From assembly GCA_024654305.1 (NCBI GenBank), contig JANLIU010000014.1:1-42383 (forward strand): DNA of 42,383 nt, given 5' to 3'. This document shows, piece after piece, positions 1 to 42,383 of the stretch. How positions within the stretch are numbered: position 1 is the stretch's first letter; each line of letters begins with the position of its first letter. Origin of the DNA: Candidatus Parcubacteria bacterium (GTDB lineage: Bacteria; Patescibacteriota; Minisyncoccia; Phycocordibacterales; Phycocordibacteraceae). The notes beneath the pieces were generated by a model. The model did no database searches and was not told the DNA's origin. It saw only the letters and a list, made by a program, of their open reading frames with translations. The position numbers and the translations under genes were made by a program.

Positions 1-465
1 AAGATATTCCTGAAAAGGGAGTTTGAAATCCGCATGCGCACCGCCATTCATCATGTTGACGAAGAGGTGCGGTGCGGAGGGCGTCGTGCCGGCGCGCTCG
101 GCGATAGCTTTCCAGAGCGGCACACCTTCCGAGAGTGCAAAAAGCCGAGTCGCGGCGATAGAGACTGCGAGAATGGCGTTCGTACCGAGGCGCGATTTGT
201 TCACTGTGCCATCGAGCTCGATGAGAAAATTATCGAGCTCATCAGCCGAAGTAAAATCGTGTCCGGCGAGCGCCGTAGCAATTTCGCCATTCACATTTTC
301 TATCGCCCGAGCCGCACCCAGCTCTACTGCTTCGTGCGAACCGGTGCTTTTCCCCGATGGGACCGATGCGGTTGCCGAAAACGTGTTAGCAGAAAGCGTT
401 ACTTCTACGGTCGGGCGCCCGCGCGTATCGTTGATCGATTGGGCGACGACAGTATCAATTCTCAT
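1..465 (-). CDS. eno: Enolase (phosphopyruvate hydratase), N-terminal 155 codons. The gene continues past the left edge of the window.
   Basis: Absent from the ORF track because it is truncated. Reverse-strand translation from ATG (465-463) gives MRIDTVVAQSINDTRGRPTVEVTLS..VPSGKSTGSHEAVELG..LDGTVNKSRLGTNAILAVSIA..MMNGGAHADFKLPFQEYL, which matches the enolase N-domain and the start of the barrel. It begins 3 nt after the ppsA stop. Confidence 0.85.
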   Translation of the reverse strand, partial: MRIDTVVAQSINDTRGRPTVEVTLSANTFSATASVPSGKSTGSHEAVELGAARAIENVNGEIATALAGHDFTSADELDNFLIELDGTVNKSRLGTNAILAVSIAATRLFALSEGVPLWKAIAERAGTTPSAPHLFVNMMNGGAHADFKLPFQEYL

Positions 466-468
466 ATC

Positions 469-2895
469 CTAGCGGCCGAGGAGGGCCGCTTCTTCAAGCT
501 CGGCAATCTGTTCAATCGTTTTGATGACCGAGTCGGGGTTGAGCGACATACTCTCGATGCCTTCACGGACGAGGAACTCCGCGAAATCGGGCAGGTCGGA
601 AGGGCCTTGTCCGCAGATGCCGATGTATTTCTTGCGCGCCATACATTTGCGGATGACCATCGAGATGAGCGCGCGGACCGATTCATCGTTTTCGTTTGCA
701 ATATGCGTCACGATGCCCGAATCGCGGTCGAGACCGAGCGTGAGCTGGGTGAGGTCGTTACTGCCGATAGACATGCCGTCGAAGAGGTCGAGAAATTCCT
801 CGGCAAGGAGGATGTTGGAAGGTATCTCGCACATCATATAGACCGGTGTAGCCTTCTCCTTGCTCTTCGCAAGCGATTTCGCGACAAGTCCCTGCTTTGC
901 CATGATACCGAGCACTTCCTCCGCCTCTTTGAGGGTGCGGCAGAAGGGGATCATCGGGATGACGTTGTCGAGCCCCATGTCTTTTCGGACTTTCACGAGC
1001 GCGCGGCATTCGAGTATGAACGCTTGCTTGAACTTCGGGTCGTAGTAGCGGGACGCTCCGCGCCAGCCGAGCATTGGATTCTCTTCTTTCGGTTCATAAG
1101 CTTCGCCGCCGAGGAGGGTCGCGTATTCATTGGTCTTGAAATCGGAGAAACGCACGATGACCGGCCGCGGAGAAAAGGCGGCGCCGATCTTTGCGATGCC
1201 GTACGCGAGATTGTCGACATAGAACTCGACCGGGTTCTTCCATCCGACGGTCTTGAGAGCGATTGCCGCGCGGAGCTTCGGCGTGAGCTTCTTGAAATTG
1301 AGGATAGCGAGCGGATGCACGCCGATATTCGAAGCGATGATGAATTCCTCGCGTGCGAGGCCCACACCCCCGACCGGTAGGAACGATTGCTCGAAGGCGA
1401 TATCCGGCGATGCGATGTTTACCATGATCTTCGTCTTCGTCTTCGGGAGTGCGCCGAGAGAATGCTCGCGTGTGGTTATCTTCGCTTTTCCTTTCGTGAC
1501 GATGCCGGCGCTGCCGGTCGTATCCACCGTGATGAGTACTCCCGTTTTGAGCACCTTGGTCGCATTGCCCGAACCTACGATAGCGGGGAGGCCGAGCTCG
1601 CGGGAAACGATCGCGGCATGGGACGTGCGTCCGCCATGGTCGGTGATAATCGCCGATGCCATCTTCATGATCGGCTCCCAATCGGGATCGGTCATGGTCG
1701 TGACCAATATCTCGCCCTTTTTGAATTCCTTTATCTGCCGCGGATTCATGATGATGCGCACGGTGCCGGTCACGGCCTTTGAGCCCACTGAAATGCCGCG
1801 CACCAGCTCCTTGCCAGCTCCGGTGACTTTGTATTCGACGAGCTTTGAAAAATCACGCTCCGCCTGCACCGTCTCGGGACGCGCTTGCACGAGGAAGAGT
1901 TCGTTCGTTATGCCGTCTTTTGCCCATTCCATATCCATCGGCGTCCAAGTCTTCGCGCGTTCGGAATAGTGCTTCTCGACAAGCGCGCCCCAGCGCGCGA
2001 GCGTCTCTATCTCGGTATCAGAGAGGACGAAGTGCGCGGCTTCACTCTCGGTCGTCTTCACTACCTTGGTCTGGATGACGCCGACTTTCCCGAACGCATA
2101 GAGCATCTTCTTATCCTTTTTACCGAGTGTTTTGCCGATGATAGGGCTTTTCACTTTTCCTATCTTCGATTTCATCACCAGATATTCGTCCGGTGTGACG
2201 CGTCCCTGCACAATCATTTCGCCGATGCCCCAGACGGCATTGATGAGGACAATGTCGCAGAAACCACTTTCAGTATCGACCGTGAACATGACCCCTGAAG
2301 CGCCCTTGTCGGAGCGGACCATTTTTTGGATGCCCACCGAGAGCGCGATCTTCATGTGGTCGAACCCTCGGTCGGCGCGATAGGAGATGGCGCGGTCGGT
2401 GAACAGCGATGCCATCGTCCAGACCGTAGCGCGCAGAACGTCTTTTTCGCCACGGATGTTGAGGTAGGTCTCTTGTTCACCGGCGAAGGAAGCGCCCGGC
2501 AAGTCTTCGGCAGTGGCGCTTGAGCGTACCGCGACGTCGGTGTTTTTCCCGTATTCCTTTTCCATCTGCGCGTACGCGGCGGAAATTTCTTTTGCGAGAT
2601 CGGCTGGAAGCGACGTTGCTCGCATCTTCTCGCGGATAAGCTTCCCGCATCGCGAGAGCTCGCTCAGATTCTTGGTGTTGAGCCTCTTGAGCGTCTTTGC
2701 GATGAACGTATCAAGTCCGGTCTCTTTCAGATAGTGGTAGTAGGCGCTCGCGGTGACCGCGAATCCTCCCGGCACCCGGACACCCTGCGGAACGAGATCG
2801 CGAATAAGTTCTCCAAGCGACGCGTTCTTGCCGCCCACCTGTGCGACATCATCCATGCCGATGTCCTGGAGCCACACAATGTGGGGTTTTTTCAT
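469..2895 (-). CDS. ppsA: Phosphoenolpyruvate synthase (pyruvate, water dikinase)
   Basis: 808-aa ORF. It has the N-terminal nucleotide-binding block VGGKNASLGE, the phosphohistidine swivel block DHGGRTSHAAIVSRELGLPAIVG and the C-terminal PEP-utilising block GMSIGSNDLTQLTLG. Length and domain order are typical of PpsA. Confidence 0.9.
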   Translation of the reverse strand: MKKPHIVWLQDIGMDDVAQVGGKNASLGELIRDLVPQGVRVPGGFAVTASAYYHYLKETGLDTFIAKTLKRLNTKNLSELSRCGKLIREKMRATSLPADLAKEISAAYAQMEKEYGKNTDVAVRSSATAEDLPGASFAGEQETYLNIRGEKDVLRATVWTMASLFTDRAISYRADRGFDHMKIALSVGIQKMVRSDKGASGVMFTVDTESGFCDIVLINAVWGIGEMIVQGRVTPDEYLVMKSKIGKVKSPIIGKTLGKKDKKMLYAFGKVGVIQTKVVKTTESEAAHFVLSDTEIETLARWGALVEKHYSERAKTWTPMDMEWAKDGITNELFLVQARPETVQAERDFSKLVEYKVTGAGKELVRGISVGSKAVTGTVRIIMNPRQIKEFKKGEILVTTMTDPDWEPIMKMASAIITDHGGRTSHAAIVSRELGLPAIVGSGNATKVLKTGVLITVDTTGSAGIVTKGKAKITTREHSLGALPKTKTKIMVNIASPDIAFEQSFLPVGGVGLAREEFIIASNIGVHPLAILNFKKLTPKLRAAIALKTVGWKNPVEFYVDNLAYGIAKIGAAFSPRPVIVRFSDFKTNEYATLLGGEAYEPKEENPMLGWRGASRYYDPKFKQAFILECRALVKVRKDMGLDNVIPMIPFCRTLKEAEEVLGIMAKQGLVAKSLAKSKEKATPVYMMCEIPSNILLAEEFLDLFDGMSIGSNDLTQLTLGLDRDSGIVTHIANENDESVRALISMVIRKCMARKKYIGICGQGPSDLPDFAEFLVREGIESMSLNPDSVIKTIEQIAELEEAALLGR

Positions 2896-2901
2896 ACGAG
2901 T

Positions 2902-4257
2902 TTATTTTTTAAGGGCAATGATGAGGTCGGACACATTAGAACCAGTATACCCGGTGCGGAGCGCATCGCCGGTCGCTGTAAAGAAATCATACGAACGGTG
3001 AGCATTGAGATATTCTTCAACCGATACATTTTTCGCGAGCGCGTGTACACGAGTCGTTTCGTCACTGATCGCACCGGCGAAATCAGTGTTGTCGTGGCCG
3101 TCGGAAGCGAACGGCATGATTAACTCATCTGGGTTGAGGTATTCAAGAGCGGCAAGCGCCATTTCTTGATTTCTCCCACCAGAGCCGGGAATTGATGGAC
3201 ACATGGTGTCCATCATGACGGTGCTTTCACCGGCGTAAAGAAGCGCTGTTTTCGCCGGTACATCGTGCAGTTTCTCTACAACGACGCGACCGGTACCACG
3301 CGCTTCTCCGTCAAAGTGGTCGTCGATAATGGCGGTAGCATATCCGCGCTTTTCCGCCTCATCTTTCATTGCGGCAAGAGCGTCCTGGCTTGAAAGAAAG
3401 AGTACATTAGCTACACGGTCAAAATATTTCTGTTCCTTCGGTGTCTCCAAGAACTCGATATTCGCCGAAGCCGTGATGTCGTACTTCGCGAGGATTGCCC
3501 GCGCATCATCCACGGTTGATGAGTCGAGTACGGTCGGACCCGATGCGATGAATCCGATATCGTTTCCGGGTACATCAGACACGATGAGAGAGACAACTTC
3601 AGCGGGATATGCCGCTTTCGCGAGCGCGCCGCCGCGCGCGAGCGAGATATGTTTGCGCACGGTATTGATGTCTTGTATCGTCGCGCCCTTTGCGGTGAGT
3701 TCCCCGAAGAGTGTGCTTTCATCGAGACAGGTCATCGGCGCGTCATGGAGACAGAGCAGGGTAGAGCCGCCGCCGGAGATGAGCATGATGACGAGATCGC
3801 TCTCGCGGCGTTCGGCGAGGAATTCAATGATGCGCTTGGTCGCGGCTTCATTCACCTCGCTCGGCAAGGGATGCGTGCCGACAAACATTTCGATTTTTCC
3901 CGATGAGGACACATCTCGCCCCGTTAGAGACAAGGACTCGGAGAGTCCTGGCCGACTTCCAGTCGGCGTCTCTAACGGGGCAAGCGCGATGCCGCCGGTA
4001 AGCCGTTCGCCCAGGAGCTCTTCAAGAGCCGTCGCTGCAGCGAACGCGCACTTGCCGACGCCGACGAAGAATATGCGCCGCCCGAGAAGCGAGTACGTTT
4101 TTCCTTCACTGCGCAGTTCGTCGTTCAGAATGCGAAGCTTGCGCTCCAAAGCCGCGCCTACATTTATAGCGGCGTAGCCCGCTTCTGCGATTTCGAGCGC
4201 ATCAGTACGCAATTCATTTTCGGCAAGCGCTTCGAAGTTCTGTATGCGGTGGCCCAT
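2902..4257 (-). CDS. Glycerate 2-kinase (DUF4147 + MOFRL domains)
   Basis: Blocks VGVGKCAFAAA, ISGGGSTLL, INTVRKHISLARGG, SLIVSDVPGNDIGFIASGP, GGRNQEMALAA and TGYTGSNVSDLIIAL align along the whole length with TM1585-type glycerate kinases. I chose the start MGHRIQNF (ATG at 4257-4255) over the track start at 4398, whose extra 47 aa look non-coding. Confidence 0.8.
   Translation of the reverse strand: MGHRIQNFEALAENELRTDALEIAEAGYAAINVGAALERKLRILNDELRSEGKTYSLLGRRIFFVGVGKCAFAAATALEELLGERLTGGIALAPLETPTGSRPGLSESLSLTGRDVSSSGKIEMFVGTHPLPSEVNEAATKRIIEFLAERRESDLVIMLISGGGSTLLCLHDAPMTCLDESTLFGELTAKGATIQDINTVRKHISLARGGALAKAAYPAEVVSLIVSDVPGNDIGFIASGPTVLDSSTVDDARAILAKYDITASANIEFLETPKEQKYFDRVANVLFLSSQDALAAMKDEAEKRGYATAIIDDHFDGEARGTGRVVVEKLHDVPAKTALLYAGESTVMMDTMCPSIPGSGGRNQEMALAALEYLNPDELIMPFASDGHDNTDFAGAISDETTRVHALAKNVSVEEYLNAHRSYDFFTATGDALRTGYTGSNVSDLIIALKK
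3918..3981. repeat. 64-nt palindromic mini-element inside the glycerate kinase CDS. It has a 14-bp terminal stem and two internal 7-bp hairpins.
   Basis: GCCCCGTTAGAGAC (3918-3931) is the exact reverse complement of GTCTCTAACGGGGC (3968-3981). The interior holds AGGACTC-gga-GAGTCCT and GCCGACT-tcc-AGTCGGC. It encodes the extra segment ..LETPTGSRPGLSESLSLTG.. relative to the equivalent loop of TM1585-type glycerate kinases. The CCCGTTAGAG/CTCTAACGGG core recurs at 19128-19177. Confidence 0.8.
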
Positions 4258-4410
4258 TACTTCCAGAGTAACCCGAAGCGAGGCGTTGTTCGGTCGCTGT
4301 CCCCGAACAGGGCAGAACTGAGGCGTATACGCACCTCCCTTTATTGACTTTCGGTATGTTGTCCGTACACTGATGCTCATTAGGCCATAGGGCGGCATCT
4401 AAGAAAACTA

Positions 4411-5832
4411 TTGGAAATGGAAAGGTATGAGTTTAAAAATAAAATCCTTATTGTAGGGTTCGGGAGCATCGGACAAGGCGTATTACCGCTCATTCTTCGG
4501 CATTTCACCATCACGCCGGACCGAATCACTATCGTTACCGCCGACAAGCGTGGGGAGAATATCGCGAAAGAATACGGCGTCCGCTTCATCATCGACCCGC
4601 TTTTGCCGCACAATCATCAGGACATCATCCGCTCGCACATCGGCCCGGGCGATTTTCTCGTTAATGTTTCGGTAGATGTATCGACTATGGCGCTCATCGA
4701 GTATTGCCAGCGGAACTCGATTCTTTACCTTGATACCGTCGTGGAGCCATGGGAAGGGTATTACACCGACCCATCGCTCTCCGTCTCACAGCGCTCGAAT
4801 TACGCACTGCGCGAGCAGGCGCTCGCGCTCCGTAAGCTCGTTTTGGAAGGACCGCACCCGACCGCGGTCATCGCGCATGGCGCGAATCCCGGCCTCGTGT
4901 CCCATTTCGTCAAACAGGCGCTCCTTAATGTCGCCGCCGATACCGGTGTGCAGGTGGAACAACCGAAAACGCGCGACGCGTGGGCGCGGCTCGCGCGCGA
5001 CCTCGGTATTAAAGTCATCCACATCGCCGAGCGTGATACGCAGCAATCTCCGACACCGAAGAAAATAGGAGAGTTCGTGAACACATGGTCAGTGGACGGA
5101 TTCCATTCGGAGAGTTGTCAGCCGTCTGAAATGGGATGGGGCACGCATGAAAAAGCAATTCCGGCTGACGGCAAGGAGCATGATTTCGGCGTGAAGTGTG
5201 CCATTTATCTGGACCAGCCGAGCTTTATGACCAAATGCAGGAGTTGGACGCCTACATCCAAAGCCCAGCAAGGATGGGTCGTCACGCATCACGAATCAAT
5301 TTCTATCGCCGATTATTTGACGGTCATGGAGGATGGGAAAGCCGTATACCGACCGACTGTGCACTACGCCTATCACCCGTGTGATGGCGCGGTCCTTTCG
5401 CTCGATGAGCTTGCGGCTAATAACGGTGTCTTGCAGAAAGAACAGCGGCTCATCACCGATGAAGTTCTTCCCGGAGGCGTCGACGAACTAGGTGTATTGC
5501 TTATGGGTCACGCAAAAAATGCGTACTGGTATGGCTCGCGCCTTTCCATCGATGAGGCGCACAAGCTCGTGCCGCACAATAATGCAACAGCTCTTCAGGT
5601 GACCTCTAGCATCATCGGTGCGATGGTCTGGGCGATACAGAATCCTACGGCAGGTATCGTTGATGCGGATGAGCTGGACCACGAACTCCTGATGAAAATC
5701 GCAGGTCCCTATCTCGGCAAAGTATTCGGTGAATACACCGATTGGACTCCTATAGAAGGCCGCGGTGTGCTTTTCCCGGAATTCGTTGACACGGAAGACC
5801 CATGGCAGTTCTCAAACTTCAGAGTGTCTTAG
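4411..5832 (+). CDS. hss: Homospermidine synthase (bacterial type, saccharopine-dehydrogenase-like fold)
   Basis: 473 aa. N-terminal Rossmann block ILIVGFGSIGQGVLPLILRHF, then VNVSVDVSTMALIEYC..LYLDTVVEPW..SNYALRE..HGANPGLVSHFVKQALLNVAAD. These are collinear with bacterial HSS such as the Blastochloris enzyme, and the length fits. Confidence 0.85.
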   Translation: MEMERYEFKNKILIVGFGSIGQGVLPLILRHFTITPDRITIVTADKRGENIAKEYGVRFIIDPLLPHNHQDIIRSHIGPGDFLVNVSVDVSTMALIEYCQRNSILYLDTVVEPWEGYYTDPSLSVSQRSNYALREQALALRKLVLEGPHPTAVIAHGANPGLVSHFVKQALLNVAADTGVQVEQPKTRDAWARLARDLGIKVIHIAERDTQQSPTPKKIGEFVNTWSVDGFHSESCQPSEMGWGTHEKAIPADGKEHDFGVKCAIYLDQPSFMTKCRSWTPTSKAQQGWVVTHHESISIADYLTVMEDGKAVYRPTVHYAYHPCDGAVLSLDELAANNGVLQKEQRLITDEVLPGGVDELGVLLMGHAKNAYWYGSRLSIDEAHKLVPHNNATALQVTSSIIGAMVWAIQNPTAGIVDADELDHELLMKIAGPYLGKVFGEYTDWTPIEGRGVLFPEFVDTEDPWQFSNFRVS

Positions 5833-6368
5833 GTTTTGCGCGTTCGCGAACGGAAGACGTGGTGTAAATAAGGCTTCACGAAACGGTCGAGTCCCCAATA
5901 ACCGGCGACGCGATGGGCAAGCATGATGGCGATCGCGACAAGCACGAGCATTGGATTGACGCTGACGGTGCCGGCGAGAAGGAAATTGAACGCCATGAAG
6001 AAAGCGAAGAATGCGGCGGTGCCGGTGCAGAGCCCGACGATGAGCCCGAGCCCAATGAAGAGCTCGCCGAGCACGACCGCGTTCGACCACACCATGAGAT
6101 GGGGGAGCACAGTGCTTTGAAGGAATGACGCGTACCACTGATAGACATCCGGATGAGCTCCAACGGTCTTAGCGAGCGCTCCTTGGACAAATCCTTGGAG
6201 CGCGGCGCCCGCATCAGAGCCGAACCACGCCGGACTTGCGAGCTTGCCCCATCCCGCCATAAGAAATTCGTAGCCGAGATAGACGCGGACGACGAACCAC
6301 ATAGGAGCCGAAGCTTTATCTGCGGTAAAAAAGTGCACGAACCAAGATTCTTCAATGGTGTATTTCAT
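5829..6368 (-). CDS. DoxX family membrane protein
   Basis: 179 aa with four predicted TM helices. It carries the DoxX-like block RVYLGYEFLMAGWGKL and a central GELFIGLGLIVG helix. It overlaps the hss stop by 4 nt in convergent orientation. Confidence 0.65.
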   Translation of the reverse strand: MKYTIEESWFVHFFTADKASAPMWFVVRVYLGYEFLMAGWGKLASPAWFGSDAGAALQGFVQGALAKTVGAHPDVYQWYASFLQSTVLPHLMVWSNAVVLGELFIGLGLIVGLCTGTAAFFAFFMAFNFLLAGTVSVNPMLVLVAIAIMLAHRVAGYWGLDRFVKPYLHHVFRSRTRKT

Positions 6369-6590
6369 ATCCCCATTCTAGGGCACGCGGGGCGGAATGA
6401 AAGCACCCGCTGTGGAGATGATAGTCTTACGGTATGAAAGAAATGGTTCAAGTACCAAAAAATTGAATGACATGACGCTATACGACATGCATACACACGG
6501 GTTGTATGCTATACATTTTCACGGTGTCTCTGTTCTTTGTGATACACTAAAACCGTAATCTTCAACCAACTACTAAGGAAAGGAAACATC

Positions 6591-7175
6591 ATGGAAAAGA
6601 AATCCAAGATTGCTATAGGAGTCATCCTCGGCATTCTCATACTTGCAGGTGTGGGCGCTATTGCAGGATGCGGCGGGGGCGGCGGCTCGCAAGGGTCCGG
6701 TACGCCTGTCGTTGTGACGCCAACGCCACCGGTTCCGGACGGTCTACCGCCCGACCCCGGTGCGAGTGGAAAGCTGACCCTTGCAGGGATTGACGTTGAT
6801 GCCGACGGCGTTCGCGACGACATCCAGCGCTATATTGCAGTCAATCACCCCGATTCCGCAAAGGAACGGGCGGCGTTGACGCAGGATGCGAAGGTGATGC
6901 AGGCTGCACTCCTTGACGCGAACGACAAAGCAAAGTCGGTGCAACACGGAGAGGAGGCGAGCAAGTCGTCGGAATGTCTCTGGTACACGTTTGGTTCAGT
7001 TGATGTCGCATATCAAGCGGAGATTTCGCTCCGTGCGGTTGCACTGAATACCGACGAACGTAATCGGGCATACTTCCTCTACGATAGTCAGCTTGGCGGT
7101 GAGGTATTCAAAGGAACACCGTACGACCAGCTCGCATCAACGTGTGCGGTTGACCCCGCAACGCTTCCTAACTAG
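6591..7175 (+). CDS. Hypothetical lipoprotein
   Basis: The start follows AAGGAAAGGAAA (RBS). The N-terminal TM/signal ends in a lipobox-like IAGC, followed by a Gly/Pro/Thr linker. I recognise no family. Confidence 0.5.
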   Translation: MEKKSKIAIGVILGILILAGVGAIAGCGGGGGSQGSGTPVVVTPTPPVPDGLPPDPGASGKLTLAGIDVDADGVRDDIQRYIAVNHPDSAKERAALTQDAKVMQAALLDANDKAKSVQHGEEASKSSECLWYTFGSVDVAYQAEISLRAVALNTDERNRAYFLYDSQLGGEVFKGTPYDQLASTCAVDPATLPN

Positions 7176-7193
7176 ACCAAGAGGAGAGGGCAA

Positions 7194-8444
7194 ATGAAAA
7201 GCATCATTGGTGTGATGTGTCTGCTTCTTGCACTTTGCACAGAAGCATTTGGTGAAGGGGCATTCTGTCAGGTTCCTACGGGGACGGTCGTGGTGTTCGG
7301 TAATGGCATCATGGGTACACAAAAAGATGCCGTTGCTTCACGAAACAAGCTGCATGATACTCTTCGGGCGACCTTAACCTCTGACGAGTTCAACAAGCTT
7401 GAGTTCGACCTGGCCTACAACCAGTCCTACGGGCTCATAAGCGACCTATACGAATCGCTCAAGCAGAAACTCTCGTCCGACAACGTCGTCGTCTCGTTCT
7501 GGCGATGGCTGGGCAACAGAGAAGAAATCCCCGCCCTCGTTCGCGAAGCGCTGACCAATATGGCGACACGCTTTGATTTTTCAACGCATGTCGGCACCGG
7601 CGACCTCGACAACCACCTCACGCTCTACCGTGCAAGCATTCTCGCAGGCAAGAAGGTGGTTGTCGTTGCGCATTCGCAGGGGAACTTCTTCGCGAACGCG
7701 GCATACGAGCTTTTGCACAGCGGGACTGATTCCGTAACTTCCAGAAGTTTCGGTATTGTCTCGGTGGCCAATCCGGCAAGTTTCGTCGGCGGCGACGGTC
7801 CGTATACGACGCTTATTGAGGACGTGGTTATTCAAGCCATTGCCCTCGCGACGCCGGTGGGTGCTCTGGGTCCCATAGCACCGAACGCCACCAAAAGGGG
7901 GAGCAGTGTGGCGACCAGCGACTGGAGCGGGCATAATTTCCTTCTTGAGTATATGGCCGCAGGAAGCAATACGATTGGCCCCATCACGCAAAACGTGGTG
8001 GGGATGATGAGTTCTCTCGAACAGCCTCTGCAGAGAGTGCAGGATGGCATCATCACCGCGATACTCACCTGGGGCGCACAGCCGGACGTTGACCTGCATG
8101 TGTTTGAACCGGGTGGTTCTCACGTGTTTTACGGGAACTTCCAGGGTATCTCGGGGTATCTCGACCTCGATGATACCTCGAGCTTTGGTCCCGAGCACTA
8201 CTATGTAGCGTGTACGGCGCTTAGCGCGGGGGTGTATTCGATTGGAGTCAACTACTTCTACGGTCTTGCTCCCGAGACGGCTCAACTGCAGATAACGGCA
8301 GGGACCATCGTGCGCAACTACACCATCCCCTTAGCCACCGTTTCAGGCGAAGGTGGTGACGCAAGCCCCATCCCCGTTGCCGAGATTACGGTAACGGGCG
8401 ACGCAAGCCGCGGTTTTCAGTTTGCGGTGAGCGGCGCACCATAA
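7194..8444 (+). CDS. Secreted alpha/beta-hydrolase-like protein (lipase-type HSQGN nucleophile elbow) with a C-terminal DUF2135/YfaP-like beta-sandwich domain
   Basis: Signal peptide MKSIIGVMCLLLALCTEAFG. VVVVAHSQGNFFA resembles a GxSxG nucleophile elbow. The C-terminal block TWGAQPDVDLHVFEPGGSHVFYGN..GYLDLDDTSSFGPEHYYV resembles the DUF2135 pattern (D.DLHV.P.G....Y......G.L..D...GYGPE.Y). Confidence 0.5.
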   Translation: MKSIIGVMCLLLALCTEAFGEGAFCQVPTGTVVVFGNGIMGTQKDAVASRNKLHDTLRATLTSDEFNKLEFDLAYNQSYGLISDLYESLKQKLSSDNVVVSFWRWLGNREEIPALVREALTNMATRFDFSTHVGTGDLDNHLTLYRASILAGKKVVVVAHSQGNFFANAAYELLHSGTDSVTSRSFGIVSVANPASFVGGDGPYTTLIEDVVIQAIALATPVGALGPIAPNATKRGSSVATSDWSGHNFLLEYMAAGSNTIGPITQNVVGMMSSLEQPLQRVQDGIITAILTWGAQPDVDLHVFEPGGSHVFYGNFQGISGYLDLDDTSSFGPEHYYVACTALSAGVYSIGVNYFYGLAPETAQLQITAGTIVRNYTIPLATVSGEGGDASPIPVAEITVTGDASRGFQFAVSGAP

Positions 8445-8583
8445 CCCCACAACGAGTCCCTTTTACAGGCTGGAGCAATCCGGCCTGTTTTCTTTGTGTG
8501 GCGGAGTCGCATCTTCAGGTAGTACAATACAGGGACGATGATGCCACTGGATAAGAATGGGAGCCTAAAGCTCTCACCGAAGT

Positions 8584-8609
8584 AAAAATGCCGCCCTTTG
8601 GGGGCGGCA
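8584..8609 (-). terminator. Rho-independent terminator of the GNAT gene
   Basis: On the minus strand this reads TGCCGCCC-ccaaa-GGGCGGCA followed by TTTTT, beginning 6 nt after the stop at 8615. Confidence 0.7.
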
Positions 8610-8614
8610 AAATA

Positions 8615-9265
8615 CTACGAAGCACCGATTTCTTTTTGCAGGAACGCGCGCTGTTCGTCGGTAAGTCTCGGCAAACTTTTCGTTTTTTGATACGCATCCC
8701 AGATCGGCTCCCAATCCTCGCGGAAAACTTCGAACTCGATGCTGTCCACGAATTCGCCGTCGCGGAAGTGGTGCTTTTTAAAGCGACCGACTTGCGTATA
8801 ACCGCACGCGAGTAGGTGACCCCAACTGTTACCGTTGAAGGCCTTTACGCGCGAGCAGATTTTCCGCAGGCCTCGATTGCGAAATGCTTCGTAAAGAAGC
8901 AACAGCTTCGCTTCCTTCCCGTATCCTTTTCCGAAACAGGATTTGTCGCAGATGATAGTACCGCTTGCTGCGTAACCTTCCGGCCAGGTAATGCCGTGCA
9001 GGCCGGTATGCCCGATGTAGCGGTATCCAGTCACTGCTCCTGCGGCATCTCGTTCGTGCAACAGAATAGCAAGGATGATGTCACTTTTTTGCACAATCTT
9101 GTCGTACCACGTGTATTCCGCTTCAAGTGTTATCGGTGGTTGCAAGATGACACCGCGCATCACTTCCGGGTCATTGGCCCCCTTCATAAAGAGGGGAATA
9201 TACTCGCGTTGCATTGCGCCGAGCGAGATGTCCAGACCATGATGGATTGGATAGTGTGTGTCCAC
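8615..9265 (-). CDS. GNAT family N-acetyltransferase (RimJ/RimL-like)
   Basis: 216 aa. The GTG start is preceded by AAGGAG. The acetyl-CoA block CFGKGYGKEAKLLLLYEAF and the ..AFNGNSWGHLLACGYTQVG.. pattern are typical of Acetyltransf_3-type GNATs. Confidence 0.75.
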   Translation of the reverse strand: MDTHYPIHHGLDISLGAMQREYIPLFMKGANDPEVMRGVILQPPITLEAEYTWYDKIVQKSDIILAILLHERDAAGAVTGYRYIGHTGLHGITWPEGYAASGTIICDKSCFGKGYGKEAKLLLLYEAFRNRGLRKICSRVKAFNGNSWGHLLACGYTQVGRFKKHHFRDGEFVDSIEFEVFREDWEPIWDAYQKTKSLPRLTDEQRAFLQKEIGAS

Positions 9266-9312
9266 AATTACTCCTTTTCAATGTAAAGAACATGCTCTAC
9301 TCCGAAAGACGA

Positions 9313-9345
9313 GAAAACCTCGGCTTCCGCAGAGCCGAGGTTTTT
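9313..9345. terminator. Strong terminator-like hairpin with T/A runs on both sides, in the divergent intergenic region upstream of the GNAT gene
   Basis: AAAACCTCGGCT-tccgcag-AGCCGAGGTTTT forms a perfect 12-bp stem. On the minus strand it is followed by TTTTCTC and lies about 45 nt before the GNAT RBS. Confidence 0.5.
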
Positions 9346-9500
9346 CTTAAAGAGGGTGGAGAGAGAAGAGAAATCGCGGCTATGCGCAAGCGTGAACGCC
9401 AAGGTCCGAGACCGTGATCATTCCTGCCGTGTAGCCGAAATTTCGATTCATACGCCTACAATAGCGCTTTAGAGCCGTTTGTCAAGTCAAATTCTGTGAT

Positions 9501-9529
9501 TTGCGTATTTTGGGGAGGTGTGCTATAGT
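9501..9529 (+). promoter_or_regulatory. Candidate sigma-70-type promoter for the 9600 gene
   Basis: TTGCGT (9501-9506), a 17-nt spacer, then TATAGT (9524-9529). It sits about 70 nt upstream of the GGAGG RBS and the ATG at 9600. Confidence 0.4.
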
Positions 9530-9599
9530 GCGATCGGTGGTATAGAGGGGATTTTGGCCCCGAATGCCGTGTTCTTAACGCAACCAACGGAGGTGCCAG

Positions 9600-10151
9600 A
9601 TGGCGCTCAAATCAGCGAATCAACCAATTCGCTGGCTACAGCGAATCGGCATTTCAGTCCTCGGACTGACAGGCAATGCCGCGATGGTGTATGGATATGA
9701 TTTCGTAGTTTATCCCTATCTCATCGCGAACTACGGGTTTCTGTACGGCTGGCTGTACGCAGCTGTCGGCTCGGCCATACTCTGTCTCGGAACGCTCTGG
9801 TTCTACAACGTGACGAAGCAGGACTGGCTGCTTATCGAGACGATTAAGCGTATACGGGATGACCAGGCAGTCGGAAGAATCAGAAAATTCTTCCGCGATA
9901 TTGCCAACAGAGGCGATATGCTGGCGTTCCTCCTTCTTAGCTTACGGAAGGACGCTTTCATCGTCACCGTGTACATGCGGAAGGGTGCCGGGAATTACGC
10001 AATGACCGCCCGGGACTGGAAAATATTCTGGGCAAGCCTATTGATCTCGGAAACCTGGTGGGGGTTGCTCGTCTTCGGCGCCATAGAAGTTTTCAGAACA
10101 TGGCTGGCGCCTTTCACGGGACCCACTCTCAACTGGCTTGGTTTGGCCTAA
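9600..10151 (+). CDS. Hypothetical membrane protein (3-4 TM helices)
   Basis: 183-aa ORF with a GGAGG RBS. Hydrophobic helices flank a basic cytoplasmic loop. I recognise no family. Confidence 0.5.
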   Translation: MALKSANQPIRWLQRIGISVLGLTGNAAMVYGYDFVVYPYLIANYGFLYGWLYAAVGSAILCLGTLWFYNVTKQDWLLIETIKRIRDDQAVGRIRKFFRDIANRGDMLAFLLLSLRKDAFIVTVYMRKGAGNYAMTARDWKIFWASLLISETWWGLLVFGAIEVFRTWLAPFTGPTLNWLGLA

Positions 10152-10204
10152 TCGGCGGCAATGCACACTCATTGCTGCCGGTTTTTCTTTTAGTGGTACA
10201 ATAA

Positions 10205-10609
10205 ATGCCTATGTCAGCCCATTTTGGGGAACACATCACTGTCGACGGCTACGGAGGCGATTATGACCGACTCAATGACAAAGAAGCAGTCTTCTCTTGT
10301 CTCACGGGACTTTGTGATGCACTCCGGATGCGCCCTCTCAGTAAGCCTCATGTGCAGGTCCACTCTGCTCCAGATAATCACATAAAAGATCCAGGTGGCT
10401 GGAGCGGTATCCTCGTGATTGCCGAGAGTCATATCAGCATCCATACTTTCCCAAAGCGTCGCTTCGTTTCAGCCGATGTTTATACTTGCCAGAACGGTAT
10501 TGATGTTGACTTCATCATTGATTATTTCAAGAAGAAATTTCAGCTTGAAGATGTGGAAACGCACTTCATAAAACGCGGGCTAAAATATCCGGAGCACAAT
10601 TTACTCTAA
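10205..10609 (+). CDS. speH: S-adenosylmethionine decarboxylase proenzyme (pyruvoyl-dependent, small bacterial/archaeal class)
   Basis: 134 aa. The self-cleavage and active-site block VIAESHISIHTFP (E-S cleavage site), the DVYTC motif and the overall length match SpeH/SpeD class 1 AdoMetDC. Confidence 0.8.
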   Translation: MPMSAHFGEHITVDGYGGDYDRLNDKEAVFSCLTGLCDALRMRPLSKPHVQVHSAPDNHIKDPGGWSGILVIAESHISIHTFPKRRFVSADVYTCQNGIDVDFIIDYFKKKFQLEDVETHFIKRGLKYPEHNLL

Positions 10610-10689
10610 AATAACAGTCGTCCAGCAGGATTTTGAAATTCGGACGGATATTCCGCTCAAGGGATCTAGTGAGAAAGGAATTATTTCCC

Positions 10690-10706
10690 AGGTATGGACA
10701 AGAAAT
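10690..10706 (+). repeat. Left copy of a 17-nt direct repeat, AGGTATGGACAAGAAAT
   Basis: Identical to 13279-13295. It contains an ATG (10694) that opens only a 26-codon ORF (MDKKYKFHWLDPKVEVRDGGVEGKER). The right copy opens a 42-codon TM ORF that also starts MDKK. Confidence 0.7.
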
Positions 10707-10814
10707 ACAAATTTCACTGGCTGGATCCTAAGGTTGAGGTGCGAGATGGTGGGGTTGAAGGGAAGGAGCGATAATTTCATTTTCCGCGACACTTATTTTG
10801 TATAAGTCAATTAC

Positions 10815-10843
10815 TTGCAGACTCTGCAGTATTGTCGTATTAT
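10815..10843 (+). promoter_or_regulatory. Candidate promoter of the peptide/rSAM cassette
   Basis: TTGCAG (10815-10820), a 17-nt spacer, then TATTAT (10838-10843). It lies about 70 nt upstream of the peptide start codon in an AT-rich spacer. Confidence 0.45.
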
Positions 10844-10915
10844 CTCAAACGGATGTTTTGCTGAATCTTTGTTGAGGGTCCTCAGCAGCAGTGAAACTCT
10901 AATTAGGAGAAAATC

Positions 10916-11035
10916 GTGATTATACGCCCAAAACCATCGGACTATGTCCGTCTGTTGCAAGGCACAAATGCCAATGCCGCTGTAGGCCGTTGCGGGAAAT
11001 GCTCCGGCCGGTGCGCCAGCGTCGAACGCAAGTAA
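10916..11035 (+). CDS. Unannotated 39-aa Cys-rich peptide, a putative RiPP precursor
   Basis: GTG at 10916 lies 6 nt after AGGAG (10905-10909). Translation is MIIRPKPSDYVRLLQGTNANAAVGRCGKCSGRCASVERK, ending at TAA (11033-11035). It sits 101 nt upstream of, and co-oriented with, a radical SAM/SPASM gene, and is too short for the ORF track. Confidence 0.6.
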   Translation: MIIRPKPSDYVRLLQGTNANAAVGRCGKCSGRCASVERK

Positions 11036-11057
11036 CGCGCCGTTCCGTTCGGTTGAA

Positions 11058-11095
11058 GGGTGGGAGACAATCGTCTCTCGCCCTTTTCTTCTTTC
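11058..11095 (+). terminator. Intrinsic terminator or attenuator between the peptide ORF and the rSAM gene
   Basis: GGGTGGGAGAC-aatc-GTCTCTCGCCC (one G.U pair and one mismatch), followed by TTTTCTTCTTTC. Confidence 0.55.
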
Positions 11096-11136
11096 TAATT
11101 TAGAAAATCGCTCATTGATAATGTCAGGAGGGTGTC

Positions 11137-12483
11137 ATGCAACTATCGCGTTATTGTAAAACCTTGGAACGAAATGGAGTAACATCGGTCTTTCACTCGC
11201 TTAAGCCAGAACCTTTTTTCTTGCCCACTTCTGAATGGCAAAAAATGTTCGAGAGTGGCAATTGGAACGATGAAGTCAAAGAAATCATGTTGGAAAATGG
11301 TTTGTTGGTAACGGATAGTTCCGCTGACGAAAAGTATCGCGGACGCATCAAGTCAGAATTCGTTGATATTAAGATGGTCCCGATACTTTATCTCGTCCTC
11401 ACGAAAAACTGCAATCTTAGTTGCCGGCAGTGCTTCCAGTACGAGAGACATCGCCAGAAACTCGCTCCATTGCCTATGATGACTATCGAGACCGCTGTTG
11501 CAGGTATCGACAGCTTCGTTCGTCATCTGAAGCATAGCGATGGCAGTCAGCAATACAAGACACAGATATTCTTGTATGGTGGCGAGCCGTTCCTTAACTG
11601 GAACGTATTCCGTGGTGCGGTGGAGTATATCGAGTCGTTGAGGGGCTCCACGTTGCCCGAAGACGTAGAAGTGATGACCGTGACCAATGGAACATGTATA
11701 CGAGAGTCTCATGCGCGCTTCATGGTTGCGCATGACATTCGAGTAGCACTCTCGGTCGATGGTCCTAAGGAGGTCAATGACAAGTTTAGAGTCACCACCA
11801 AAGGGCGAGGCACATTCGACTGTATCGAACGCGGATTGAGGCTACTTCAGAAGTTTGGTGTCAAGACGACTCTGTCAGTCACCATTACTCCGAGCATCGC
11901 TTCGCGTCTTGTCGAGATTGTACGTTGGGCGCATGACGACATGCGTGTTGAGGCCATTAGTTTCAACATGATTGGCGGGAGCAGTTTCGACCGTGTTGCA
12001 AGTATGACTCGCGCGCAATACGACGAGGATGTCACGACGAGTATCATCAAAGCCTTCAAGGAGGCACGCGAGCTTGGGTTGTATGAAGACAGGATTGCTC
12101 GCAAGGCAGAAGGGTTCATTAGCCATAAGTTCAACGCAGTAGATTGTGCAGCAGTCGGGAATCAGATCGTCGTTCAACCTGACGGAAGGATTGCCTATTG
12201 CCACGCGTCAGAAGAATACAATGGCGGGTCAGTCTTCGATGTCAACTTCTTCGTGTTCGATGACCCGGGCGTGGCGATATGGAAACAGTCTCTGCCAATC
12301 AATAATGAACTCGGCTGCCAAGATTGTTCTGCAATCGCAACGTGCGGTTATGGATGCTTTCATCACGTTCAAGAACTCGGAGGTTCTCCACTTGAGAAAC
12401 GTGACGAGCAATACTGCCTGCACAATCGCCGGACGTTCGAGTTTTTGGTCTGGGATTTGTTCGAAAAAACACAAGCATCATGA
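11137..12483 (+). CDS. Radical SAM / SPASM-domain peptide-modifying enzyme
   Basis: 448 aa with RBS CAGGAGG. The CxxxCxxC cluster is at C92/C96/C99 (TKNCNLSCRQCF), followed by a GGEPFL SAM-binding block. The C-terminal SPASM pattern is complete: CAAVGNQIVVQPDGRIAYC (G-x4-C), CQDCSAIATCGYGC (C-x2-C-x5-C-x3-C, nt 12316-12357) and a final YC. A roughly 90-aa N-terminal extension precedes the radical SAM core. Confidence 0.85.
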   Translation: MQLSRYCKTLERNGVTSVFHSLKPEPFFLPTSEWQKMFESGNWNDEVKEIMLENGLLVTDSSADEKYRGRIKSEFVDIKMVPILYLVLTKNCNLSCRQCFQYERHRQKLAPLPMMTIETAVAGIDSFVRHLKHSDGSQQYKTQIFLYGGEPFLNWNVFRGAVEYIESLRGSTLPEDVEVMTVTNGTCIRESHARFMVAHDIRVALSVDGPKEVNDKFRVTTKGRGTFDCIERGLRLLQKFGVKTTLSVTITPSIASRLVEIVRWAHDDMRVEAISFNMIGGSSFDRVASMTRAQYDEDVTTSIIKAFKEARELGLYEDRIARKAEGFISHKFNAVDCAAVGNQIVVQPDGRIAYCHASEEYNGGSVFDVNFFVFDDPGVAIWKQSLPINNELGCQDCSAIATCGYGCFHHVQELGGSPLEKRDEQYCLHNRRTFEFLVWDLFEKTQAS

Positions 12484-12508
12484 GCAGGATCGTTCCCGCT
12501 CTTTTACA

Positions 12509-12540
12509 GGGACGCCCTAACAGGCGCCCCTATTATTTTG
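12509..12540 (+). terminator. Terminator-like hairpin after the rSAM gene
   Basis: GGGACGCC-ctaaca-GGCGCCCC (one mismatch), followed by TATTATTTT. Confidence 0.35.
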
Positions 12541-13278
12541 TATACTGATCGTAAGATGAAAGAATTTAAAACACCAACTATAGAAGTCGTCCTAGATAAG
12601 AAATGGGATAAGGAAGTCCTCACATACTTCATCGATGAAAAAGACCAAGAGTACGATTTCGGTTACGATCGTATAGCTTCTCTCCATCCTAGTATCGCGT
12701 CTATACGGGGAAAGAGTGACGAAGAGAAATTAGCAATCGTAACGCCGTATGTTGAAGATTACTATGCAGAACATCAACAAGATATCGTTGGTGCTAAACA
12801 GGAGATGGCGAACATATGGAAGTCTATAGCGGTGGAATATCTCATCGAGATAGAGAAAATATTCGGCGCACTTGATTTCTATAAACCAACTAAAATTACG
12901 GCGGCACTATCTATAGCTAGAGCGGGCGTTATTGGAGAGGATAATGCGAGTTTCCAGATCTGGTACAAAACAACCAAAGAACCTGCGGAAGTTCGACGGC
13001 ATTTCGCCCACGAAATTCTCCATTTCTTTTACTATGCTTACCTCGAAGAAAAAGGCCTTTCGGCATTAAAAAAAGACTGGGACAAGGCAGAAATATTCAA
13101 TGTTGTTATCTTGGGATTGCCGCAGTTTGTTTCTTTGATAGGGAAGCCAGATTTGGGTTACAAGCAACACGAGAAGCATTTTCCGTACTACCGGAATCTT
13201 TGGGCTGAAAGTGAGGATCTTGACGACTACCTTCTCCGGTCCGAACGAGTATCTGGTGATGCTATAATCTACTCATAG
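12538..13278 (+). CDS. Hypothetical protein with an HExxH zinc-metallopeptidase-type motif (DUF2268-like?)
   Basis: 246-aa ORF with a TTG start at 12538 and an alternative ATG at 12556 (MKEFKTP). The only clear motif is RRHFAHEILHFFY (HExxH). There is no signal peptide. The gene is visibly AT-richer than the flanking genes. Confidence 0.55.
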   Translation: MYTDRKMKEFKTPTIEVVLDKKWDKEVLTYFIDEKDQEYDFGYDRIASLHPSIASIRGKSDEEKLAIVTPYVEDYYAEHQQDIVGAKQEMANIWKSIAVEYLIEIEKIFGALDFYKPTKITAALSIARAGVIGEDNASFQIWYKTTKEPAEVRRHFAHEILHFFYYAYLEEKGLSALKKDWDKAEIFNVVILGLPQFVSLIGKPDLGYKQHEKHFPYYRNLWAESEDLDDYLLRSERVSGDAIIYS

Positions 13279-13295
13279 AGGTATGGACAAGAAAT
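13279..13295 (+). repeat. Right copy of the 17-nt direct repeat, AGGTATGGACAAGAAAT
   Basis: Identical to 10690-10706. It includes the ATG of the small TM ORF at 13283. Confidence 0.7.
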
Positions 13296-13411
13296 CAAAA
13301 ATCCTATTCACGCTACTTTTTATCGCCGTTGCCGTGTCGGTATACCTCACCTACGACCGTACTATCGTGCGACACGATTTTGAGACTTTTGATTCATCAA
13401 TAGAGCCCTAA
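13283..13411 (+). CDS. Possible 42-aa single-pass membrane mini-protein
   Basis: MDKKSKILFTLLFIAVAVSVYLTYDRTIVRHDFETFDSSIEP has a basic N-terminus followed by one TM helix. The RBS is weak, and the stop overlaps the convergent DHS-like gene by 4 nt. Confidence 0.35.
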   Translation: MDKKSKILFTLLFIAVAVSVYLTYDRTIVRHDFETFDSSIEP

Positions 13412-14514
13412 AGATCGAGAAGCACTGCGGCGATCCACGGGAACGCTACGGTCACGTCGCTCTGGATGATCTGGTAATAGCTCTCGGTCGAGAGCTTGTC
13501 CCAAGTTATTTTTTCCTTACCTCCGGCGCCGGAATAGGAGCCATACGACATAGGCGAGGATCCAATCTCGATAAAACCCTCCCAGTCTCTTACCTTGCCG
13601 TCGACTTTCAGATCACTCTTTAGGAACGGCACAACGCAAATAGGGAAGTCTGCCGAAATGCCTCCGCCAAGTTGCAAGAAGGCGATGGAGGCATCTTTGC
13701 TTTCTTTCATATACCAATCAGCCATAAGGTGGAAATATTCCATGCCGCTTTTCATAACATTGCCGTCTAAGACAACTCTGCCTTTTTCTTTATGTGGACC
13801 GTCGTACGTGTAGCTGGCAAAAATATTACCCATACTGGAATCTTCAAATCCGGGGACAATGATGGGAATATTTTTCTCAAATGCCGCATACGTCCAGCAA
13901 TCGTCGGGATTAGCTTGGGGATCGGGCTGTATCAATTTTTCCTCGAATAACCTGCGGAAGTATTCGTGTGGGAAATATTTTTCATTTTTATCTTGAGCCT
14001 CTTGCCACATCCTTAGCAAATGCGGCTCCATAATGCGCACGCTCTCATCTTCTGGCAAGAAGGTATCGGTGATCCGGCGAAGGCCGGCATCACGCAATTC
14101 CGCTTCCTGCTCCGGGGTCAGCTCGGTATAGCGAGGAATATTGGCGTAGTGCGAATGGGCGACATAGCGGTAATAGGATTCCTCATGGTTGGCGCCAGTG
14201 GTGGATATCAGATGCACCTTATCCTTTCGTATGAGTTCGGCGAGCACGACGCCAATTTGGAAAGAGCTTAGGGCGCCTGCTAGGGTAATGACCAATTTTC
14301 CCCCGTTCATCAAATGATCTTTCAGCCACAAAGCCGCTTCCATAGTTGAGCCGCCGTTGCAATGCAGAAGCGTTCTTTCTGCAAAGGTGCTCACCGGCGC
14401 AGAACTTCCTTTTATATTCGCGCTCAGTGTACCCACTGCTTTAATATCATCCGGTACAATGAGCTTCTGTAGCCCCGGTGAAAGTTTGTCCAGTGTGCTT
14501 TTCTTCATATGCAT
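13408..14514 (-). CDS. Deoxyhypusine synthase family protein (DHS-like, possibly a homospermidine-synthase-like enzyme)
   Basis: 368 aa. The blocks TLAGALSSFQIGVVLAELIRKDKVHLISTTGANHEES, LQLGGGISADFP and SYSGAGGKEKITWDKL parallel the DHS blocks (SnliSsG.R..i..L.....vD.ivtTaGg.EeD; GGGv.KHh; SGA.p.EavSWGKi). Confidence 0.65.
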   Translation of the reverse strand: MHMKKSTLDKLSPGLQKLIVPDDIKAVGTLSANIKGSSAPVSTFAERTLLHCNGGSTMEAALWLKDHLMNGGKLVITLAGALSSFQIGVVLAELIRKDKVHLISTTGANHEESYYRYVAHSHYANIPRYTELTPEQEAELRDAGLRRITDTFLPEDESVRIMEPHLLRMWQEAQDKNEKYFPHEYFRRLFEEKLIQPDPQANPDDCWTYAAFEKNIPIIVPGFEDSSMGNIFASYTYDGPHKEKGRVVLDGNVMKSGMEYFHLMADWYMKESKDASIAFLQLGGGISADFPICVVPFLKSDLKVDGKVRDWEGFIEIGSSPMSYGSYSGAGGKEKITWDKLSTESYYQIIQSDVTVAFPWIAAVLLDL

Positions 14515-14551
14515 AACTATACCACTCGGGGATGCTATGATTTAGAGACAT

Positions 14552-16180
14552 ATGCAACCGCTTTGTCCGTGGGAACCAGCGCAATATCTTATCTTTTCGA
14601 GCAACGTTCCGACGCTTCTTTATTATTCGCACTTTATTGCGATATTGGCGGCAGTCATTTTCGCTCTCGTATTAATTCCACGAGTTCGCGAGTCTCTTTC
14701 CATTAAACTATTCCTCGCGACCATTCTTTTCTTTACCGCATGGACGATTATCGACGTCCTTCTTTGGGCATCGAATCGACCTGACATAGTCCTGTTTTAT
14801 TGGAGCCTCCAGATGCTCTTGGAATCGCTTTTGTATGTCTCGGCATTTTATTTCGCTTATGTATTCATCGCCCAGAAAGAATTGAAGTTTATGTGGCAGA
14901 TCGGTCTCGTTCTGCTGCTCGTGCCGATTCTTGTGCTTCTGCCGACCCCGTATCTATTGCCTGGCGTAGATATTGCGTGGTGCAATGCCGAGGAAACACC
15001 GTCTCTGAATTTCCTGTCAACGTATGCAGTTCAAATATTGTTGAGTTTTCTTATCCTGTTCGCGAGTTTTTGGGGAATCAGTACCCAGCCGAAACGGAAA
15101 AAGGAAGTCATACTTTTCACGACTGGGCTCATCATATTCCTCATCGCCTTCTCTTCAGGGAACATCATCGGGAGCATCACTGAAGATTGGGAATTGGCGC
15201 AGGTTGGATTGTTCGGAATGCCGGTATTCATCGCGTTCCTTGCCTACACCGTTGTCAGGTTCAAGACATTCAAAGTAAAACTTATTGCCACACAGGCGCT
15301 TGTTGCAGGAATTGCCGTGCTCATCGGAGCGCGTTTGTTCTATAGCACGACAACATCCGGCACCGTCTTGTCAGCAGTGACGCTCGTCGGTTTCTTAATC
15401 AGTGGAGTCTTTCTTATTCGCAGTGTAAAGAAAGAGATAGAGCAGCGCGAACATATTGAGATTCTCGCCAAAGAATTGCAGGAAACTAATGAGCGGCAGG
15501 ATACGCTTCTGCACTTTATCGGGCACGAGGTGAAAGGGTCGCTCGCCAAGGACGCGGGAGCATTTGCGTCGCTCGTTGAAGGGGATTTCGGCCCACTCGC
15601 GGAAAATATGAAGAACTTCGTGACGCAAGCGCTCGTGGAATCGCAGGGCGGCGCAAGTTCGGTGGAGAATATCCTGAAGGCCTCTAACCTCAAAAAGGGC
15701 TCCGTGACGTATACGAAAGCACTATTCGACCTCAAAGAACTCGTCGCGAAAGCGGTGGAGCGGGCGAAACCGGCCGCTGAAAAGAAAGGGCTTGCGCTTA
15801 CATTCTTGGTACAAGAAATGGGGACGCCGTATATCCTCAACGGCGATGGACCACAGATATTTGACCATGTCTTGCGCAATATCATTGATAACTCCATCAA
15901 CTACACGCCCTCGGGCTCCGTCACCGTCTCGCTCAAGAAAGAGAACGGGAAGTTCGTCTTTGCGGTAAAGGACACCGGCGTCGGCATTACCGAAGAAGAC
16001 AAGAAACGCCTCTTTACCGAAGGCGGCCACGGCAAGGATTCGCAGCGGATAAATGTCCATTCCACCGGCTATGGTCTCTTCATCGCGAAGAGCATCGTGG
16101 AGGAGCACGGCGGCACTATCCGCGCCGAGTCTGAGGGCGCGGGCAAGGGCTCGACCTTTATCGTGGAGTTTCCTGTCTGA
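14552..16180 (+). CDS. Sensor histidine kinase with an N-terminal multi-pass (about 7 TM) membrane sensor domain
   Basis: 542 aa. It has an H-box LHFIGHEVKGSL and HATPase_c blocks (N-box NIIDNSINYT, G1 VKDTGVGI, G2 GYGLFIAKSIVEEHGG). No response regulator gene is adjacent. Confidence 0.85.
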   Translation: MQPLCPWEPAQYLIFSSNVPTLLYYSHFIAILAAVIFALVLIPRVRESLSIKLFLATILFFTAWTIIDVLLWASNRPDIVLFYWSLQMLLESLLYVSAFYFAYVFIAQKELKFMWQIGLVLLLVPILVLLPTPYLLPGVDIAWCNAEETPSLNFLSTYAVQILLSFLILFASFWGISTQPKRKKEVILFTTGLIIFLIAFSSGNIIGSITEDWELAQVGLFGMPVFIAFLAYTVVRFKTFKVKLIATQALVAGIAVLIGARLFYSTTTSGTVLSAVTLVGFLISGVFLIRSVKKEIEQREHIEILAKELQETNERQDTLLHFIGHEVKGSLAKDAGAFASLVEGDFGPLAENMKNFVTQALVESQGGASSVENILKASNLKKGSVTYTKALFDLKELVAKAVERAKPAAEKKGLALTFLVQEMGTPYILNGDGPQIFDHVLRNIIDNSINYTPSGSVTVSLKKENGKFVFAVKDTGVGITEEDKKRLFTEGGHGKDSQRINVHSTGYGLFIAKSIVEEHGGTIRAESEGAGKGSTFIVEFPV

Positions 16181-16219
16181 ATTTCATCGTGCGGAAAGGG
16201 AGTGATAGAATAGATTTCT

Positions 16220-18004
16220 ATGATTTCTGAGAAGAAAAAGCCCGCACGGGTCTGGCCCGTGCTTCGCGCCTATGGCAAAGCGGCGCTTGTGTATCCGTGG
16301 TCACTCTGCGGGGCTGTTGTTGCTGCGATAGCTATCGAGGTAGCAAATGTTGTCGCGCCCCTCTATTTGCGCCAATTCATTGACCTGCTCTCGGGAGGCA
16401 CGCCGACGCAGGAGGTCGTAAGGGCGATTTTCATAGCGCTCCTATTCTTCACAACGACAAATCTTGTGAGCTGGCTCGCCCAGCGGCTGCGCCTGTTTGC
16501 GGTCAACAAGTTGGAATCGAGGACGATGGTTGACCTTTACCAGAACGCTTTTGACTACCTGATTAGGCATTCGCACGAATTTTTCATTTCAAACTTCACT
16601 GGCACGCTCACGCGCCGCGTAACGCGCTACGCCCGCGCGTTTGAGCAAGTGTTTGATACCATGCTCTTCAATTTCTTTCCCGCACTTCTGTTTGCGGTCG
16701 GGATTATCGGCGTGCTCTCCATGCGTAGCGTTCTCTTAGGTGCGGGACTCTTTGTGTGGACCGTCGTCTTCGTGTATCTACAGTTTCGGATGATGCTCAA
16801 GCGTCAGCCGCTCCGGATCGCTCGTACCGAGGAGGACAGCCGAGTGACCGGCTTCCTCTCTGACGCAGTGCTGAATCACTCCACGATAACCGCATTTGCC
16901 GCGGTGCCGTTTGAGAGTTTGCGTTTTAGAGATACGATTCAGCGCTGGTACGTGGCGCTGAAACGCGTCTGGGACGCCGACCTGTGGGTCTACGGCATAC
17001 AAGGACTTCTCGCGGTCGGTATAGAATTTGCGCTCCTTGCCGGCGCAGTGTTGCTCTGGCAGAAGGGTCTCGTAACGGTGGGCGATTTCGTGCTTATCCA
17101 GATTTATATCCTGGGACTCTTCAACCGTATCTGGAATATCGGACAAAATATGCGCCAGCTCTATGACGCGTTTGCCGACGCGACTGAGATGCTGGACATT
17201 ATGGAACTGCCGCACGAGATTAAAAATGCGCGAGACGCGGAACCGCTTGTTGTAAAAGAAGGCGCGATCACGTTCGACCATGTGCACTTCGAGTACCGCG
17301 ACGGGCATTCTTTGCTGAAAGATTTCAGTCTTGAAATACAGCCGCGCGAAAAGATAGCGCTCGTCGGTTCCTCGGGTGCGGGGAAATCCACCATTACGAA
17401 ACTCCTGCTCCGTCTTTATGAAGTCGGGAGTGGCACTATCAGTATCGACGGCCAGAATATCGCGCAGGCGACGCAAGAGAGCCTGCGCCGCGCCATCGCA
17501 TTCGTACCGCAGGAGCCCATGCTCTTCCATCGCTCGCTCATGGACAACATTCGTTATGGTCGGCAAGACGCGACCGATAAAGAGGTCATGGAAGCGGCGA
17601 AGCAGGCACACTGTCACGAGTTCATTAGCCAGTACCCGGAAGGGTTCAACACGATGGTTGGCGAACGCGGTGTGAAGCTCTCTGGCGGCGAGCGCCAGCG
17701 AGTCGCTATTGCTCGCGCGATTCTTAAAAATGCACCGATACTCGTGCTGGACGAAGCGACCTCAAGTTTGGATTCCGAATCCGAACGGCTCATCCAGGAC
17801 GCACTCCTCCGGCTGATGGAAGGGAAGACGGTCATCGCCATCGCGCATCGGCTCTCCACCGTGATGCATATGGACCGGCTCATTATTATAGAAAAGGGTT
17901 CGGTCATCCTCTCTGGCACGCACGAAGAATTGCTCTCGCACGAAAGCAATCTCTACAAAAAACTCTGGGAGATACAGGCAGGTGGATTCCTCCGGAAGGA
18001 CTAG
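16220..18004 (+). CDS. ABC exporter, fused permease and ATPase (MsbA/multidrug-type, type I exporter)
   Basis: 594 aa. A six-helix N-terminal TMD is followed by Walker A GSSGAGKST, signature LSGGERQR, Walker B ILVLDEATS and an H-loop AHRLST. Confidence 0.85.
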   Translation: MISEKKKPARVWPVLRAYGKAALVYPWSLCGAVVAAIAIEVANVVAPLYLRQFIDLLSGGTPTQEVVRAIFIALLFFTTTNLVSWLAQRLRLFAVNKLESRTMVDLYQNAFDYLIRHSHEFFISNFTGTLTRRVTRYARAFEQVFDTMLFNFFPALLFAVGIIGVLSMRSVLLGAGLFVWTVVFVYLQFRMMLKRQPLRIARTEEDSRVTGFLSDAVLNHSTITAFAAVPFESLRFRDTIQRWYVALKRVWDADLWVYGIQGLLAVGIEFALLAGAVLLWQKGLVTVGDFVLIQIYILGLFNRIWNIGQNMRQLYDAFADATEMLDIMELPHEIKNARDAEPLVVKEGAITFDHVHFEYRDGHSLLKDFSLEIQPREKIALVGSSGAGKSTITKLLLRLYEVGSGTISIDGQNIAQATQESLRRAIAFVPQEPMLFHRSLMDNIRYGRQDATDKEVMEAAKQAHCHEFISQYPEGFNTMVGERGVKLSGGERQRVAIARAILKNAPILVLDEATSSLDSESERLIQDALLRLMEGKTVIAIAHRLSTVMHMDRLIIIEKGSVILSGTHEELLSHESNLYKKLWEIQAGGFLRKD

Positions 18005-18097
18005 GAGCGTTGTCTGAATACGGTACTTTTGCTACTCTTTCAGAAGCTCGCCGGTGTAAGCCTCCCTTTGGTCGGCTTTCATTCGGCTCGCTCGGAG

Positions 18098-18132
18098 AAC
18101 AAAGAAATGAATGCCGCATTCATTTCTTTGTT
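18098..18132 (+). terminator. Strong hairpin terminator after the ABC exporter
   Basis: AACAAAGAAATGAATG-ccg-CATTCATTTCTTTGTT forms a perfect 16-bp stem. The T-richness lies within and just after the 3' arm. Confidence 0.6.
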
Positions 18133-18141
18133 TCCTCGCTC

Positions 18142-18213
18142 GCCGATGTAGTTCAATGGTTAGAACGAGGGACTCATAAGCCCTAGACAGTGGTCCGATT
18201 CCACTCATCGGCA
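18142..18213 (+). tRNA. tRNA-Met (anticodon CAU). It could instead be tRNA-Ile2 if C34 is lysidinylated.
   Basis: Cloverleaf read by hand. Acceptor GCCGATG/CATCGGC, D arm GTTC-AATGGTTA-GAAC, anticodon loop CTCATAA, T arm AGTGG-TCCGATT-CCACT, discriminator A. CCA is not encoded. Confidence 0.85.
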
Positions 18214-18438
18214 CTACTTCGCTCCGTTCGAAAACGGAGCTACGAAGTGCACGCACACGACAATTTTGAGGGATTTTGGTAGGATAGGAAAACTGCGGCT
18301 GTATGAGGCATACAGCCGCGCGTTCGGCGAAACGGTGCCTACGGCACCGGCCCGCTCAACCGAAAGGAAAATCATTTTAGCCCAACGATTTTCCTTTCGT
18401 TCTTGCGTGCCGCGCTTCGCGCTCGTTTGCCTCACTTT

Positions 18439-18510
18439 GCGGCTGTAGCTCAACGGTAGAGCACTACCTTGTCACGGTAGAGGTCGTGGGCTCAACACCC
18501 ATCAGCCGCG
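18439..18510 (+). tRNA. tRNA-Asp (anticodon GUC)
   Basis: Acceptor GCGGCTG/CAGCCGC, D arm AGCTCAACGGTAGAGC, anticodon stem-loop CTACC-TTGTCAC-GGTAG, T arm GTGGG-CTCAACA-CCCAT, discriminator G. Confidence 0.85.
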
Positions 18511-18519
18511 CATTAGCGA

Positions 18520-18549
18520 AAGCAGTCTGACTTTGGTCAGGCTGCTTTT
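18520..18549 (+). terminator. Rho-independent terminator after tRNA-Asp
   Basis: AAGCAGTCTGAC-tttg-GTCAGGCTGCTT (one G.U pair), running into TTTT. Confidence 0.65.
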
Positions 18550-18560
18550 GTTATCCACAG

Positions 18561-18589
18561 TTGACGCCAATACCCCCTAGGGGTATGAT
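18561..18589 (+). promoter_or_regulatory. csoR-copA promoter with an embedded CsoR-type operator
   Basis: TTGACG (18561-18566), a 17-nt spacer, then TATGAT (18584-18589). The spacer holds the G/C-tract palindrome ATACCCC-cta-GGGGTAT (18570-18586), the TACCC..GGGTA type bound by CsoR-family repressors. Confidence 0.7.
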
Positions 18590-18598
18590 GGGCGCATT

Positions 18599-18868
18599 AT
18601 GAAAATGCATACAAACAAAGGGAAGCTGATTCGCCGGCTCAAGATTATTGAGGGACAGGTGCGCGGACTGCAAGATATGCTCGAGAAAGATACGTACTGC
18701 ATCGACATCATCACCCAGACCTCGGCGGTGAAGCAGGCGCTTTCCGGTGTGGAGGACGCGCTGATGGAGAATCATCTCGCCACCTGCGTTGTGCATCAAA
18801 TGAAGAAAGGGAAGGAAAGCACGGCAATAGGTGAGATACTGAAGGTGTATCACCTCAAGCGTAAATAA
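18599..18868 (+). CDS. csoR: CsoR/RcnR-family metal-sensing transcriptional repressor (copper-type C-H-C ligand set)
   Basis: 89 aa. [40 protein letters not shown] is the DUF156/CsoR signature with Cys, His and Cys ligand positions. Confidence 0.85.
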
Positions 18869-18873
18869 TTTTT

Positions 18874-21246
18874 ATGGAACAAACTTTTCGCATTCGCGGC
18901 ATGCATTGCGCCTCGTGTGCAAGCATCATTGAAAAGTCCCTTGGGAAAGTAGATGGCGTGGATTCTATCGAAGTGAACGTCGGCACCGAAAAGGCAAAAA
19001 TTTCTTTTGACGAATCAAAAACGAATGCACAGGCGCTTTCAAAAATCATCGAGCCGCTCGGGTACACACTGGTCATGTCGGATGCGTTGAATGCCGTTTC
19101 ATCGATGCAAACTGCAACAGAAATGGGTCCCGTTAGAGGCCGCGAGGGCACGCAGCGGTCCTCTGCCTCTAACGGGATGGGCATGTCGGAAAGTGAGCAC
19201 GCCGCGCATCTCGGGCTCAACCAATCCAAAGCAGAAAAACTTACCGAACTCGCTTCAATGAAAACGAAAATAATCACCATCATGCCGATGGCGGTTATCG
19301 CTATCGTCCTTATGACATGGGACATCCTCGCGGAATTTGACCGCGTAGCAGCTGCGCCTGCGGCGTGGGGTGCATCATTTCGTTATCTGCTGGCCGTCAT
19401 GGCGACGTATGCGCTCTTTGTGGTCGGTCAACCATACCTTCTCGGCTTCTATCGATTTTTGCGTTACGGCAAAGCGAATATGGATTCACTCATCGGCATC
19501 GGCACGTCTGCCGCATTCCTCTACAGCATCACCGTTACCGCATTTGCTGAACAATTGAAGGCGTATGTGAATGTCAGCGTCACCTATTTCGACGTCGCCA
19601 TCGTCGTCATTGCATTTATCACGCTCGGGAAATATCTGGAGGCGCGCGCGAAGATAAAGACCGGCGATGCGATAGAGAAACTGCTTAATTTGCAAGCGAA
19701 AACCGCGCTCGTCATTCGCGACGGAAAAGAAATTGAGATACCGGTTGATCAAGTGGTGCACGGCGACATCATCATCGTGAAGCCAGCGGGGAAAATCCCC
19801 GTGGACGGAGAGCTCACTGAAGGCACTTCGTATGTGGACGAATCAATGGTGTCCGGCGAGCCGGTGCCGGTAGAAAAAAATGTCGGCGACAAGGTTGTGG
19901 CGGGGACCATCAACACCACCGGAGCATTTACATTCAAGGCGACAAAAGTCGGCTCTGAAACGCTTCTCGCACATATTATTACGATGGTTGAAGAGGCACA
20001 GGGAAGCAAAGCGCCCATTCAGGCGCTCGCGGACAAGATCTCCGGCATTTTTGTGCCGGTCGTATTGGTCATAGCATTCGTCACGTTATTCGCATGGCTC
20101 GGTCTCGGCACGCCTTCACTTGGATTCGCGCAGGCGCTCTCCTTCGGTCTCGTGTCGTTCGTCGGCATCCTCGTCATTGCGTGTCCGTGCGCGCTCGGTC
20201 TCGCGACCCCGACCGCCATCATTGTGGGTGTCGGAAAAGGCGCGAAGGAAGGCATTCTCATCAAGGACGCGAGCACGCTCGAGAAACTACACAAAGTGAC
20301 GACCGTCGTCGTTGATAAGACGGGGACCATCACAAAAGGGAAGCCTGAACTGATCTCGATTCAAAATGAGAGCAGAATGAGCGAAACGGAACTCATCGCC
20401 GTCCTCGCCTCGCTTGAAAATAAATCAGAACATCCCATCGCGAGCGCCGTCGTCTCATACGCCAAAGGACATTCCATTAATCTCCGCGCCGTGGAGAACT
20501 TTCAAGCGCTCAAAGGCAAGGGCGTGCAGGGTACTATCGACGGTACGGAGTATTTCGCCGGCAATGCGCGGCTCATTGGGGAGCTTTCACTCCGTCTTGA
20601 CGCGAACGCCATCGCAAAAAAAACCAGCGAAGGCAAAACTCCGGTCATTCTCGCGACTGCAAAAGAGATCATTGGTACCGTGCTCGTCGCCGATGCGATA
20701 AAACCGGAAGCAGTGGAGGCCGTCGCCGCTCTCCACAAGCTCGGCATACAAGTGGTGATGCTCACCGGCGACAATGCGCAGACCGCGGCGTACATCGCGG
20801 AACAGGTTGGTATTGATGAAGTGGTAGCGGAGGTCATGCCGGAAGACAAACTTATCAAGGTCAAGGAGCTTCAGACGGACGGTCGCGTGGTCGCGATGGC
20901 GGGCGACGGTATCAACGACGCGCCCGCGCTCGCACAGGCGGACGTTGGCATCGCGATGGCGACGGGGACCGATGTCGCCATTGAAAGTGCGGGCATCACA
21001 CTTCTCCACGGCGATATCAGCAAACTCGTGAAGGCGATACGGTTGTCCAAATTCACGATGCGCGGCATCAAACAGAATCTCTTTTGGGCGTTTGCTTATA
21101 ATGTTATCGGTATCCCGCTCGCGAGTGGTCTCTTCTATCCGCTTTTCGGCTGGCTGCTTTCGCCGGTCTTTGCGGGACTCGCGATGGCATTTTCAAGCGT
21201 GTCGGTCGTGACGAACTCACTTCGCCTTAAGACAAAAGCGTTGTAA
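18874..21246 (+). CDS. copA: Copper-translocating P1B-type ATPase
   Basis: 790 aa. N-terminal HMA domain [15 protein letters not shown]-type actuator block (SGEPVPV), CPC motif [12 protein letters not shown], phosphorylation site VVDKTGTIT, and hinge [12 protein letters not shown]. Confidence 0.9.
19128..19177. repeat. 50-nt palindromic mini-element inside copA, in the linker between the HMA domain and TM1
   Basis: TCCCGTTAGAGGC (19128-19140) is the exact reverse complement of GCCTCTAACGGGA (19165-19177). It shares the CCCGTTAGAG/CTCTAACGGG core with the element at 3918-3981 and encodes ..[17 protein letters not shown].. in frame. Confidence 0.8.
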
Positions 21247-21249
21247 AAT

Positions 21250-21663
21250 ATGTACATGCTCTCCCTGTCCAAGAAAATCGCCGTCCCGTTCATGCTTGCC
21301 GCATTTCTGACGGTGGCACTTTTTGGTTTTGTGGCGATGTCATACGGACCCGATGGGCGCATGCAAGGAGGATGTCCATTTTCTGCTACCGGTGTCGCAC
21401 TGTGCCCGCAAGATGCATTAGTCGTCGCGTTGCATCATGTCGGCGCGTACCAGTCATTTCTCAATGTGCCGCTGGATTCGGCGGCGGCGCTCATAAGCGT
21501 TCTTCTGCTTCTTGCATACCTGTTCGTGTCGGCTGTGCAACCGCTTTTGTTCAGTCCCCCTGCACGATCGGACCATCTTTCACACGGACCACCGCTTTCC
21601 GCTCGCACAAGAAAGATTACTCGCTGGCTCGCTCTTCTTGAATTGAGCCCCGCGTTCCCCTAA
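21250..21663 (+). CDS. Hypothetical membrane protein (Cys/His-containing), following copA
   Basis: 137 aa, starting 3 nt after the copA stop. It has two TM helices flanking GGCPFSATGVALCP and HH residues. I recognise no family. Confidence 0.45.
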   Translation: MYMLSLSKKIAVPFMLAAFLTVALFGFVAMSYGPDGRMQGGCPFSATGVALCPQDALVVALHHVGAYQSFLNVPLDSAAALISVLLLLAYLFVSAVQPLLFSPPARSDHLSHGPPLSARTRKITRWLALLELSPAFP

Positions 21664-21700
21664 GGGCACTTAAGAAGCTTCTCGCTTTTTAAGTGCTCAT

Positions 21701-21724
21701 GCTCGCGCCTGTTCGCGAGTTTTT
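21701..21724 (+). terminator. Terminator-like hairpin separating the copA unit from the downstream module
   Basis: CTCGCG-cctgtt-CGCGAG followed by TTTTT. It is preceded by a second hairpin, GCACTTAA..TTAAGTGC (21666-21696). Confidence 0.45.
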
Positions 21725-21754
21725 ACTTTCTCTGTGCTTCTAATTCTCATCACC

Positions 21755-22273
21755 ATGGAACCGAAAACTATCAGCATCATCGTAGCCATTCTGTTCATCT
21801 TCTTCGGCCTCTTCTTATGGGGTTATTCCGGAAAAACGGGAACTGCCACCTCGGTCCAAGGAGCTCCGGGAGCCGCAAGCACGACTAAAGGCGCTCTGAC
21901 CGCTAAAGAAGTGTTCTACGACTTCGGCACCATCTCAATGAAGAACGGCGATGTGAGCAAAGAATTCACCGTAAGCAATCCGACCAGTCAAGATATTACG
22001 GTGAGCACGGTTCTCACATCCTGTATGTGCACGTCTGCATTTATTGTTGAACCAGACGGAAGTGTCAAAGGGCCGTTCAAGATGCCGGGCATGGGCTATA
22101 TCCCTCCGGCAAATGAGACTATTAACGCGGGCGAAAGCCGCACGATACGCGTGGTCTACGACCCGAACGCGCACGGGCCTGCTGGCGTCGGACAGATCGA
22201 TCGGTTCGTCACGCTTACCGATGCCTCTGGCGGCACGCTCCAACTGGAAATAAAGGCGCTCGTAACGCCATAG
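21755..22273 (+). CDS. DUF1573 domain protein (membrane-anchored, beta-sandwich)
   Basis: The block FYDFGTISMKNGDVSKEFTVSNPTSQDITVSTVLTSCMCTSA matches the DUF1573 pattern (.FG.v..g......f.v.N.G...L.I..v..SCgCT). I chose the ATG at 21755 (MEPKTISI..) over the GTG at 21734. Confidence 0.7.
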   Translation: MEPKTISIIVAILFIFFGLFLWGYSGKTGTATSVQGAPGAASTTKGALTAKEVFYDFGTISMKNGDVSKEFTVSNPTSQDITVSTVLTSCMCTSAFIVEPDGSVKGPFKMPGMGYIPPANETINAGESRTIRVVYDPNAHGPAGVGQIDRFVTLTDASGGTLQLEIKALVTP

Positions 22274-22274
22274 T

Positions 22275-23054
22275 ATGAAGCGCATCTTCATCATCGGAGG
22301 CGCCATTGGGGCTTTCATTCTCGGGATACTCATCTTGAAGTTCAGTCCCGGAACCTCATCGCTCATCTGGAACATGAGTGCGGGCGGCGTGTGGCTTCTT
22401 CCTCTCGTGCTCGCATCGTCGCTTCTCGACAGTGTGCATCCGTGCTCGTTCTCCATTCTTCTCATCACCATAGCATTCCTGTTCGGACTACAAATGACGC
22501 GCGAAAAGATACTGAAAATCGGCGGAGTCTATATCGCCGGTATCTTCGCGTCCTATCTTCTCATCGGGCTCGGCATCCTCAAAGTCCTGCACATCTTCGA
22601 TACACCGCATTTCATGGGCAAGCTTGGTGCATCGCTGCTCATCATCTTCGGCGTCATCAATCTCGTGAACCGATTCTTCCCAAATGCACCAATCAAACTT
22701 GCATTGCCGTCCTTCGCGAAGCGGCCGATGGCGCGGCTTATGGAGCGAACCTCTCTCGCAGCGGCGTTCGGGCTCGGCATTTTGGTCGGCATCTGCCAAT
22801 TCCCGTGCATGGGCGGCCCGTACCTGATGGTCATTGGGCTTCTGCGCGATCAGGTGACCTTCACTGCCGGATTCTGGTATCTCATTCTCTATAATCTCAT
22901 CCTCATCATTCCGCTCGCACTCGTCTTGTGGTTTTCTGCGGATAAAGGCGTGGTGGACAAGATGCAGGAATGGAAGCGCGACTATCTCGCGCGCGTACGG
23001 CTTATCGCTGGTATCGCGATGATCGTACTCGGAGCGCTTATTCTCTTCGTCTAA
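22275..23054 (+). CDS. CcdA/DsbD-family thiol:disulfide electron-transfer membrane protein
   Basis: 259 aa with about 6-7 TM helices. Conserved Cys lie in TM1 (LDSVHPCSFSILL) and TM4 (CQFPCMGGPY), as in the cytochrome c biogenesis DsbD/CcdA transmembrane region. Confidence 0.65.
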   Translation: MKRIFIIGGAIGAFILGILILKFSPGTSSLIWNMSAGGVWLLPLVLASSLLDSVHPCSFSILLITIAFLFGLQMTREKILKIGGVYIAGIFASYLLIGLGILKVLHIFDTPHFMGKLGASLLIIFGVINLVNRFFPNAPIKLALPSFAKRPMARLMERTSLAAAFGLGILVGICQFPCMGGPYLMVIGLLRDQVTFTAGFWYLILYNLILIIPLALVLWFSADKGVVDKMQEWKRDYLARVRLIAGIAMIVLGALILFV

Positions 23055-23059
23055 CACAT

Positions 23060-23503
23060 ATGATTATGACCATTACGGTAGTCTCAATTCTCGCCATTAC
23101 GGGCGCGGTGTGGCTTGTCGGAAGATTCCTGCCGTTCGCGGTTTGTCCCATATGCGCCGGCGTGTTCCTCACCTGGGTAGGGCTTCTCGGTGCGCGCGCC
23201 ATGGGTTATCCGGTCGACCTGACCGTTCCCGCGATTCTCATGGGCGGTTCGGTCGTCGGCATCGCGTATCAAATTGAGAAGAGATCTCGCGTATCGCGAG
23301 GCGCGCGTATGCTCTTCAAGGCGCTGTTCATGCCTGCTGGCTTTGTGGCCGCGTATGCGCTTCTCCAGCTGTGGTGGACAGTGCTTTTCTCCGCTATTGC
23401 TTTTCTCGTGGTGGTGTCCGCGTGGGCGTTGCGTTCACCGGTAGCCGGTCCGCATAGAGAGGCGGGGAAAGAGATAGAAAAGGAAATGAAAGATTGTTGC
23501 TAA
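23060..23503 (+). CDS. Membrane protein with an intramembrane CPxC motif (function unknown, possibly a thiol-oxidoreductase partner)
   Basis: The internal ATG at 23060 (MIMTITVVSIL..) starts 6 nt after the preceding stop. The track start at 22970 would overlap ccdA by 85 nt. Four TM helices, with FAVCPICAGVF in TM1-2. Confidence 0.5.
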   Translation: MIMTITVVSILAITGAVWLVGRFLPFAVCPICAGVFLTWVGLLGARAMGYPVDLTVPAILMGGSVVGIAYQIEKRSRVSRGARMLFKALFMPAGFVAAYALLQLWWTVLFSAIAFLVVVSAWALRSPVAGPHREAGKEIEKEMKDCC

Positions 23504-23509
23504 ATAACT

Positions 23510-24427
23510 ATGTATCCTATGGAAACAAAGCTGGAAAAGAAAATGGAATCGTTCTGGAAGGAATATGCAACGCCGATCAGCGTTGTCATCGTCGGCGTGC
23601 TCATCGCGGGTTCGATATATACGGCGCCATGGCAGCGCGCACCACTTAGTACCACAGAGACGCAAACAAAACTCGAACAAGCCGTTCTTCCTTCTGATGG
23701 GGCCACCTTACCTATCATCTGGGGCAATCTTGGTGCGAAACTGGTGGAGGTTGGCGCAATTGATTCCACGAAAATGGCGGCGCTGTATAAAGACCGTGGG
23801 GGATTCCCGGCGGAATACCAAAAGCTCATCGAGGAGAACGCGAACGACAAAATAGTCATCACGAACTGGAACTCCGGATATCTGCTCAATCTGCTGTGGG
23901 CGCTCGGGCTCGCGAACAAGAATCCCATTCTTGAAGATACGAACGAAATGATGAATCCGGCCTATAAGGGAGCAGGCAATTTCGCATCAACGGGCGGTTG
24001 GACGCTCGCAAGGGGCAATGCGATGAGCCATTACAACATGCATCTGCTTATAACGCTCACTGCAGACCAACAAGCGATTGTGGACCGCGTGTCGCGGAAT
24101 ATATACCGGCCATGTTGCGGCAACTCCACGCACTTCCCGGACTGTAATCACGGCATGGCGATGCTCGGGCTCTTGGAGCTCATGGCATCGCAGGGTGTCG
24201 GCGAGCAGGATATGTACAAGACCGCTCTCGTAGTGAATTCTTACTGGTTCCCGGACACCTACCTCACCATCGCGACCTACATGAGAAATAAGGGTATCGC
24301 ATGGAAAGATGTGTCGCCGAAGGAAATGTTGAGCGCGCCATACTCGAGTTCATCCGGCTACCAGAATACTTCCTCCCAAGTCACTCAGCCGCAATCTGCA
24401 CAAAATGGGGGCGGCTGTTCGGCGTAG
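23510..24427 (+). CDS. Hypothetical membrane-anchored extracytoplasmic protein with a conserved-looking Cys/His cluster
   Basis: 305 aa with one N-terminal TM anchor. The cluster is RPCCGNSTHFPDCNHGMAMLG. I recognise no family. Confidence 0.5.
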   Translation: MYPMETKLEKKMESFWKEYATPISVVIVGVLIAGSIYTAPWQRAPLSTTETQTKLEQAVLPSDGATLPIIWGNLGAKLVEVGAIDSTKMAALYKDRGGFPAEYQKLIEENANDKIVITNWNSGYLLNLLWALGLANKNPILEDTNEMMNPAYKGAGNFASTGGWTLARGNAMSHYNMHLLITLTADQQAIVDRVSRNIYRPCCGNSTHFPDCNHGMAMLGLLELMASQGVGEQDMYKTALVVNSYWFPDTYLTIATYMRNKGIAWKDVSPKEMLSAPYSSSSGYQNTSSQVTQPQSAQNGGGCSA

Positions 24428-24456
24428 ATAAGCAAAAAATGATAGAGTGATGGATA

Positions 24457-25491
24457 ATGTCTGATCAGGTTCAAAAAACATATACCCTCTATGTGAAAGG
24501 GATGCACTGTAAGGCGTGCATACTGATGATCGAGAGCGAGCTGATGGATGTCGAGGGCGTTTCGCGCGCGACGCCGAGTCTCACTACGCACACGGTGGAA
24601 GTGAGTGGAGATTTCGGATGGAGGACATCCGAAGAAGTCGCTCGCGAGCTTTCGCACGTGATCGAGCGGCACGGATATACGCTCTCGGTTGAGAAATTTG
24701 AGCATGAAAAAAATTGGTCGGAGTTCACCGTTGCGATACCCATCGCTATCGGATTTGCAGTGCTATTCGTGCTTCTGCAGAAGCTCGGCATTGTGAATCT
24801 CATCAACACCAGCAATGTTTCCTACGGCACGGCATTTATGATCGGCGTCATCGCGTCGCTTTCTACCTGCATGGCGGTGGTGGGAGGGCTCGTGCTCTCC
24901 ATGTCTGCCACCTTTGCACGAGAAGGGGATAAGGTGCGCCCGCAAATACTCTTTCACGCAGGGCGCATCGTGTCGTTCTTCATTTTGGGCGGCATCATCG
25001 GTGCGCTCGGCTCGGCATTTACGCTCGGGCCCACCGGGACTTTTGTTCTCGGATTCCTCGTTGGCGTCGTGATGCTTATTCTCGGTATCAATTTGCTCGA
25101 TGTATTTCCTTGGGCAAAGCGATTCCAGCCCTCCATGCCGAAGTTCCTCGGCAAGCATGCTCTTGGCGTTTCAGAACTCAATCACTGGCTCACGCCGCTT
25201 CTGGTCGGCGTCGCGACGTTCTTCCTGCCGTGCGGATTTACGCAGGCGATGCAACTCTACAGCCTCACAACCGGCAGTTTCCTCGCCGGCGGCCTCACAA
25301 TGCTCTCCTTCGCGCTCGGCACCTTGCCGGTCCTGGCGCTCATCGGCTTCAGCTCGTTCAGTATCAAAAATAGCTCCAAAGCGGGCATATTCTTCAAATC
25401 TGCGGGTCTTATCGTGATATTATTCGCTCTCTTCAACATCACAAACAGTCTCGTGGTCATCGGGGTCATCCAGCCCGTATTCAATTTCTAA
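24457..25491 (+). CDS. HMA (heavy-metal-associated) domain fused to a DsbD_2/UreH-like (TauE-like) polytopic membrane domain
   Basis: The N-terminal YTLYVKGMHCKACILMIESEL is an HMA fold with a CxxC motif. The C-terminal six TM helices carry SLSTCMAVVGG and FFLPCGFTQAM motifs typical of the DsbD_2-type family. Confidence 0.65.
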   Translation: MSDQVQKTYTLYVKGMHCKACILMIESELMDVEGVSRATPSLTTHTVEVSGDFGWRTSEEVARELSHVIERHGYTLSVEKFEHEKNWSEFTVAIPIAIGFAVLFVLLQKLGIVNLINTSNVSYGTAFMIGVIASLSTCMAVVGGLVLSMSATFAREGDKVRPQILFHAGRIVSFFILGGIIGALGSAFTLGPTGTFVLGFLVGVVMLILGINLLDVFPWAKRFQPSMPKFLGKHALGVSELNHWLTPLLVGVATFFLPCGFTQAMQLYSLTTGSFLAGGLTMLSFALGTLPVLALIGFSSFSIKNSSKAGIFFKSAGLIVILFALFNITNSLVVIGVIQPVFNF

Positions 25492-25497
25492 AATAGT

Positions 25498-25890
25498 ATG
25501 AAGCCTCTCCACATCGCGCTCATCATCACAGCCACGCTCATCGGCGGGGCGTTGATGCTCACACTTAATAAGCCGAGCGCGCAGCAAACTGAACCGGCGG
25601 CAAATAACGTGAGTATCGTTGATGGTCAGCAGATAATTGATATCACCGCGAAGGGCGGTTACACTCCGCGCACTTCGACCGCGAAAGCCGGTATTCCAAC
25701 CATCCTTCGCTTCCATACGAACGGGACTTTTGATTGTTCTTCCTACATCCGCATTCCGAGCATGGGGTTGAGCAAAAATCTTCCGTCAACCGGTACGGTG
25801 GACATTCCCCTAACAGACCCGAAAGCTGGCGCACTCATCGGCATGTGCGGAATGGGTATGTATCCGTTCCAAGTGAACTTCGAGAGCTAG
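25498..25890 (+). CDS. Cupredoxin-like domain protein (membrane-anchored)
   Basis: 130 aa with an N-terminal TM anchor. The block IIDITAKGGYTPRTSTAKAGIPTILRFHTNGTFDCSS..GMCGMGMY resembles the EfeO-N/cupredoxin_1 domains commonly encoded next to copA. Confidence 0.6.
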   Translation: MKPLHIALIITATLIGGALMLTLNKPSAQQTEPAANNVSIVDGQQIIDITAKGGYTPRTSTAKAGIPTILRFHTNGTFDCSSYIRIPSMGLSKNLPSTGTVDIPLTDPKAGALIGMCGMGMYPFQVNFES

Positions 25891-25893
25891 GGA

Positions 25894-26247
25894 TTAAGGG
25901 CGACCGTATTTGTCTTCAAGGCGCTTGATATCTTCTTCATCAAAATCGCCAAAGGCAATCTCGAGAAACGTAGTACCACCCGGACCACCGGTGACGCGAT
26001 GCTCGTTTCCGCGCGGACAGAAGAATGAACTGCCCTCATGCGCCTGATGTTCTTTGTCGCCGATGAGAATGACGCCTGAACCCTTGATGACGTGCCAAAA
26101 TTCATCACGGTGTTCGTGAGTCTGTAGGCTAAAATATTCTCCGGCGTTGACCGTGATTATTTTTACCGTCGTCTTCTCGTTGAGCGTGAAGCGCTCAAAG
26201 TTGCCCCACGGGCGATTTTCTTTTTCGTAGTGCGAGAGTCCTTCCAT
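25894..26247 (-). CDS. Cupin-domain protein related to the type II phosphomannose isomerase C-terminal domain
   Basis: 117 aa. RPWGNFERF..VKIITVNAGEYFSLQTHEHRDEFWHVIKGSG..GNEHRV is the ManC-type cupin signature. Confidence 0.7.
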   Translation of the reverse strand: MEGLSHYEKENRPWGNFERFTLNEKTTVKIITVNAGEYFSLQTHEHRDEFWHVIKGSGVILIGDKEHQAHEGSSFFCPRGNEHRVTGGPGGTTFLEIAFGDFDEEDIKRLEDKYGRP

Positions 26248-26338
26248 TGTGGAAGTATATCACTATGATTCTGTCGTTGGTGGAATACGTATAAAGTAGA
26301 GTAATATTATCCACAGGCTCTGTTTTACTTTAGAAGTT

Positions 26339-26956
26339 GTGAGTGAGAGAATGATACTAATGGATAAGAAGTTGTTAGAACTTTGGTATCTGCGGGATAA
26401 GAAGTCCGTACATACTATCGCCAGTGAGCTTAACTGTTCCGATGGGAAGGTCAATTATTGGATGGAGAAACATTTCATTCCCAAACGTTCAATCAGCGAT
26501 GCAATTTATACGAAGCATAATCCAAAAGGAGATCCTTTTTCGCCAAAAATACTCCAGACAAACGGGGATTCTTTTCTTTTCGGTCTTGGCATAGGCCTGT
26601 ATTGGGGTGAAGGTACGAAAAAGAATCCTGGTCAGGTTCGTTTGGGTAATACCGATCCGTACCTTATCAGAGCTTTCCTGATTTTCTTGCGAAAAATGTA
26701 CAACATCGATAATTCAAAATTGCGTTTTGCCATTCAGATTTTTACCGATATGGATCAGAAAAAAGAAGAGAAGTTTTGGCGAGATTTTCTTAAGGTAGAA
26801 GCGAAACAATTTTATAAAACGATCAATACGCGTTCCGGCAGTATCGGAACATACCGAGAGAAATCTAAACACGGAGTACTGACGGTCTATTTTGGCAATA
26901 AGAAGTTGCGGGATATTTTAATTGATGAAATTGAAAAATTGAAGGAATTCAGTTAG
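26339..26956 (+). CDS. Putative single-motif LAGLIDADG-type homing endonuclease with an N-terminal HTH, free-standing
   Basis: 205 aa with a GTG start at 26339 and alternative ATGs at 26351 and 26360. The N-terminal LLELWYLRDKKSVHTIASELNCSDGKVNYWMEKHFI is HTH-like. FLFGLGIGLYWGEGTK resembles the LAGLIDADG motif (L.GL..GDG/GEG). The gene is AT-rich and ends 18 nt before an intron-containing tRNA. Confidence 0.45.
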   Translation: MSERMILMDKKLLELWYLRDKKSVHTIASELNCSDGKVNYWMEKHFIPKRSISDAIYTKHNPKGDPFSPKILQTNGDSFLFGLGIGLYWGEGTKKNPGQVRLGNTDPYLIRAFLIFLRKMYNIDNSKLRFAIQIFTDMDQKKEEKFWRDFLKVEAKQFYKTINTRSGSIGTYREKSKHGVLTVYFGNKKLRDILIDEIEKLKEFS

Positions 26957-26974
26957 TATTCGACGGTGCGATAG

Positions 26975-27243
26975 GCCGAGATAGCTCAGTTGGTAGAGCA
27001 GCGCCATGGTGGGCCGCAAGCCCCGCCCACTTTTTTGGTAACAGATTAGTGAATCCTGAATTACGGTTAACGTCCACATAAACGGATAAGACCGTGGCAC
27101 CGGCGATATGTCGGGGCCCGAACGACTGACAAGGGTGTCCAGCAGTTTGCGGGACAAAGATACAGTCTAGCCCTCCCGTATACTTAAAGGGGAGGTGTAA
27201 GCGAAGGCGCAGGTCGTCGGTTCAATCCCGACTCTCGGCTCCA
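26975..27243 (+). tRNA. tRNA-Thr (anticodon GGU) interrupted by a group I intron between positions 36 and 37. CCA is encoded.
   Basis: The 5' exon is 26975-27010 (GCCGAGATAGCTCAGTTGGTAGAGCAGCGCCATGGT). The 3' exon is 27204-27240 (AAGGCGCAGGTCGTCGGTTCAATCCCGACTCTCGGCT) plus CCA. Joined, they give a canonical 73-nt cloverleaf very similar to E. coli tRNA-Thr(GGU): acceptor GCCGAGA/TCTCGGC, anticodon stem GCGCC/GGCGC, loop ATGGTAA. Confidence 0.8.
27011..27203 (+). ncRNA. Group I intron (about 193 nt, no internal ORF) in the tRNA-Thr anticodon loop
   Basis: The 5' splice site follows U36. A P1 helix GGU|GGG pairs with CCCGCC, giving the canonical U.G wobble (U36.G15), and is capped by a GCAA tetraloop. 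The intron ends in G (27203). Candidate P7 is GACTG (27124-27128) paired with CAGTC (27163-27167), preceded by a J8/7 S-element-like AAGATACAGTC (27157-27167; compare consensus AAGAUAUAGUC). Candidate P9 is CCTCCC/GGGAGG. Confidence 0.7.
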
Positions 27244-27254
27244 GAATCAAACCC
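27239..27254 (+). repeat. Left copy of a 16-nt direct repeat, CTCCAGAATCAAACCC, spanning the 3' end of tRNA-Thr
   Basis: Identical to 28191-28206. It covers the last tRNA nucleotides, the CCA and 11 nt downstream. Confidence 0.7.
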
Positions 27255-27304
27255 TATTTTCGGGGAATCCTTTTTTGCCTGTGCAAGATAAAACAGAATG
27301 TAAC

Positions 27305-28063
27305 CTATTCTTGAGGAGCTAACAGAACTAATTTTGAAAGAAGGATGCTCAAATCTGTCGCATCAACGGCTCCGTCGGCATTAAGGTCCATGTCTTTATT
27401 TTTTGGTATCCCCCAATTAGCAATGAAAATGCTCAAATCAGAAAGATCCACTTTCCCATCGTTGTTTAGATCTTCTGCTGGATATGGAACTACGGGTGGC
27501 GTTACTATACTGAAATTTGCAAGTTGGCTTGGAACAGTTACGGCAGTTCCTAACCCGTCGTTCGCAAGCACATGTGTATTAATGAGCGATACTGTAATCA
27601 GTCCGGCAGTTTTTGCACGAAAGACCACCGTAAGAATATTGCCAGCGATGCCAAGGAAACCAGGGGTCGGTAGGCCGCCGGAAAAAATGATGGTGTTGGT
27701 AGTTGTAGAAAAATGTGGATTAACCGGTACCCATAACGTATTTATTGAATTTTTTGTGGAAATGGATTTTATCTCAAGTTTGTCGGTCGGGAAAACAATC
27801 TCACCTTCAACGGCATTAATGGGGTCCTTCGTTGAATCAAGAAGCACCGATACGGCGATAAGGTCGTTCGGTTTGAAAACTCCACTTGCAGGGCTAAAAT
27901 ACATTCTTGTCTCCAATGCATCTGCCCGTATAGTTGTCTCCACATTTTTATCGCGTGTCAGAAGATAGGCGATAGTATTAAAATTAAAAATGACTAACAG
28001 CAAAAGAAAACCGACAACGAGTGCCAACCAGTGTTTTTTGAGATGTTCAACAGCAAGGTTCAT
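27305..28063 (-). CDS. Cohesin-domain protein with C-terminal type I dockerin repeats, membrane-anchored
   Basis: The start MNLAVEHLKKHW (ATG at 28063) is followed by a TM anchor. The cohesin-like block is DLIAVSVLLDSTKDPINAVEGEIVFPTDKLEI. Two dockerin EF-hand-like repeats are present: DLNNDGKVDLSDLSIF and DLNADGAVDATDLSIL. The gene is AT-rich. Confidence 0.65.
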   Translation of the reverse strand: MNLAVEHLKKHWLALVVGFLLLLVIFNFNTIAYLLTRDKNVETTIRADALETRMYFSPASGVFKPNDLIAVSVLLDSTKDPINAVEGEIVFPTDKLEIKSISTKNSINTLWVPVNPHFSTTTNTIIFSGGLPTPGFLGIAGNILTVVFRAKTAGLITVSLINTHVLANDGLGTAVTVPSQLANFSIVTPPVVPYPAEDLNNDGKVDLSDLSIFIANWGIPKNKDMDLNADGAVDATDLSILLSKLVLLAPQE

Positions 28064-28190
28064 AGACCACCTAATAATAATACCACCTCCCACACGTCAA
28101 TCTTTTAATTGCGCATTACTTTTGCGATCTCCCCGAGGCGCGAGAAGAAGGTCAGGGGGCGAAATAGGTTCTAGCGCGGTTTAATAGGGT

Positions 28191-28206
28191 CTCCAGAATC
28201 AAACCC
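28191..28206 (+). repeat. Right copy of the 16-nt direct repeat, CTCCAGAATCAAACCC
   Basis: Identical to 27239-27254. The sequence just upstream (GCGCGGTTTAATAGGGT) weakly resembles a decayed tRNA T-arm (GTCGGTTCAATCCCGAC). Confidence 0.65.
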
Positions 28207-28289
28207 ACAGGTGTGTATTGGCGCCATTCATTTTTTAGTGGGGTATACTATGTGAGTAAAGTCTTATTTTAAAAACTCAATAATCAACT

Positions 28290-29555
28290 ATGAAAATATT
28301 TAAAAGTGTTTCAGTAGTTGCATCCGTTTCTTTCGCTCTTGGTCTCATCATTCCGATGACGGCTCTCGCGGCAAGTCCATCGGCTGTGAGTCTCGGAACG
28401 GCGGGGGATTATGCGATTCTTGCAAAGACTGGAGTTTCAACGACCGGAGCAACCTCTGTTGTCGGAAATATAGGGCTTAGTCCGGCGGCGGCGAGCTACA
28501 TAACCGGATTTGATTTAATTCTTCCTGCGGCCGGCGCATATTCCACGTCGGCTCTGGTGACCGGAAAAGTATACGCACCGGGTTATGCGGACCCAACCCC
28601 GGCGAATCTCACCACCGCGGTACTTGATATGCAAAATGCATACACGGATGCTGCGGGACGTGCGGCTGATACTACCGAGCTCGGTGCCGGAAATATCGGC
28701 GGACTGACGCTCGTCTCCGGCGTCTACAAGTGGGGAACTGGCGTCACCATCCCGACTGATGTGACGCTTTCGGGTAGTGCGAATGACATCTGGATTTTCG
28801 AAATAGGACAAAATCTCGATATCAGTTCCGCGACGAAGGTAGTTCTCGCCGGCGGTGCTCAAGCCAAGAACATTTTCTGGCAGGTCGCCGGGCAGGCAAC
28901 ACTCGGAACGACTGCGGTCATGAATGGAAATATCTTGGGCCAGACAGCTATCGTGATGAATACCGGGGCCGTATTGAACGGCCGTGCATTGGCACAAACT
29001 GCCGTAACGTTAGATGCGAGTACGGTGACTGCGCCTACTTCCTCGGCTTCCACGCCGGCGCCGGCTACCTCAGCCACACCCGCAACTCCGTCAAGCTCAA
29101 CCTCCTCAGATACCTCCGCAACTCCTGCGACCTCCGCAACTCCGTCTGCTAATGCGACCTCGGCAAATTCTGCCTCAGGCCTTACCGCCCCGCAGATACA
29201 AGCCATTCTTGAGGTGCTTGCGTCATTCAATGCTGATGCGTCAGTCATTGCGAACGTGCGCGCCTCGCTCGGCGGTACGACCACGGGCTCGGTCACGAGC
29301 GCCGCGGTGCACGCATTCCAAGCGAATCTCACTGTCGGCTCTCTCGGCAGCGAGGTGAAAGCGCTCCAAGAATACCTGAACGCACACGGCTATACCGTTG
29401 CGAATAGTGGGGCAGGGTCTCCGGGGAACGAGACGACAACCTTCGGTGCCGCGACGCGTGCCGCTCTCGTGAAGTATCAGCAGGCGAAAGGCATCACGCC
29501 GGCCGTCGGATACTTCGGTACTTTGACGCGCGCATCGGTCAACGCGAGCGAATAA
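28290..29555 (+). CDS. DUF3494 (ice-binding-like) surface protein with a Thr/Ser/Pro/Ala linker and a C-terminal PG_binding_1 peptidoglycan-binding domain
   Basis: It has a signal peptide. LGTAGDYAILAKTGVSTTGATSVVGNIGLSPAAASYITGF and NGRALAQTAVTL are DUF3494 hallmarks. The C-terminal GSEVKALQEYLNAHGY..FGAATRAALVKYQQAKGI is PG_binding_1. Confidence 0.75.
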   Translation: MKIFKSVSVVASVSFALGLIIPMTALAASPSAVSLGTAGDYAILAKTGVSTTGATSVVGNIGLSPAAASYITGFDLILPAAGAYSTSALVTGKVYAPGYADPTPANLTTAVLDMQNAYTDAAGRAADTTELGAGNIGGLTLVSGVYKWGTGVTIPTDVTLSGSANDIWIFEIGQNLDISSATKVVLAGGAQAKNIFWQVAGQATLGTTAVMNGNILGQTAIVMNTGAVLNGRALAQTAVTLDASTVTAPTSSASTPAPATSATPATPSSSTSSDTSATPATSATPSANATSANSASGLTAPQIQAILEVLASFNADASVIANVRASLGGTTTGSVTSAAVHAFQANLTVGSLGSEVKALQEYLNAHGYTVANSGAGSPGNETTTFGAATRAALVKYQQAKGITPAVGYFGTLTRASVNASE

Positions 29556-29679
29556 GCTTGCAGAGCAAAGCTTGCTCCCTGCGCTTGCCTCAAACGAATG
29601 CATAGGAATGCACTCGTTACTCAGCTCGCTTGGTAGTAACTTCCGTTTTTGGCGCATAGGGTTTATCCACAAAGTACGG

Positions 29680-29727
29680 TTGACACCGTGCTTTTGTTTG
29701 GTATACGCGCGTATACTTGTATACAAG
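29680..29727 (+). promoter_or_regulatory. Candidate promoter with clustered GTATAC palindromes, upstream of the second DUF3494 gene
   Basis: TTGACA is at 29680-29685, flanked by ACGGT..ACCGT. It is followed by the perfect 16-nt palindrome GTATACGCGCGTATAC (29701-29716) and the 12-nt palindrome CTTGTATACAAG (29716-29727). That gives three GTATAC hexamers within 24 nt, about 25 nt before the ATG. Confidence 0.35.
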
Positions 29728-29749
29728 TCTTACACATAATCTATCTCGC

Positions 29750-30721
29750 ATGAAGTTATCATATAAGGTTTCTTTGGCGGTGTTGTCTGCGGCAGCGTTT
29801 CTAGGTCCAATATTCGCACACGCGGCAACATCGCCATCTCTCGGAGCGGCCGCCGGTTACTCTCTGTATGGCGACGCAGGAGTGACGAATACGGGCGCAG
29901 GGACTCATGTCTGGGGAAATGTCGGCGACAATAGTCTCGGCCATCCCGGTCTTCTTGGAACACAAGTAGATGGAACGATAGACGCCGGCGCTGGCGTCGC
30001 TGGTGCTGCAGGAACGGCATATGGCGCGCTCGATGCTCAAGGAGCTACAGGAGCCCTCGACTTAGCCGGGACTCACACCGTTACGCCGGGCGTCTATACC
30101 GTAGGAGCGACGACATTGAACGGCACCCTCACCCTCGACGGCGCGGGCGTCTACATCTTCCGTAGCGATTCTAGTATCACAACCTCTGGTGCGGGAACGA
30201 TGAATTTGATTAACGGTGCGACGGCCTGTAACGTGTTTTGGCAGATTCCTACTTCTATGTCCATCGGCACGGGTACGCACGTTGAAGGAACGATTATCGC
30301 GCAAACGGGCGCCATCACGCTCGCGACCGGCGCAACCTTGGTAGGCCGCGCCTTGGCGCACACCCAAGTGACGCTCGACAGCAACCAAATCACCGAACCG
30401 ACGTGTGCGGCAGCTCCACCTGCTCCCGTCTACGGATGTATGGATTCAACAGCTACGAATTACAACTCAAGCGCCACAAGCCAAACAGGCGTGACGTGTA
30501 CCTATCCGGTCGTTACTACGGCGACTACGACCACCACCGTTGTAAATCCGGTCGTAACCACTCCTACGATTACCACGACCACGGTAGTTACCCCCACGCT
30601 TCCCAATACGGGACTTCCTCCTCGCGGAACAAGCACTACATCGGATGCCGCGATGGTGACCGGCATTCTTATGGCAGTTCTGGCCTCACTCGCCGTCATT
30701 CAGAAGAAACGCAAAATTTAG
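29750..30721 (+). CDS. DUF3494 (ice-binding-like) surface protein with a Thr/Val stalk and an LPNTG sortase sorting signal
   Basis: The start MKLSYKVSLAV.. is at ATG 29750. DUF3494 blocks include LGAAAGYSLYGDAGVTNTG and VGRALAHTQVTL. The C-terminal sorting signal is LPNTG, then a hydrophobic helix, then KKRKI. Confidence 0.75.
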   Translation: MKLSYKVSLAVLSAAAFLGPIFAHAATSPSLGAAAGYSLYGDAGVTNTGAGTHVWGNVGDNSLGHPGLLGTQVDGTIDAGAGVAGAAGTAYGALDAQGATGALDLAGTHTVTPGVYTVGATTLNGTLTLDGAGVYIFRSDSSITTSGAGTMNLINGATACNVFWQIPTSMSIGTGTHVEGTIIAQTGAITLATGATLVGRALAHTQVTLDSNQITEPTCAAAPPAPVYGCMDSTATNYNSSATSQTGVTCTYPVVTTATTTTTVVNPVVTTPTITTTTVVTPTLPNTGLPPRGTSTTSDAAMVTGILMAVLASLAVIQKKRKI

Positions 30722-30752
30722 TTCAATCATTAGAAAGAAAAAGCTTATCCAC

Positions 30753-30792
30753 AGCGAATAAAGAACCCGTCTTGGAGGGTTCTTTATTCGCT
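30753..30792 (+). terminator. Strong hairpin after the second DUF3494 gene
   Basis: AGCGAATAAAGAACCC-gtcttgga-GGGTTCTTTATTCGCT forms a perfect 16-bp stem with no clear U-tract. Confidence 0.5.
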
Positions 30793-30887
30793 ATACTGTA
30801 ATAGATAGCTATGCTTGTTCGTCATATTCTATAACCCCCAGGTGCTGGATCTCAAAATTACATAACTAAATTATAATAAATCATAGT

Positions 30888-32516
30888 ATGAAAATATCGA
30901 ACAAGGTTTCCATAGCCGTAGTATCTGCCTCACTGTTCCTTGGTCTCGTCGGTCCGATTGTTGCACATGCGGCGACATCACCATCTCTTGGAGATGCGGC
31001 AACTTTTTCCGTCATAGCCCAAACGTTAATTACAGGAACAACTCCTTCATCGGGTATATCGGGTGATGTTGGGATGAATGAAAGTGCTGCTAGTATTACT
31101 GCATTAACAACTGCAATGGTAAGCGGCACAATATATTCTAACCCTACAGGTAACACAGGCGGAGGTGCGCCCACGACACTCTTGGATGCTGATGTTCAGC
31201 CTAATCTCTCCACTGCATATGATTTCCTCGACACTGGTGGAGATAATGCAACTTGTACTAAGGCTCTTACTGGTGCTCTTGGCAGTGACACTGATGGACA
31301 AGACTTAGGTGGTCTTTCTCTCCCACCGGGTGTTTATTGTTCCGCTGGCAGCTACAATCTCACAGGAAATCTTACTCTTACTGGAACGACTGGTACCTGG
31401 GTTTTCAAGACAGTGTCAGGACTTACCACTGCAGTAGGTTCATCAGTTACTGGTGGTGACCCTTGTAATGTATGGTGGAGAATCGGGTCAGCAGCGGCTG
31501 GTCTCGGTAATTCCTCTACGTTTGTAGGAACAATCATCTCTTTGACGGGCATTACTTTTGGCACTAGCGTAACCTTAAATGGCCGAGCTTTAGCACTCGG
31601 TGCTGCTGTGACATTAAACAGCGGTGGTACCATTTCAGGACCGACTTGTGCGGCGGCCGTGGCGCTTTCAGGAGGAGTTCAATCTATTCCGCCAGTGTAC
31701 CCGCTTATCAATGTTACAAAAATACCAAGTCCTTTGAATTTGCCGGCAGGTCCGGGACCCGTCACCTACACCTATAAAGTGACGAACATAGGCGCAGTGG
31801 CTGTGTCGAATATAGAAGTCAAGGACAATAAGTGTTCCACGGTACAATTCGTTTCTGGCGATACCAACAAAGACGGACTGTTGGGTCTGACCGAAACGTG
31901 GACCTATAACTGTTTTAAAACAGTTTCAGAAACTGAAACAAATACAGTTACTGCCTGTGGTTCTGCCGCCAATGTCTCTAGTTCAGGAAGAATATGCGAT
32001 ACCGCACAAGCAACGGTTGCCGTCGGTGTGCCGCTAACGCCGCCATTGATCCATCTCGTAAAGGTACCGAGCGTATTCATTCTTCCCGCAGGCGGCGGAG
32101 CGGTTACCTACTCCTACACGGTAACCAATCCCGGTACGGTGCCCTTAAGCGATGTCAGCATCACTGACGATAAATGTACCGGTCTGCCGGGCCGTGTCGT
32201 CGGGCACCCCGGAGACATCAATAAAAATAACTTGCTAGATCCTGGTGAGACATTCCATTTCACGTGCCAAACGAATCTTATTCAAACAACAACAAACATC
32301 GGTACCGCTACGGGTCATGCGAATGGTTTTACTATCACCGATACCTCGCCTGCTACGGTCGTTGTTGTGCCGCCAGGTGTTGTCGTTCCGAAGCTGCCAA
32401 ATGCGGGACTTCCTCCGTATGGGACAAGCACCCCGCTGGATGCGGCACTCGCGGGCGGCATTCTCATGATGGTTCTGACCTCACTCGCCGTCATTCAGAA
32501 GAAACGCAAAATCTAG
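30888..32516 (+). CDS. DUF3494 (ice-binding-like) surface protein with two roughly 110-aa Cys-containing conserved repeat domains and an LPNAG sorting signal
   Basis: The signal peptide and the AATSPSLGDAATFSVIA block are paralogous to the gene at 29750. There are two repeats of the type ..P.G.G.VTY.Y.VTN.G.V..S...V.D.KC.. (TIGR01451-like conserved repeat). The C-terminal sorting signal is LPNAG, then a TM helix, then KKRKI. The last 34 coding nt (32479-32512) are identical to 30684-30717. Confidence 0.75.
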   Translation: MKISNKVSIAVVSASLFLGLVGPIVAHAATSPSLGDAATFSVIAQTLITGTTPSSGISGDVGMNESAASITALTTAMVSGTIYSNPTGNTGGGAPTTLLDADVQPNLSTAYDFLDTGGDNATCTKALTGALGSDTDGQDLGGLSLPPGVYCSAGSYNLTGNLTLTGTTGTWVFKTVSGLTTAVGSSVTGGDPCNVWWRIGSAAAGLGNSSTFVGTIISLTGITFGTSVTLNGRALALGAAVTLNSGGTISGPTCAAAVALSGGVQSIPPVYPLINVTKIPSPLNLPAGPGPVTYTYKVTNIGAVAVSNIEVKDNKCSTVQFVSGDTNKDGLLGLTETWTYNCFKTVSETETNTVTACGSAANVSSSGRICDTAQATVAVGVPLTPPLIHLVKVPSVFILPAGGGAVTYSYTVTNPGTVPLSDVSITDDKCTGLPGRVVGHPGDINKNNLLDPGETFHFTCQTNLIQTTTNIGTATGHANGFTITDTSPATVVVVPPGVVVPKLPNAGLPPYGTSTPLDAALAGGILMMVLTSLAVIQKKRKI

Positions 32517-32532
32517 TTTTAAGCGTTAAAAA

Positions 32533-32564
32533 CAGCAAAGCCCCGCCTTGGCGGGGCTTTGCTG
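32533..32564 (+). terminator. Hairpin terminator after the third DUF3494 gene
   Basis: CAGCAAAGCCCCGCC..GGCGGGGCTTTGCTG has a stem of about 15 bp, immediately followed by TATAAT (32566-32571). Confidence 0.55.
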
Positions 32565-32577
32565 GTATAATTCTGTG

Positions 32578-32985
32578 ATGAGCTACCACACCAACATAAT
32601 CAAAGATACGCAAACGAATGACAATTTCAGGCAGGTCATGTTTACCGGGAAGAATAGCCAGCTCGTCATCATGAGCATTCCGCCCGGTGGGGAAGTCGGA
32701 AGAGAGACCCACAAATACACCGAGCAGACGCTCTTCTTTCTTTCAGGAGTCGGCGAGGGAGAATTTGACGGGAAAAAGTTCCCCATTGTTCAGGGCGATG
32801 TTGCGGTCGTCGTTCCCGGCACTGAGCACAATTTTGTGAACACCGGTACGGAACCTCTGAAAATTTACACCGTCTACGCCCCACCGAATCACCTCGATGG
32901 TCGCGTACACGCCACGAAGGCCGCTGCCGATGCCGATACGGCTGACGAGGCTGTTGGCGAAGTACCACCGGCTTGTATCAAATGA
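32578..32985 (+). CDS. Cupin_2 domain protein
   Basis: The start MSYHTNII is at ATG 32578. GGEVGRETHKYTEQTLFFLSG..VVVPGTEHNFVNTG is the two-motif cupin signature. The stop overlaps the sortase start in an ATGA. Confidence 0.7.
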   Translation: MSYHTNIIKDTQTNDNFRQVMFTGKNSQLVIMSIPPGGEVGRETHKYTEQTLFFLSGVGEGEFDGKKFPIVQGDVAVVVPGTEHNFVNTGTEPLKIYTVYAPPNHLDGRVHATKAAADADTADEAVGEVPPACIK

Positions 32986-33569
32986 ATTTTCCGAAGCAGG
33001 TGTCTACATTGGCATGGCTTATCGGAGGCGCACTGTTGGTTGCGTTCTCTATAATAGTCATCTTTCTGCCAGATACTACAGCAATCGGTTCCGCGGGAAT
33101 CGCCGCTGTTACGGGGCAAGCGACTTCCTCGCTACCGGTTCGTCTTAAAATTCCGGCGATACAGGTTGACGCCGCAGTTTTACCGATTGGTCTTGACTCT
33201 GGCGGCGCAATGGATGTGCCGAAGGGTCCTGTGGACGTGGCATGGTTCGACAAAGGCCCTCGTCCCGGAGAGAACGGCAGCGCCGTAATCGCCGGACATT
33301 TCGGTTGGAAGGAAAACATCCCTGCCGTTTTTGATGACTTATCCTCACTGCGGAAGGGCGACAAGATATATGTCGAAAATGATACAGGAGAAATAACTAC
33401 GTTCGTGGTGCGCGAATCACGGCTGTTCGGCGAGCAAGGGAATGCCGCGGAGGTGTTCAGCTCAAGCGACGGCAAGGCGCATCTCAACCTCATTACTTGC
33501 GAAGGAGTCTGGAACAAAGAGACAAAAAGTTATTCGGAGCGGCTGGTGGTGTTTGCGGATAAGGAATAG
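32982..33569 (+). CDS. Sortase family transpeptidase
   Basis: It has an N-terminal TM anchor. Catalytic His is in SAVIAGHFG, Cys in HLNLITCEG (TLxTC-type), and Arg in SERLVVFA. It lies directly downstream of two LPNxG-bearing proteins. Confidence 0.8.
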   Translation: MNFPKQVSTLAWLIGGALLVAFSIIVIFLPDTTAIGSAGIAAVTGQATSSLPVRLKIPAIQVDAAVLPIGLDSGGAMDVPKGPVDVAWFDKGPRPGENGSAVIAGHFGWKENIPAVFDDLSSLRKGDKIYVENDTGEITTFVVRESRLFGEQGNAAEVFSSSDGKAHLNLITCEGVWNKETKSYSERLVVFADKE

Positions 33570-33611
33570 TGCCCTTTTTCGGCCACCGATTGTGTGATAG
33601 AAAGGAAATAC

Positions 33612-33684
33612 GCCGCCCTAGCTCAGTTGGTAGAGCACGTCATTCGTAATGACGGGGTCCTCGGTTCAATCCCGAGGGGCGGCT
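33612..33684 (+). tRNA. tRNA-Thr (anticodon CGU)
   Basis: Acceptor GCCGCCC/GGGCGGC, D arm TAGCTCAGTTGGTAGAGCA, anticodon stem-loop CGTCA-TTCGTAA-TGACG, T arm CTCGG-TTCAATC-CCGAG, discriminator T. CCA is not encoded. Confidence 0.9.
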
Positions 33685-33714
33685 CAAAAATTAAGCAGTG
33701 TTATACTCGCCCGT

Positions 33715-34590
33715 ATGGACGAGAAGGGAAAACGTCTGCAAGAACTCGAAGCGATGATGGCGTCGCCCGATTTCTGGGCGGACAAAAACAAAGCGCAGGA
33801 GCTCGTGCAGGAATACCAAAGTCTGAAAGAAGGCGGCACCGGCGACCCGCACGATTCAGGGAATGCGACGCTCGCCATACTCGCCGGCGCAGGCGGTGAC
33901 GATGCGGAGGACTTCGCGCGCATGCTCCGGCGGATGTACGAAGGCTACGCCAGCAAGAAGGGCTGGCGTGCGCGTGAGCTCCACGCGAACGAAAACAATC
34001 AGGGCGGGTACAGGAACGTGATGCTAGAAATCTCAGGTGCAAATGCATATGGTCGCTTGAAGCACGAAGCGGGCGTGCATCGCCTTGTGCGCCAATCGCC
34101 CTTCAACGCGAACGCAAAGCGACAAACGAGTTTTGCGCTTGTCGAAGTGTTGCCGACTCTCGTTCCGACCGACAAGGTAGAGCTCAAACCGGACGACCTT
34201 GAAATACAGTTCGCGCGCGCCGGAGGCGCGGGCGGCCAGAACGTGAACAAGCGCGAGACCGCCGTGCGCATCCTGCATAAACCGACTAATCTTTCCGTAC
34301 ACATTTCCAGCGAGCGTAGCCAGCTCGCGAATCGTGAGAAAGCGATGGAACTCCTCAAAGCGAAGATTTTTGCAAAAGAAGAGTCAGAACGCCTCGCGAC
34401 AGCGAAAGGCCGCAGCATCGCCGCGACCACCGCCAACGAATGGGGAAGCCAGATACGCTCCTACGTCCTCCACCCCTACAAGATGGTCAAGGACCACCGC
34501 ACGGAGTACGAGTCCAGCAATCCCGAAAAAGTCCTCGGTGGCGATTTGGACGAATTCATTGACGCGTCGGAGAAAGCGGGTTCTGCATAA
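33715..34590 (+). CDS. prfB: Peptide chain release factor 2 (short form, no programmed frameshift)
   Basis: The start MDEKGKRLQELE is at ATG 33715; the track start at 33649 would overlap tRNA-Thr. It has the SPF tripeptide (VRQSPFNA), the GGQ motif (AGGAGGQNVNK) and WGSQIRSYVLHPY. It is 291 aa, versus about 365 aa for E. coli RF2. Confidence 0.85.
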   Translation: MDEKGKRLQELEAMMASPDFWADKNKAQELVQEYQSLKEGGTGDPHDSGNATLAILAGAGGDDAEDFARMLRRMYEGYASKKGWRARELHANENNQGGYRNVMLEISGANAYGRLKHEAGVHRLVRQSPFNANAKRQTSFALVEVLPTLVPTDKVELKPDDLEIQFARAGGAGGQNVNKRETAVRILHKPTNLSVHISSERSQLANREKAMELLKAKIFAKEESERLATAKGRSIAATTANEWGSQIRSYVLHPYKMVKDHRTEYESSNPEKVLGGDLDEFIDASEKAGSA

Positions 34591-34671
34591 CGGATATCCC
34601 CAGCTCGGATAGGCGAGATATGCGGTTTTCTGGACGGAAAGGAAGGAACTAGGGTACAATAGAACCCGAGC

Positions 34672-35349
34672 ATGATTTATTTCGACAAGGTGACGAAGCG
34701 ATATGGGGACATGGCGGCACTGGAAGAAGTCACACTCTCCGTCGCCCCCAAAGAATTCGTCTCCATCGTCGGCCACTCGGGCGCGGGGAAGACAACACTT
34801 CTGAAACTTCTCCTCGCTGAAGAGCGTCCTACTGACGGCTCTGTTTTTTTTGAATCCATCGACATCAACGACCTGCCAAGTTCGGCGTTGCACCACTACC
34901 GCCGGAAGATAGGCATGGTCTTCCAGGATTTCCGCCTTATCCCGAACAAGACTGCGTATGAGAACATTGCCTTTGCGATGGAAGCTGCCGGTCGCTCGGA
35001 TGATGAAATTAGAAGCGATGTGCCATATATCCTTGAGCTCGTAAACCTCGCCGATAAGTCCAGACATTTCCCCGACCAGCTCTCGGGCGGAGAGAAGCAG
35101 CGCATCGCCATCGGCCGCGCCATCATCAATCAGCCGGAGCTCATCGTTGCCGATGAGCCGACGGGGAATCTCGACCCAATCAACACCTACGAGATAGTGG
35201 AAATTTTGAAGAAAATAAACGAACTCGGCACGACCATCATTATCACGACGCATAATAAAGGCGTCGTGGACGCCATCGGCAAGCGTGTGGTCACCATCGA
35301 CCGCGGCAAGCTGGTGCGCGACGATGCGGATGGGAAATACATATTATAG
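34672..35349 (+). CDS. ftsE: Cell-division ABC ATPase FtsE
   Basis: 225 aa. Walker A GHSGAGKTT, signature LSGGEKQR, Walker B LIVADEPT. It is immediately followed by ftsX. Confidence 0.85.
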   Translation: MIYFDKVTKRYGDMAALEEVTLSVAPKEFVSIVGHSGAGKTTLLKLLLAEERPTDGSVFFESIDINDLPSSALHHYRRKIGMVFQDFRLIPNKTAYENIAFAMEAAGRSDDEIRSDVPYILELVNLADKSRHFPDQLSGGEKQRIAIGRAIINQPELIVADEPTGNLDPINTYEIVEILKKINELGTTIIITTHNKGVVDAIGKRVVTIDRGKLVRDDADGKYIL

Positions 35350-35367
35350 TTGTACTATGAAGACACT

Positions 35368-36294
35368 ATGAACTGGATGGTCATTAAACGAGTGCTCGTG
35401 AGCGGCGGAAAAAATTTCGCCCGCGGCGGCGCCGTCTCCGCGGCGACCGTGCTCATCATGACCGTGACGCTTGCTATCATCGGTTCCCTTATTTTCCTCT
35501 CCGCACTCCTCACCTACACGCTCGCGGCGGTGAGTGAAAAAGTCGACGTCTCTGTCTACTTCGTCACCACCGCGAGCGAGACTGATATCTTCGCGGTGAA
35601 GGACCAGCTTGAGAAACTCCCGCAGGTCGCACAAGTCACCTACACCTCCGCGGATGATGCGCTCGTGGCATTCCGCGCGCGCCACGCGAGCGATCAGCTC
35701 ACGCTCCAAGCACTGAACGAACTCGGCGGGAACCCGCTCGACGCCTCGCTCGAGGTGCGCGCGAAAGATCCGTCCCAATACGAAAGCATTGTGAAATTCC
35801 TCGAGGCATCGCCGGCTCTCTCCACCGGCGGCACTTCCATCGTTGACCGCATCAATTATGCACAAAACAAAGAAGTCATTGACCGCCTTTCGCTCGCCAT
35901 ACAGGCGACCCGCGAGATTGGTTTCGCCATCGTCATTCTCTTCGCCATCGCTTCCATCCTCATCGCTTTCGCGACCGTCCGGCTCGCCATCTACACCGCC
36001 AAGGATGAAATAGCTGTGATGCGCCTCGTAGGCGCCTCCAATAACTATATTCAGGGCCCGTTCGTCGTCACCGGTGTTATTACCGGCATAGCCGCCGCCA
36101 CACTCGTCCTGCTTCTTTTATGGCCGGCGACGTGGTATGCGGGGACGAAAACGGAGGGGTGGTTCGGCGGATTCAATATCGCGTGGTATTACGCGGACAA
36201 TTTCGCCTTCATATTTCTCATACTGATGTGTTCCGGTCTTGCGCTCGGTGCCATCGCTTCCGTGTTCGCTATTCGTAGATATCTCAAAGTATGA
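35368..36294 (+). CDS. ftsX: Cell-division permease-like protein FtsX
   Basis: Topology is TM1, a large extracytoplasmic loop, then three C-terminal TM helices. The block VMRLVGASNNYIQGPF is typical of FtsX. I chose the ATG at 35368 over the TTG at 35350. Confidence 0.8.
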   Translation: MNWMVIKRVLVSGGKNFARGGAVSAATVLIMTVTLAIIGSLIFLSALLTYTLAAVSEKVDVSVYFVTTASETDIFAVKDQLEKLPQVAQVTYTSADDALVAFRARHASDQLTLQALNELGGNPLDASLEVRAKDPSQYESIVKFLEASPALSTGGTSIVDRINYAQNKEVIDRLSLAIQATREIGFAIVILFAIASILIAFATVRLAIYTAKDEIAVMRLVGASNNYIQGPFVVTGVITGIAAATLVLLLLWPATWYAGTKTEGWFGGFNIAWYYADNFAFIFLILMCSGLALGAIASVFAIRRYLKV

Positions 36295-36420
36295 AATCCG
36301 TTCAAAAAATACAGAGGCAAGGCGCGGGAGAACGAGCGACAGAGACGTACGTGGCGGTACGTCGACGGAGCGAGTTTGGACCCGCAACGCAGCATATGAA
36401 GTTTTTGGGCGGATTTTGAT

Positions 36421-38079
36421 ATGGCGAAGGAGGGTCACAAATACATATTCGTGCTGGGCGGGGTAATGAGCGGCGTCGGCAAAGGTGTCGTCACCAGTTC
36501 TATCGGCCTTCTGCTCCAACAGAAGGGGTATCCGGTGAATCTGGTGAAGGTGGACCCGTATCTGAACGTGGACGCAGGCACGATGAATCCGACCGAGCAT
36601 GGCGAGGTGTTCGTGCTCCGGAGCGGGCTCGAAACCGACCAGGATATGGGCAACTACGAACGCTTTCTCGGTCGTGACCTGACGAATGAGGATTACATGA
36701 CGAGCGGTATGGTGTATCAGTCGGTCATTGCGCGCGAACGTTCGCTCGGGTACCACGGCAAGTTTGTTGAGGCCATCCCGCATGTGCGGGATGAAATTAT
36801 TGACCGAATGGAGGCCGCGGCTTCCTACAACGGAAGCCGCGTGTCGGTGATTGAAATCGGCGGCACCATCGGCGACTTCCAGAACGCGCTCTTTATCGAG
36901 GCGGCGCGGGTGATGAAGATGAAGCACCCCGAGGACGTTCTCTTCGTGATTGTGTCGTATCTGCCGGTGCCGGGGACCATAGGCGAGATGAAGACCAAGC
37001 CGACGCAGACAGCGGTGCGCGACTTGAACAGCTACGGCGTCCAGCCGGACTTTCTCGTTGCGCGCTCCACTCACGCGCTTGATGACAAGAGGAAGGAAAA
37101 ATTGGCGATTTGGTGCAATATCCGCAAGGAACATGTCATCTCCGCGCCGGACATTGAGAGCATCTATGAGGCGCCGCTCAACTTTGAGAAAGACAAGCTC
37201 GGCGATGCGATACTCGATGCGCTTCATCTACCGGAGAAACGTAGGGCAAGTCTCGCCGTGTGGAAGAAATTTGTGAAATCAGCAACGAACAAGAAGGCGT
37301 TAGAGGTGAACATCGCCATCGTTGGGAAATATTTTGATACGGGCGACTTCGTCCTCGCCGATGCGTACCTCTCGGTCATCGAGGCAATCAAGTTCTCAGC
37401 GGCGAAGCTGAATCGTCACGCATTGATCACCTGGGTAAATTCCAAAGACCTTGAGAAGGGCGGCGCGAAGGCCGTCGCGATGCTTGCGAAGTATCACGGC
37501 ATTATCGTGCCGGGCGGTTTCGGCGAGAGCGGTATTGAGGGAAAGATCAAGGCGATACAATTCGCGCGCGAGAAGAAGATACCGTATTTCGGACTCTGCT
37601 ACGGCATGCAACTCATGGTCATTGAGTATGCGCGGAATGTCTTGAAACTCAAGAACGCGCACACGACCGAAATTCAGAAAAATTCCGAGGACCCGGTGGT
37701 GGATGTCATGCTCGAGCAGAAAAAGCATCTCGCCGACAATAAATACGGCGGCACGATGCGTCTCGGTTCGTATCCGGCGTACCTCAAGAAGGGGACGATG
37801 GCGCGCGCGGCCTACAAGAAAGAGCTGGTGGAAGAGCGCCACCGCCATCGCTACGAGATAAATTCAAAATATGTGAAGCCGCTTGAAGAAGCCGGGCTCG
37901 TCTTCTCGGGCACCTCTCCCGACGGCGTGTTGATGGAGATAGCCGAGCTCCCGCGCTCGGTGCATCCCTTCATGCTCGGTACGCAATTCCACCCAGAGTT
38001 CCAGGCGCGCCCGCTTGCTCCACATCCTCTCTTTACCGAATTTCTCCGCGCCGCCATTTCCCGCAAGCGAAAGAAATAA
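36421..38079 (+). CDS. pyrG: CTP synthase
   Basis: 552 aa. N-terminal KYIFVLGGVMSGVGKG and DPYLNVDAGTMNP. The glutaminase domain has GLCYGMQ (Cys nucleophile), HRHRYE and QFHPEF. Confidence 0.92.
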   Translation: MAKEGHKYIFVLGGVMSGVGKGVVTSSIGLLLQQKGYPVNLVKVDPYLNVDAGTMNPTEHGEVFVLRSGLETDQDMGNYERFLGRDLTNEDYMTSGMVYQSVIARERSLGYHGKFVEAIPHVRDEIIDRMEAAASYNGSRVSVIEIGGTIGDFQNALFIEAARVMKMKHPEDVLFVIVSYLPVPGTIGEMKTKPTQTAVRDLNSYGVQPDFLVARSTHALDDKRKEKLAIWCNIRKEHVISAPDIESIYEAPLNFEKDKLGDAILDALHLPEKRRASLAVWKKFVKSATNKKALEVNIAIVGKYFDTGDFVLADAYLSVIEAIKFSAAKLNRHALITWVNSKDLEKGGAKAVAMLAKYHGIIVPGGFGESGIEGKIKAIQFAREKKIPYFGLCYGMQLMVIEYARNVLKLKNAHTTEIQKNSEDPVVDVMLEQKKHLADNKYGGTMRLGSYPAYLKKGTMARAAYKKELVEERHRHRYEINSKYVKPLEEAGLVFSGTSPDGVLMEIAELPRSVHPFMLGTQFHPEFQARPLAPHPLFTEFLRAAISRKRKK

Positions 38080-38081
38080 AA

Positions 38082-38107
38082 AGTCGGACATCGGATGTTC
38101 GACTTTT
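38082..38107 (+). terminator. Rho-independent terminator after pyrG
   Basis: AGTCGGACAT-cgg-ATGTTCGACT (one G.U pair) followed by TTT, starting 3 nt after the stop codon. Confidence 0.6.
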
Positions 38108-38267
38108 AGGAAAGGATGCGGCGGATGTTTTCGGTCAAGAGATCTACTTCTTTGAAGAATCCTTTTAGGACACGCCGTGTCCTAATTTCAATTAGTGGTG
38201 CCCATTGCGCGCGGTGGTATAATTCTCCCCGAGAGAGCGGGTGTTTAGCAACTAACATATCCAATAT

Positions 38268-39053
38268 ATGCGTACACTTAAAACTATAGGAATTGTCAGT
38301 GCCGCCGCGGCAGTTCTGCTTTCGGGAACCGTTGCCTTTGCGGAAGGGCAAACGACGAGCACGTCGCGCGAGAACCAGAAAAGTGAGAATCGCGCAATGA
38401 CCGCGACGACAACGTGGGGCGAAAAGGGCGACTATCGCGCGATGATGGCATCGTCATCGCAAGAGCGCATGCAGGCGATGCGCGATGCCGCACAAGTGCG
38501 CATGACGACGCTGAAAGAAAAGATGACAAAGCGTGTTTCAGACATTGAAGACAAGGTGAAGCAAGAGGCGGCAAAGAACATTGCCGGTCAATTTGAAAAT
38601 CTCAACAATGTTTGGACCGACAAGTTCATGAATCAGCTGGATCGCTATGTCACCATCGTGCAGAAGATGCAGGCTCGCTCGGCTATCGCCGCAAGTACCG
38701 GCAAGGATATGACAGCGGCAAATGCGGCCATCCAGTCCGCGTTGACGGCACTTGCAACCGCGAAAGCGGATGTGGTTGCGCAGGGGGCGAAGACCTACGT
38801 CGTTGATACATCGGCGTTCCCGACTGTCTCGACGACTACCCCAAGCGGTCAGACGAAGATACTGCAGGAGTTCCGCAAGTCATTCCAGACCCTGCACACG
38901 ACGCTCTTCAAGGACCTATTCGCACTCCGCGATGGAGTGATGAAGGATGCCCGCACCGCAGTGCAATCCGCGCTTCAGGCGCTCGGGCAGGTTCCTGGAG
39001 TCGATGAGGACAACAACAATGCAACTTCGACCGAGAAGAAGTCGAACCAATAA
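38268..39053 (+). CDS. Hypothetical secreted protein (alpha-helical, Ala/Lys/Gln/Thr-rich)
   Basis: Signal peptide MRTLKTIGIVSAAAAVLLSGTVAFA. I recognise no motifs. Confidence 0.5.
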   Translation: MRTLKTIGIVSAAAAVLLSGTVAFAEGQTTSTSRENQKSENRAMTATTTWGEKGDYRAMMASSSQERMQAMRDAAQVRMTTLKEKMTKRVSDIEDKVKQEAAKNIAGQFENLNNVWTDKFMNQLDRYVTIVQKMQARSAIAASTGKDMTAANAAIQSALTALATAKADVVAQGAKTYVVDTSAFPTVSTTTPSGQTKILQEFRKSFQTLHTTLFKDLFALRDGVMKDARTAVQSALQALGQVPGVDEDNNNATSTEKKSNQ

Positions 39054-39071
39054 TCTCTAACTGAAAGCACT

Positions 39072-39317
39072 ATGGACCAAACTACAAATTCTTCAAACAC
39101 AATGTGGTACACCGTCGGCGCGGTTGTCGTCATTGCGCTCGGCTTCTGGTACTTCTACGGAAGCACGGCACCGACACCCGGCGTACAGCCCACCGCTGTC
39201 TCGCAGTCGGCAAACACCACTGCTGCCATCGCGAACGACCTCAATGCGGTACCGGATGTCTCGGCAGAACTCACTACAGACCAAGCCGCTTCCGCCCAAA
39301 CCGTTTCAGGGTTTTGA
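39072..39317 (+). CDS. Hypothetical small membrane-anchored protein
   Basis: 81 aa with one TM helix (WYTVGAVVVIALGFWYFY) and a low-complexity tail. Confidence 0.4.
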   Translation: MDQTTNSSNTMWYTVGAVVVIALGFWYFYGSTAPTPGVQPTAVSQSANTTAAIANDLNAVPDVSAELTTDQAASAQTVSGF

Positions 39318-39328
39318 GGAGTACAAGC

Positions 39329-39368
39329 AAAACGAAAAATCGCCGGCTCTCCGGCGATTTTTCGTTTT
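39329..39368. terminator. Bidirectional rho-independent terminator between convergent genes
   Basis: AAAACGAAAAATCGCCGG-ctct-CCGGCGATTTTTCGTTTT forms a perfect 18-bp stem with A/T runs on both sides. Confidence 0.8.
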
Positions 39369-39374
39369 CCCCAT

Positions 39375-39521
39375 TTAGAGTGGCTGTCCTCGAATGACGC
39401 GAACCAAGACCATAACGATGGCGATAACCAGTAGAATGTGGATAAAACCGCCGATGGTGTAGGAAGTCACGATGCCCAAAAGCCACAAGAGGATTAGAAC
39501 AACTGAGATGGTGTACAGCAT
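39375..39521 (-). CDS. lmo0937-family small membrane protein (48 aa)
   Basis: Absent from the ORF track because it is under 60 aa. The reverse strand gives MLYTISVVLILLWLLGIVTSYTIGGFIHILLVIAIVMVLVRVIRGQPL, which matches the lmo0937/DUF5670 pattern (..LLWLLG....GG.IH.LLVIA....I.R.I.GR). Confidence 0.7.
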   Translation of the reverse strand: MLYTISVVLILLWLLGIVTSYTIGGFIHILLVIAIVMVLVRVIRGQPL

Positions 39522-39581
39522 AAGGTTAGATTAGTAGTAAATCTCAATTCAGCATAGCATTATACATCGCCCTAGTATCGA

Positions 39582-40226
39582 CTACGGATAATTTCTTCCG
39601 TCTCCGGTGATAGGTATCGTATCGCCGAGGAATTTCGGCCTCGTATGAAAGAAAAGGTCAAATGCGGCTTTCTCATCGGAAAAAACTTCACGGAAATAAT
39701 TGTGAAAAAGAATATGACCGACATCGGTGTTGACCCCGTATGCTTGTATCCCAAGCCGGCGCGCGATAAAAACTGCGCGAGGCAAGTGGAATGACTGCGT
39801 CGTGATGAGGACGGACGAAACGCCGAAGATGTCGCGCGCGCGATACATGGTGCTGTACGTATCGAAGCCCGCGTGGTCGAGGAAAATGTCTGCATCTGGA
39901 ATACCCTTACTCAAAAGATACAGACGGACCGGATTCACTTCATTGTGACTGAGCGTACTGTTGTCGCCGGAGACGAGTATCTTCGATACCTTTCCCGCTT
40001 TATAGAGTTCGATAGCCGTGTCCACGCGGTCTATGAAAATGGGGGAGGGTTTGCCATTCGCGAGTATCGCCGCTCCGGGAATGAGCGCCACTTGGGCGCT
40101 CGGAGCATCCGCGGCGCTGGCGTATATATACGGCCGTGTCGCCACATGGAAAATCATATTGACGGCAATGATGAAAGTTACCAAGAGCCCGAGACCCCAT
40201 GCGATAAAATATAAAACGCGCTTCAT
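39582..40226 (-). CDS. SanA/YdcF-type DUF218 protein
   Basis: 214 aa with an N-terminal TM helix. ALIPGAAI..IDRVDTAIELYKAGKVSKILVSGDN..NEV..DHAGFDTYSTMYRA is the SanA/DUF218 signature. Confidence 0.75.
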   Translation of the reverse strand: MKRVLYFIAWGLGLLVTFIIAVNMIFHVATRPYIYASAADAPSAQVALIPGAAILANGKPSPIFIDRVDTAIELYKAGKVSKILVSGDNSTLSHNEVNPVRLYLLSKGIPDADIFLDHAGFDTYSTMYRARDIFGVSSVLITTQSFHLPRAVFIARRLGIQAYGVNTDVGHILFHNYFREVFSDEKAAFDLFFHTRPKFLGDTIPITGDGRNYP

Positions 40227-40260
40227 CCCCCGAGTATACGCTTATTTGCTGTCTGCCCGG

Positions 40261-40878
40261 TTAGTGGGAGGCTAGCGCCACTGCGTCTCCTTGAGGCGCG
40301 GGACGAATGTCGATTATTTTCTTCTTCCAGGCTTTGAGGAAGGCTTCCTTCGATATGGACAGCTCTCCCGACTTAGCCGCCGGATCGTTGTAATAGATTC
40401 GGTCGCCTTGAATACCATTCAACACGACGAGGTGCGGAATGGTACTTTTGGGGTCGAATTTGTAATGAACGGAGGCTATAACCGGACCGCTCTTCAAGTG
40501 TTGTGAAAGCGCGGCGTAGGCGGCCTCTGAGTCGAGCGAAGTGAGATTGTAGTATGCGCCGTCGAGACCGTAGTGCCTCGAAAGGCCGATAAGGCCGGCA
40601 TAAATCCAACCCGCGTCGTAGTTATATGCGCCCGCGGCGATGCCTTGCTTGAGGAGGGCATTCGCCGAGACGGCGTTAGGCTTATAGAAATCGATAATCA
40701 TCGCGAGGCTCGCGATGCCGCAGCCAACCTTCTGCCATTTGGGCGAGTCGATGTCCCGAAACTGCGAGAAAAACGGGACACTAGTGAGAGCTGAACTTGT
40801 TGCGCTCGTCGGTGTAGAGACGCTCGCCTCCACAGAGCCCGGGAGTGCCATAAGGCTCATAATGAGCAGAAGTATCAC
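40261..40878 (-). CDS. C39-like cysteine peptidase domain protein (Peptidase_C39_2), secreted
   Basis: It has a signal peptide. VPFFSQ..WQKVGCGIASLAMII carries the nucleophile Cys in a GCG context, and a His is present later (IPHLVVL). Confidence 0.6.
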   Translation of the reverse strand: MILLLIMSLMALPGSVEASVSTPTSATSSALTSVPFFSQFRDIDSPKWQKVGCGIASLAMIIDFYKPNAVSANALLKQGIAAGAYNYDAGWIYAGLIGLSRHYGLDGAYYNLTSLDSEAAYAALSQHLKSGPVIASVHYKFDPKSTIPHLVVLNGIQGDRIYYNDPAAKSGELSISKEAFLKAWKKKIIDIRPAPQGDAVALASH

Positions 40879-40919
40879 CTGGCAAGTATCCCAGAGACGG
40901 CGGTTCTTAGCAACTTCTC

Positions 40920-41777
40920 TTAATCCTTGACGGTAACCGGCGTCCCAAGGTCAGCCCATTCGTAGAGGAGCTCGGCAGCCGCAGGCGGCAGGTTCACGCA
41001 TCCGTGCGACCATGGTTGGCCGAAATTGTTGTGCCAGTAGGCACCATGAATAGCACCGCCTTCATTGGTGAAGTAGAGATCCCAAGGTACGCCGGGAAGG
41101 TCATAGTACTGATCGCTCACGCCCGGAACAGGTCCTTGCATATAACTGTCGGGCATCTTGCGGTAAATCGAGAAAGTCCCGGTAGGCGTCGGCGTGAGCT
41201 CGAGACCCACCGATATCGCCTGTTCCATAAATAAGGTGTCCCCGTCATACGCGTAAAGCATCTCCTTGGCTCGGTCAATCACAATCCGCTTGGTGTTCAA
41301 CGCCTTTGCTTGGGTCGTTGTCGCAAGCATCCCTGAGTCGTAGAAGAGCCGTGCATAGTCCCCCGCGACGTACCAATCGCTCTTTACGCGTTCTGGGTAA
41401 TGCACCTCCCCATCGAAGCCAATTTTGTACCAGGTGCGGCCGTCTACCACTGTCGTACTCGCCACCTTCAGCACCATATTCGTACGCAATTGCATCACTA
41501 CGGGATAACTCGTTCCCGGCCCCGAGCGTAGATTGACGCAGGTTCCCGCGTAGGCCCAGTTACAGCTGTCATCGATCTCGATATAGGGATTTCCGGTGGG
41601 CGTCGCGAGTACGGGGACGGGGGCGGGTTCGCCCCACGACTCGATAGATGCCACCACGGCCGATTGCTGAGGAGGAACACCGCGTCCGATCTTCCACACT
41701 CGGAAGAGCGCAAAGGAGAGGGCCCATAAAAGGAGAGCGATGAGAATCACTCGTTGTTGCGTCAGAGAAGAGAACAT
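40920..41777 (-). CDS. L,D-transpeptidase (YkuD domain) with an SH3b-like domain
   Basis: It has a TM anchor. VNLRSGPGTSYPVVMQL..DGRTWYKI is SH3b-like. The catalytic block is GGAIHGAYWHNNFGQPWSHGCVNL (H..SHGC). Confidence 0.8.
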   Translation of the reverse strand: MFSSLTQQRVILIALLLWALSFALFRVWKIGRGVPPQQSAVVASIESWGEPAPVPVLATPTGNPYIEIDDSCNWAYAGTCVNLRSGPGTSYPVVMQLRTNMVLKVASTTVVDGRTWYKIGFDGEVHYPERVKSDWYVAGDYARLFYDSGMLATTTQAKALNTKRIVIDRAKEMLYAYDGDTLFMEQAISVGLELTPTPTGTFSIYRKMPDSYMQGPVPGVSDQYYDLPGVPWDLYFTNEGGAIHGAYWHNNFGQPWSHGCVNLPPAAAELLYEWADLGTPVTVKD

Positions 41778-41841
41778 ACCTGCGTATTATAACTTTATAC
41801 TGGGTTCGTCAAATCACGTTCCCAATCACCTCACTTACGGG

Positions 41842-41912
41842 CTGCGGGACTTGGACTCGAACCAAGATAAATAGATCCAGAATCTATTGTCCTACCATTA
41901 GACGATCCCGCA
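41842..41912 (-). tRNA. tRNA-Gln (anticodon CUG)
   Basis: The reverse strand gives TGCGGGA-TC-GTCT-AATGGTA-GGAC-A-ATAGA-TTCTGGA-TCTAT-TTAT-CTTGG-TTCGAGT-CCAAG-TCCCGCA-G. The U1-A72 pair and G73 match E. coli tRNA-Gln. Confidence 0.85.
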
Positions 41913-42013
41913 ATGGCGCGGCGCGAAGCGCCACGCACTTCCTGCACGATACTGGAAATCTCGAGTTTATTCAACACAAGGAGAAGGACCAATGAAAGGC
42001 GTATGATGGTGAG

Positions 42014-42271
42014 ATGTATTTCGTATACCTCATTGAGTGTAAAGACGGCTCTTTGTATACCGGCATCACCACCGATGTTGCGCGGCGTTTCAGGGAGCAT
42101 AAGAGCGGGAGCGGCGGCCATTACACGAGCGCGAAAAAAGCCGTGAAGGTTGTGTACACCGAGCAACGTCCGGACAGGTCGTCGGCCTCCAAAAGAGAAT
42201 CAGAAATAAAAAGCTGGCCCAGAGAAAAGAAACTGAATTTGATAAAATCAAAAAATCGTAAATACAGCTGA
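42014..42271 (+). CDS. GIY-YIG nuclease family protein (UPF0213/YhbQ-like)
   Basis: 85 aa. YFVYLIECKDGSLYTGITTDVARRFREH is the GIY-YIG motif, and a conserved Glu lies in KRESEIK. Confidence 0.8.
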   Translation: MYFVYLIECKDGSLYTGITTDVARRFREHKSGSGGHYTSAKKAVKVVYTEQRPDRSSASKRESEIKSWPREKKLNLIKSKNRKYS

Positions 42272-42276
42272 CCAAG

Positions 42277-42305
42277 TTGACACCACTTCTATAGCAGGTT
42301 AGTAT
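42277..42305 (+). promoter_or_regulatory. Candidate promoter at the right edge of the window
   Basis: TTGACA (42277-42282), a 17-nt spacer, then TAGTAT (42300-42305). It is followed by the hairpin ATCGAC-tcgcaagg-GTCGAT and TTTT. The downstream target is cut off by the window end. Confidence 0.35.
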
Positions 42306-42383
42306 GGGTTCAATCGACTCGCAAGGGTCGATTTTGCATTTAGGGAAGGCAACCACATTGATCTTTACTCACAAGAGAGGGGA

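Follow-up and report, generated by a model that had tools for sequence, protein, structure and literature searches.

A candidate three-gene RiPP cassette with a FibroRumin-like radical SAM/SPASM maturase and a zincin-like partner in a Candidatus Parcubacteria genome

The curated NCBIfam family closest to the locus described here is FibroRumin, defined by a radical SAM (rSAM)/SPASM maturase model (TIGR04136) and a precursor model (TIGR04135); it is experimentally uncharacterised, and literature searches on the family name and on either model found no papers or experimental data. Its curated example, on Campylobacter sp. RM16187 plasmid NZ_CP012551.1, has tandem precursors, a UvrA-like ATPase and no zincin, and FibroRumin cores carry 7 to 8 densely repeated Cys (spaced C-x-C to C-x3-C) and an acidic tail. 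Other described systems that bear on the locus include SCIFF with its thioether synthase CteB (TIGR03973/TIGR03974; PDB 5WGG/5WHY), in which an enzyme of RRE, rSAM and seven-Cys SPASM architecture is preceded by a short Cys-rich precursor and a dedicated transporter is often absent, and PapB (of freyrasin-type ranthipeptides) and QhpD, both of which form Cys thioether cross-links. Among RiPP peptidases, the M1-family lanthipeptide peptidases EryP and AplP have an HExxH motif with a downstream Glu (gluzincin signature). For CPR/Patescibacteria, literature searches returned no characterised RiPP, only generic BGC counts, and nothing specific was found for Moranbacteria with radical SAM or for CPR with RiPP and SPASM; a graspetide paper concerns a different, ATP-grasp system (PMC8939145).

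The DNA analysed here (the window) is a 42,383-nt stretch from a Candidatus Parcubacteria bacterium (GCA_024654305.1, JANLIU010000014.1:1-42383); coordinates count from its first nucleotide, and all features of the cassette and its control regions lie on the plus strand. The original prediction, made from this sequence, read part of the window as a RiPP locus in a CPR-type host, a reading supported in every test that could be run, and the named relatives belong to the Moranbacteria/Patescibacteria, as such a host would imply. On sequence evidence, the genes for a precursor, an rSAM/SPASM maturase and a zincin-like protein form a compact cassette of ~2.4 kb, limited to these three because conservation does not extend to the ABC exporter, speH or the other genes at its flanks. 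We regard it as a divergent sister of FibroRumin, since TIGR04136 is the best model for the enzyme and relatives of the peptide weakly match TIGR04135.

The precursor gene (10916..11035) encodes a 39-aa peptide, MIIRPKPSDYVRLLQGTNANAAVGRCGKCSGRCASVERK, from a GTG start at 10916 to a TAA stop at 11033-11035, and a Shine-Dalgarno sequence AGGAG (10905..10909) stands 6 nt before the start. Direct reading thus bore out the unannotated AGGAG-N6-GTG frame of the original prediction exactly where it had been placed. Automatic annotation did not call this gene in the window and only sometimes calls it in relatives. The ribosome binding site is conserved as AGGAGAA in the closest relative, L002, and most of the remaining loci have a similar site ahead of the peptide ORF. 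Identity between the window and L002 is 72% within the ORF and 62% and 41% in its flanks; nucleotide differences fall on codon positions 1/2/3 as 8/5/21, which indicates purifying selection, and the stretch GRCGKCSGRCAS has nine synonymous and no non-synonymous changes. Together with homologues, a conserved hairpin and 17 family members called independently as proteins in public data, this comparative evidence confirms that the 39-codon ORF is more than a chance frame.

The leader of the window peptide takes up roughly residues 1-24 and contains the motif I-R-P-x-x-S-D-Y-x-R-L; the core, roughly residues 25-39, is RCGKCSGRCASVERK, with a net charge of +4. Cleavage would fall after the invariant Gly24. 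P5, G24, C26, S30 and C33 are invariant in a 10-sequence alignment (A2), with Gly replacing S30 in one member added to it (P0254). Aromatic residues are absent from the core, and Cys are its only invariant side chains, Ser30 being nearly so. Across the family, 2 to 4 Cys lie in a GRC…GRC arrangement, the strongly basic tail varies in length, and core charge ranges from +4 to +9. Clades differ in core sequence and in how many Cys the core contains. A uniform ring pattern is not expected, given a precursor subgroup with just two Cys and a member in which Ser30 is replaced.

No Pfam or NCBIfam model matches the window peptide above threshold, and TIGR04135 (cutoff 45 bits) gives no match to it at E up to 10. 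Two of its CPR/cyanobacterial relatives nevertheless match TIGR04135 weakly (17 bits, E 0.004, against 55 and 62 bits for curated controls), so the view that the peptide lacks any precursor family that could be named did not hold. Its predicted unlikeness to SCIFF did: TIGR03973 fails to match it in a scan that scored a true SCIFF peptide (L001) at 51.8 bits. The leader motif [D/A]-[F/Y]-x-x-L is common to CPR, cyanobacterial and curated FibroRumin precursors, which are likewise encoded directly upstream of the maturase, as in the window. Relative to SCIFF precursors, Cys number and spacing differ.

The maturase gene (11137..12483) begins 101 nt downstream of the precursor and encodes 448 aa. 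The automatic call (412 aa) is N-terminally short, and the longer start is favoured because AGGAGG (11126..11131) lies 5 nt before ATG 11137. As originally predicted, the enzyme contains the CxxxCxxC motif C92/C96/C99 (nt 11410-11433) and all seven SPASM Cys, in a region running from C337 to C427 (nt 12145-12417) with the spacing C337-x12-G350-x4-C355, then C394/C397/C403/C407, then C427; the C-x2-C-x5-C-x3-C element at nt 12316-12357 corresponds to C394-C407. Among 44 family sequences all of these are invariant but for C355, whose conservation is 90% or more. PF04055 matches above cutoff (56 bits). The Pfam SPASM model does not reach E 0.1; the region nonetheless aligns to the SPASM domain of the anaerobic sulfatase maturase (anSME).

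An N-terminal RRE, also foreseen, is supported by the AF2 model (pLDDT 93.3), in which approximately residues 1-78 (nt 11137-11370) are predicted to form an RRE-like, PqqD-type β3α3 domain (strands 7-12, 15-20 and 23-30; helices 31-40, 45-53 and 61-76), with no match of the enzyme to the PqqD model in Pfam. The predicted fold is most similar to CteB (E 1.4e-20, TM ~0.7) and TigE, over the full length including the RRE (458-479 alignment columns). Its NCBIfam scores are highest for FibroRumin (216 bits), followed by PapB (130), with QhpD fourth (108), and SCIFF at 87. All top matches are maturases of RiPPs or Cys peptides; anSME gives 91.7 bits against the TIGR03942 cutoff of 349, and no sulfatase was found around the window or the relatives' loci. 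We conclude that sequence and predicted fold support placing the enzyme in the general class of radical SAM/SPASM RiPP maturases. It scores below every curated equivalog cutoff, and its reaction is for that reason not transferable by homology.

TIGR04136 exceeds the next model by ~86 bits, and its alignment covers almost the whole enzyme, N-terminal domain included. The scores of relatives against it form a continuum, with 188-253 bits for those from CPR and 386 for the cyanobacterial P0080; the window enzyme scores 216.4 bits and the curated control 707, and the window enzyme and its CPR relatives lie under the cutoff of 400. The window enzyme and the curated FibroRumin enzyme share 28% identity over 448 aa (E 5e-63). 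SCIFF resembles the cassette in enzyme architecture and precursor placement, and CteB is the best structural match, but the enzyme reaches only 86.8 bits against the TIGR03974 cutoff of 425, and a zincin partner is present in the CPR cassette. PapB and QhpD are likewise far from their cutoffs (340 and 453); the window core lacks repeats of the C-x3-D type, and the QHNDH subunit context of QhpD is absent from the locus.

The third gene (12556..13278) encodes a zincin-like HExxH protein of 240 aa. The original prediction gave 246 aa; that ORF (12538..13278, start TTG 12538) and its HEILH motif (nt 13009-13023) are present, but ATG 12556 is the start better supported by homologues and by the gene caller. 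H152, E153, H156 and E179 are invariant among 119 sequences; Glu179 (nt 13090-13092), the putative third metal ligand, lies 22 residues past H156 within a predicted helix (175-186). This invariance argues for catalysis, and the protein is the candidate leader peptidase. No Pfam or NCBIfam model matches the protein above threshold, a profile search against PDB sequences gave no credible match, and the family gave no match on phages. Among family members, 58 of the 119 weakly match DUF3267 ('putative zincin peptidase', best E 5e-4) and 18 weakly match DUF5700. A Foldseek search with the predicted structure returned weak matches (best E 1.9, TM ~0.3), almost all of them M1 gluzincins including EryP. 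Like EryP and AplP, the partner has the HExxH and downstream Glu signature and is genetically linked to a RiPP maturase; unlike them it is a single domain of 240 aa in a family of its own, without significant fold or sequence match. That family comprises 1,176 representatives at 50% identity and has no Pfam model.

A possible promoter, TTGCAG-N17-TATTAT (10815..10843), was picked out by eye upstream of the precursor; its -35 hexamer is weak, with 3/6 consensus matches, and a consensus scan did not flag it. An Rfam search of the locus at E up to 1 detected neither a riboswitch nor a leader RNA in the 300 nt of spacer upstream. Between precursor and maturase lies a terminator- or attenuator-like hairpin (11055..11096) with a 14 bp stem, a 4-nt loop and a T-rich tail. 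Every CPR locus has a GC-rich hairpin and T-rich tail after the precursor stop, the hairpin sequences themselves being unrelated.

Co-occurrence of peptide and HExxH gene with orthologs of the rSAM enzyme was seen in all CPR loci examined. A small precursor ORF adjoins the rSAM gene in 12/12 CPR loci besides the window, on independent contigs; 10 of these carry a G-[RK]-C…C core and two distant loci another Cys-rich core. In all 10 core-sharing loci the association persists, whichever strand carries the precursor and across three gene orders. The HExxH gene adjoins the rSAM gene in all 13 CPR loci (window included). An adjacent short precursor is also present in the locus of the cyanobacterial relative, which, like the curated FibroRumin locus, has no zincin, indicating that the peptidase is not universally required in the enzyme lineage. 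Cassettes occur in differing housekeeping neighbourhoods of very small genomes (contigs of 0.74-0.97 Mb). A contig scan with the single rSAM protein found one distant locus, L001 (Caldisericota), an ordinary SCIFF system that served as control. Scanning metagenome DNA with the pattern G-R-C-G-x-C-S-G-R-C gave at least 120 stretches, but among the matches listed only L080 is a true member, the others being nearly all chance matches within GC-rich frames or long ORFs, and the scan is no measure of family spread.

The MsbA-type ABC exporter noted in the original prediction does exist downstream (16220-18004); we rejected it as a cassette member since it is absent from the relatives' loci, as are speH, a 183-aa membrane protein and a 42-aa ORF. 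No conserved exporter or immunity gene was found among the relatives' loci examined. Such an absence is unusual for a secreted antimicrobial RiPP.

We moderately favour the following account, in which the cassette is a self-contained three-gene RiPP system operating by RRE-guided thioether cross-linking and subsequent leader cleavage by the zincin. The precursor would be transcribed from its own start, and the hairpin after its stop probably passes only part of transcription into the enzyme genes. The RRE of the enzyme would bind the leader motif hydrophobic-hydrophobic-x-P-x-x-x-[D/A]-[F/Y]-x-x-L, and the radical SAM site would remove one hydrogen atom from a core carbon. Assisted by two auxiliary SPASM [4Fe-4S] clusters, Cys26 and Cys33 (and Cys29 where present) would join such carbons through their thiols, producing intramolecular thioether rings, of sactionine or ranthionine type, within the G-R-C-G-x-C-S-G-R-C stretch. 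Cyclophane chemistry is disfavoured because the core has no aromatics and, Ser30 nearly aside, only Cys as invariant side chains. The cytoplasmic zincin-like partner would then remove the leader, most plausibly after Gly24, and release a ring-constrained peptide of 15-31 residues with a net charge of +4 to +9.

Departures from this account differ in how much of it they would change. At one extreme, the small ORF would be a chance frame and the rSAM protein a non-RiPP enzyme of sulfatase maturation or cofactor biosynthesis. A length of only 39 codons, a GTG start and the failure of any database model to recognise the window peptide could be read this way, but the ORF recurs in all relatives' loci with a Shine-Dalgarno site, a terminator and codon-position bias, it has 17 members in databases, and the enzyme has a predicted RRE and scores 92 bits against the anSME cutoff of 349, with no sulfatase nearby; these conservation data effectively refute the idea, which we consider barely credible. 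Far less would change if cassette and substrate were as described and the reaction were another, such as conversion of Cys to formylglycine as by anSME, epimerisation, or a C-C, C-N or C-O cross-link without sulfur. We judge this unlikely. Among the reactive side chains of the core, which is free of aromatics, only those of Cys are invariant, the core does not contain C/S-x-P/A-x-R, the substrate motif of anSME, and the top-scoring families (FibroRumin, PapB, QhpD, SCIFF, CcpM) all act on Cys-rich peptides. It draws its weight from an enzyme that lies under all curated cutoffs, from the presence of anSME among the best structural and sequence matches across the SPASM region, and from TigE, a top fold match that is a cyclopropyl synthase and not a thioether synthase. 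The functions of rSAM-SPASM enzymes are, moreover, notoriously hard to predict from sequence (PMC10288494).

The leader-peptidase role assigned to the HExxH protein could also be mistaken, and it might instead trim the C-terminal tail, serve as an immunity or degradation factor or act as a non-catalytic scaffold, with the leader removed by a housekeeping protease or never. The variable length of the basic tail would suit processing at that end, relatives of the enzyme outside CPR manage without a zincin, and the protein has no significant match to characterised peptidases; yet all 119 sequences retain its HExxH motif and the Glu 22 residues further on, its weak similarities are consistently to zincin families, it adjoins the rSAM gene in 13/13 CPR loci, and the invariant Gly immediately before the core resembles a cleavage determinant, leaving these alternatives rather unlikely. 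A further possibility, to which we give limited though real weight, is that the product is no secreted antimicrobial but an intracellular or housekeeping modified peptide, for example one that binds metal or nucleic acid, a cofactor precursor or a peptide comparable to SCIFF. The lack of a conserved transporter or immunity gene, the varied housekeeping surroundings in very small genomes and the extremely cationic core (+4 to +9) point that way, as does the UvrA-like ATPase of the curated FibroRumin locus, UvrA-like proteins often protecting against DNA-binding compounds. Against it, core sequence and Cys number vary between clades as they do in secreted RiPPs, and generic exporters encoded elsewhere could serve.

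The cassette may, we tentatively suggest, represent a minimal, exporter-less RiPP system specific to CPR, in which a precursor of 39-59 aa is converted by a FibroRumin-like rSAM/SPASM enzyme and a new small-zincin family into a very small, highly cationic thioether peptide whose ring pattern is undescribed; the zincin would then constitute a new type of leader peptidase dedicated to RiPPs. Since genomes of <1 Mb keep the cassette but no transport or immunity genes with it, its product may work inside the cell or where symbiont and host meet, with nucleic acid or a host surface as possible targets, and not as a bacteriocin of the classical kind. That organisms with ~700-900 genes retain the cassette raises the question of what purpose the peptide serves. 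Automatic annotation misses such systems, leaving the precursor uncalled and losing the RRE of the maturase through a wrong start codon. The cassette is small, widespread in the CPR radiation and easily tested by heterologous co-expression; it would provide a large zincin-like family without a Pfam model with its first function and open the FibroRumin branch of rSAM/SPASM maturases to experiment.

The RiPP locus recognized in the original prediction is real and was correctly spotted, and the underlying reading of the region (an AGGAG site, a GTG-initiated ORF, a 448-amino acid ORF and a HEILH-encoding ORF) was borne out. The precursor ORF starts at GTG 10916 on the forward strand, six bases downstream of a Shine-Dalgarno AGGAG (10905 to 10909), encodes the peptide MIIRPKPSDYVRLLQGTNANAAVGRCGKCSGRCASVERK, stops at 11033 to 11035 and is followed by a hairpin with a 14-bp GC-rich stem and a T-rich tail (11055 to 11096, forward strand). 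Genomic context was taken for twelve rSAM relatives with 75% to 30% identity, all on independent contigs. A small ORF of the same design adjoins the enzyme in 10 of 10 relatives at 40 to 75% identity, which upholds the proposed pairing of peptide and rSAM orthologs. It lies directly 5' of the rSAM gene in loci L002, L004, L005, L009, L011 and L012, and 5' of the partner gene in L013; in L007 and L010 it is encoded on the other strand and diverges from the partner gene. Public data already contain 17 members of the precursor family as called proteins, recovered by a profile search, and no functional name is attached to any of them. Alignment of 24 CPR precursors reveals a leader pattern, h-h-x-P-x-Q-x-[D/A]-[F/Y]-x-A-L, and a core pattern, G-[RK]-C-G-x-(C)-S-G-R-C, after which K-S-A-x-R-R usually comes next. 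Each peptide contains two to four Cys and its core has a net charge of +4 to +9; a natural two-Cys variant is GRCGGSGRCPSPKSA. Between the window and L002, identity is 72% in the precursor ORF and 62% and 41% in the sequences on either side, codon positions 1, 2 and 3 carry 8, 5 and 21 differences, and the GRCGKCSGRCAS stretch has nine synonymous and zero replacement changes. A strong hairpin with a T-tail directly follows the peptide stop in every CPR locus, the hairpin sequences being unrelated. A terminator or attenuator of its own 3' of the stop codon is the classic arrangement of a RiPP precursor. Judged from sequence comparison, the conserved adjacency, codon bias and hairpin together indicate that the precursor ORF is translated, is subject to selection and has such an element.

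The maturase ORF (448 amino acids) begins at ATG 11137 on the forward strand, preceded by AGGAGG at 11126 to 11131. Both the radical SAM CxxxCxxC motif and all seven SPASM Cys claimed previously are present in a 44-sequence alignment, in which C92, C96 and C99 are invariant and the SPASM pattern reads C337-x12-G-x4-C355, C394-x2-C397-x5-C403-x3-C407, C427. All of the best-scoring NCBIfam models describe peptide maturases (FibroRumin, 216 bits; PapB, 130; nif11, 112; QhpD, 108; DynA, 96; CcpM, 92; SCIFF, 87), every score being below its curated cutoff, and the anSME model scores 92 versus a cutoff of 349, in keeping with the peptide-modifying role originally predicted. An AlphaFold model (pLDDT 93.3) has three β-strands and three helices at the N-terminus, the topology of an RRE. 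The model superposes over its full length on CteB (E 1.4e-20) and TigE, whereas its alignments with anSME and ChlB, which lack an RRE, are limited to about 390 columns; the RRE placed in the N-terminal extension is thus also predicted by modelling. The automatic call of the maturase (P0001) is a 412-amino acid protein from Met37 that omits the first 36 codons (11137 to 11244) and so deletes the RRE β-strands. Homologues extend over residues 1 to 36 and, together with the AGGAGG site and the structural model, establish ATG 11137 as the true start.

The HEILH-containing ORF (240 or 246 amino acids; 12556 or 12538 to 13278, forward strand) lies 3' of the maturase gene, and a homologue of about 230 amino acids adjoins the rSAM gene, upstream or downstream, in every CPR locus. 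A word-index search returned 298 clusters at 90% identity, all 'hypothetical' and lacking a Pfam domain, the named ones belonging to Moranbacteria, WWE3 or Patescibacteria; an exhaustive search, with representatives taken at 50% identity, returned 1,176 at E ≤ 0.001, of which 582 reach E ≤ 1e-10. H152, E153, H156, W175 and E179 are invariant in 119 sequences, giving HExxH-x22-E, the gluzincin pattern. The partner model is very confident (pLDDT 95.7), but no PDB structure matches it significantly (best E 1.9); its weak fold matches are almost all M1 gluzincins, among them the lanthipeptide peptidase EryP. Sub-threshold family matches among the 119 members were to DUF3267 'putative zincin peptidase' (58), DUF5700 (18) and DUF2268 (4). 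We conclude that the partner belongs to a new family, made up of small proteins that resemble zincins and have putative peptidase activity.

In the relatives, the housekeeping genes around the cassette are quite different, and none of these loci keeps a dedicated transporter or immunity gene with the cassette; the conserved unit is three genes. The ABC exporter noted downstream does exist as a gene (16220 to 18004), but is absent from the relatives' loci and does not belong to this unit. Also absent there are the histidine kinase, the 183-amino acid membrane protein, speH, the deoxyhypusine/homospermidine-synthase-like gene and an ORF of 42 amino acids that includes a hydrophobic, TM-like stretch (MDKKSKILFTLLFIAVAVSVYLTY…; 13283 to 13411, forward strand). 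The latter starts 5 nt after the zincin stop and is probably unrelated to the cassette or window-specific. SpeH, read as an upstream SAM decarboxylase gene (10205 to 10609, forward strand), was confirmed by TIGR03330 (79.9 bits, above cutoff). Its position, with the deoxyhypusine/homospermidine-synthase-like gene (13408 to 14514, reverse strand) on the other side, suggests that the cassette was inserted into a polyamine locus; these two genes flank it in no relative. A DUF2130 protein is encoded just 5' of the zincin-peptide-rSAM cassette in L005 (2177 to 3463; one 157-amino acid ORF between) and L009 (2725 to 4008; directly adjacent); the probable reason is common descent of these related genomes, not a fourth member of the cassette. 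Further along the window, a CsoR-type metal-sensing repressor (18599 to 18868) and a copper P-type ATPase of the CopA type, whose N-terminal domain resembles CopZ (18874 to 21246), both on the forward strand just 3' of tRNA-Met (18142 to 18214) and tRNA-Asp (18439 to 18511), form an ordinary copper-efflux pair that has nothing to do with the cassette. Two forward-strand ice-binding-protein-like ORFs (28290 to 29555 and 30888 to 32516; NF045625, 228 and 45 bits, cutoff 400) hint at a cold habitat.

The peptide had been thought to resemble no nameable precursor family, but the system does have a nearest curated relative, FibroRumin (maturase TIGR04136, precursor TIGR04135). Every clade member scores best with TIGR04136 (cutoff 400 bits), reaching 188 to 253 bits in the CPR clades and 386 bits in one cyanobacterial relative. 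On this Oscillatoriaceae-type contig (L016) an unannotated precursor, MNTMTPSLKYNGFAIPSAPDYTKVIAKIGAETSNQLASTCSCNGCKCKSNRSPRQSLTW (2923 to 3102), lies 5' of the near-FibroRumin maturase and combines the leader motif of the CPR peptides (FAIPSAPDYTKVI) with a Cys-rich core; unlike the CPR loci, it has no zincin. The L016 and L011 peptides match TIGR04135 at 17 bits (E 0.004). L016 also adjoins Ca-binding-repeat-like proteins and an NRPS fragment. As a control we used a curated FibroRumin locus from Campylobacter sp. RM16187 (L137, on plasmid NZ_CP012551.1), where the maturase scores 707 bits and two tandem precursors, MLKTTSEAYSELFGLI…CIGQCTGCMCSCRCSC… and …TFDYKKLFGLI…ARCACVSCNSCTCACSC…, score 55 and 62 bits. 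The window maturase is 28% identical to its L137 counterpart end to end, and the L137 precursors share the [D/A]-Y-x-x-L leader motif with the CPR peptides, the hhalign alignment being weak (E 0.0095). The L137 cores have seven to eight Cys and acidic tails, whereas CPR cores are cationic with two to four Cys, and where the CPR cassette has the zincin the L137 maturase neighbours a UvrA-like ABC ATPase. This 697-amino acid protein (6385 to 8478; TIGR00630 312 bits, below cutoff) overlaps the maturase stop codon. UvrA-like proteins are known to act as self-resistance factors against DNA-binding natural products, and the ATPase offers a lead to the target of FibroRumin-type peptides. A distant CPR clade (L014 and L015; about 33% identity) retains the zincin beside a different core, …DC[VC]C[YF]TSCTRC, in a second precursor type, …PKPGRD[VF][AV]DC[VC]C[YF]TSCTRC(T) (4790 to 4927 and 3801 to 3935, respectively), indicating that the enzyme-zincin pair has diversified its substrates. 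The only match in the genome-contig search, a Caldisericota MAG (L001), is an ordinary SCIFF locus whose upstream peptide (5622 to 5780; TIGR03973, 51.8 bits) served as positive control of the peptide-family scan. The literature searched yielded no publication on FibroRumin or the CPR cassette, and the Patescibacteria surveys found give only generic 'ranthipeptide' BGC counts.

Among the rSAM/SPASM systems for Cys peptides, the cassette is a divergent variant specific to the CPR, nearest to the uncharacterised FibroRumin family and distinguished by its cationic two- to four-Cys core and a zincin partner family without a Pfam model; present evidence does not make its chemistry or architecture categorically new. 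In the most likely pathway, the maturase RRE would bind the precursor leader, the enzyme would close thioether rings through the invariant residues Cys26 and Cys33, and through Cys29 in the peptides that have it, and the zincin would remove the leader at the invariant Gly24, with Gly24|Arg25 as the predicted bond, setting free a small cationic cyclic peptide. The gene set and its linkage to the substrate are well supported and very probably correct, and thioether chemistry is our best guess, somewhat favoured over other outcomes. Of the earlier suggestion that the HExxH protein is a leader peptidase, the motif stands as invariant and the role itself is plausible, at about even odds. The lack of export and immunity genes, and retention in genomes under 1 Mb, keep an intracellular or host-interface role of the peptide in play. 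The cassette is readily testable and would be informative for the biology of the CPR and for two unannotated protein and peptide families.

Follow-up and report, generated by a model that had tools for sequence, protein, structure and literature searches.

Two tRNA halves at positions 26,975 to 27,243 of the window – the 42,383-nucleotide stretch of a Candidatus Parcubacteria contig analyzed here – raise the question of whether the gene is functional, what interrupts it, and how the interruption came to lie there. Our best explanation, to which we assign a probability of roughly 85%, is that this is a functional tRNA-Thr(GGU) gene split by a mobile or recently mobile group I intron of a distinct family, and that an open reading frame (ORF) directly upstream most likely encodes a homing endonuclease. 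Coordinates of all features are collected in Table 1.

Table 1. Features of the split tRNA-Thr(GGU) locus in window coordinates
Feature	Coordinates	Strand	Evidence or remarks
Free-standing 205-aa ORF, N-terminal HTH, C-terminal alpha/beta domain with GLYWGEGT	26339..26956	+	ORF list
Promoter-like site TTGAAA-17-TAGTAT	26931..26959	+	Consensus scan; 16 nt upstream of tRNA
5' exon of tRNA-Thr(GGU), positions 1-36	26975..27010	+	Ends with anticodon G34 G35 U36; equals 5' part of L126 intron-less tRNA
193-nt ORF-less group I intron	27011..27203	+	Model R1 172.1 bits; covariation in 90 homologues; weak collinear R2 match
P1, GGUGGG 27008-27013 / CCCGCC 27022-27027, loop CCGCAAGC	27008..27027	+	Splice-site wobble U27010.G27025; intron-side pairs covary
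P2 hairpin, GUAA (GNRA) loop 27038-27041	27028..27051	+	9/9 pairs covary in family
P3 5' strand CCU	27055..27057	+	Pairs with GGG 27133-27135; pseudoknot across P7
P4, ACGGUU 27063-27068 / GACCGU 27090-27095, around P5	27063..27095	+	Invariant in family
P5, GUCC 27072-27075 / GGAU 27084-27087	within 27063..27095	+	4/4 pairs covary
P6/P6a hairpin	27096..27118	+	4/5 pairs covary
P7 5' strand A-c-GACUG	27122..27128	+	Invariant in family
P3 3' strand GGG	27133..27135	+	Pairs with CCU 27055-27057
P8 hairpin UGUCC / GGACA	27136..27156	+	5/5 pairs covary
J8/7 AAGAUA 27157-27162 and P7 3' strand CAGUCU 27163-27168 ('S element')	27157..27168	+	Invariant in family
P9 hairpin CCUCCC 27172-27177 / GGGAGG 27190-27195	27172..27195	+	5/5 pairs covary
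Omega G, final intron nucleotide	27203	+	Junction confirmed by L126 intron-less allele
3' exon of tRNA-Thr(GGU), positions 37-76	27204..27243	+	Discriminator U, encoded CCA; equals 3' part of L126 intron-less tRNA

The splice junction of the split tRNA gene

ARAGORN run on the window without its intron mode did not find the split gene. With the -i option, it returned a 76-nt tRNA with a 193-nt intron, placed the splice at 34|35, and called the product Arg(GCG). We rejected this reading because it would put G at position -1, because the D loop has U20 rather than A20, because the D arm is the same as that of the tRNA-Thr(CGU) encoded in the window, and because the intron-less orthologue reads GGUAAGG. 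The 36|37 placement is the only one that gives both U at -1 and G at omega.

A natural intron-less allele provided direct evidence for the junction. In a syntenic relative (locus L126), the tRNA (...CCATGGTAAGGCG...) is identical to the window exons joined at 27010|27204, the 3' trailer included, and the 36|37 placement alone reproduces it. This orthologue thus fixes the junction at 27010|27204, as the first-pass annotation had proposed from the window's letters, and excludes Arg(GCG). The resemblance of the joined halves to the E. coli isoacceptor, claimed at the same time, is borne out by an end-to-end alignment of the spliced product with annotated E. coli tRNA-Thr genes (81.6% identity).

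A promoter-like block precedes the gene and is kept whether the allele bears the ORF, bears the intron only, or is empty (alignment A6); judged by its sequence, it probably acts as the tRNA promoter. A terminator-like reading of the P1 hairpin and the following U-run (27008-27037) was rejected, since its frequency is within chance and the U-run is not kept in the family. A blastn search of a phage collection with the locus matched the tRNA exons only, and hence returned no phage relative.

Intron architecture and relation to classical tRNA introns

In at least 90 other species genomes, mainly of Patescibacteria but also of a few other bacteria, we identified full-length homologous introns at this site. 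Carriers include a cultured strain, Niastella populi CCTCC AB 208238 (L066, contig NZ_LWBP01000002.1), as well as GCA_054639835.1 and the Wolfebacteria sequence CP011209.1. The nearest relative of the window intron (L092) is 80% identical to it over the full length. In each of 90 homologues, the sole splice within the anticodon loop with U at -1 and G at omega yields Thr(GGU), and the intron never departs from the 36|37 insertion point. Homologue splice sites were chosen by these two nucleotides, so the invariance of both is circular; the G partner of the splice-site U.G wobble in P1 was not used for sequence selection, and its invariance in 90 of 90 homologues (alignment A1) is not circular. 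Family lengths range from 158 nt (the L044 intron) to 243 nt, and P9 is absent from some copies. At 193 nt the window intron is compact yet mid-range, so the suggestion that it is among the smallest group I introns did not hold.

A covariance model built from the 90 homologues with the window excluded (R1) matched positions 27004-27210 of the window end to end (model positions 1-204) at 172.1 bits (E = 8.4e-56). Within A1, again excluding the window, 93.6% of cells are paired, compared with 32-45% when partners are slid; changes on both sides occur at 36 of 52 pairs, and the observed values were reached in none of 500 shuffles. Covariation across the homologues backs P1, P2, the P3 pseudoknot, P5, P6, P8, and P9, with 99.6% of cells paired and compensatory changes at all three pairs for the pseudoknot. 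P4, P7, and J8/7 never vary and so offer no covariation evidence, and the invariance of P7 and J8/7 was at least partly imposed by the search pattern.

Consistent with group I architecture, the intron has a splice-site U.G pair in P1, an omega G, and a P3-P9 core with a P3/P7 pseudoknot; in its layout, a G-C pair in P7 lies beside a bulge and J8/7 is conserved. A search of the window for the core pattern gave one occurrence, where 0.00 were expected by chance. G27124 pairs with C27167 beside the bulged C27123, and A27122-U27168 forms the outer pair. By analogy with the Azoarcus and Tetrahymena structures, we take G27124-C27167 to be the guanosine-binding position, and this pair is the predicted G-binding site. 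P7 has the same layout as the classical G-a-GACUA/UAGUCC of published seeds, with two compensatory differences. P3 in the window is only 3 bp long, one of them G.U, and P2 contains two U-U mismatches. The first-pass assignments of P1, U.G, omega G, P7, J8/7, and P9 were correct, P1 and P9 with the backing of covariation. P1 had also been described as capped by a GCAA tetraloop: the helix stands, while the cap is not a clean one, with a C-C mismatch followed by C(GCAA)G.

The exons, the R1 match, and the L126 allele confirm that 26975-27243 is a tRNA-Thr(GGU) gene split after base 36 by an ORF-less intron of group I architecture, as first proposed.

The Rfam group I model fared differently. At its gathering threshold it had no match anywhere in the window, and the scan of this locus with RF00028 that had been proposed as a check was negative on 26900-27320 even at E <= 10. 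The same model matched none of 18 homologue loci and gave a single family match, at 23 bits, on 8 further loci. As a positive control, classical introns within the same loci scored 37-72 bits. Because this control worked and the family model R1 matches, we read the silence of RF00028 as low model sensitivity, not as intron absence.

We considered whether the locus could instead be a tRNA pseudogene with an inert insertion, its RNA left unspliced and ACC/ACU codons read by another tRNA. The missing Rfam match and the mismatched P2 of the window copy fit such a history, as does one relative (L156) in which an intact intron-less copy stands next to an intron-bearing one whose D arm looks degenerate. 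Against it, the window exons match, base for base, an intron-less orthologue that looks functional, and at least 90 species retain the insert, with compensatory changes in seven of its helices, the pseudoknot among them, a pattern that indicates selection on RNA structure. The insertion, moreover, always lies exactly at 36|37 with the U.G wobble and omega G. We regard decay of this kind as very improbable.

The functional split gene could, in turn, carry an ordinary IC3 intron passed on by vertical descent, of the type found in Azoarcus tRNA-Ile and Agrobacterium tRNA-Arg, with the ORF an unrelated neighbour. Membership in that group was implied by the first-pass annotation, which rightly noted that the insertion site is the same (36|37). 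This position is shared with the Ile2.5Ug and Arg.5Ug settings. The window intron also has the anticodon-loop insertion in a bacterial tRNA, the lack of an ORF, and a size in the class of about 200-250 nt. Further points of likeness to the Azoarcus tRNA-Ile(CAU) and Agrobacterium tRNA-Arg(CCU) IC3 introns, both ORF-less and about 200 nt long, are a compact P1-P9 without peripheral domains, a GNRA L2 loop, and a P1 that uses the anticodon. A model of the classical-intron core (R2; P3-P8, built from 19 published seeds) aligns P3, P4, P6, P7, P8, and J8/7 of the window intron collinearly.

The R2 match is weak, however: the top window match (27053-27170) reaches 13.0 bits (E roughly 0.026), which is not a strong match to an IC3-type core. 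Family members score 12-23 bits, compared with 52-114 bits for classical introns of other, neighbouring tRNAs in the same contigs, and RF00028 behaves alike. The window family differs from the classical Azoarcus/Anabaena type (IC3) in its 3-bp P3, its P7 of GACUG/CAGUC, and its sometimes missing P9. Compared with the Azoarcus and Agrobacterium introns, the window intron has a much shorter P3, an A-U outer pair in P7, no evident GAAA L9/11-nt receptor pair, and a different host tRNA. Simple vertical descent is also at odds with the distribution of the intron, since presence and absence are interleaved in close relatives at one syntenic site, and the linkage of ORF and intron persists across widely differing genomic contexts (see below). 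An ordinary IC3 intron is thus an unlikely account of this locus.

Contrary to the first-pass impression that no group I intron had been reported in tRNA-Thr(GGU), at least 90 public species genomes carry the family, and the settings listed in Williams 2020 (bioRxiv 10.1101/2020.01.27.920355) include Thr.5Ug, with a seed, Rba53.Thr.5Ug, in which exon ggU is followed by the intron. As defined in that listing, Thr.5Ug describes the window gene: a tRNA-Thr spliced after anticodon-loop position 5 (nucleotide 36), with U at -1 and G at omega. The listed entries resemble the window family in their tRNA-Thr GGU host, in insertion after the third anticodon base with U at -1 and G at omega, and in their candidate-phyla host genomes. 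The seed given there, 261 nt long, is of the classical IC3-like kind, with core GUAGAGACCA...AUGGUCC and P4 UCGGGG. The window family, in contrast, departs from this core sequence, has a P3 of 3 bp, and measures 158-243 nt, and the Rfam model that served the first phase of the survey hardly detects it.

Judged from the sequences compared, then, the family is large and coherent, occupies this one site, and is mostly unannotated and common in ultra-small Patescibacteria.

An open reading frame upstream of the intron

An ORF that travels with the intron, overlooked in the first-pass annotation, lies directly upstream. Its true start is likely the ATG at 26360, which would give a protein of 198 aa (26360-26953), as in most homologues. 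The GC content of the ORF is 0.387, compared with 0.525 for the window. The ORF family comprises at least 1192 proteins, all annotated as 'hypothetical' and without Pfam domains.

Among the 84 family loci, 36 have the ORF directly upstream of the split tRNA on the same strand, some copies being fragmentary, and 48 have the intron without it. We also approached the linkage from the protein side: for four homologues picked by protein similarity alone, the ORF was followed by the intron in six of six determinable places. The linkage holds in very different genomic contexts. The last codons and stop of the window ORF extend into the promoter-like site; across the family the 3' end of the ORF reaches into the promoter-like block or, at 10 loci, into the tRNA, where U8A9G10 forms the stop codon.

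We compared allele states at metagenome loci syntenic by a cupin gene. The tRNA was intron-less with no ORF at 48-49 loci, carried the intron only at 4, and carried intron plus ORF at 8; the ORF beside an intron-less tRNA was found at 0 loci (hypergeometric test, P about 2e-7, with relatedness of the loci ignored). These states are interleaved in close relatives – a locus whose cupin is 90% identical is empty, one at 88% has the intron only, and one at 87% has both. This pattern suggests that the intron element is mobile or recently mobile.

The expectation that ORF paralogues generally flank other split tRNAs was borne out only in part: one adjoins a split tRNA-Tyr (L089) and one lies ~320 nt from a split tRNA-Asp (L023), whereas in L076 and L033 the paralogue is on the opposite strand.

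Searches for the function of the ORF yielded mostly faint signals. Nothing significant was found for the window protein in Pfam or NCBIfam, or in the PDB by single sequence or by profile. Weak HTH_23, NUMOD1, and LAGLIDADG_3 matches occur among family members, and the N-terminus matches PHROG 'HNH endonuclease' families. Structural models of the ORF are confident (pLDDT 89.7, from AF2, and 87.8), and Foldseek returned no match at E <= 0.001 for either the full-length or the C-terminal-domain model. The best endonuclease-related match, a weak one, was to the TliVMA intein endonuclease domain (TMq 0.40, E = 0.14), and BFVD matches were likewise weak and endonuclease-flavoured. Despite the GLYWGEGT motif, we rejected naming the protein a LAGLIDADG enzyme, because Foldseek gave no significant match. 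LAGLIDADG_3 was matched by just 4 of 67 relatives (best E = 0.038), and the window protein had no Pfam match. The LAGLIDADG-like motif may be fortuitous.

The intron could be as we describe and the ORF still not encode a homing endonuclease, being instead a maturase that assists the minimal intron, a DNA-binding regulator, or another selfish gene that simply inserts close to this tRNA promoter. No nuclease fold or motif was confirmed in the searches above and the HTH is the clearest domain; the overlap of the ORF's 3' end with the promoter-like block or tRNA suggests coupled expression; and LAGLIDADG proteins can serve as maturases. A maturase role sits poorly with the retention of the intron without the ORF in 48 of 84 family loci and at the 4 syntenic loci, since splicing there cannot depend on a cis-encoded helper. 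Fragmentary or frameshifted ORF copies (L007, L050, L057, L059, L091, L118, L135) fit the decay cycle of homing endonuclease genes, no ORF was seen beside an intron-less allele among the cupin-syntenic loci, and the weak fold and profile matches lean to endonucleases and NUMOD1. We consider these other roles possible, with the odds against them, and favor the reading that the ORF most likely encodes a putative free-standing homing endonuclease that would cut intron-less tRNA-Thr(GGU) alleles.

Proposed mobility and significance

By the known group I mechanism, the primary transcript of the split gene would adopt the P1-P9 fold, including the P3/P7 pseudoknot. The P7 G-C pair would then bind an external guanosine, which would attack after U27010, held in the P1 U.G wobble; omega G27203 would replace the guanosine; and the exons would be ligated at 27010|27204. 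The ORF protein, as a putative homing endonuclease, may cut intron-less tRNA-Thr(GGU) alleles, while the intron would shield its own allele and be copied, along with the ORF, into the cut allele by repair ('collaborative homing'). We give this last step an even chance. Close relatives show this chromosomal site in three forms: empty, holding the intron alone, or holding the intron together with a ~200-aa ORF inserted just upstream of the tRNA promoter.

The locus combines an ORF-less intron and a free-standing ORF, with three allele states in relatives, as in collaborative homing. In the described systems – the psbA intron with F-CphI of cyanophage S-PM2 and mobE/I-TevIII of T4 (PMC3984707, PMC2790892, PMC6083498) – the ORF likewise occurs only with the intron-bearing allele, and empty, intron-only, and intron-plus-ORF alleles coexist. 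Those systems reside in phage protein genes, whereas the window element lies in a tRNA gene on a bacterial chromosome, and its candidate nuclease family, unlike theirs, has no recognised nuclease domain. A known bacterial homing endonuclease has the same type of target, the intron site of a tRNA anticodon loop, and is encoded inside its intron; the window candidate, in contrast, lies outside the tRNA, upstream of the promoter. The rRNA introns of CPR/Patescibacteria (Brown 2015 and Tsurumaki 2024, as reported in PMC12641178 and PMC8172020) share the host phylum, a location in structural RNA genes, and a sporadic distribution, but as presented in those reports their ORFs lie within the introns and match Pfam LAGLIDADG, unlike the free-standing window ORF with no significant match.

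Tentatively, and at odds that we place below even, the locus may represent an undescribed two-part mobile element. One part would be a minimal group I subclass (158-243 nt, 3-bp P3, optional P9, specific to U36|A37 of tRNA-Thr(GGU), and missed by Rfam). The other would be a new homing-endonuclease family that inserts upstream of the promoter; it counts at least 1192 members, lacks any Pfam domain, and has no relative of solved structure. Collaborative homing would have spread the pair across Patescibacteria and into Bacteroidota.

These results have several consequences. The three-state polymorphism at one syntenic site offers a compact natural example of homing-element gain and decay in uncultured bacteria. 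With members as short as 158 nt, and some without P9, the family supplies naturally occurring group I ribozymes of very small size that would suit work on minimal ribozymes. Should the upstream ORF encode a nuclease, it would establish a new homing-endonuclease family, one that targets 20-30 bp of a universally conserved tRNA. Finally, default tRNA finders and Rfam both miss the split gene, which the family covariance model recovers cleanly, and carrier genomes consequently appear to lack tRNA-Thr(GGU) – an apparent absence that matters for completeness checks of the reduced genomes of Patescibacteria.

The split tRNA and its intron family

Default ARAGORN and Rfam at gathering thresholds detected no split tRNA across the whole window, finding four intact tRNAs (Met, Asp, Thr-CGU and Gln). 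With introns allowed, ARAGORN reported a cloverleaf of 76 nt interrupted by 193 nt; it shifted this insert by two bases and labelled the gene Arg(GCG). The Arg(GCG) and Thr(GGU) placements differ only in the exon assignment of duplicated bases, and three lines favour Thr(GGU) with the splice at 27010|27204, ruling out the Arg label. Only this placement puts U at -1 and ends the intron with G. The spliced cloverleaf has G1-C72, C2-G71, U20 and a D arm identical to that of the window tRNA-Thr(CGU), and aligns end to end with annotated Escherichia coli tRNA-Thr at 81.6% identity. Finally, the uninterrupted tRNA of a syntenic relative (L126) equals the window exons joined exactly at 27010|27204, including the 3' trailer. 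This natural empty allele confirms the predicted junction – and, with it, the first-pass annotation of a tRNA-Thr(GGU) split after the third anticodon base.

The Rfam group I model RF00028, proposed as a check in that annotation, gave no match to the split-tRNA region even at E ≤ 10. Relatives were therefore sought with a pattern from the putative P7/J8/7 core (ACGACTRA-N(10-40)-AAGATAYAGTC), found a single time in the window (0.00 expected). Scanning one genome per GTDB species identified at least 120 loci, with the match inside a split tRNA in at least 90. At 90 homologue loci, the anticodon loop offers a single U(-1)/G(omega) splice, positioned after nucleotide 36; it yields anticodon GGU each time, with a spliced loop of [A/U]UGGUAA. 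Among the matches listed, hosts are mostly Patescibacteria MAGs (Saccharibacteria, Paceibacterota, Minisyncoccia and many ‘Candidatus X-bacteria’), with a few labelled otherwise, including cultured Niastella populi. The window intron aligns with its homologues over its full length (80% identity to L092, the best among loci found), showing that this predicted intron belongs to a large site-specific family.

Pair counting on the 90 homologues, with the window copy left out, was consistent with a P1-P9 structure including the P3 pseudoknot. Standard pairs form in 93.6% of alignment cells, versus 32-45% with 3' partners slid 1-3 columns; 36 of 52 pairs changed on both sides, and 0/500 shuffles reached any observed pairing measure. 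Every pair of P2, P5, P8 and P9 covaries, as do 4/5 pairs of P6, and P3 (alignment columns 91-93 with 227-229) is 99.6% paired with compensatory changes at all three pairs. P4, P7 and J8/7 are invariant across the family and, because they never vary, add no covariation support; for P7 and J8/7 the invariance is imposed by the search pattern. The splice-site U.G pair occurs in 90/90 homologues. The invariance of U(-1) and G(omega) among them is circular, as this rule placed their splices; that of the G partner in the wobble is not. A covariance model built from this alignment had a single, end-to-end match in the window, at 27004-27210 (172.1 bits, E = 8.4e-56; runner-up 4.7 bits). Comparative data thus support a group I fold for the insert, and the structural hallmarks recognized in the first-pass annotation were correctly read.

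Features of the split tRNA-Thr(GGU) locus
Feature	Position	Strand	Detail	Basis
Upstream ORF	26339-26956	+	ends 19 nt before tRNA; unannotated family	
tRNA 5' half	26975-27010	+		sequence reading of 26800-27450
P1	27008-27013 / 27022-27027	+	wobble U27010.G27025	covariance-model alignment
P2	27028-27037 / 27042-27051	+	GUAA loop	covariance-model alignment
P3	27055-27057 / 27133-27135	+		covariance-model alignment
P4	27063-27068 / 27090-27095	+		covariance-model alignment
P5	27072-27075 / 27084-27087	+		covariance-model alignment
P6	27096-27118	+		covariance-model alignment
P7	27124-27128 / 27163-27168	+	A27122, bulged C27123, GACUG / CAGUCU	covariance-model alignment
P8	27136-27140 / 27152-27156	+		covariance-model alignment
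J8/7	27157-27162	+	AAGAUA	covariance-model alignment
P9	27172-27177 / 27190-27195	+		covariance-model alignment
Omega G	27203	+		covariance-model alignment
tRNA 3' half	27204-27243	+	CCA-terminated	sequence reading of 26800-27450

We infer that the intron splices itself through the usual two-step guanosine mechanism. By analogy, G27124-C27167 is a putative guanosine site, lying beside the bulge at what we take to be the guanosine-binding position of known group I introns (Azoarcus and Tetrahymena structures). Compared with the classical G-a-GACUA/UAGUCC seen in published bacterial tRNA introns, the window P7 shows two compensatory differences. A site resembling an intrinsic terminator (27008-27037, +; the P1 hairpin, then CACUUUUUUG) was rejected, as such sites are within chance expectation and its U-run is unconserved in the family.

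A divergent relative of classical tRNA introns

A survey of ~80,000 genomes raised the known group I tRNA settings from 4 to 21 (Williams 2020, bioRxiv 10.1101/2020.01.27.920355), and its seed alignment includes Rba53.Thr.5Ug, Mti5.Thr.3Ug and Pgr210.Thr.2Ug. The Thr.5Ug seed starts ggU|A..., its intron following the last base of a GGU anticodon, so the setting is already published in that alignment and the novelty suggested in the first-pass annotation, which knew of no group I intron reported in tRNA-Thr(GGU), falls. Rba53.Thr.5Ug is a 261-nt classical IC3-like intron, whereas the window intron is 193 nt.

A core model of classical introns, spanning P3 through the 3' strand of P7 and built on 19 seeds from that survey, had its top window match at 27053-27170, collinear, at 13.0 bits (rough E 0.026). 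Other family members scored 12-23 bits, compared with 52-114 bits for classical introns that interrupt other tRNAs of these contigs. On eight family contigs, ARAGORN found split tRNA genes for Leu-CAA, Met, Asp, Tyr and Ser; at eight loci Rfam found classical introns at 37-72 bits and a Thr(GGU)-family intron at 1/8 (23 bits), and on 18 other family loci it found no Thr(GGU)-family intron. Given these low scores beside classical introns nearby, the predicted window intron is truly related to the classical introns but divergent from them, at the edge of the published models' detection range.

The first-pass annotation also ranked the intron among the smallest of group I, but 193 nt is mid-range within the family (158-243 nt). 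The shortest member (158 nt; L044, 5918-6089, +) lacks the P9 hairpin entirely (...CAGUCUAGCCAAAAGCG|AAG) and, if it splices, would count among the very small natural group I introns. The window intron is of a known kind, in a divergent and under-annotated subfamily.

Several other group I signals were observed. Classical introns on family contigs lie at L078:2057-2361, L055:1885-2190, L076:2728-3026, L023:2661-2954, L089:7162-7436, L010:2870-3153 and L099:907-1193, in Leu-CAA, Met-CAU, Asp-GUC, Tyr-GUA, Ser-GGA and Ser-UGA tRNAs. A 7.6-kb MAG contig (L058) has seven or eight core-model matches (14-57 bits) within 3 kb at 840-3800, where ARAGORN called no split tRNA; these may be an intron array or intron-derived repeats. 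Two Asgard-binned contigs match the core pattern (L016, Heimdallarchaeota, with 15 bits from the classical core model at 1407-1489; L049, Hermodarchaeota), and a search of both found no split tRNA; wrong binning or a group I intron in archaea could explain them.

An upstream ORF linked to the intron

The ORF 5' of the split tRNA probably starts at the ATG at 26360. Its protein has no match in Pfam, NCBIfam or PDB sequences and at least 1192 relatives, all unnamed. The N-terminus is a helix-turn-helix (HTH_23 in 41/67 relatives; NUMOD1 in 4/67), and that of the window copy matches PHROG ‘HNH endonuclease’ families. The C-terminal domain carries an invariant, LAGLIDADG-like GLGxGLYWGEG motif (GLYWGEGT in the window copy). 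Confident AlphaFold models (pLDDT 89.7 for the full protein, 87.8 for the C-terminal domain) had no significant Foldseek match in PDB, with an intein endonuclease domain at a non-significant TMq 0.40 (E = 0.14), and matched predicted viral endonucleases weakly. Since these matches are absent or weak, we assign the protein to no nuclease family.

The ORF has a GC of 0.387, versus 0.525 for the window. The lowest-GC stretch, 26001-28000 (0.435 versus ~0.53), spans the ORF and a dockerin-domain gene (27305-28093, GC 0.423). The neighbouring dockerin protein and ice-binding-like protein with a PG_binding_1 domain point to a Patescibacteria/Minisyncoccota genome, and so do the named organisms from which the closest ORF homologues come.

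Of the 84 family loci whose upstream sequence was long enough, 36 have a same-strand ORF homologue ending no more than ~130 nt from the start of the tRNA, and several of the copies are fragments. Two more weak paralogue matches, at ~300 nt (L037, L089), go with different split tRNAs; at L089, a distant paralogue (~29% identical) lies ~55 nt 5' of a split tRNA-Tyr. In ten loci (L004, L009, L017, L021, L026, L043, L048, L062, L074, L085) the ORF overlaps the tRNA by 9 nt and takes its stop codon from U8-A9-G10 (TAG), which tRNAs conserve universally. Conversely, a family intron lay 3' of all four ORF homologues picked by protein similarity alone (57-86% identity), which have quite different gene neighbourhoods; the intron-model match begins 48-66 nt past the ORF end.

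Using the cupin gene on the ORF's other side (25894-26247), we retrieved 80 metagenome loci of close relatives. Beside it, 48-49 loci have an intron-less tRNA-Thr(GGU) and no ORF (e.g., the closest relative, L122, with 90% cupin identity), four have the intron without the ORF (L123, L154, L163, L198) and eight have both (L124, L136, L164, L183, L184, L199, and L135 and L181, which are cut by contig ends). No cupin-syntenic locus has the ORF beside an intron-less tRNA; L130, extra to these counts, has the ORF on a contig that ends before the tRNA. The association has a hypergeometric P of about 2e-7, ignoring relatedness of the loci. A five-way allele alignment resolved two separate insertions in an otherwise conserved cupin, promoter-like block and tRNA arrangement: ~650 nt with the ORF, flanked by the cupin start codon and by a TTGAAA-17-TAGTAT block that the last ORF codons enter, and the 193-nt intron in the anticodon loop. 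Together, these sequence comparisons show that the intron is patchy among close relatives and that the ORF is linked to alleles that carry it.

At L156 (2640-3045, -), an intact, intron-less tRNA-Thr(GGU) is followed ~50 nt downstream by a second copy with a family intron (175.9 bits with the family covariance model) and a degenerate-looking D arm, which may represent a duplicate or an allele in decay.

A possible homing cycle

We infer that the intron moves by homing. A maturase acting on the intron is a less probable role for the ORF, given that the majority of intron copies lack an adjoining ORF. We put at about even odds that it is a free-standing homing endonuclease targeting the intron-less anticodon-loop sequence. 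Such a nuclease would cut that sequence in tRNA-Thr(GGU), the carrier allele would be shielded by its intron, and intron and ORF would be co-converted into the cut allele; intron-only and decayed-ORF alleles would be later stages of the cycle. Such a scheme matches ‘collaborative homing’ as known from phages (PMC3984707). What makes this locus most interesting, the ORF family tied to the intron and the three-state polymorphism, lies outside the 26975-27243 interval of the first-pass annotation.
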